The notes under the pieces are model-generated. The model was not told where the DNA came from and made no database searches. It saw only the letters and a program-made list of their open reading frames with translations. 45,269 nt of DNA from contig NW_005434475.1 in NCBI RefSeq assembly GCF_000315625.1, forward strand, positions 1 through 45,269, written 5' to 3'. This stretch comes from Guillardia theta CCMP2712 (taxonomy: Eukaryota; Protista; Cryptophyta). Of this stretch, positions 1 to 45,269 are shown one piece after another (the stretch's first letter is position 1; each line of letters starts with the position of its first letter). A program made the translations under genes and the position numbers.

Positions 1-3000
1 CAAGGCTGCCGTGGCCGAGCCTGCTTGCAGGCTGGCAGTGATCAGGAGCGTCCTAGACCCTCCCACGCTCTCCACAGCCATACTCCGTAAGCTCGTGTCC
101 GACAGCCATGCTGTGACCTCGCTAGCCGTGGGCGCCGCTCTTGCTATCGGAGAGTAGCCCGCCAGCCCTGCGCCGGCTCCTACCAATGTGACCGACAGGG
201 ATCCGGTCGACGGCACGTTTGACCGCAGGACAGAGCTCACTCTGGTCCTGTCTGCGCTGTACGCGTCTGTGACGCTGCTGACTCTTTCGTCTACGGTTAC
301 CGATACCCGCTGGCTGCCGCCGGGTCCCGAGGACTCGAGGCAGCTCAATGCCGTATCAGACAGCCAAGTCGAGGCCTCACAGGCGCTCAAGCCCGACCGA
401 CCTTGCAGCGAGTAGGCCGTGAAGCCGTAGCCTGCCCCGCCTACAGAGATACTCGCCGAGCCGCTTGCAGCTGCGTTCGATCGATACATGCCGCTTCCCG
501 ATCCCGCATCATACGATCCGGCGCTTGTGCGACTCGAAGCGTNNNNNNNNNNNNNNNNNNNNNNNNNNNNNNNNNNNNNNNNNNNNNNNNNNNNNNNNNN
601 NNNNNNNNNNNNNNNNNNNNNNNNNNNNNNNNNNNNNNNNNNNNNNNNNNNNNNNNNNNNNNNNNNNNNNNNNNNNNNNNNNNNNNNNNNNNNNNNNNNN
701 NNNNNNNNNNNNNNNNNNNNNNNNNNNNNNNNNNNNNNNNNNNNNNNNNNNNNNNNNNNNNNNNNNNNNNNNNNNNNNNNNNNNNNNNNNNNNNNNNNNN
801 NNNNNNNNNNNNNNNNNNNNNNNNNNNNNNNNNNNNNNNNNNNNNNNNNNNNNNNNNNNNNNNNNNNNNNNNNNNNCTCCGACTCCCAAACAAGAAAAAA
901 AAAGCAAAAAAAGAGAAAAGAGAAAAAAAGGGTTGTAGTCCCCGAGCCCCATCGCGGCTCCGATCACCGTCAAGCTCACTGATCGGACGATGCGTTTAGG
1001 TCTCTCCTGCTGCGACATCGCCGGCCCCTCCGCTGTGAAGGCCTCGGTCGTACTACCTACCTCCTGGCCTATCGTGATGTGTACTCGGGCGCTGCCTGCT
1101 GTCCTCGCGTGTAGTGCGACAGGTCAATGTCGAGTCCGACACCCACGCACTAGACTCCTGCGCAGTCCCCGCTATCCGCCCCTGTCCGGAGTAGTCCACA
1201 CTGCCGTACAAGGCTCCCTGCAACGTCACTTGCGCTGTCCCTGTCCCCGCCGCGTTCGCCCTGGTGAGCTCGCTCAAGCTCGGGACGTCTGCTGACAGCG
1301 CCTGCGTCAAGCTACCTGCCTGGAGCTCCACCGTTCCCGAAAATCGCAATGTCACGCCCGCGGCTCCCGCCGTCCGACAGCGTAGCGCAGTCTCCGATGT
1401 CCAGGCGGTCGCCTCGCACCCTGTGAGTCCGAGCCTCACCTGCACGGTGTATGATGACGTGGCAAGATGAGCCCCCTGTATGCTCAAGCTTGACGATCCC
1501 GTGCCGGCCTGGTTACGGACAAGCAGGGAGCTTGCTAGTACCTTGTCCCATGAGTACACCTCCGACCTGGTCCCCGCTGCCTCCTCTACCGTAACCGTCA
1601 CCCGCCTAGACCCTTCTGCCCCTGCACTGACTCGGCAGTGTAGGCTGCTGTCTGATACCCACGTCGAGGCCTCGCATGCTGTGAGCCCCGTCCTGCCGGC
1701 AGCCGTCCGACCTGACGTGCCTAGGTTATCGCCCTGTAGGCTGACGACGTATGCCGCTCCCGTGCTTGGAGCGTTGTCTAATCGCAGCGTGCTGGAGGTC
1801 GGCAGGTCCGTGCTGTACGCCTCCGTCCGCGACCCGACCGATGCGTCTACACTGAGCACCATGTGCGCAGTCCTTGTAGATTGACTCCCGACAAGACAGC
1901 GCACCGACGTCTGTGACTCCCAATCCGTAGCCTCACTGGACGACACCCCGCTCCGAGCGTGGGCCGAGTACACGGCATGACCGAAAAAGGTCCCCTGAAT
2001 CGTCGCGCTGATCGAGCCCGAGCTTGCGGCGTTCCTCCGCAAGGCGCCGCTTATCAAGTCAGAGTCCAAACTCAATATACCGGTCGAGGTCCCGACTTGA
2101 TACCCCGCTGTCAGCGAGGCTCGGGTCGAGCCGGCTACTCCTGCGCTGGCTCGGCAAGGCATCGATGTGCTCGACTGCCACTGCGTGCTCTCACACGAGG
2201 TGTAGCCCACGCGCGCTTGTCCCGTGCCGTCGTATGCGCCAAGCTGGCTCCCGTACACGGTCATGACAAGAGAGGCTGTGCCTGCAAGGTTTGCTGGGCT
2301 CATGACACTCACAGCTGCTGCGTCTACTGTCAGAGCTTCCGTCCGACTCCCCGCTACGACCCCAAGCGTTGCCAGGACGATATTCGATGCTCCAAGTCCG
2401 CTAGACGCCATGCACTGTACAGCCGACTCTGACGTCCACGCTGTAGCCTCGGAGGCCGTGTGTGCGATCGCTGCTCTGCCGGTGTGGCCGACGGATGCAA
2501 GGCCGCTTCCGTACATGGAGATGCTGACTGAGCCCGTGGCTGGCTTGTTGGTCACCAGCCCCTCGCTCAGCGACGGCTTGTCGGCCGTGAAAGCAGCCGT
2601 GGATGTACCGGCCTGCTCGCTACCGGTGACAACGACGGAGCGAGATGCTTGCCAGCTGCGACTCACACGACACAACAGCTGCGTGTATGATACCCACGCT
2701 GATGCCTCGCACCCTGTGTATCCAACCGTCGCTCGGATGCTGCTCTGGGCTAGCCCATACCCGCCCCGNNNNNNNNNNNNNNNNNNNNNNNNNNNNNNNN
2801 NNNNNNNNNNNNNNNNNNNNNNNNNNNNNNNNNNNNNNNNNNNNNNNNNNNNNNNNNNNNNNNNNNNNNNNNNNNNNNNNNNNNNNNNNNNNNNNNNNNN
2901 NNNNNNNNNNNNNNNNNNNNNNNNNNNNNNNNNNNNNNNNNNNNNNNNNNNNNNNNNNNNNNNNNNNNNNNNNNNNNNNNNNNNNNNNNNNNNNNNNNNN

Positions 3001-6000
3001 NNNNNNNNNNNNNNNNNNNNNNNNNNNNNNNNNNNNNNNNNNNNNNNNNNNNNNNNNNNNGTCGGTTTATGTTAAGGATGCTCACGCTCGCCTGATCATA
3101 CGAGAGTGCCTCCGTCACCGTACCCGGCCTCTCCCCGACGGACACTACCCCTCGTGAGGACCCGCCTCTCCGGCCCCGCTCCGCTCGACATCGCACAGCT
3201 GTGTCCGACTCCCACTCGCTGCTCTCGCTCCCTGATCCTCCCGTCCGACCCCAGCCCGTGTATCCGGCGACACCCAGGCCCGACCCATGCACTGTCAAGC
3301 TAGCTGAGCCTGTCGGCACCATGTTGGTACGGATCCCCTCGCTCAACACGACTCTATCTACGCTCAAGGCTGCCGTGGCCGAGCCTGCTTGCAGGCTGGC
3401 AGTGATCAGGAGCGTCCTAGACCCTCCCACGCTCTCCACAGCCATACTCCGTAAGCTCGTGTCCGACAGCCATGCTGTGACCTCGCTAGCCGTGGGCGCC
3501 GCTCTTGCTATCGGAGAGTAGCCCGCCAGCCCTGCGCCGGCTCCTACCAATGTGACCGACAGGGATCCGGTCGACGGCACGTTTGACCGCAGGACAGAGC
3601 TCACTCTGGTCCTGTCTGCGCTGTACGCGTCTGTGACGCTGCTGACTCTTTCGTCTACGGTTACCGATACCCGCTGGCTGCCGCCGGGTCCCGAGGACTC
3701 GAGGCAGCTCAATGCCGTATCAGACAGCCAAGTCGAGGCCTCACAGGCGCTCAAGCCCGACCGACCTTGCAGCGAGTAGGCCGTGAAGCCGTAGCCTGCC
3801 CCGCCTACAGAGATACTCGCCGAGCCGCTTGCAGCTGCGTTCGATCGATACATGCCGCTTCCCGATCCCGCATCATACGATCCGGCGCTTGTGCGACTCG
3901 AAGCGTCAGCTTCCATAGACACAATCACTGTCTTTGTCGCCCCGACCCCGCCCCCGCCCCGACACCGCACCGCCGTCTCCGACTCCCACTCCGTCGCCTC
4001 GCACCCGGTCCCTCCCTCCCGCGCCCTCCCCGTGTAGTCCCCGAGCCCCAGCCCCGACCCCGCTACCGTCACGCTCGCCGCCCCGGACCCCGGCCCGTTC
4101 CCGTCCGCCCCGACCCCGGACCCCGCCGGCCCGTCCGTCGAGTACGCCTCCGTCCTTGACCCGGCCTGCTCCCCGACCGTCGCCGCCACCCGCCTCGTCC
4201 GCCCGACCCCGCCCCCGCCCCGACACCGCACCGCCGTCTCCGACTCCCACTCCGTCGCCTCGCACCCGGTCCCTCCCTCCCGCGCCCTCCCCGTGTAGTC
4301 CCCGAGCCCCAGCCCCGACCCCGCTACCGTCACGCTCGCCGCCCCGGACCCCGGCCCGTTCCCGTCCGCCCCGACCCCGGACCCCGCCGGCCCGTCCGTC
4401 GAGTACGCCTCCGTCCTTGACCCGGCCTGCTCCCCGACCGTCGCCGCCACCCGCCCCGTCCGCCCGACCCCGCCCCCGCCCCGACACCGCACCGCCGTCT
4501 CCGACTCCCACTCCGTCGCCTCGCACCCGGTCCCTCCCTCCCGCGCCCTCCCCGTGTAGTCCCCGAGCCCCAGCCCCGACCCCGCTACCGTCACGCTCGC
4601 CGCCCCGGAAGAAGGCTGGTTGGGTCTCTCCTGCTGCGACATCGCCGGCCCCTCCGCTGTGAAGGCCTCGGTCGTACTGCCTANNNNNNNNNNNNNNNNN
4701 NNNNNNNNNNNNNNNNNNNNNNNNNNNNNNNNNNNNNNNNNNNNNNNNNNNNNNNNNNNNNNNNNNNNNNNNNNNNNNNNNNNNNNNNNNNNNNNNNNNN
4801 NNNNNNNNNNNNNNNNNNNNNNNNNNNNNNNNNNNNNNNNNNNNNNNNNNNNNNNNNNNNNNNNNNNNNNNNNNNNNNNNNNNNNNNNNNNNNNNNNNNN
4901 NNNNNNNNNNNNNNNNNNNNNNNNNNNNNNNNNNNNNNNNNNNNNNNNNNNNNNNNNNNNNNNNNNNNNNNNNNNNNNNNNNNNNNNNNNNNNNNNNNNN
5001 NNNNNNNNNNNNNNNNNNNNNNNNNNNNNNNNNNNNNNNNNNNNNNNNNNNNNNNNNNNNNNNNNNNNNNNNNNNNNNNNNNNNNNNNNNNNNNNNNNNN
5101 NNNNNNNNNNNNNNNNNNNNNNNNNNNNNNNNNNNNNNNNNNNNNNNNNNNNNNNNNNNNNNNNNNNNNNNNNNNNNNNNNNNNNNNNNNNNNNNNNNNN
5201 NNNNNNNNNNNNNNNNNNNNNNNNNNNNNNNNNNNNNNNNNNNNNNNNNNNNNNNNNNNNNNNNNNNNNNNNNNNNNNNNNNNNNNNNNNNNNNNNNNNN
5301 NNNNNNNNNNNNNNNCTGCCGGCAGCCGTCCGACCTGACGTGCCTAGGTTATCGCCCTGTAGGCTGACGACGTATGCCGCTCCCGTGCTTGGAGCGTTGT
5401 CTAATCGCAGCGTGCTGGAGGTCGGCAGGTCCGTGCTGTACGCCTCCGTCCGCGACCCGACCGATGCGTCTACACTGAGCACCATGTGCGCAGTCCTTGT
5501 AGATTGACTCCCGACAAGACAGCGCACCGACGTCTGTGACTCCCAATCCGTAGCCTCACTGGACGACACCCCGCTCCGAGCGTGGGCCGAGTACACGGCA
5601 TGACCGAAAAAGGTCCCCTGAATCGTCGCGCTGATCGAGCCCGAGCTTGCGGCGTTCCTCCGCAAGGCGCCGCTTATCAAGTCAGAGTCCAAACTCAATA
5701 TACCGGTCGAGGTCCCGACTTGATACCCCGCTGTCAGCGAGGCTCGGGTCGAGCCGGCTACTCCTGCGCTGGCTCGGCAAGGCATCGATGTGCTCGACTG
5801 CCACTGCGTGCTCTCACACGAGGTGTAGCCCACGCGCGCTTGTCCCGTGCCGTCGTATGCGCCAAGCTGGCTCCCGTACACGGTCATGACAAGAGAGGCT
5901 GTGCCTGCAAGGTTTGCTGGGCTCATGACACTCACAGCTGCTGCGTCTACTGTCAGAGCTTCCGTCCGACTCCCCGCTACGACCCCAAGCGTTGCCAGGA

Positions 6001-7960
6001 CGATATTCGATGCTCTAAGTCCGCTAGACGCCATGCACTGTACAGCCGACTCTGACGTCCACGCTGTAGCCTCGGAGGCCGTGTGTGCGATCGCTGCTCT
6101 GCCGGTGTGGCCGACGGATGCAAGGCCGCTTCCGTACATGGGAGATGCTGACTGAGCCCGTGGCTGGCTTGTTGGTCANNNNNNNNNNNNNNNNNNNNNN
6201 NNNNNNNNNNNNNNNNNNNNNNNNNNNNNNNNNNNNNNNNNNNNNNNNNNNNNNNNNNNNNNNNNNNNNNNNNNNNNNAGCGACGGCTTGTCGGCCGTGA
6301 AAGCAGCCGTGGATGTACCGGCCTGCTCGCTACCGGTGACAACGACGGAGCGAGATGCTTGCCAGCTGCGACTCACACGACACAACAGCTGCGTGTATGA
6401 TACCCACGCTGATGCCTCGCACCCTGTGTATCCAACCGTCGCTCGGATGCTGCTCTGGGCTAGCCCATACCCCGCCCCGATCACGGACAAGCTGATTGAG
6501 CCCNNNNNNNNNNNNNNNNNNNNNNNNNNNNNNNNNNNNNNNNNNNNNNNNNNNNNNNNNNNNNNNNNNNNNNNNNNNNNNNNNNNNNNNNNNNNNNNNN
6601 NNNCTCCCCGGCGTCCCGCTTTCTACTGTCAGCGACAGCCTGTGGGTCCGGCCTAGGCCTCCGGCCGCCAAGCATCGTATGCTGGTGTCCGACTCCCACC
6701 CAGTGCTTTCACAGCCCGACCGACCCAGACGACCCAGTGCTGTCGCATCCATGCTCCCCAGACCGGCTCCCAGCACGGTCACGCTTGAGGCCCCTGACCC
6801 TGGTCGGTTTATGTTAAGGATGCTCACGCTCGCCTGATCATACGAGAGTGCCTCCGTCACCGTACCCGGCCTCTCCCCGACGGACACTACCCCTCGTGAG
6901 GACCCGCCTCTCCGGCCCCGCTCCGCTCGACATCGCACAGCTGTGTCCGACTCCCACTCGCTGCTCTCGCTCCCTGATCCTCCCGTCCGACCCCAGCCCG
7001 TGTATCCGGCGACACCCAGGCCCGACCCATGCACTGTCAAGCTAGCTGAGCCTGTCGGCACCATGTTGGTACGGATCCCCTCGCTCAACACGACTCTATC
7101 TACGCTCAAGGCTGCCGTGGCCGAGCCTGCTTGCAGGCTGGCAGTGATCAGGAGCGTCCTAGACCCTCCCACGCTCTCCACAGCCATACTCCGTAAGCTC
7201 GTGTCCGACAGCCATGCTGTGACCTCGCTAGCCGTGGGCGCCGCTCTTGCTATCGGAGAGTAGCCCGCCAGCCCTGCGCCGGCTCCTACCAATGTGACCG
7301 ACAGGGATCCGGTCGACGGCACGTTTGACCGCAGGACAGAGCTCACTCTGGTCCTGTCTGCGCTGTACGCGTCTGTGACGCTGCTGACTCTTTCGTCTAC
7401 GGTTACCGATACCCGCTGGCTGCCGCCGGGTCCCGAGGACTCGAGGCAGCTCAATGCCGTATCAGACAGCCAAGTCGAGGCCTCACAGGCGCTCAAGCCC
7501 GACCGACCTTGCAGCGAGTAGGCCGTGAAGCCGTAGCCTGCCCCGCCTACAGAGATACTCGCCGAGCCGCTTGCAGCTGCGTTCGATCGATACATGCCGC
7601 TTCCCGATCCCGCATCATACGATCCGGCCCTTGTGCGNNNNNNNNNNNNNNNNNNNNNNNNNNNNNNNNNNNNNNNNNNNNNNNNNNNNNNNNNNNNNNN
7701 NNNNNNNNNNNNNNNNNNNNNNNNNNNNNNNNNNNNNGTCTTTGTCCGCCCGACCCCGCCCCCGCCCCGACACCGCACCGCCGTCTCCGACTCCCACTCC
7801 GTCGCCTCGCACCCGGTCCCTCCCTCCCGCGCCCTCCCCGTGTAGTCCCCGAGCCCCATCGCGGCTCCGATCACCGTCAAGCTCGCCGCCCCGGACCCCG
7901 GCCCGTTCCCGTCCGCCCCGACCCCGGACCCCGCCGGCCCGTCCGTCGAGTACGCCTCCG
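1..7960 (-). repeat. Higher-order (~3.6 kb) near-identical GC-rich super-repeat of TIG units, at least 3 partial copies
   Basis: 1-542 = 3365-3906 = 7107-~7627; 1693-2768 = 5316-~6480; 3061-3890 = 6803-7630. Identical off-frame ORF translations recur (188/3552/7294; 1959/5582). The exact period is blurred by estimated gap sizes. Confidence 0.9.
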
Positions 7961-10900
7961 TTTTTGTTCCTTGTGTCTCAAAGGTGGTTGCTATTATTTT
8001 TGCTGTCTTTTGAATCTGTTTTTGTGTTTGGCAGAGTAGATTTGTCTCAGATTGCCATCGTGTTGACTCGCAATTACTTGGTCCGAGTTTGGCTTTGTTT
8101 GTGAAGTCTGCTTTGGAAATTCCACTTCCCAACACAGTCACACTCGTCGATCCCGTGCTTGGTGTGTTGGCGCGCAGNNNNNNNNNNNNNNNNNNNNNNN
8201 NNNNNNNNNNNNNNNNNNNNNNNNNNNNNNNNNNNNNNNNNNNNNNNNNNNNNNNNNNNNNNNNNNNNNNNNNNNNNNCAGAGGCCAAGCAGACCACGCT
8301 TGTGTCGGACTGCCAGGTACTGGACTCGCACGCAGTTCCGCTAAGCGAGATTGTTGGAGTGAATGTCGAGTCAAGACCGAACCCAAGCCCTTGAACCGTA
8401 AGGCTGACAGTACCAGTTGCATGCTGGTTTGAGAAAATCGAGGTTGAATGTGCGGGCCTCTCGACGGAGAACATCTGTGTTGCCGTTCCAACGTTTACTT
8501 CGAGACTTAAAAGAAACCGATGGGTGGTTGACACGCTTGCTCCTGCAAAGCACCTCACGCTACTGTCAGACATCCAGCTCGTCGACTCGCATCCGGTTTG
8601 ACCTTCGTGGGCACGGATCGTGTAATCATAAAGACCCATCCCATTTCCCAACACAGTCACACTCGTCGATCCCGTGCTTGGTGTGTTGGCGCGCAGCATG
8701 CGCGAAATGCCCGCAGCATCTATGGAAACCATTTGTGTCGAGCTCCCTACTACCTCCATGATCGTACTGGCTATCCGTCTTGTCTTCCCTGCTCCGCCAG
8801 AGGCCAAGCAGACCACGCTTGTGTCGGACTGCCAGGTACTGGACTCGCACGCAGTTCCGCTAAGCGAGATTGTTGGAGTGAATGTCGAGTCAAGACCGAA
8901 CCCAAGCCCTTGAACCGTAAGGCTGACAGTACCAGTTGCATGCTGGTTTGAGAAAATCGAGGTTGAATGTGCGGGCCTCTCGACGGAGAACATCTGTGTT
9001 GCCGTTCCAACGTTTACTTCGAGACTTAAAAGAAACCGATGGGTGGTTGACACGCTTGCTCCTGCAAAGCACCTCACGCTACTGTCAGACATCCAGCTCG
9101 TCGACTCGCATCCGGTTTGACCTTCGTGGGCACGGATCGTGTAATCATAAAGACCCATCCCATTTCCCAACACAGTCACACTCATCGATCCCGTGCTTGG
9201 TGCGTTGGCGCGCAGCATGCGCGAAATGCCCGCAGCATCTATGGAAACCATTTGTGTCGAGCTCCCTACTACCTCCATGATCGTACTGGCTATCCGTCTT
9301 GTCTTCCCTGCTCCGCCAGAGGCCAAGCAGACCACGCTTGTGTCGGACTGCCAGGTACTGGACTCGCACGCAGTTCCGCTAAGCGAGATTGTTGGAGTGA
9401 ATGTCGAGTCAAGACCGAACCCAAGCCCTTGAACCGTAAGGCTGACAGTACCAGTTGCATGCTGATTAGACGTCTGGGAGGCACTCTGTAGTGGAATTTG
9501 GTATGATATAGCAAAGGAAACACTCCCAACGCTCTCAAAAGTTGTGATTGAAACCTGACCACTTTTTGAACTGCCTTGCGAGAAGAAGCAGAGAATTGCA
9601 GTATCAGACCTCCATTCAGTGCTTTCACATGATGTTCCAAGGACTCTCGCTGCATTGCTTGAAGAATACAAATCGAACTGAGCGCCCAAAACAGTAGCAC
9701 TGATAGAACCTGTTGAAATAGAATTTGATCTATGAATTGATGATGCGCTTGAAGTATCGAACGAAAACATTTCAGTTGAGGTTCCAAGACTCAAATGTGC
9801 AGTTACAGCAATTCGTTGTGAGCTCCTTGTAGCGAATTCGAATCGAACAGAAATTGCAGAATCTGAAGTCCATATTGTCGCTTCACTAGGCGTGAAACCG
9901 ATTCGAATCTGAGCGGAAGAACTGTAAACCATGTAAGAAGAACCTTCAATCAGAATGGTAGTAGTATTTGCTTGTGCTGCATTCGTGAGGAATGTAGTAC
10001 TCAACGACGGAACTTGAAAGGAAAAAATGTTTGTTGTCGTGTCCACTTGCTCCGATGCTGTAATTTCAATTCGCTTTGAATGTCCACCACCGCTGGAAAC
10101 CAGGCAAAGCACATTCGTAGATGACATCCACGACGTAGATTCACAAGAAGTTGAACCAACTTTCGAGAATTGGCTGTATGAAACTCTTCCAAATTCGGAT
10201 TCTCCAAAAATGGTGATAGAGGCTGTTCCAGTGGATGCTCTATTCGTTGGATGGACACCACTAAATACTGGCCTGTCAGAAGAGAATGCAAATGTTATTG
10301 TCCCCAAATTGTTTTCAGATGTAACCGCAATTAGCCTAGATCCTCCAACAAAATTTGACGATTTGCATTGCAAGTCGGAGGTTGAAACCCACATAGTTGC
10401 AGGAAAGGAAGTAAAACCAATTCTCCCTGATTGCGACGTAGAAATTGCGTCGAAATTTTGTCCAAGTATTGTGACTGAGTGTATCGTGAAAAAACCAAAA
10501 TTTCCTCTGTGCAACGTAGATATTGCAGGTAAATCAGCTGAAACCATTTCAGTGCTTGTTCCAACTACAAGATTTACAGTAGAGCGAAGTCGGTGAGTAA
10601 ATGCATAGGTATTTGGGGCTAAGGCTCGAACTGAAGTATCTGCACTCCATTGCGTACTTTCGTAAGATGTGTACAAAGATCTTACCCTTACAGTTGCATC
10701 AAACGATCCGAAACTGCTTCCATAAAATGTTAAACTGACACTTCCTGTTCTTGGAGCATTTTGCGCAATATTGACGCTCACACTGGGTTCATCAAATGAG
10801 AGCGAAAAGGAAGTAGTGCCAGATTGAGAAGATGTTACATAGATTTTCTTAGAATGTCCTAACCCATGATTAGAAAATCCTCTCACACTTGTGTCGGAAA

Positions 10901-13900
10901 TCCAAACTGAGCTTTCCGAAGAAGACTGTTCCATCCTCCCACGAATCGTAGCGCCAAATTCACCAAATCCGTTACCATGAAAAGTAAAAAATAAGGATCC
11001 TGTGGTTGGAAAATTTGTCAAAGGCACGCTACTAATTATTGGATGGACGTAGGAAAAAACTTCTGAGGTGGTGCCAACTTGAAGTCCTGCAGTCATTAAA
11101 GATTTCCGCGTCTGCAACAATCCTGTGCTAATAAGTGCAGCGATGGATGTATCTGACAACCATGAAGTTGCAGCAGGAGCTGTAAAACCATACCTTGCAA
11201 AATTGGAGTTGGCATATGTTCCAAAGAACGATCCAAATACTGAAATGCTTGCTGATCCCGAGGCATGAAAATTGTTTGGCAGAATAGAGCTGATGATCGG
11301 CAGGTCGCTTGAAAGAAACACAGAAATTGTTCCCACGTTTATCCCGACGGTGATCTGTACAGCAATAGAGCCACCGATCATTAGATTTCCAAGGCACACG
11401 ACCTCTGATGTTGAATGCCATTTGGTGTATTCACAACTTGTGTAACCAATCCTGGCTATGTCACAATAAGCGACTTGACCAAAGCCAGAACCAATAACAT
11501 TCAATACAACGGACCCTGTGTTTGCTGTATTCGTTGTGAAGTCCCTGCTGCCGTGTAAAGTTGGAGAATCATACGAATAACCTTGAGACACGGTTCCTAC
11601 CTTTTGCCCAACTGTAAGCATTGTCGCGAGGGTCGAGAATACACCAGTAGTACTCAAGCCTCTGACACTTGTTTGGGAAGTCCAAGATGTGCTTTGTTGG
11701 GAAGAAGATCCTATTCGCCCTCTTGAACTCGATGAGAATTGACCAAAATTGCTACCAAAAATGGATATGCTCGTACTTCCTGTTACAGGACGATTTCTTC
11801 CTGAAGATACACTTTCCGATGGAACATCATAAGACAACATTTCTGTGACTGTCCATGCGATTGACAAGTCAATTGTCACACTCAGATACATAGTTCCATC
11901 AATGCCTTCTGAGACTTTGCATCGAAGACTGCTGTCGGAAACCCATTGTGACGATTCGCATGCAGATCCATCGATCCTTTCACTTGGTGTTGGATCAGTA
12001 GTACCAAAGTTCAAACCTGCAACAGTCAAACTCACAGATCCACTGCCTGGAGTGTTGTAATGTCTGTCAAAAATTGGAAGAATAATTATGTAAGCCGAAA
12101 CATACGAAAAGTAAGCAAATTCAGCTCCTTGCCCATCAGTAATCAATTCTACAATTTGATTTGCTCCTCGCCCCTGAGGCGTTCTAACAACAACGGTATC
12201 ATAAGATGTTCGAGATTCTACTAACGCGCTAGTCCCACCAATTCGTGCCTGAACCATGATCTTAGCAGGTCCGAGATTTGAACCATAAAGGGTCACTTTT
12301 ATCCCTCCCGAAATTGGTCCAAAGTCTGGGGATATTGCTGTGATTGTTGGTGTTCCTGCGAATGTAAACCATGTGCTTCCATAAATTTCCTGCTCACTTA
12401 AAGCATCTGATGATCGCCTTGCACTGACAGAAGAGTCTCCATAACCTTGATACGAAGACGGAACTTTACAGAGGAGAATTGACGACGAATCAGGTTCAGA
12501 AGACGACGAAATCACATATTGATTATTGCCTTCAAATGCAGATACAATTGAATCGTACATTCCTTTCACATTCCCTCCAGAAAACGAACAGAACGTTGAG
12601 ACTGAGGAGTCAAATCCAATGCCAACTATGGTGAGCAAATATGCATCACCCAAAAACAAGTTTTTTCTGGGGAACACAGAGAGTAAAGATGATTCATATG
12701 TGAAGGAAGAACCACCCCGCATAAGAGCTTCAACAATGATTGACTTCTCTCCAATTACTAAAACATTCCTGATGCATATTCCAGAGACACATCCATTGCA
12801 GCCAATAGTTGAGCAAGCTGCAACACAAGGGAGAGAATCATATGATCCACCGGAACATAAAAATTCTGGAACGATCAGACCATTTTCGTCATAAAATGTC
12901 TTTCTTTGCAACAAGAATGATGAAGATGACGCCTTAGCTTCCGAAACCAGTTCGGGTATAAAACAAGTGATTTCATTTAAACCCACAGGGACGACTGGCT
13001 TCGAGAATACAACGGAATTTTGAGAATTTGACAAAAGCGATCTCACATTTTGATCTGTTGGAGCAAGTACATCAGAAAGAGAACCAGACACAAATCCACA
13101 TATGTATTGCGAAGCCCCGGAGTAATCAAAGTTGAAACCAAATACTGTTAGTTGCAATCCACCCAGCACAGTGTCGGAATAAACACTAAGAGACGTCCAA
13201 GCATCCTTGATTGTCAAACGAAAGGGGCTACCAGAAATGTGTGGAAAATTAACAAAATCTTCAGCGGGAATGGTAGTTTTGGTAGCCAAGTAGTACTGCC
13301 AATTCAAACTGACTCCTTGAACCCCACCTGTCCCGTTCGGTTGCTTGTACTCCATCACAATGTCGTAGTACCCCCCTGCAGTCCCCAGGTAAATGGTCCC
13401 GCTGTTCTCCGTACCCTCTAAGCTCGTCCACTGATCGATCAGCATCACGTTGTCCACCCAAAGCCTCACTCGCTCTACCCAAGACCTCACCGATGCGTAC
13501 ATCGTGTAGACTGAAGCGAGGGGAGGGCGGACAAAGCCAGACCAACGGATACTGTATGGAGAATCTCCGGGGAGGGAAGGGAAGGGCTTTGTACCAGGAG
13601 CAGCACTAAAATCAATCGAGTATGTTAGGAGGGGGTAGCAAGCTTGCTCAGCAAAGGAATTCAGTACACAGTAGAGCAATTGCAATTGATTCAAGAGTTT
13701 GTTCGTTAGGAAAACATTCAAGTCATACAATCCAGTGATCGTTGTAATGTTGTAAGAGAAAATATATCGCCCATTGTTCAGATCTGAAATTGAATATGCA
13801 AGAACTGTATTTCTAGACTGATGAAATATAGAATATGCCTTGATCAAAAAGGTATCACCTCCTTTTCTAACCTCATTCCCGAATTCATCCTTACAAAGTA

Positions 13901-16900
13901 CTGTAAATGTTGCAAGAAGACCAGCAATGCTAGACGAAACCCCGGCACCAACAGCTGTAATAAAAGTTGAAGCACAAGCACCTGGTTCGATGATCATCTT
14001 TGTGGGAATTGAATTGTTACCTAGCACTTGTTGATTTGTGAAATACAAGACGGGATTCAAATCTGCTCCTTGCGAAAACGTAAGGGAAAGCGTACCTTCA
14101 GATTTCTCTGTATGAACGAATCGAACCGTAAATTGATAAACTTTCCGAGGTTGAATAAGAATATCCAAGGTGACAGTAGTAAGATTTTCCATCGATGCCG
14201 ATGTCCTTGCAATGTGCTCTCCGTTGAGGATTACACTTGACATTCCATCGGATCTCAAAGCTAGATTAAAAATTCCTTGTTCTTGTACAAAGAGGTATCC
14301 TGACCATTCAATGCATCGTGAATTTAAAGGTGAACTTCGAAAGATGCGCACTTCTGGCACAATTTCATTGTAAAATGGAGTCTGGCATGAAGAATCCAGA
14401 AAATAGATTGCTTGTAAACCATAATCCATCAAGCATGAGAGGTACACATTGTAGTCGCCAGATCGAGTCGCAGTAATAGACAAATAGTCAACTGATGAAT
14501 TATTTGAATCAAACAGGTAAGCTGAATGTAAGGAGGCATCTCCGACATACGATTGAGGCTCGATTTGAATTAAAACAGGTATCATGTCAAGTCTGTCAAT
14601 CTGATTTCCAAATCTATCTAGGAAATTCACCTGAAAATATAACAAAGATGGACTTGTAGCTTCAAAATCAGATAAATTGGTATACGAGAGTGATGCGCAC
14701 ACTTTCCCTGGAAATATACTCAGATTGAAAGGCAACTTCTCAGATACTAATTGATGCGAAAATAAATAACGGAAATCTACTTTTGTTTTGTACATCAAAA
14801 ATCCTGAAAATTCCAGAAGTAATCCCTGCTGCCCCCCTGTCCCGTTCGGTTGCTTGTACTCCATCACAATGTCGTAGTACCCCCCTGCAGTCCCCAGGTA
14901 AATGGTCCCGCTGTTCTCCGTACCCTCTAAGCTCGTCCACTGATCGATCAGCATCACGTTGTCCACCCAAAGCCTCACTCGCTCTACCCAAGACCTCACC
15001 GATGCGTACATCGTGTAGACTGAAGCGAGGGGAGGGCGGACAAAGCCAGACCAACGGATACTGTATGGAGAATCTCCGGGGAGGGAAGGGAAGGGCTTTG
15101 TACCAGGAGCAGCACTGAAATCGATGGATGAATGATCTACCGTGCTCAACGAATATCCAAACTCCTGTGCATATGTAATCATTTGTAGACCTCCAGACTG
15201 TGGGATTTCAATAAAAAGATTTGAAGTTGTGGCCTTGGTCGGGCTTGCCATTTCTATAGAATAAGTTTTCAAATCATTTGATGACTTAACTATTCCGTGA
15301 GTCATTCTTTCATTCTCTATATTCAATTTCATGTATACAATTACACTTTGAGGTTCCACAGGGCTATTTCCGTATGCATCAAATAGAACAACAGTGAAGA
15401 ATGATTTCGAGCCAGCTGTCGCGATAGAAATGAAGGATGTCACGATAGAGAATTGAAATAAATTTGGCAGAATCCGTAAGTCAAGTTTCACAATATCGTT
15501 AACCGAAGGGTAAGCGCTTAAATATTTAGTTGGAACCACTTGGAAATCAAAATATTCCGAGGTGTTAGCAATCGACCATTCGAGTTGGCAAAAGCAAGCA
15601 GCAGATTTGCCTCTCTTGTAAAACAATTCTGTGTATGCAAAAGTTTGATTATTGACGTATAAGCTTCCAAGTGGTAAAAGGCCTGATAAACTTGACCATT
15701 GATCGATTATTAGATTGTTGTCAATCCACAATTGAACCCTGTCACTTGGATACTGCAATCGAATTTGAAAGAAGAACTTTGCAGATACATACAGAGAAAT
15801 GATTCCCTGCCATCTTAATGTTGAAGATTTCACGAAATCTGCTTTCAGATCAGACCAAGATATCTGTACTGATCTCTCCTGGGAAGAAGAATCATATAAT
15901 TCCTGATATTGACCATCTTTTAAAATTGAAAGCGTCAAGCCACTACCATTGAAGAAATAGATCCAGGGTCTGGCATACGTGCTACTGACGGAATATAACA
16001 ATTCAGAAATGTTGCTGGTAAGTTGTCGATCATATCCCAGAATCAAGTTTTCGTTTTGGTCAACCATTAGACTGTGGAATTCTGTATTATTTATGACAGA
16101 ACCAAATTGGTCCCGCAAAGATATTCGAATGAACGAAGGTGATCCTGCAGTGGCAAGTGATAAACCTTGTCCAGCCATCAAACTATTGGAAAATGATACT
16201 GAAGTCGTAGCCACAAAAATTTCATAATCGAGTAATGATCCATTGAGATTGATAAATAGCATATAATTCATGTTTCCCACATCATTCACTGCAAAGGATA
16301 TGATTCCTTCAACTCCAAATTGGCAATCAAATGATTGATTGATATATTTGGATTTCGGAACTTCAACTTCAACGAAGTAATTTTGACAAGAAATATTGTT
16401 TTGAAACTCATCCCTTGCAATAATTTGAAGGATTGAAACAACCCCAGCCGTCACTGTCGAGAGACCATCTCCTGTAACAACACTTTGATTCCTGTCCAAT
16501 TTGTTCGGACTGAAATATAACGAAGAATCAAAAGTCAATACACCATAGAAGAATTCAATGGACGTGCTGTTAAACGACAATCCCTGCTGCCCCCCTGTCC
16601 CGTTCGGTTGCTTGTACTCCATCACAATGTCGTAGTACCCCCCTGCAGTCCCCAGGTAAATGGTCCCGCTGTTCTCCGTACCCTCTAAGCTCGTCCACTG
16701 ATCGATCAGCATCACGTTGTCCACCCAAAGCCTCACTCGCTCTACCCAAGACCTCACCGATGCGTACATCGTGTAGACTGAAGCGAGGGGAGGGCGGACA
16801 AAGCCAGACCAACGGATACTGTATGGAGAATCTCCGGGGAGGGAAGGGAAGGGCTTTGTACCAGGAGCAGCACTAAAATCCATTGTGGCATTTGAAGCAC

Positions 16901-19900
16901 TGGCAAAGTTATCCATGAATTCGAAAGTGTAGTATGTGGCAGTCAGTTCACCGGAATACAAAATGTAACCTAGCAGGTCGATGACTCCAGCTCTTGTAAT
17001 GCTAAAATTGCCAACTACCATCCCATTTTCATGCTGTAGTGACGACACCTTCGAAGGCAAAGACTGACTTGTTGCTACTGAAGCCCAACTCAACATGGTA
17101 GCATCATAATGATTGCCGAATTGGTCGAATGCTTGAACCGTAAAAGCATATGCAACACCGACTGTTCCAAAACTGCCAGTCGACCAATTTACAGTTGTTT
17201 TGGGGGCAAAGACAGCACTTGGAGCAACGAAGGACCAATAGCTAGTTGAACAAATCATGTTCGTGACACTCAATAGGCTCAGTAGAGGAATTGCAGGCAC
17301 TTGGAAGCCTCTGCTTTCCCAGGTAAGTGAAATTTCATCATTTTTTGATAAGAATAGCAAATTTCCATTGAGTGCATAGTAAGTGTCTTGATTTAAAAAT
17401 AAAGAAGAAACGTATGTTATATTCCTCTTGACCTTGCCTTTGAAAATATATAAATTATCAACAGAAATGCTAGCATCTATTTGATCCTTGCCATCACTGG
17501 TATTAGATGATATCAACAAAGAGAAGCCAACCAAATGAGACCATTGAGATTCCAAATATCCAGAAAGTCTGACTTGCCGAGTATCCTCTTCCAAAACAAA
17601 CGACAAGGCTGGAAGTAATTTGTTTGAACTTGTGAGGCCGAATCCAGCATCCGAAAGGCTGTAGAATGTTGCAGAGATCACTTCTCTGACAACATTCATG
17701 AATTCCAACATGTAGAACCCAGATTGATTCAGGGTGTGATGGAATCCAAAAGAGCAATTAAAAATTGTGCAAGACGAAGTGACTGCAACAAAATTATTCT
17801 CTCTCTCCAATTCAGTGAACAGAGGACCCCTCGCTCTCATCAAAACGTCGTAAGGCATTGCATCTAAGACATTCATCTCATCTCGGAATCGCAAGCTGAA
17901 TGAAATCTTGCTCCCAGCTTCAAGCAGCGAAAGAGAATTCCCGGAACATGAACTGCTAATGGACTCTTGATGATATGATGAACGATGAGAAATTGGAAAA
18001 CTAAGAGATGAAAGGAAAACTTTTCCATACAAGTATTCTGTTGCAATAGCTTCAATTGCAGATGTACCATTTTGCTTCCAACTGAAAATTATTCCCTGCT
18101 GCCCCCCTGTCCCGTTCGGTTGCTTGTACTCCATCACAATGTCGTAGTACCCCCCTGCAGTCCCCAGGTAAATGGTCCCGCTGTTCTCCGTACCCTCTAA
18201 GCTCGTCCACTGATCGATCAGCATCACGTTGTCCACCCAAAGCCTCACTCGCTCTACCCAAGACCTCACCGATGCGTACATCGTGTAGACTGAAGCGAGG
18301 GGAGGGCGGACAAAGCCAGACCAACGGATACTGTATGGAGAATCTCCGGGGAGGGAAGGGAAGGGCTTTGTACCAGGAGCAGCACTGAAGTAGGGTTGTT
18401 CCAGCATTGCTAAAGTTGAATTGAATGAGATTGAGCTAGTATTGACTGAAATGCTGACGTTTAAACCTCCTTGTTCGCTATACCAAATTATTACGTTCTT
18501 TGCAGATCCCCCATCCAGTGATACATAACTGCCGAGAGATATGCTCTGCCTTGTGTCGAATAGATGGTTTAGGGTAAAGGTGCTTCGGTTAAAGAACTGA
18601 ACCTGAAAAATTAATTCATGGCTTGTTTTAGTGACTATATTGCCATATTCATCTCTCAGTGATATCTGAAAATACGAGTCTATGAAAGGATTTGAAGGTA
18701 CAAGAATTGGCCGTAAGACAGAGGATTTGGATAGGACAACATTCGATGGAGCAACTGTTACATTGAAATCCATCAAAAAGAATTTTTCATCAAATAAAAA
18801 TGAATTGTTTACTTCTGTAGCAGTAGAATTTCCATAAATCCAAAGCAACTTGTTATTAGACAGAATATCCAAAGTAGATGCATATATTTTGACCTGATAC
18901 ACTTCCTTACTAGACAAGAAAACATGTTTTTGATGCAAGGGACAGGAAGTGAAAATAGATATTTCTCCAACCCAGATTTCGAAACAAGCGCTGCTTGTAA
19001 CGTTGGTTTCAAGGAAGATTGAAAAATATTCGGATATGGGTACAGAAAGGAAACCGATCCACGATGCAGTACTTGATGTGTAATTCCACTTTCGAGGCGT
19101 AAAAGATTTCAAAAGATATAACGAAATCGTCTCTGCACCAGATAAAGAAGGAAAAATAGACACTTCATACAATCCTCTCTCACAGCTTGGAAGTTCCAAA
19201 AGTCTCTTGTTGCTTTCATATTCCATGGAGAAGGATAATTTTCTATCAATAAAGTTTCCATAAACATCTGTGCACGTTATGGCAAAAGTCACAGGAATCC
19301 CTGCTGTCAAAATGCTTTGCCTTGTACCAACTTGATAACATCTGTTCAAATCGTTGGATGCGACTGTCACATTGACGTAATTCGATGTCAACAAAGAGGA
19401 CCAAAATCTAAAATCGGCAAGCTTTTGTTTGGACTCATCTTTGAGACGAAGACCAAACTTGAAATCCACCAAACTCTCGAATTGAAACGATTTCATTTCG
19501 AAGCGATATGGGTGACCAACCTCCAAATATAGTGTGTAGATCAAATTCGTTGGATCCAATGTTCGATATAAATATTCACATGTATCGACTTCAAAGAAAT
19601 CACTTATCAATATCAAAACACATGCATTTGTAGATATTGAAACTTCGTAGGTGGAAGTATCTTCGACCAATAGAACTCCTGACCACTGAATGCTTTTTAT
19701 TTTCGTTTGGAGCTGATTTTCAACATTCAATTGGTCTATGAAATCAGGGAAGGATGAATGGATCTGACTCAATAATGGATGTTCGAAATTGTAATCTCCA
19801 TAATATGTTGCATGTAATCCTGTCAAATTGGAAAACAGAACATCCACTTGGAAAGAGCCGCTGCGAGTGAAGACTAACCATATTGTACTCAAAGATGGAT

Positions 19901-22532
19901 TCTCTGTACTGATGCTGTTTAAATGCAAGCCATCGGAGTCGAAGATATGGGTTCTTATTCGGAAGTAAGGAATTGCACTTAAAAAATTCCCGAAAGAATC
20001 CTTGAAAACGATCCCAAACTGACAAGCTTCGCCTGCGGAAATGGAGGTGACACTTAAATTATACAAAACCGCAGTTGAAATCATACTAGAAGAATGAATC
20101 TGAAGACTAAGGGGTGAATTGTTCATCTCTGAAAAAACCAACAAAGCATTTAACACTCCCCTTGTCGAATTTGGATAAATCCAAGACAAAGAAGTTCCCT
20201 GCTGCCCCCCTGTCCCGTTCGGTTGCTTGTACTCCATCACAATGTCGTAGTACCCCCCTGCAGTCCCCAGGTAAATGGTCCCGCTGTTCTCCGTACCCTC
20301 TAAGCTCGTCCACTGATCGATCAGCATCACGTTGTCCACCCAAAGCCTCACTCGCTCTACCCAAGACCTCACCGATGCGTACATCGTGTAGACTGAAGCG
20401 AGGGGAGGGCGGACAAAGCCAGACCAACGGATACTGTATGCAGTGTCTATTGGAATGCAGTGGAACAAGGATTGTAACAAATTTCCACTGAAATCAATAT
20501 GAGGTTCAATTTGAGAATGTAATGCTTGTCTGGATTCTGTAACATAGAATGTCGCAAAAATTCCAGTACCGATTGGATATCTCACGTGCAGGTCTACTAA
20601 ACCTGTTAAATTGTAACGAAATGCGATGTGATATGGGCAAAAGATTGTATTCTTCATCAAAATGCTGAAATCTTCATGAACGGCAGACCGCAAAAATACG
20701 TGCAAATTCCAAGAATTTTCTGGAAATTGAAGCTCATTTCCGAAGGTGTCAGTGAAAAGCAAGCAGAAAGAGATACTGTTTCCTGCAAAGAGCGTTGACA
20801 AATTCGGCAAACTTACTGAGACCGATGAAACATTATTATTTGGAGACACATATATGTTGAAAGAGGGGTACTCTCTTTGATGCATCATTTGAAAGATTGA
20901 TATTCTGTAAAAGCCACTTACTGTAAAAGTATACTCCATTCGTGATCGAAGTTCAGTGCAATCTTGAAATACTGAGGAAGTGACAAAATTGCGGAATCCG
21001 GCTTGCCTTTGTTCAAGCAAAAGTTTGCAATTGTACAAATGATGAGCTGAATCACTAATTCCAAAATAGTCACGAACGAAAAACCAAAATGTGCTCGGCA
21101 CTCCGACTGTTAACAGGGAAGCTCCAGATCCAAGGGTAATCAAGGATTCCCGACGAGCTATCACTGATATCACATTGACTTTCAGTGGGCTCCCATCGAT
21201 AAAAAGTAGATCATTTTGAGAATTTTTCAAGGCAACCCAGAGATGATATGTGCCTTGCCGAACTGGCAACCACTTGAAACTGCATGTGCTATTTTTACAC
21301 GACATCCGATGGGCAGACGTCTGAATTATTCCAGAATTTGGAGAAAATCTAGACTCTCGGAAATGAATCAGTAGAAAGCAATCGGTAATTGCAACATTCA
21401 ATCTACCAATGATCCTCCACAGAGTGAAAATATGACAAAATCTGCCGGAAATAATCGTTTGTGGACAATCACTTTGAATCATTAAGTTTCGTGCCATGTC
21501 TCTGATGCTTAACTTTGGAGTTCTTGTAGAAGCGTCAGAGAAGAAACTGTAGGCCTGCTGCATATCCGAGGAACTCATCAGATTTCTAAACCAGCTTGCA
21601 CGTTCAGGATGTCTTTGAGACCAAGAAATGTCTATCTGTCTATTGCCATCATAATCAATCGATGAATTTTTTTGTTTGACGGAAACAACAAATGGGCTTC
21701 CTAGAATGTGCTCATGGGCACAACAAAAGTTTTCATTCGCAATGCATGTAGCTGTTCTGTTGCCATGTTCTGGAAACCATTTGAGAAAAAAATGTCTGGA
21801 ACTAGTATTTGGAAAGTAGAAAAGAAAAGTATAGTACCTCAAGCCTTGCATCTGGAAAGAAGGTCACAACCAAGAAGTGACTCAAGATGAAATTTTGATT
21901 TACCCGAAAATATCCCTGATTACAACCGTGCCCTTGACATGAGGCTGGAGGGATAATCAATCGTCCGTCAAGATATAGCATGGAACCATCAGATGCCGTG
22001 AAAACGTATTCGGTAGATTCAAAATTTCTCAAGAATCCTTGCAATCTCACACTTCCTGGAAATGTTCTTTGCTTGCACGCGGTTTCAAAATCAAAGAGCC
22101 GAGATCCGACCACATGTCTAAATGAATCGTCGTAAAACGTGGCCCAGAGTCGTCCACCTGCAAAAACTCCATCAGACAAACCCAAATAATTCAAACACAT
22201 TCTACATTTTAGAGTCTGGACGTCAAGGAGGCTTTTTCCAGCTTCTGGTACTTTGTATCTGACGTTGCTTTCCGCCTTGGATATGACGTAACTCAAAAAG
22301 GTTCTTGAATTTCCTTGCAAAGTTGCAATAAATTGATCATTTCTTGATTGGATTGAAAAGTATTGCTGTCCCGAGATATGACCTTGAAAGTTTGAAAGGA
22401 ACCTGCAGTAGCCAGTGAAATGGCACTTCCGTGCGCTGTGCTCATACTTGCACATACTTCTTCGTGTAAAAAATAATCGGACATCAGCGTTGGCAAGCAG
22501 AGGATTATCAGCAAAACGCTTTCTTTGTTCAT
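1..22532 (-). CDS. Giant secreted/surface protein (>7,400 aa, 3' end outside window): signal peptide + filamin-type Ig repeats with inserted PA14 domains + long IPT/TIG-like repeat array (fibrocystin-like domain mix)
   Basis: ATG 22532 gives MNKESVLLIILCLPTLMS (hydrophobic leader), then a filamin-like start (AHGSAISLATAGSFQTFKVISRDSN). Continues via ORFs 21802-22455, 6330-21851 (5173 aa), 2750-6139 and 1053-2675. Filamin motifs: G.GLS..TAG....F.I..RD.FGN and HISGSPF. PA14 motifs: YSIRWSGF...VRLWVDN..LIDQW...YYDIVMEY. IPT motif: PTITAISPDFGPISGGIKVTLYGSNLG. Frame breaks occur at the N-gaps and near 1090, 2760, 6141, 21780-21837 and ~22360. Confidence 0.88.
3940..4608 (-). repeat. 261-bp tandem repeat (~2.6 copies), extremely C-rich on + strand, one TIG unit each
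   Basis: gcgccctccccgtgtagtcc recurs at 4021, 4282 and 4543; encodes ...GRAREGGTGCEATEWESETAVRCRGGGGVGR...; another copy at 7745-7960. Confidence 0.95.
8126..9464 (-). repeat. 519-bp tandem repeat (~2.6 copies; two TIG units per copy)
   Basis: ORF pairs offset by exactly 519 (8598/9117, 8626/9145, 8674/9193) with only a couple of substitutions (NAPSTGSMS vs NTPSTGSTS). Confidence 0.95.
13327..13607 (-). repeat. Identical PA14-core cassette, copy A
   Basis: Encodes SAAPGTKPFPSLPGDSPYSIRWSGFVRPP...YKQPNGTG; same nucleotide sequence as copies B-E. Confidence 0.95.
14824..15116 (-). repeat. Identical PA14-core cassette, copy B (293 nt)
   Basis: ccctgctgcccccctgtcccg...ccaggagcagcact; the off-frame translation MVWLCPPSPRF...QATERDR is identical in all five copies. 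Confidence 0.95.
16582..16874 (-). repeat. Identical PA14-core cassette, copy C
   Basis: Same 293 nt as copy B, offset 1758. Confidence 0.95.
18094..18386 (-). repeat. Identical PA14-core cassette, copy D
   Basis: Same 293 nt as copy C, offset 1512. Confidence 0.95.
20197..20440 (-). repeat. Identical PA14-core cassette, copy E (shorter, lacks the SAAPGTKPFPSLPGDSP part)
   Basis: Identity runs from YSIRWSGF to GGQQG; offset 2103 from copy D. Confidence 0.95.
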
Positions 22533-22874
22533 GATTAGGAATGAAATCTCATGACATTCAAGGAGAAATTTCGTTCAAGAGATCTCATAGCAGCGAAGGT
22601 GCACATGACGCGATCCTCAACTGCTCGCCCATCCTGCTTGAGATTTCACTCAACATACCACGTACAGAACGTCTCCTTCCTTTTCACGCTCTATGAATAT
22701 CCTCGTTCATAAGTACCCCATTCTTCACCTCAAAATTCATTATCAAAGCACCGGTAAAAAAATATTAAAAAATACTGTGCCCAGGTCGTTCTTTCTCCCG
22801 TGCAGGCGCCGCTCCAGCCGCCACTGACCTTGGCACGGGCCCGGTCACCGGGTGTCACTGCCACTGCCAGTTGA

Positions 22875-23015
22875 GTAACAGCCTTGATTTAACTCAACTC
22901 AGTTGAGTAAAGAGTAGCTTGATTTAACTCGACTTTGAGAAAAGAAGTGCCTTGATTTAACTCAACTTGTGCCTTGATCATCAATTTGAGTTCAAGTTGA
23001 GTAAAGAGTTGTTAC
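22875..23015. repeat. AT-rich ~140-bp element of direct and inverted TTGATTTAACTC(A/G)ACT / AGTTGAGTAA motifs; MITE-like
   Basis: Three CTTGATTTAACTC copies and three AGTTGAGTAA copies (one starting just left of the element); imperfect terminal inversion GTAACA...TGTTAC; embedded in GC-rich flanks. Confidence 0.5.
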
Positions 23016-24165
23016 CGGACGGTTGAACTCACGGTCCGGTCACGGGTGACTTTTTACCGGCCGCCCGGCCGACGGTACGGTCCGATCAGTCGGAGGCTCA
23101 GTACCCGGTGGTGCCATGGAGCTTGGGCCGGCCTGCCGCAGAGAATTAAGAGAGGTGATAGGAGATTCCGAAGTTCAGTGGTACAGATGATAGGGGATGC
23201 CTGGTCCTAGGAACTACCGTAGTACCACTACCGGTACTCTACGCTTCTTACCGTCGATCCAACGCTTCCTGTCGAGTTGATACCGTACAGCTGCTGAGTC
23301 CCTTGGCCCGGGGCGGCCAGAGTCCCGGGGCAGTACGCGGTCAACCGTGCCACCGCTGCCGTGACCGCGGCCGGGTTTCGGCCCGGGGTCGTACTCAGTC
23401 ACGGTGGGATGCCAGTCGGACAGTCCGGTGACGCACTGCCGCGTGACACTGGCCCGCAGTCCGATCGGCAGGATAAGGGCCCCCCCGGACCGTCACTGGA
23501 TGGCAAAAAGCTGTCTTTTTTCTTCTCGCCGTGCGGGCACGGTAACTTGAACCCACAGGCTCCGGGCCGGCCACAAGCTGGCTACCGTAGCCAGCTTGTC
23601 TAGGTAGCTAGTATTTCAAGGCTTTCCTCACTGCACTAACCCGTCCGCCCCTGGGCGCAACGGGTCGGCATAAGGCGTCCGATCACAGTATCGGCTGGAC
23701 TCCGGACTTGACTGATTGCCAATTTGGGCCACGATCGTTGATGGCCGGAAGAGCGGAAGCGACTTCCGCCCGTCCGAGGCTCCCGACACCTCCGGGCGCC
23801 GCCTCACCTGGCCTGGGCAGGCTTTGTGACAGGCCGCGCAGGCTTGATTGAATCGCAACTATTACTTGCTAGAACCCTTTGACACTGCGGCATGACACTG
23901 TGACGAAACCGTTGAAAAAATGAAAGTGCGCCGCTGTAACCGGAGTAGGCAACGGACTCCTTGTAAGCAACGGACTCCACATGAGATACCATGAATTTGA
24001 GGGTGACTTTCAATCACCTAGAAATGAAACATATCTGAGGGCTTTTAAAGGAGGGTATATTGAAGGTCTGAAAACAGCTAGGTAAACAAACTAGACCCAT
24101 CATAAAGATACATTCAGAAATGATTGGATTCCCTGCTCAATACCCGAAGTTATCGTTCTGGGTCA

Positions 24166-24965
24166 TCACCTGACATGCCCGTAAGCCCCCTCACCAGCCC
24201 CATCCTTCGACTGTCATGTGAGCTCCCCGCACTCCACGCTGCCCCGGCGGGGCCCTGCCTTATCTCCCCCCGTTCCCCTGCGCCCTTGCCTCTGGCCACT
24301 TCTCCTTCCCCTCTTCGCTCCTGCGATCTTTCCACCGCCCTACCCCTGCCGCCCTCCATCCCCTTCAGCTTACCTTGGATGCAGCCGAAGAAGGCTCCTG
24401 GGCTCCGATCTGTTGCCAGACGTTCACTCGCTTCTGTTTCTGCTCCATCACACGCGTTGTGTCAGACTGCCTCATGGCTCTGGCGTGCCTCTTGCTCGTC
24501 TTACTGTTAACCCCTTCCTCCCTCCTTCCAGCAGCCTCCCCCCTCCGCCCCTTCCCCCCCTTCCCCCCAACAACCATCTCTCCTGCCCCATTCTGCTCTC
24601 CTGAGCAGCCCTACCCTTTCAACCCCCTCCTCCTCTCCCCCCTCCCGGGCCCCCTTTCCGTCCTCCCTTCAGGACCTCCATGATTGTTGCAAGATGCAGA
24701 ATATTTACCTTCTGCGTCATAGAAATTGGAAGCTTCCCATTTTCGATGATCTTTTCATGATATTGTTATGTTACGCAAGGAAATGATGGCAAGATTGATA
24801 CCTGAATCACGCTCAAAACGAAGCAAAATGCAAGGGTTGACAAGGATGCCCAAGTGAAGTTTCTGGACATCTGCAGAGATATTTAGTCTTGTGTCATCGT
24901 ACATTCAGGGTTTCTTCTTCATCATCATGATCTCTTTCTTCCTCGACTTGTTCACTCGTTCTCAT
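24166..24965 (-). CDS. Small multi-exon hypothetical protein with one hydrophobic segment
   Basis: Hand-spliced MRTSEQVEEERDHDDEEETLN/MSRNFTWASLSTLAFCFVLSVIQ/IIENGKLPISMTQK/KQKRVNVWQQIGAQEPSSAASK/SKDGAGEGAYGHVR*, with all phase-0 GT-AG junctions. The first intron (24871-24902) is only 32 nt, so the start is uncertain. No recognised homology. Confidence 0.4.
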
Positions 24966-25144
24966 TTTCCCTCCATCGCCTTCTCAATCAACGCGAAGAG
25001 GCACAGAATCGTAGGGGAGAGAAGCTCGTTATGAAAACCGTTACATCGGTGAACTGTGGTTCCAAGGCCAGTAGTAGTCAAACTGCTCCCGAGGGTTCAG
25101 CCGGGCCCCGGGACCGCCTATCCTCTAGCGTGCATTTGAGCAGC

Positions 25145-26507
25145 ATGGCAGATGTTATCTTAGTTGGTGGCATGCAGATGCGCAGGCTGGACTTGGGAGC
25201 GATAAGAAAGAAGATCCATATTGCTCTTGGACCCGAGAAGATGAGGAGGTGAATGGCTATCCTGTGCTGCTATCTCAAAAATTCTGATCGCAATTTCGTC
25301 GCCTTTCGCCAGTTACTGGGATATAGTACGACGCTTCACTCAATTTCGGCTGTCCAAAGAAGAGCTCGACGTGAGTGCAAGGGAAGTTCTAGGCCCTGAC
25401 AATGTTTCTCTCCACAACAACCTCATCCGAGCAATATTCCAGAATGCTGTTGTCGGTAAGTCAGGCTGATGCTTTTGAAAAGGTTGGTTCCGACAGTTGC
25501 ACCAGGAACAGTGAACCCGCCAGAGGTTGAAGTCGTGCCTGCTCCTTTCCCTGATGATTCCGAGCCCACAAGGTGGGTGTAAATTAATTGTGCATTGCAA
25601 TATCTGATCTTTCTTGGTTCGACGGTAATAGACCAAACAAGAAGTCCAAGAAGAAGGTTACTATTGCTACTTCAAGCAACCAAATTTCACAAAAAGACAG
25701 GGGCATGCAGTAGCAACAGGCCAAGCCAATGCCTTGGGGGCACAAGGGAAGCTCTCTATTTTGCAGCGCCGAGATGTGGTATGACATGTCAAATCGATGA
25801 GCTCTGAATATGACTGTTATCCATTTTCAGGAACGCCCGTCACATGAGACAATCTGGTTGAATGCTCACGAAACCCATCGCACACAATGGAAAATATGTA
25901 TGTCTTTGAGAATTCATGATGTATTGCTCAATCGCATCAATAAGGTGATGGCGCTGATCTGTATGATGAATCTTTGGAACTTCCTTCCATTGTTGATGTC
26001 CGAAATGCTTTAAAACGAAGGTATGTAAAGTTTTTACACTTGCGTAAGCTAATGTTGATCAAGCCTTGCGGGTTTTATTTGACTGAGTGTGTAGGTGTCA
26101 AGAATGCAATCTTACGTTCGAACAAGACACGGTTGAATGCTTGCATGTCAGCCTCGAGAGATATATGAAGAATATGGTGAGCGAAAACTCTGCAAAGCAA
26201 GGTTTCATGTACCTGGCAGATATCTACCTTGTCAACAATCTCCAAGCTAAGAAGAGGAGTATGCAAGCATGAAGCAGACAAGGTGAGAAATGACCTCACA
26301 TTATGGCTCTGAAACCGGGAAATGAAGGAAGATAATTGGATCACGATAACTCCAAGCGATCTTCTGACAGCGTTCAACCTAGAACCGTGAGTGCTACATT
26401 AATCCACTGGTCTGCTGAATGGCGTTTGATGGAAAATTTGTAGACAATTGCTTGGGAACGATTGGTCTCTGAATGCTGAACGCATTACGATTATTCAACA
26501 ATTTTAG
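25145..26507 (+). CDS. TADA1: SAGA complex subunit Ada1/Tada1 (multi-exon)
   Basis: Spliced N-terminus RLDLGAIRKKIHIALGPEKMRSYWDIVRRFTQFRLSKEELD...LGPDNVSLHNNLIRAIFQNA; histone-fold region ELPSIVDVRNALKRRCQECNLTFEQDTVECLHVSLERYMKNM; C-terminus DLLTAFNLEPQLLGNDWSLNAERI. All match the SAGA-Tad1 pattern of plant ADA1 proteins. Confidence 0.88.
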
Positions 26508-26716
26508 TGTCGTCAAAGTCTTTCAAAAGGTAATGAGGGAGACGCTAAGAATTTTTTTCATGATCTGAGTCGTAATAATCCAAAAAGGAAGTCATTCAAA
26601 AATCTAGAGATATCTTGGACCACGCGTGCAGTTCCAGCACCCATCAATCTATGTGCGTTTTCACTGTGACAAGGCCAATGGAGAGGGGTATCCATCTGAG
26701 AATGAAGGGTACACCA

Positions 26717-29700
26717 TTATGACCAAGTTGGGAATTCGTAGGGTGATGTCAATTGAGAGTTTGCGGACTGGGAGAACAATCATTAATACATTGGGGATTC
26801 GGATGTACCTGAATTGCTGCAGACAGCTCTGACAACCAGATTTGATGATCCTCTCCGTTTTGCACCTCAAAGAGAAGTACCTCCAGCATTGTGATGAAGC
26901 AGAAGATCTTTGCAACAAGAGATACCTGTCCGTGATTGTCTTCAATATGCACATGCATTCTTGTCAATTTGAAGTCCTCTTCTTGCACTGTTTGATTGAC
27001 TATCTATGGAATCCTCGTAAGCCCAGCATTGGTAGTCCCACTCATTAGTTTTACCGAAGCCTCAAGCAGCTGAATCAATATAGCACTTTCGTATTGCATT
27101 GGCTCTACCAAGAGTGGAGGTAGTTCTTGTGCTCCATAAGCCTCATGCTGATGATAATGAAAAGAAAGCTTATCCATAATCAATGAACCTGGCTCTGTTG
27201 TCTTTTGACCGGTGTCATGGTTCCATCAGGGAGAGTCTGTAAAGTTTCACACAGATCAGATGAAATGTTTTGTTTACCTTGGTACGAATTCTGGTGCCAA
27301 GCAAGATATCGTTAAAGAGAAATAGTAACAAATGGCTCTCCGGACCTGTTCTCGTCGAGTTATGGTTGCAGGCTTCATTGCAGTAAATACAGAATTTACC
27401 ATCATGTTGCAATCCATCCGTGTTGATTGCACACGTACACGTAGTATAGGAGATTGCTTTTACCTGAAAGCACTAGGTATATGCACAAAAGTAGATCATC
27501 AAAACCTTTTTACTCCGGATAAGTCGGCGATGAGGTTTTACTAACGCAAATGCAATGTCTCCTGTAAACTTCAATTTCTGTGAGACACCCAGTACCAGCG
27601 GCGGAGAAAATCTAGCAAGTTACCTGTCTAGAAAGCTGTAGCAGTCTTAGCATGGAGTGACAATCTCTCTGAATATGACTGTCACTGAGACCACCGATTA
27701 GTTCAAGTATTTAACAACTTACTTTACGATAACGAAGCTGTCCAACTATTTGCAGTCCATTCTTGACATGGATTTGGATCTGGACTTCGAATCAAGGAGT
27801 CTGAAGGACAAAATCATGCGCAGCGGACCATGGAATGCCTTCGATCATGGTGCATAAGTAAATCACGTAGCCTTGCAAATCTGCGGTTGGATTGATCCAA
27901 TCAACCAATGGGCCAAAGGCATAGACTCAAAGGATAATTCACTTCGACAGAGAAGCGTCGAGGTGCTCAACTGGGTCTATGTACAGGAACAGACTTACTG
28001 ATATGATATACATCTCATTCCTAATCAGCAACTTACCCATAAAGTTAGAAATGAGAGATTTTTCCATTGAGCATTCCAGCCCTGTATACAGTACATGTGA
28101 ACGATTAAAGACATTGGGATATTCTACGTACCTGCCATCCAAAGTTCGAATCCATCATGCTGACGAAATTCGAATAGCCGAAGCATGGCCTATCCAGAAA
28201 TGGTTTTTCACAACACATTTCAAACAACAATCAGGAAATAACTTTTAGACCTGTGGAAAGTTTGATGTATACTGGCTCAAGGCAACGAGAAGTCTTTCAT
28301 TCACTTGGAGAATCTTTTTGAGATCTAGACGAGGAATTCCTAATGTACAATCAGCGATCTGTCAGCAACAGGCAAGAATTTACCAGCAATGCAAGCAGCT
28401 ACAGAATTTAATTGATGGAGCACAATACTGCGCAGCTCAGTAAAATTACCTGTACACGCGATGTGACAAAGACAAACACATATTTGATCTTTTTCACCAA
28501 ACATAACCGCAAGATCTCTTGGTGTGATCTGCGGAAAGTTCGGAACGTAAATCTTGCCAAGTTCAAATGTTGGTTCTAATGTGTTGCACTCCAAATTGCT
28601 TGAAGCTCTCTGCAATCAAAGAATTTCAGCAAACCCCCCCCTTATCATCATTCGAATGTCATGTCTTACTTTTTCTAGGGGTACCCACACAGTACGGTAT
28701 AAATGATCGAGAGACATGTAAAATGTTTTTTGACTCTTTGCAATGTCCATAAGTTGCACGACAATTGGCTTGATTTTCATCCAATGAATACCCCATACCA
28801 TCTTTCGTAAGAACCTCAAGATAACGAGTCCTGCACACCTTCTCTTTATCGCATCTCGAATACAATGCTTTACAGGCCCGGGAAATGACAAACATGTTCC
28901 AAAAAGCATTTTTCTCACAGACCACCCTCGAAAACATGCTTGCAATTTTCGAATCAAGTGCTCATGATCTTTGTCTACGATGGCATTCAGCCTTTGTAAT
29001 ATCAGTGCCGATGATGCAGAGCCATCAACATCATTGTTTCGTCCAAACTCGCCTTTGCCAACGTGAAACGAGATGAAATTAGTCACGAAACAAATACAAA
29101 TGTGTACATCTATTGATGCAGATCTGTACGGAATATCGTTTCTTAGCTCACAGGGAATAGGAAGAATTGATCTTTTTGACGACCACAATAGTCTGAGTTT
29201 GCCCTTGAGCTCCTTTTGACTGAAAGGATTGTCATAGTGTTCAAGGTTGGCAAAACCAAGAACATTTTTACCCAACAACTCCTCAGATATTCCTTCCTTT
29301 GAAAGACATCGTTTTCTATGACGCTCTACTAACATGCAAATTCTGTGTGCATGGGAAATCAAAACTGGCAGAACCTTTCTCGTGGCAAACCCCCGCCAAG
29401 AGGATTGTATTTGTGAGGCTGCCAAGTGCGCAGGAATCGGCAGGTTCATCGCACGTAAAACTTTTGGACCCAATGACAGAGTAGCAAGTGCTCGTGCACA
29501 CTCTTCACCTCTGTGATTGTGATCCCTGATTCTAGAGCAAAGTTGAACAGACATTTGCTGCACACGTGGAATCTTGCTCGTCAATCTTGAGGGCTTGAAG
29601 GGGATTCTCAGATCAGGACCCAATTCCCTTTGCAATGTCAAGTCCTTTATTTTCTGTGAATTTTGTATCCCTGGCTGCAAAGGAATGTGTCTTATAGCAC

Positions 29701-29776
29701 CTGCTCGTTCTGCTGCTGTCTGGTTCCAAAAGTTGCACATTTCAGAAAATTCTTTGCGTTCACGTTTCCTTTCCAT
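26717..29776 (-). CDS. IQ-motif + DH-PH (Dbl-type RhoGEF) protein, multi-exon; start uncertain
   Basis: IQ motifs AASQIQSSWRGFATRK and IRKLQACFRGWSVRK; DH-like helix IVVQLMDIAKSQKTFYMSLDHLYRTVWVPL; PH signatures LLLFLFNDILLGTRI and LLFEVQNGEDHQIWLSELSAAIQ; last exon SANSQLTSPYEFPTWS* after a 41-nt intron. Confidence 0.7.
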
Positions 29777-30234
29777 TCTTCTGATTTGTCAAATATTCTC
29801 TTGTTCTGTGTTAGACACCTTGAGGAAAGACATGCTCAGGCTCGAGGACAGACCCAGGAGTGGTAACTATCTCGGAGGATGGCCGAGGTAGGCCATGTCT
29901 TGATCTCAAGCACCAAGAGCCTCAAATCTCCTGCTGCCCTCGCAAGTTTCCTTCCCTTGCCAACATTTGAAATCCGAGTCACACTGCTGTACCAAGCCTG
30001 CCCAGCCGGGCCCGTTCACCGGCACCGCACCGGGGCCGGCGGCCTTTCTAATCAGTTTAGGTCAGTTTACATGTGCGCCTCAGAACTTGACCACCCACCC
30101 CCCGTCTAGCTAGGGTTTGAATTTAATAACCCACCAAAGCACAATTTGCCGTTGAGAGAGAGGGTGAGGATGCGAGCGAAGGAACTAGAGCGAAGGAAGG
30201 ACTAGAGCGAAGATTCCTGGAGGGTGAGATCATA

Positions 30235-30285
30235 GAGGGAGGGAGGGAGGGAGGGAGGGAGCGAGGGAGGGAGGGAGGAGGAGGA
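30235..30285 (+). repeat. (GAGG)n purine microsatellite in a divergent promoter/5'UTR region
   Basis: gagggagggagggag... read directly. Confidence 0.9.
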
Positions 30286-30418
30286 AGCGTGTTTTTGTTA
30301 CCAGCCTGCTTGAACTAGAAAGTATTTCATATCTTGTAAAGAAGGATGTGATTTGGAAAGAGTGATTTGTCACAGGCTGGAGAAGATGACATTTTGCTAT
30401 CACAGGTTGTATTCGAAG

Positions 30419-30934
30419 ATGAACGATTTAATTCTTGATGTCGAGAACCAGCCAGCTACTGGAAGGTCCGGTAAAATGCACATCCAACAACATGTGAATG
30501 CAGGACAAGGCAACCGAAGCAAGTCCTCAACGAGAAAGGCACTGGGAGATATCACTAACAGCAGGTTGAATGCCACTCTGGGTAAGTCTTCGAATACCTC
30601 TTTCCCTCGTAGGCAGAATGTCATAGCGTCATCAGCACAAGTGTCACAATTCTCTGTTGCCGCTCAGAAGGTTGATGATGCAACTGATGGCGCAACTCGC
30701 TGGATGGAGGAGCCTGCTTTCTCGGATCCAGTCTGCGAAAGCGTATTGCGGGACACTCATCAACTCCTGGAGGACAACTGTGCATCCAACGAAGAGCTTG
30801 TCTTTCCCTCATACCCCACATTTGAACCTGAGATGAACTTAACTTCTAAAGAATGGCATGCTTTTGAAGATGGAGACGATTTGAAGGAGCACTACGAAGA
30901 CTTGACTTTCCCTGAACTGAGTCTGGACGATTGA
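30419..30934 (+). CDS. Small D-box protein with acidic C-terminus, securin/PATRONUS-like candidate (171 aa)
   Basis: Single open frame MNDLILDVENQP...STRKALGDITN...EDLTFPELSLDD; canonical RxxLxxxxN destruction box at 30533-30559; no cyclin box follows. Confidence 0.7.
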   Translation: MNDLILDVENQPATGRSGKMHIQQHVNAGQGNRSKSSTRKALGDITNSRLNATLGKSSNTSFPRRQNVIASSAQVSQFSVAAQKVDDATDGATRWMEEPAFSDPVCESVLRDTHQLLEDNCASNEELVFPSYPTFEPEMNLTSKEWHAFEDGDDLKEHYEDLTFPELSLDD

Positions 30935-31077
30935 GAGCAGGTCAACAATTATTGTAATTTAATGCTATTCCACAACATACAAGAAGTGAGACAGATTACC
31001 TTCTTCTGCTTGTGTAGGACAAACAGTAAACGCAAACATCTTTTAAGATACTGTAACATGCACGCGCATTTTCATCA

Positions 31078-32006
31078 CTAGATGATTATATAAGCATGGG
31101 CAGTGCTATTGTAGCACCCAACGGACATCACACAATCACGAGCAGCTTTGGAGAACTCTAGTTGCTCTTTTTGAAAGGCCACGAGCCCGAGAGGAAAAGA
31201 GAGATCAACTGCAGCACTCTCAGAATTTCGCATAAAGATTTCCATACGGTTTACAATGGTGCCCAGAACAATAAATGGGCCCATGGATATCAAAAAGCCC
31301 TTGAATCCACAGAACCTTCCCAGAAAATAACGTGAGTCGTCAATGCGAAGTTTCAGGCAAGAAAAGACCTTGCCCGAAAGAAAATGATGTACCAAAGCTG
31401 GAGCATTTCATAATTATTCCAGCCATCGTATTTCATGAGATTAAGAGTATGCGCCACGTGATGATTGCAGTTTGGGTAGATCAAGCAATGTATCTTTTTT
31501 CGAAAGTCATCCGCCCCCTGTATTCAGCATGGCAATGAGCGGACAATATCATTCATCAACGGTGTTACCATATCAACACACTTGTCCCATCGCTCTTCTG
31601 CCGTATTGCCTTCCACAGATGATCTCACTTTGTTTGGATCGAGTGGGAGGTACCTAGTTGCCTACAGGCAGGATTATCGCGGGAAAGCAACAAGAAGCAA
31701 AGTTGGAAGACCTTGCCAAGCATCATTCTTCCTTCTTCAACATAATAAGGACCCTGAAAATCATGTACAATTCCATGGGAATCACTGCATGAAAATCAGT
31801 GAATTCGGCAAAAAAACATTTTCCTCACCATATGCCTGTATGTCCTATCATCGGGATAATCCAAGTGAGCGGAGGGAAAGGTTGCCACACGATTGAACAT
31901 GGAAACCTGTTCACAACTCACATCTATGCTCACCATACCTTGTACGAGGTATGGGATCCACTTGCCTGTTCATTTTCATGTTTATCCCTCCACACTCCTC
32001 TTGCAT
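31078..32006 (-). CDS. TMEM222: TMEM222 / RTE1-like (DUF778) membrane protein, multi-exon
   Basis: Spliced RFPCSIVWQPFPPLTWIIPMIGHTGI and GADDFRKKIHCLIYPNCNHHVAHTLNLMKYDGWNNYEMLQLWYIIFFRARFCGFKGFLISMGPFIVL match the family's FP.C.VW.P.P...W..P.IGH.GI and NCH.HVA..LN motifs. Confidence 0.9.
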
Positions 32007-32201
32007 TGCTCTTGAGCTTTGAAGCTGGTGTGCCAAGCGAAATTTCTCTACAAAATTCAAATGTCACAGATATTATTTCAAGATTTATCATGATTTTTAT
32101 TTGAATGTAATATCAAATATTTCTACTAAATTTGAATATGTATGTATCATATGAAAAACATATTGAAAATGCCTGGTCACGTGATCACACGCGCCGACGG
32201 C

Positions 32202-34702
32202 ATGTCCACGAATGGCTCCGTCCCTGCAGGTCAGAGGCGGGGCAGACCCCTGCCCCCTCCTCCTCCTCCATCCCCCTACATGCCCTGCTGCTTCATCTCG
32301 TGCCTCTCCGCCTTTCCTCACTTCCTGCCTCTCTCCTCGATATGCGTGGAGCTTCTTATCCGTCCCCTTCAGGGACCGTGGCACCGCCGAATCCTCAGGC
32401 CGCACCAGCACCACCACCGGCAGGCTACGTACCGCCGAGTGCGTGCCAATCAGTTTGCCTCCTTGCATTTAGTTTTGATTGCCGATGCAGCATATGCTCC
32501 ACAACAAGCGTATCCTCAACAGGTGGACTAGTTACACACTTCACTCAGTTGATTTCAATTGCGTCAGGCATATCCAGGGTATCCTCCAGTTGCTCAGCCC
32601 TACGGTCCACTAGCTCGTCAGAATTGAAGACCTCCTGCAGCTAAACCTGCACACAGGCTACCCCCCTCAACCATATGGATACCCTCCTCAAGGATACCCA
32701 GGATATCCTGCATATCAGGTGAAGCAGCTTGCGCGAAGTGGACGGTTTTCTGATTCAATGATACCGTGTGTGAAAAGGCGATGCCCCCTGCGACTCCCAT
32801 GGTTTCACCGCATATTCAGGTTCTCTTTGTTGATGAGAAGGGTGTCGGTGAACAGGTCAGCACAGAGACCGCCAACCACCCAGATATCGTTGCCGCCGCC
32901 GCCAACAACCAACACTGTTCAATCATTCACCAACACAGGGGTTGAAAAGAAAACTTCACTTTACGTGGGAAAAATTCCTGAAGGAATTCCGGATGACAAA
33001 GTGAAGGAATTACTTGAGGTAAGGTTTGATCATGAACTTGTGGTGAAGTATCTTGTGGCAAGGAGCGTGTAAGCTTGTGGGAGACTAATGTATAGCAAGG
33101 ATGATTGTAGTATGATTTCCCCGCTTGCTTTCTTCGATGTTGAAGAACTGCTTCGATGATGACAATCTATGCATTACCTGGGCTACTCCACGTACGTGGG
33201 TCTTGACTTGAATGCTCAAATTATTTGTTCGTGTGATGCAGAATGGAATTCTAATATTTGTATCATTACCATCATCTTTGTAGTATGTTGATACCATGTA
33301 ATTGTTCGATTGTTCAAAATTTGTGTTTTTCTCCCTTTTTCGGCCCTATTGAATAACACTTTACGCAAAGATATGCGGCACAGTCGTTTCATGGAAGCGC
33401 GTGGAAGATGTAGAAACCAAAAAGCCGAAAGCATTTGGATTTTGTGAGGTTCATAGATTTGCCATTTCATTTGCGGTACTCACTTGAACAGTATGAGAAG
33501 GCTGAACACGTCATGCGTGCTTTGCGATTGCTCAATGGATATAAGGTGAAAACCATGCTTTGTGTGCTCCATCCTCTACTTTCTATTTCGACTTCAGGCT
33601 TGTATTTGATCTGCGTTAGCCTACCTGGTTGCCCGCTCCTGATTTGGATCTTCGTAGATTGGACCAGCTGAGCTCTTGGTCAAAGTCGACTCAAAGACTC
33701 AAGTTTGATCAAACTGGATTCATTCTAGAAGGTGGCCTAATCTTTCTTGTTTCGATAGGCATATTTGGATGATTTTGTTGTTCGCAAGAAGGCTATTCTT
33801 TTGCAAGTGAAGGTGGGCTCATTGATTTTGCTCTGTGGTACACGACTCAATGATTTGTTGCAGGAGAAAGACGCTGCCGCACATATTGAAGATTTTGACA
33901 AATCTCAGGCGGTCGGCGTTTCCCCCCTATTTGTGCGTTTAGGCTTTCTTGTGATCGATTAAACTTCAGGACGAAGACGTGCGCGTGGTGGAGGAGCTGA
34001 AACGTTTCTACGAAAGGTAAACATCTATGTTGTGTTGACTCCGTAAGTTAACACAAGAAATAGTCTTCAAAAGGATGGAATTGTTGCTGCTGTTGAACGT
34101 AGATTGCAATCAGCAACTGCAGATCCAAAAGAAGAGGGCAAGGAGCGTTCCGGTCGTGACCGTGATAAAGACCGAGAGCGGCATGTTCTGCTGGGGGGCA
34201 ATGCTTGTTTCTGATGTTCATTATCAGTGATCGCGAGAGAGACCGGGTTCGCAACAGGGATCGAGATCGAGATAGAGACCGGGACCGAGAAAAAGACCGA
34301 GAAAAAGACCGAGAAAAAGACCGAGAAAAAGATCGAGAAAAAGACATGGTAGAAAAAGACAGGGAGAAGGAGAAGGATCGGGAGAAGGAGAAGGATCGGG
34401 AAAAGGACAAGGATCGGGATAGAGATAGGGAACGCGACAGAGACAGAGATCGAGAGAAAGATAGGGATCGTCGCGATAGGTATGTCTTTCAAATTTGATC
34501 TGATCTGAGGTCCAATTACCTGACGTGATCCCACCCTACCAGGTCGCGTGAACGAGACAGACACAAGGATAGACGCAAATCCAGGTCACGAGACAGGTTT
34601 TCCACTGGTATCGATCAATGATTTCACGCGTGACTGAGTGTGTCAGACGTCGTTCCAGATCTCGTGACCGTGAACGCGATCGCTCGCGCGAGCATCGAGA
34701 AC

Positions 34703-34754
<52 letters not shown>

Positions 34755-35957
34755 GAAAGATAAGGAAAGAGAAAAAGATAGGTAATTCTTATTGGGATGG
34801 AATGTTAGGGTCAATAAGATGATTCCGCAGAAAAAGTCGCCGCAGTGAAAAGCAAAGCGACCCTGAGCAAGCTTCGAAGTTGCTTTGCTTTTTCTGTTCT
34901 TGTATATTCAATACTGACATTTGGAATCAGTTTCCTTGCATCCGCACTTGGTGAGGTACGGAACCCATCTGAGCAAGATAATGCTGGGAAGCAAGAAGTT
35001 GGCGAATCTGTGGATGAATCAGCAATTTTGAAAGTTGATGGGCCTTTGGGCTTGAAGGTAGATGCTGAATTGTGGATAGGTTTAGCCATGCTCATGCTTC
35101 TGCTTCAGTTAGGTGTTGGAGTGAATGCGAAGAAGAGCAGCTCTGCGAAAGTTGCCCCTACTTCGGTTCCGCATGCCATGTCAATGCATGAGGTTACTGA
35201 CACCTTGTAATCAGCTCTTCAATGCGGACGAAGAGGAGGAAGAAAGAGAACGCGAGAAACAACAAGTATGCCATTTTCTTTCTATATTTGATGTCAGGTC
35301 ATGTACTGCGGCAGCGAAAGAAGATGAAGATCGAACGCATTGATTATGGTATCCGCGTGTTATTCTCTCGACTTAGTGTAATCGCGGATGAAGGCGAGCA
35401 TGCCCTCGACGTTGACAAGAAGAAGGATGCACAAACTGCAAAGAACATCATCGACCAAATTCCCACAGAAATCGAGGAGCTTTTTGCCTTTCCCGTCAAG
35501 TGGGAAGTGCTTGACAAGTACATCTGCATACGTGGTTGGTGTTGCTCGTTTCATGTTCTTTCAGATACAAGTTGGCCGACACAAAGCTTCAGCCGTGGGT
35601 TCAAAAGAAAATTGCTGAATATCTGGTCAGTTGACTTGATCATGAGCTTTCCTCTGAGAGTTTCTCTCACCTAATGGTGGACCCCAGGGTGAGGAGGAGC
35701 CTACGCTGACCGGCTACATCATTGCTATGATAAAACAGCACAAAACCCCGCAGGTCCTGTAGATATAGATGTCGATTGTGCATTTGATGTTGCTTACAGG
35801 ACATTTTGCAAGAAGTGACTGGAATTCTCGACTCGGACTCGCAAATATTTGTTGTCAAGGTACTTATTAATTATCCAGGGCAAGAAAGGCGTGACGAGAA
35901 TGTTTGCAGTTGTGGAGGATGATGATCTTCGAGATTCTCAAGGCAGATGCAGTATAG
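32202..35957 (+). CDS. RBM25: RNA-binding protein 25 / Snu71-like splicing factor (Pro-rich, RRM, RD/RE-rich, PWI), many exons
   Basis: [13 protein letters not shown]...[36 protein letters not shown]; RD/REKD repeats at 34230-34780; [22 protein letters not shown]...[20 protein letters not shown]...[12 protein letters not shown], stop at 35955-35957. Confidence 0.92.
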
Positions 35958-36059
35958 CTTGTCTTGTCTGTACACCTTGAACTTTCGTCACGTAAATGAT
36001 CAAATTGGATTGAAGCAGAGGAGCCCCATCACGTCTTGTACTTAGTCTCTTTCACAGCG

Positions 36060-36657
36060 TCAGAATCCCCCGGCTCTGCAACTCCTCTTCCATCTCATGC
36101 GCATACATGCCAGCCACTGACATGCCAACGCTTACAATGTCTCTGCGCCGCCAGGCACTCACCTTCTACACTCTCGATCTCCTCACCCTAGCAAGGGCCC
36201 ATGTCAACACCTAAGACCAACATAAGAGACAACCTTGTCGTTGAAGAAGGTGATGGAAGGGCTCAGGCTGCCGTCATCGTAAAGGCTCAGGCCCAGACTT
36301 GGGTAGCTCTTGAGATTGTCGTTAATGAACTTGCGAACCTGCAAGAAACTCTGAGGTCCGCCCAAAGGTTTCTTCTTTACCTGCGGGTAGTACTGTCTGC
36401 AGATCCCATCACAAACCTTGAGGTCCTGCAACAAACAACAATCTCAGCGGCTCCAACTGCTATCAAGACACGAACAACAACCGCTCTTGCTGCCTGCTTG
36501 CACCCCTCGTTGGGACACACCTCGACTCTGAACAACAGGAGATGAGCCAGCGTCGAAGTTGATGCCACCAAGGCACTCACCTCTTTCTCTCTACTTGTGC
36601 ACAGAGGACAAGAATGAGGCTCAGGAAGGAGATGAGCGCTAGTCCCTCCCCCCTCAT
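36060..36657 (-). CDS. Secretory thioredoxin-like Sep15/SelM-family protein, Cys-only homolog (117 aa, 6 exons)
   Basis: Hand-spliced with phase-consistent GT-AG introns: MRGEGLALISFLSLILVLCAQVERKRVEVCPNEGCKQAARADLKVCDGICRQYYPQVRKFINDNLKSYPSLGLSLYDDGSLSPSITFFNDKGEEIESVEVAGMYAHEMEEELQSRGF*. The PQV..F.......Y..L...P...F....GEE.E......E....L...GF pattern is that of SelF/SelM. Confidence 0.75.
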
Positions 36658-36930
36658 GAGCGCCTGATCACTCAGAGGTCAGGAGAGGTCCAAGAGTCAC
36701 GAGCCTAGTTGAGAGCAAGGAAGGAGGAAGCAGCAACAACGAGGGACCCCCCACCCTCCTCTCCTTCATCACCCCTGCCATCGTCCCAGACCCACCCTCC
36801 CCAAAAAGAAGGGTAGTTCTGGTTCTGCCGACCGGTGCCGAAAGGATCAGGGTAGGATGGCCAGGCATGGGGAGCCACATGAGGATGCTGTTGCCACCAC
36901 AAGGTAGCGAGCGAGAGATGAGAAGAGACA

Positions 36931-36991
36931 AGGTTTCAGGTTTCTAGGTAGACACTCTTCCATCTAGGTTTCAGGTTTCTAGGTAGACACT
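36931..36991. repeat. 26-nt direct repeat, period 35
   Basis: aggtttcaggtttctaggtagacact at 36931 and 36966. Confidence 0.9.
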
Positions 36992-37006
36992 GCTTCCAAG
37001 TGACCC

Positions 37007-39349
37007 TCAAGTCGGACGACCAACTTTGAGGACAACGAGGAGAGCTGCCTTGATCCCCTCCTGTCCTTCCGCAACATCGACATACACTGTATACACGTGA
37101 GTCATCTGCAGCAGAACCTGCGGTGCGCAAGTGAGATGGTGACAAGCCTCTGCTGCAGGTACGTGTGCTTCTTTCATGGGAGGCTTCCCGACGACGACAA
37201 GCGGTAGTCCGTCACGAGCAAAGAGGGCTACATACGAGACTGTTCCGTGCTCACTGAGGATCGTGGTTGCCTGCTTGACTGCTTGAACCTGCTCGTGTCT
37301 CAGCTGGTGCCGGCGGTTTGGGACGTCATCACCTGTCCAGTCAGCGGGAGGGATGCAGGATTTATGCAGGTAGAGTCGATGGGCGTGGAAAACTGTGCCA
37401 AGATAACACGGACATCCTCGCAAGCACTCGGCCAGTGAGGAGGATTCATGGCTCCTCGAGCCACCTTGTAGCAAGCCAGCAGAGATGGCACGCGCCACGC
37501 GCCCGCCTCCTTTGTTTCCAGCTGAGGAAGTTTGAGCCCGAGCTGGCGATACGTGTAGTCTCGGAAAACTCGGAGGACGGAAGATCTTGGATACTGGAAG
37601 CGCAGAGAAAACCTGAGATGCAAGTGAGTTTGTACAAGGGCCGGCAGCGCAGACTCACGCTGAAGCATGACCTGCGATCAGATTGCGGAAGCAGATGCCA
37701 TTGGAAGACGATAATTCCTGTGCGCCAATCAATACAAAGACAAGGGAAGGGAACATTTTCACATCGAGATGCAGCACAGGACGATGAAAGAAAACACGCA
37801 TGAGCTCGTTATAATTCTTCCTACAATTTCCAGCACGCGATCTGAAAAATCCGTGAGAGAATTATTTGATGAAAATGTCTGTAACGAAACCCACGTTCCA
37901 TCCAACGAACCAGGCAGTCTGCACTTGCTGAGAAGCAAGACCTGCAGGGAATTCAAAACATTCTGTTTCCTGTCATACAGTGTTTCCGACGATTTACCTG
38001 AGAATCAATCAAGCTCTCATGTCCAAAAGCGCTGGCTGCTTGCATGATTGATACCACCTGGCATCATAGTTCACCTCACCTTTGTGCCATCTACAGCGGC
38101 ACATTGTCCATGATAAAGTGTCCAAAATTGTCGCCAAAGGAAGGTGCGTCCAGAAAGCTGAGATCAACCTGTACAACTGTCAGAGACTGAAGCAGAAATT
38201 GCTCCCGAGCATAGGTACATCTAGGGTTTGAAACCATCTCGGAACGGATTCGTGCATCACAAAAGGGCTCCATGCTTTTACATTTTCCAGATCATCCTGA
38301 TCTGAAAGACTGTCAAATGCATTACTAACTTCAAAGATTCTGTTGTTACTTCGGTTCACATCAAGGTACGAGAGATGCAAAAATCCGTGGCGATGAGAAA
38401 TCGGCCACTGAATGCATCTATGGTGAACAAGAGCGACTGTTTTCTTCCTCCCGCACTTACACTAGAGAAATTCACTGTCTGTGGGTCCTTGAAGTAGATA
38501 AGCTGTCCTAAGACAAAATCGATTTCAGCCAGTCTCATCAACTATCAACGAATATTTCTGAGCGATGGAAGTAGTGCTCTTGCATCCACCTCTTGCCCAG
38601 CAGACGTGGGAAAAGCGACACACTCGTTGTCCAATCGCATCCGGCCCATAACCATCATCCTAGAACATTTTGAGAACGAGTATGTGCAACAAATGTCAAA
38701 CTTTGAAGCCTGCAGAGTGAAGTTTGAATGGGTAGGGCTGATAAGCTGTTAGTCAAAATCTCCTGCAGTAACTCCATGCGACCTGCACCCCACCCATGCA
38801 CGCTATGGAGCTGTACGTTTTTGAATTGTACTCGCCATCCTTCAAGATCCTGTTGTTTGGAGTCACTTCATGTAAACTTTTCAAGCTACTAGTCACCCAA
38901 AGGGCACAACTTCGTTGGCTGCGGCATAAGTCAAGTCGGTGTCATAGAACGTGTTCCAAACGTGAAATGTGATACTCTCAGTCAATTCAACATGCAACCC
39001 ATACATCTGTACGTCCATGAAGTACGTTCCTTCAAACAGATCCGGCAAGGAGAAGAAAAGATAGTTTTCTTGGACTGACTTGTAGTACCAACTTGCTGAG
39101 ACAATCAGATTACCTGTCATGAAATCAACGCTGAACCTTGCTGTTCATTACGATCTCACCACCAATATTAATTTTGATAGAGTAAGGCCCGTCGCTGAGA
39201 TTATTCATCCCCAAATAAACATCAATATTCGCGTCCAAGATCGCAGCATTGTTTTGGATGCCCTCAATTGACAATTGAGAGAGTGATCTCTTTGTTAGGA
39301 AAATTAAGAGTACGAACGAGAATGAAGATAGTTTTGTCCGTAAGAACAT
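37007..39349 (-). CDS. Secreted glycosyltransferase family 61 (DUF563)-like protein, multi-exon; 3' end approximate
   Basis: Leader MFLRTKLSSFSFVLLIFLTKRSLS; DNFGHFIMDN (N.GH...D motif); LRVFRDYTYRQLGL; HEQVQAVKQATTILSEHGTVSYVALFA (EQ......A..L...HG......LF motif of GT61). Confidence 0.65.
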
Positions 39350-40159
39350 GTGTTTGATCAACAAAGAAATCTGAGCTTCCTCTTATCACATTTCCCTACT
39401 CGATCCGCCTCTGCTCCATGCCAAGAATTTCATGCTGGCGTGTTTAACCGTTACGACCGCTGCAAGAACAGTTACAATCGCAACTTCCTCAACCACTTCT
39501 GTTGCAAACGACAAATCTGGGGTCCAATTGGAGCCACCAGTTTCAAAATGTGCCTGAACTGTTCAAAATAGAGAGTCCCAATTAAATATTGGTTTTTGGG
39601 GGAGAATTTCATGAATTACTTGATAAAATTTGAAATGTTATGTTATGCACGAAACCAATTTTCCATCCCAAATGAAAGAATCAGTTTTTTCTGCACCGAA
39701 GCGGCGGCGCAATGGCACAGATGGGACAGCAAGCGACGTGCAGGTGCAGCTGAGAGGCTGAGACGAGAAGATAAATCACACACAACCCCTCAGCTCATAG
39801 ATAATCATACCTTCGTCTTAGGCTCGCCCCCCTGTGGTTATTGAACTCCCCGCAATTGCTCCAACTGACATCCTTCAGTTTGCTTTTTTCTGCTTCCTTT
39901 GTGCCAGGCGGTCGATAGAAACTTAAAAAAACCATTTCGTCGTAACGCCACATCACCTACAACTGAATACCGCTGCTGTGTTTAAGGCCTGGGGATAATT
40001 CGATCTGATTGACAATAGTTGGTCTAATAGCAAAATTGATAGATAATCCACTCCACCGAGTTTCATTTACAATAGGCCAGGTTAAATTCAACAAAAGTTT
40101 CATTTGGAATGTTCCTGGACTAATTTGTACTGTGCGAAGATGCTTTGTTGAAATTCATC

Positions 40160-41559
40160 ATGGCAATGCAGAACACGGCTTACCCCACCCCAGACCTAAC
40201 AGCCAAAAGGCCCTCCGTCGCTCGAGGAAATTCAGATTTGTCAAATCCTTCCCGAGAAACATCTTCGGAAGAAGAAGATAAATATGGATCCTTGTATACA
40301 CAGGCTGGAACTAGACGTGTGACGGTGCAAGATCTCGAAGGCGATTGCTCCCTAACTTTCATGATGTTGGTACCTGATACCTTAGAAGTTATGCTTGAGC
40401 ACATTTCTGTGCGATTTGGTTATAAGAGTGGAAGATGTTCATTGTACACCAGATATGGAGCACCCGTGGATAACTTGTATCTCATTAAGGACGATGAAAT
40501 ACTTTACGCAGCAGATGGAGGGGAATATCCACAACAATTACGCGAAGCTCTGCATCCTGGTTTGGATGAGATAGGCCAATGGAGATCAGCTATTATTGAG
40601 AGATATCAAGTATGGGGTTGGCCAAGAATAGGACAATTGGTCGGAGGTGAAGAAGTGAGGCTCCGTCTACAAACAGCATTTCGTACCAGTGCGCTAATGG
40701 GGGGATTGATCTTTGCATTAGATTTTTTTGCATTCATGTATCCTCCTTCTCTAGAAGGGCCTCCATCAAATTGCTCTTCGACAGACCATGCAGTACGATA
40801 TCTGCAGGTATGCGATCTTGTTCGAGCATACTTTTGGTTTGCTGGTTTGGGACTTGCACTTTCGATGGTTAATTTGATGCTGGCAATTCTTTTGAGTGTA
40901 CAGTTGAATCTTCTTCCTTCTGAAAGAGATGTTTTCTGGTTTTTAAAGGTATATTTGCATCATGGTTGAAATCCTGATCACTGAAATGTTTTCGTAGCAA
41001 TATGGCCATTGGTTGTTTGGATGGCCCACAACTTGCTTATTGTTTGCCCTATGTTGCACAGCAGGATTCATCATTATTGGTGCTCTCATAGTCTTTCCTT
41101 CTGAGAAGGATTCGTGGGCTTTCGTGGGAATATCGTGCTGCTGCTTCTCTGGTTTGATGTTCTTGTTTTTGACACTCTCGACCGCCACGTGGAGGCGCAT
41201 AAATGGAATGGACATAAGAAAGGTGTCATATCTTACTTCTGTGAATTATGTGATGTTGCTTTCAAGGTGTGGCCAGGTGATCCTTGGCTTGAGCAGACAG
41301 TTACCACCTCACTGTAGTGCATCCACTAGCATTCGTCATCAGCGCTGAATTTTCTACGCAGGATGAGACCGCATCGAAGTCGATACGACTCCCTCACTTC
41401 ATTCCAATCAGGTGCTCTTTGGATGTTTTTCTTGCTGCCTCCTGACCTAGAATTTTAGGCGTGAATGCCTCAGGCAGTAGAACAGCTTCAGATCGCTCCC
41501 TGCAAGACCCATCAAACATTGGATCGAACGCGTCTGCTGCTCCGAAGCGCGAGCGGTGA
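40160..41559 (+). CDS. KHA-like (ubiquitin-fold) domain + four-TM PGG/Orai-like membrane protein
   Basis: RRVTVQ...MMLVPDTLEVMLEHISVRFGY...LYTRYGAPVDNLYLIKDDEILY is KHA-like; four hydrophobic segments starting RTSALMGGLIFALDFFAFMYPP; intron 40949-40997 plus three more give stop 41557-41559. Confidence 0.75.
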
Positions 41560-41904
41560 CTGGTAGACCGAGACTTGTAAAATCTGCCGAGTTTGGGGTA
41601 TTTCAAACGAAATCCAAATTTTCAGTGCGCGAAACAATGCGGCTAGGAGAATCTTACCGTATATATCTCACGCGCTGTGTGTAAGAATGTGTACCATTTA
41701 AAGGTGTGATGCGTCGAATAGCAATGAATGGATATTTACTATCCTAGAAAGCTCATAATGGTGCTCAGGACGTGCTCACTTATCACAGTGTGTGGCATAA
41801 TACTTGGCCTCGTTTATGAGAACTCAGCCGTGCTTGCTTTAGGAATTTATTATCCAAACTATCAATCAAACAAATACATTTATGTAGAACTGTTTTGATA
41901 TTCT

Positions 41905-42400
41905 TCTGTTCAGGAACAAAACAGATGCAAGCTTCAACCAAAGCATTCAACATACCCCTTACCTGTTAACTGCGACTTATGCAAGCTGCCTCCAAACCAT
42001 GCCCATCCGGATACCTGGTGCGTTTTCTGATCCAAATCCAACTTTCCCTACAAAGTCAGCAAACAAGAGACAATACTCAACAAGGTTCAAGCTAGCATAT
42101 CGCATATGCACAGAAAACGTGTTGACTAAGGATCACATTGCATTCGAAGCTATCAGCATTCAGGTGTCATGCTGGTCAGTGTCTCTGTTCAGCCATGCAG
42201 AGTTCAAGAATCAGACAATGCCGCGTCGTAACAAGGAAAGTTGCGGTCAGCAAGTCATGGATCGTTGCCGAGATGTCATCATTTGTGTAAGAACTCTGTT
42301 TGGAAGAAACCTACAGCTGAGGTAAGAAAGAGCGAGAACAGTAAGATGAGTAGCCTACTCACAGAGACACCTTGCTGTTAGGGGTTCAAGGATCGGGTAG
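41905..42400 (-). ncRNA. Putative spliced non-coding snoRNA host transcript (ends approximate)
   Basis: Several minus-strand splice signals (GTGAGT at 42362, GCTGAACAG, CTGACTTTGTAG, CAG|GTATCC, CAG|GTAAGG, CTGAACAG) and no minus-strand ORF of 60 aa or more in the ORF track. Confidence 0.45.
42206..42290 (-). ncRNA. SNORD13: Box C/D snoRNA, U13 (SNORD13/snR45)-like
   Basis: Minus strand: C box ATGATGA (42276-42282), internal CTGA (42247-42250), 12-nt antisense CCTTGTTACGAC (42225-42236) to the conserved SSU rRNA 3' motif GTCGTAACAAGG displayed in a CCGC/GCGG hairpin, D box CTGA (42211-42214), and a flanking perfect 8-bp stem CAGAGTTC/GAACTCTG. Confidence 0.8.
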
Positions 42401-42695
42401 TATGAGGCTTAAAGACCAGCCGCTGAGCTGCTGAGTCCGACGGTCAGAGTCTCCGAGACCCGGTGCCCTCCGAGCGGCAGTCCCGCTCGGAATCACAGAG
42501 TTACGGACCGTGACACCGCTCCGAGTCCGCCGCCTGTGTGTGCCGCGGCCGGGAGCACCGATAAGAGGATCTAGTACGATTTTTAACTCAACGCGCGGAT
42601 GTCAGCCGCGCGTCCGACGGTCACTAAAAAATTCCGTTACTCATCAAAGTCACTGTTGAAACTTCTTGTGCCACTCTCAATGGCTAAGTGACACA

Positions 42696-42733
42696 TGGGT
42701 CGAATTCGGCCCACGTGGGCCGAATTCGACCCA
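42696..42733. repeat. Perfect 38-bp palindrome centred on CACGTG
   Basis: tgggtcgaattcggcccac|gtgggccgaattcgaccca; the arms are exact reverse complements. Confidence 0.95.
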
Positions 42734-42785
42734 CGGCTTTTTGCCCCTCATACAGCACCCTTTGTGCGCTGGTCTCAACGAAAAC

Positions 42786-44480
42786 ATGGCAGGGAAGGAT
42801 AGAAGAGGACAAGCGCTTTCAGGGGCTGCAAACGCCATTCTGTTTCATGCATCCGTTGAGATTCTACAAGCTTCCAAAGTGAAGGCTTTCCAACAAAATT
42901 GCATGTTTTGTTCATGATCGTTGAAATTTCCATCCAATTATTCTGTGTTGCTGTTGCGTCCGCGGTGCGCGATTTCGCTTGATTCTTTCGTAATAGTTCA
43001 GATAGAAGACCATCCTGACTAGTCAAGATCAGTTTTCAATCTTTTGGCTGATTTCAATAACTCAATTTCCACTGAAATGACGAAAATTACAGAATACGAC
43101 AATTTTGAGGTTTGTAAGTTGTGGCATTCACATGTGATGATCTCCGTGAAGCTGGAAATATTATAGATTGCTTCCTATACATGATAGGCAACCGTTGCAT
43201 TCGAAATGAGCACCAAAGTTGCCTCAGTTGCGAGGCCAATGCGTCGAATACATATTGGGATGAATTTCGTTGGAATGACGTGTGCCTGAAGAATTCTTCG
43301 TGGTACATCCACTTCGAGACATGGAAACATCGCTGAACAGTAGTGAACCCTATTGACCAACATATCCATTAACAATACAAAGCGTATTCAAGCTGGATCT
43401 TCGCATGTCTGTGTTTTTTTTCCATAATTTTCTTCGTGCCGTATTTCAAGTTTGGTATTCTGATAGAAATTGCACGCGGAAGAACATGGTCTACGAAGTC
43501 GTTCTCTTCTGGGTTAAGGAATGGTCACAATTCCACATCTTTACATGTATCTTGCATAGTTCATGCATAGAGTTTTGAGTACTTGATGGGCCCTGATGAC
43601 AGTTGCTTCATTACTACTCATCCGAAGCCACCACTCATCAGACGGATGTTGGAGCTGGCTGTTTCATGTCTGTTTCACGCAAGTAGCGCCTCAAACTGTT
43701 TCCACGTGAAATGTTCTTCGTAATCGCATGTTATTCGTCTTCATTAGTCACTTTTTCTAGCATTTTGTTGGAGAAAACTGTGAAAAAATGGTTCGTCGAT
43801 TGTGTCGTTCAGAAATATTTTTCACATTTTTTCCTTCCAAACAGGGTAAAACATCACCTAGAACGTTTAAGAATCATCGTGCAGGGGAAAATAATCCTGC
43901 TGAGTGTTGGAGAAAGGCCTAAAGACTCATTTGCAAAGTGAACAGACACGGTATGAATCGCCATGCACCAGCACGAGAGAAACATGTGAGTACAAGATTG
44001 ACGCCGGAACAGATGATTTGAAGACACCACAGCACAAGATCTCGTCATCCTTATGTGATCACGAGACGCAGGACATGCTGAAAGACTGACATGAGATTGC
44101 TCACAGCTTCAAGATGTGCGGATAACAGTGGGAGATGTCATATTCCATGCGGAGTGGTTGTCTGCATCAACTTCAATTTTACAGTTGAGGAGGTGAATTA
44201 ATGGCAAAGAAGCTGCTCTGAGAAAGAAAAGGGACTTGGATGTGATGAATATCATCAAGATGCACGATGGAAGTGAAGAGTTACAAGGTTTAGTGTAGGT
44301 ATGAAGGAGATGGTAAGGAAAGTGATTGGGATACCTCATACCAAAATGTTGATGAGCACTGAAACAATTTCAAGCGTGGAAGGGGCCTATCTCGACTGAG
44401 AAGCAAGACAATCACTCAGAGACATGCAGGTGAATCAGGAGAACCCATTGCAATATCGCAGCAGGCAAGAGGATGTGAGG
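42786..44480 (+). CDS. Probable multi-exon hypothetical protein; exon structure and ends not resolved
   Basis: ATG 42786 (MAGKDRRGQALSGAANAILFHASVEILQASK) and exon-like pieces bounded by GT/AG (SVFNLLADFNNSISTEMTKITEYDNFE; EAALRKKRDLDVMNIIKMHDGSEELQ; VNQENPLQYRSRQED). No family recognised. Confidence 0.3.
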
Positions 44481-45134
44481 AGTTGTGTAGATTCTTGATT
44501 CCGTCCACGGTTTTACGACGGAAATGAGGGCGCGGAGTGAGCATTCCAAAAATGTTGAGGTCTTTAACTCGAGGGAGACCAGAGTAGCGTGAACGATAAG
44601 ACCAGTGATGGATGGAATACTCATTCTCCAAGAAACTCTTTCCAATTAAGTTGTTGAATCAAGATAGATAGTATGATACATAACTCAATGAACATTTTCC
44701 TTTGTCTCTGTGATTTTGTACGCAACAGATCGATGAATTTATCGCTAACAACAGCATGTTGGCGTTATGACATGCAGTGAAAATTGAACAGAAACTCATA
44801 AATATCATGAAATCCTTTACAGTCTGCAACATGAATGAGTATTACAACAGTTTACTTTCATATGATGCAGAAAAATATGTTCTCATGATTCATGAAGTGC
44901 ACCAATGACCCTCCTCATGGAGCATGGCGGCGCGCCATTTCCCGGGAAGGCCAGTACCCCCACCCAGCAATGGCAAGTAAACACCCTATCTTTGATTTAT
45001 TCAAAATACCCGTAGTAGGACTACCCCCACCCTTCATTTTCAGGCCCCTCTAAGGCAAAACCATCTGAAAACGGCAAAAAGGTGCCGAAGGTTTGTGTCA
45101 CTTAGCCACTATATCCTGGCTTAATTTTTAGGGC

Positions 45135-45247
45135 AATCATCAATTTCCAATCAACAAATTTTTGGAGTAATCATTTTCCAATCAACGAAAGTTTGCAGTA
45201 ATCATTTTCCAATCAACTTTTTGAAACAATAATCATTTTCCAATCAA
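45135..45247 (+). repeat. Four 31-bp-phased TAATCATTTTCCAATCAA units (CCAAT-box array / minisatellite)
   Basis: CCAATCAA begins at 45147, 45178, 45209 and 45240; the first unit is degenerate; the 12-13 nt linkers vary. Confidence 0.85.
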
Positions 45248-45269
45248 AACTCCCCGTTTTGTACCGCCG

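Follow-up and report, generated by a model that had tools for sequence, protein, structure and literature searches.

How five blocks of one reading frame can remain identical letter for letter while the sequence around them has diverged is the question raised by a locus of the cryptophyte Guillardia theta CCMP2712. The stretch analyzed (the window) covers 45,269 nt, positions 1 to 45,269 of contig NW_005434475.1, and the gene concerned is called the C199 gene below. A sequence-only reading had ascribed the blocks to recent, domain-targeted gene conversion or cassette replacement, possibly from a GC-rich donor elsewhere, and had proposed a candidate undescribed module-swapping system. A literature search yielded no paper on giant PA14 proteins of Guillardia or on gene conversion affecting them.

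The giant gene and its five PA14 cassettes

The blocks lie within a giant minus-strand gene, for which the following parts were delimited.

6330..21851, minus strand: giant ORF of 5173 codons; the N-terminal 2950 aa consist of filamin-type Ig and PA14 repeats, the C-terminal 2220 aa of IPT/TIG repeats
1053..6139, minus strand: two more IPT/TIG reading frames (2750-6139 and 1053-2675), with only N gaps between them and the giant ORF
21802..22532, minus strand: probable 5' exons of the giant gene, read by eye

Profile searches with the ORF product gave 238.6 bits for PA14, 178 bits for TIG and 49.8 bits for Filamin. Three N gaps of 100 nt each are located inside the 3' part of the ORF, and the two additional IPT/TIG frames are probably the 3' continuation of the gene, running off the contig. 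At the other end, the ORF at 22293-22532 opens with a signal-peptide-like MNKESVLLIILCLPTLMS, and the ORF at 21802-22455 contains a PA14-like stretch. Both features were recognized by eye, and a Pfam search returned no match for the latter. The frame changes among these candidate exons imply short introns. The encoded PA14/filamin/IPT-TIG protein is probably secreted. In raw RNA reads of run X14, of which ~6% was sampled, eight reads matched, most of them imperfectly. Runs X2 and X3, both only guessed to be RNA, contain 80-100% of the query words.

The PA14 score was distributed over five stretches against a Pfam cut-off of 24 (PF07691), with the best stretch covering profile positions 33-146 of 147. 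An AlphaFold2 model adopted the PA14 beta-sandwich fold, with pLDDT values of 85-95 across the cassette part. The best Foldseek matches of this model were the Clostridium anti-sigma-factor PA14-domain proteins 6qdi and 6qe7 (E 6e-8, 36-40% identity), and the further top matches were all PA14 as well (anthrax protective antigen domain 1, Flo1, Flo5, and Epa1). Judged by family, the cassette-bearing domains are putatively carbohydrate-binding. Each cassette codes for the core of a PA14 domain and, together with its flanks, makes up a complete domain. Because the gene is on the minus strand, the order of the copies in the protein is opposite to that of the coordinates, which corrects the order in which they had been read.

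20195..20440, minus strand: cassette c5, first in the protein (aa about 471-552), shortest tract, without the N-terminal 46-50 nt and without the G-quadruplex (G4) motif
18092..18389, minus strand: cassette c4, full length, encoding SAAPGTKPFPSLPGDSPYSIRWSGF...KQPNGTGGQQG (alignment, exact-run extension)
16579..16880, minus strand: cassette c3, full length (alignment, exact-run extension)
14821..15119, minus strand: cassette c2, full length (alignment, exact-run extension)
13327..13613, minus strand: cassette c1, last in the protein, tract a few nt short at the C-terminal edge (GGVQG, not GGQQG)

A repeat search, MAFFT alignment and exact-run extension showed the five cassettes to be pairwise 100% identical over exact runs of 232-297 nt, synonymous sites included. 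Start-to-start spacings are 1509, 1758, 1512, and 2103 nt, each a multiple of 3, and the block coordinates read initially from the letters were right to within a few bases. The internal comparison of the protein was done by segment-wise BLAST. Within 30 nt past each cassette edge, identity falls to 5-20 of 30 positions, which is background. A codon alignment of the five units gave 100% identity in the cassette versus 12-24% amino acid identity in the flanks, and third codon positions were identical at a rate of 1.00 in the cassette versus ~0.30 in the flanks, i.e., saturation. The flanks had been read from the letters as sharing only motif-level similarity. Identity at synonymous sites, sharp edges and unrelated flanks rule out tandem duplication and indicate gene conversion aimed at the PA14 core, in agreement with that part of the sequence-only reading.

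The tract ends vary by copy. The tract of c5 is truncated by 46-50 nt at one end and that of c1 by a few nt at the opposite end, and a TTT/TTC polymorphism at the cassette edge is common to copies pairwise. Such differences are expected from separate conversion events and not from a fixed module. An in-frame mobile element of the MITE or intein type was also considered and rejected, given the homology of the cassette to the PA14 cores of paralogs and termini with just an 11/14 inverted match, the chance level among 7 pairs in 400 nt. Neither target duplications nor terminal repeats were seen at the cassettes, and no enzyme gene was seen to be associated with them.

PA14 domains had also been read between the cassettes. 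Such domains were found in three of the four intervals, all of them below the Pfam cut-off of 24, and the Pfam search detected none between c4 and c3 (~17330-17670). The description of every second module as overwritten is true only roughly.

19491..19823, minus strand: degenerate, non-homogenized PA14-like domain between c5 and c4 (17.7 bits)
15693..15944, minus strand: degenerate PA14-like domain between c3 and c2 (20 bits)
14070..14327, minus strand: degenerate PA14-like domain between c2 and c1 (20 bits)

Copies, donors and a diverged strain

Perfect identity among repeats in a draft contig with N gaps could reflect an assembler or polisher that collapsed five differing sites into one sequence, repeats being prone to such error. 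The blocks are shorter than 300 nt and are flanked by unique sequence. In two data sets obtained independently from the same strain, a 2021 DNA run (X1) and data from 2011 (X4), all flanks connect to the cassette and not one letter differs over 5.5 kb. Each contains a single cassette contig at several-fold depth and no variant cassette. A metagenomic relative has the same structure and another contig of the assembly shows the same pattern (both described below), so that an artifact is scarcely credible.

Nor was a donor found. In a DNA search of the whole 87-Mb assembly, the cassette occurred at the five sites only, with no donor and no extragenic copy. A protein search returned 91 PA14 matches, the best non-self match being 47% identical in protein. 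The GC-rich donor that had been suggested is thus missing from the assembly. In run X1, the cassette core was present at 7.2 times flank depth versus five assembled copies, leaving room for one or two unassembled copies and hence a possible donor. No silent-donor array feeding one expression site is present. A cassette-type variation system (pilE/pilS, vlsE, VSG) was rejected, as the copies do not differ, all sit in frame within a single gene, and none was found outside it.

The comparison between strains was provided by metagenome run X7, which contains a strain ~2% diverged. Its flanks differ from the reference by 0-3.6% (65/3009 nt), and its cassette was recovered as one 240-nt contig at ~4.5 times flank depth (36 vs about 8). 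Relative to the reference, this cassette carries four differences in the 240-nt core and one in the adjoining cassette part. All five are synonymous third positions, mainly C/G exchanges, whereas the reference strain has 0 differences among its five copies. Judging by the depth and the absence of a reference-type contig, all X7 copies apparently carry the four changes, although rare variants are lost from contigs, the form in which this metagenome was read. Copies that are alike within a strain and different between strains indicate that the cassettes evolve in concert, and a diverged strain with the same sites occupied and its own variant in all copies indicates that homogenization is recurrent.

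These synonymous differences also bear on the proposal that selection at the nucleotide level maintains identity without conversion, on account of an RNA or DNA element embedded in the cassette. Identity at synonymous sites would suit such an element. The related strain, however, differs at five synonymous sites, apparently in all copies together, so that these sites are free to change. An Rfam search of 12500-21000 gave no match, and the cassette of a second gene is unrelated in sequence. We give this explanation almost no weight.

The second gene is a paralog on contig C36, with a cassette set of its own. Four copies are 99.7-100% identical and a fifth reaches 91-93%, having only 175 nt in common with the other copies. 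The C36 cassette is ~47% identical in protein to the C199 cassette and corresponds to another portion of the PA14 domain. The step pattern is as in the C199 gene, and the tract edges differ between the two genes. Seven other PA14-array loci (C72, C1, C10, C59, C97, C4, and C24; about 165 kb) contained no internal repeat of at least 90% identity. Seventy-two giant homologs were drawn from metagenomes, Hanusia phi and bacteria, and the first 26 were checked. The PA14/filamin giants among these, including the Hanusia phi protein, had no internal near-identical stretch at the protein level, a null result of little weight, given that repeats of this kind break short-read assemblies. The exception among the 26 was P0025, which has internal repeats 85-92% identical and a different domain make-up.

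The remaining alternative is a one-off, recent replacement of alternate PA14 modules by a cassette from a GC-rich donor, executed by a dedicated module-swapping system. It could draw on the sharp edges, on the X1 depth, and on a cassette GC of 0.56, which is near that of the contig's GC-rich parts. The searches at DNA and protein level yielded no donor, the tract ends differ between copies, and neither an enzyme gene nor terminal repeats or target duplications were seen with the cassettes. The diverged strain shows recurrent homogenization at the same sites, and the second gene has an unrelated cassette with other domain boundaries. We consider one-off replacement highly improbable. An undescribed system need not be invoked, since the pattern is one of homogenizing and not of swapping, the tract ends are variable, and the diverged strain shows ordinary concerted evolution.

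The five blocks most likely result from gene conversion, non-allelic, intragenic and ongoing, in which the five PA14 cores exchange sequence without crossing-over, a form of ordinary concerted evolution. The repeat units would be old, with flanks diverged to saturation. The PA14 core would stay identical because it is the sole stretch with enough nucleotide identity for a sister copy to serve as template in homologous repair. Identity would permit conversion and conversion would renew identity. Tract ends would then accumulate where homology stops, and the edges would appear sharp. Purifying selection on the core would add to this effect. Continuous conversion of this kind implies a process running since the units were young, for long enough to saturate the flanks. 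Alternatively, the cassette may have spread late into cores that had already diverged, which would need a less ordinary mechanism.

Base composition and G-quadruplex motifs

The higher GC content of the blocks, noticed at the outset, was confirmed in the C199 gene (0.53-0.59 within the cassettes vs 0.30-0.45 outside). Homogenized cores of the C199 and C36 families have a GC of 0.56 and a GC3 of 0.70, with flanks at 0.42, whereas 55 non-homogenized PA14 cores from 9 loci have a GC of 0.47 and a GC3 of 0.52, with flanks at 0.48. Since the enrichment recurs in the independent C36 family and is absent from the non-homogenized cores, the GC-richness of the cassettes seems better read as a result of conversion than as the trace of a donor. 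Repeated GC-biased conversion would lift the GC of the converted stretch above its AT-rich surroundings. Enrichment specific to converted cores fits GC-biased gene conversion, where the GC bias of repair would be deduced from composition and not from outgroup polarization. Compared with the four-copy consensus, the fifth C36 copy is shifted toward AT (8 sites vs 1), an unpolarized comparison with p about 0.1 given composition.

A motif scan also located canonical G4 motifs (G3+N1-7) in the cassettes.

13569..13586, plus strand (template strand): G-quadruplex motif GGGGAGGGAAGGGAAGGG in cassette c1

The same motif recurs at 15078-15095, 16836-16853, and 18348-18365 and is not in c5. Canonical motifs are therefore present in four of the five C199 cassettes, and in the C36 gene a 24-nt motif of this type occurs in all five cassettes. 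Within the AT-rich PA14 parts of both homogenized genes, the cassette motifs are the only canonical ones. Any role of these motifs in conversion is a lead noticed post hoc and does not amount to a result.

As a refinement of the conversion explanation, the motif might stall replication or transcription, leaving a gap or break. Repair of this lesion from a sister cassette would then focus conversion on this portion of the domain. No canonical G4 motif occurs in 105 kb of the PA14 arrays of C72, C10, C97, and C4, and the chance of a motif given composition is 2-6% for the C199 cassette and 4-12% for the other. The c5 tract stops 8 nt short of the site of the motif it lacks, and in the partly diverged fifth C36 copy identity reaches 98.5% across the central 136 nt that surround its G4. 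G4-dependent gene conversion is moreover established at Neisseria pilE (PMC3547852, PMC13463697). Against this, just two independent families are involved, G4 folding is predicted from the motif only, and GC-biased conversion alone would make G or C runs, for example in Pro/Gly codons. The motif lies on the template strand in C199 and on the coding strand in C36, at another domain position. In C199 it is near the tract edge rather than the center, and c5 is identical despite having no motif. Seeding of conversion by the motif is accordingly a tentative and rather unlikely refinement. Somewhat more doubtful still is that the cassette G4 acts in cis to trigger sister-templated break or gap repair, as a self-focusing homogenization device that evolved twice in this alga. 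If true, the device would preserve identity among several lectin cores of a single giant adhesin, serving multivalent binding to one ligand, and the remainder of the protein would be free to diverge. It would be a eukaryotic, homogenizing counterpart of the Neisseria pilE G4 system.

Relation to known conversion systems

GC-biased gene conversion in multigene families is exemplified by mammalian histone and Hsp70 paralogs and by avian HINTW. As in those families, GC and GC3 in Guillardia are raised specifically in the converting stretches; the direction of substitution, unlike there, is unpolarized. In the eukaryote-wide evidence for GC-biased conversion (PMC5635611), G. theta is entered with 3 chromosomes, 26% GC and no signal, an entry that we take to be the nucleomorph.

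Non-allelic (ectopic) gene conversion is known to cause concerted evolution of duplicates (reviewed in PMC3924837, surveyed in bioRxiv 10.1101/135152). The Guillardia cassettes share with it identity within a genome that includes silent sites, differences between strains, and discrete tracts of a few hundred bases with unconverted flanks and no crossing-over products seen. Unlike the usual cases, the partners here are non-adjacent domains of one reading frame, the tract is part of a protein domain, and identity changes from 100% to saturation at the flanks, an extreme contrast.

Yeast FLO adhesins, which carry a PA14 domain, undergo homogenization and recombination of intragenic repeats (PMC3512402). 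They too are large surface proteins with PA14 domains and repeats shaped by ectopic recombination. The recombining units of FLO are Ser/Thr-rich tandem repeats or whole paralogs, yielding chimeras and length change, whereas in Guillardia the PA14 cores themselves are homogenized and unit number and flanks are untouched. Segmental conversion in a surface-protein gene, with a G4 motif beside or within the converted stretch, likewise recalls the G4-dependent pilin antigenic variation of Neisseria gonorrhoeae (PMC3547852, PMC13463697) and further cassette systems, vlsE (PMC9159922) among them. Variation is generated there by copying out of diverse silent donors. In Guillardia there are no silent donors, the outcome is uniformity, and the role of the G4 is putative.

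For assembly and annotation, our results carry a warning that short-read assemblies of these giant genes break at such cassettes and that domain trees built from the PA14 repeats of this gene family will mislead. The locus also suggests a connection of G4 motifs with conversion hot spots that can be tested. It is a new, clean example of intragenic gene conversion limited to part of a domain and no new kind of genetic system. With complete identity beside saturated flanks, a paralog replicate and a between-strain comparison, it is an unusually clean natural case, and it is a first indication, local in scope, that conversion may be GC-biased in the nuclear genome of a cryptophyte. The comparison between strains indicates that the conversion process is still running.

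PA14 cores in the giant C199 gene

The window covers all of C199, one of 669 contigs in the 87.1-Mb assembly of Guillardia theta CCMP2712, and a giant reading frame lies on its minus strand. Pfam placed five stretches of PA14 (238.6 bits) together with Filamin within residues 1–2950 of this frame and IPT/TIG in the remainder. A repeat search of the window found a single family of five direct copies, spaced start to start by 1509, 1758, 1512, and 2103 nt. When the copies were aligned with 150-nt flanks (MAFFT), invariant columns ran without interruption across the cassettes, with unalignable sequence on both sides. Pairwise identical runs were 232–297 nt by exact-run extension, and the 30 nt outside each edge matched at 5–20 positions, which is background. 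The five blocks described in the sequence-only reading were confirmed, with coordinates correct within a few bases.

Features of C199 (cassettes delimited by exact-run extension)
6330–21851, minus strand: giant reading frame of 5173 codons, containing all five cassettes
13327–13613, minus strand: cassette c1
14821–15119, minus strand: cassette c2
16579–16880, minus strand: cassette c3
18092–18389, minus strand: cassette c4
20195–20440, minus strand: cassette c5
1–6330 region, to the contig start: two more IPT/TIG frames downstream of the giant frame, with only N gaps between
21802–22532: probable short 5′ exons upstream of the giant frame, with a signal-peptide-like start at ~22532

Frame changes among the 5′ exons imply small introns. 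Based on the downstream IPT/TIG frames and the upstream signal-peptide-like start, the gene is probably longer than its open reading frame and extends past the contig edge. Right after an N gap (8178–8278), a 673-nt IPT/TIG segment recurs in tandem (period 519 nt, 99.4% identity; 8279–8951 versus 8798–9470). It resembles a routine tandem duplication of recent date, and extra copies of the segment were possibly collapsed within the gap.

Each cassette encodes ~80–97 residues, (SAAPGTKPFPSLPGDSP)YSIRWSGFVRPP...EYKQPNGTGG(QQG). In the last PA14 domain, AlphaFold2 confidence was confined to the cassette part (pLDDT 85–95). Foldseek matched the model to PA14 domains of Clostridium anti-sigma-factor PA14-domain proteins (6qdi, 6qe7), with further matches to anthrax protective antigen domain 1, Flo1, Flo5, and Epa1. 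The domain's first strands (GLxATYY...) and last strand fall outside the cassette and have diverged.

Segment-wise BLAST showed homology among the five units along their full length, at only ~35% identity even with the cassette included. When the units were aligned by codon and scored in 20-codon windows, all identity measures were 1.00 inside the cassette versus 12–24% for amino acids and ~30% for third positions outside it. This third-position divergence is saturation, and the flanks are old. Saturated flanks beside fully identical cassettes rule out tandem duplication, in agreement with the sequence-only reading. The further PA14 domains it had placed between the cassettes were recognizable in three of the four intervals, but all fell below the Pfam threshold.

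Read data from two strains

Reads of the same strain were compared over window positions 13100–18600 (5.5 kb, containing c1–c4). Contigs from the 2021 DNA run (X1) and the 2011 data set (X4) connected every flank to the cassette with zero differing letters. The cassette core formed a single contig in each, of 232 nt at depth 460 versus ~64 in the flanks (X1) and of 294 nt at depth 16 versus ~5 (X4). Assembler collapse of differing copies was rejected, since both data sets independently gave the same joins without a differing letter and a single cassette contig. Core k-mer depth in X1 was 7.2 times that of the flanks, above the five assembled copies; the ratios in X4 and in the metagenome run X7 fit the assembly. 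The part common to c1–c4 reached 5.6 times flank depth in X1, and the part common to c2–c5 reached 3.9 times. Coverage that varies with GC, or one or two copies missing from the assembly, could explain the excess.

Run X7, labeled freshwater metagenome, contains a relative of G. theta CCMP2712 with ~2% divergence in this gene. Of 3009 bases compared in its flanks, 65 differed from the reference (0–3.6% per contig). The cassette core assembled as one 240-nt contig (depth 36 versus ~8 in the flanks) with four differences from the reference, and one more was found in the cassette part adjoining the core. All five cassette differences were synonymous and at third positions, versus 18 synonymous and 17 nonsynonymous among the 35 flank differences listed, 20 of them at third positions. 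It follows that both strains keep the entire frame coding and under constraint, with more constraint on the cassette than on the flanks. The cassette copies are alike within a strain and different between strains. If each lineage took half of the 1.7% core divergence over ~1370 nt, an end to homogenization before the strain split would have left the five reference copies with ~10 differences specific to single copies; none was seen. We conclude that conversion has been recurrent and recent, as judged from X7 contigs, which lose rare variants. Cassette contigs spanned 18093–18332 in X7 versus 18106–18337 in X1, a hint that tract ends may differ slightly between strains.

Paralogs, donors, and GC content

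Cassette DNA had no match outside the five sites anywhere in the 87.1-Mb assembly. Protein search returned 91 PA14 matches in approximately nine giant genes, the best non-self match being 47% identical. These searches suggest that no donor exists and did not bear out the GC-rich donor elsewhere that had been proposed. All-against-all BLASTN of nine paralog loci revealed one other homogenized case, a gene on contig C36 of the same assembly.

Features of C36 (cassette copies by BLASTN)
240180–257021, minus strand: PA14/filamin gene of 5614 codons
248142–248444, 250156–250461, 254242–254590, 255619–255967: cassette copies of ~300 nt, 99.7–100% identical
251199–251373: fifth copy, 91–93% identical

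The C36 flanks show the same step pattern as those of C199. In protein, the C36 cassette (ATYYDSPD...SGTYDFG) shares ~47% identity with that of C199; it spans a different part of the domain, beginning at its very start and stopping ~35 residues earlier. Cassette boundaries therefore differ by gene, as those of conversion tracts do, and do not mark a fixed module.

Two further observations concern the family. On contig C10 (~20000–70000), PA14 domains sit in an 11,325-codon open frame, so intron-free exons in this family can be extremely long; the 50 kb examined contained no internal repeats of at least 90%. Identical PA14-like matches at C97:113582–113890 and C446:1292–1600, each with one internal TGA and one TAG, are either a duplicated pseudogene piece or a single locus assembled twice.

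GC content was 0.53–0.59 in the C199 cassettes versus 0.30–0.45 outside (100-nt bins), and 0.60–0.64 versus 0.41–0.49 in C36. The 10 homogenized cores had a GC of 0.56 and a third-position GC of 0.70 (flanks 0.42), and 55 nonhomogenized PA14 cores of the same family had 0.47 and 0.52 (flanks 0.48). The unconverted part of c5 is flank-like and AT-rich. The fifth C36 copy is AT-shifted against the four-copy consensus (8 sites versus 1; unpolarized and not significant alone). GC-richness accompanies homogenization, as GC-biased gene conversion would predict, and no GC-rich foreign donor is needed to account for it.

Probable conversion mechanism and known systems

We consider it quite probable that intragenic, noncrossover, homology-limited, GC-biased gene conversion among PA14 cores, together with purifying selection on the core, produced the cassettes. 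Sister cores of one gene would convert each other without crossover, continuously since the units duplicated; the cassette may instead have spread late into already diverged cores, which would be more unusual. Under continuous conversion, homology would limit the tracts, giving the sharp, nearly coincident edges, with feedback between identity and conversion. Repair bias would raise GC, and purifying selection would be superimposed. Speculatively, identical cores may serve multivalent binding of one ligand.

Gene conversion at Neisseria pilE depends on a G-quadruplex (PMC3547852, PMC13463697). Within the AT-rich PA14 portion of C199, scanning for G3+N1-7 gave GGGGAGGGAAGGGAAGGG as the sole motif, which lies on the template strand of four cassettes (c1–c4). 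In C36 (19.5 kb) the sole motif, present in each of the five cassettes, has its G runs on the coding strand.

G-quadruplex motifs (G3+N1-7 scan)
C199, plus strand: 13569–13586, 15078–15095, 16836–16853, 18348–18365
C36, coding strand: 248228, 250244, 251297, 254372, 255749

None occurred in 105 kb of the nonhomogenized PA14 arrays of C72, C10, C97, and C4, and composition-preserving shuffles yielded such a motif in 2–6% (C199) and 4–12% (C36) of cases. A causal role of the motif in conversion would fit this restriction to cassettes, the c5 tract, which ends 8 nt short of the place of its missing motif, and the fifth C36 copy, which keeps 98.5% identity across the 136 nt around its motif. We nevertheless regard such a role as unlikely: only two families entered a test that was post hoc, G runs arise from GC enrichment itself, the motif strand differs between the genes, and c5 is identical to the other cassettes although it lacks the motif.

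The C199 cassettes correspond to concerted evolution by nonallelic gene conversion (PMC3924837; bioRxiv 10.1101/135152), with a GC signature like that described for multigene families. A cassette-variation system was rejected given the lack of silent donors and the homogenizing outcome; the undescribed module-swapping system suggested earlier was not supported. A mobile element was also rejected; the cassette is homologous to the PA14 cores of paralogs, and terminal repeats were not convincing. A survey of GC-biased gene conversion lists G. theta with 3 chromosomes and 26% GC (PMC5635611), an entry we take to be the nucleomorph. Our literature search found no paper on Guillardia PA14 giant genes. 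The C199 gene is a striking teaching example of a known process, with a testable G-quadruplex side-hypothesis.
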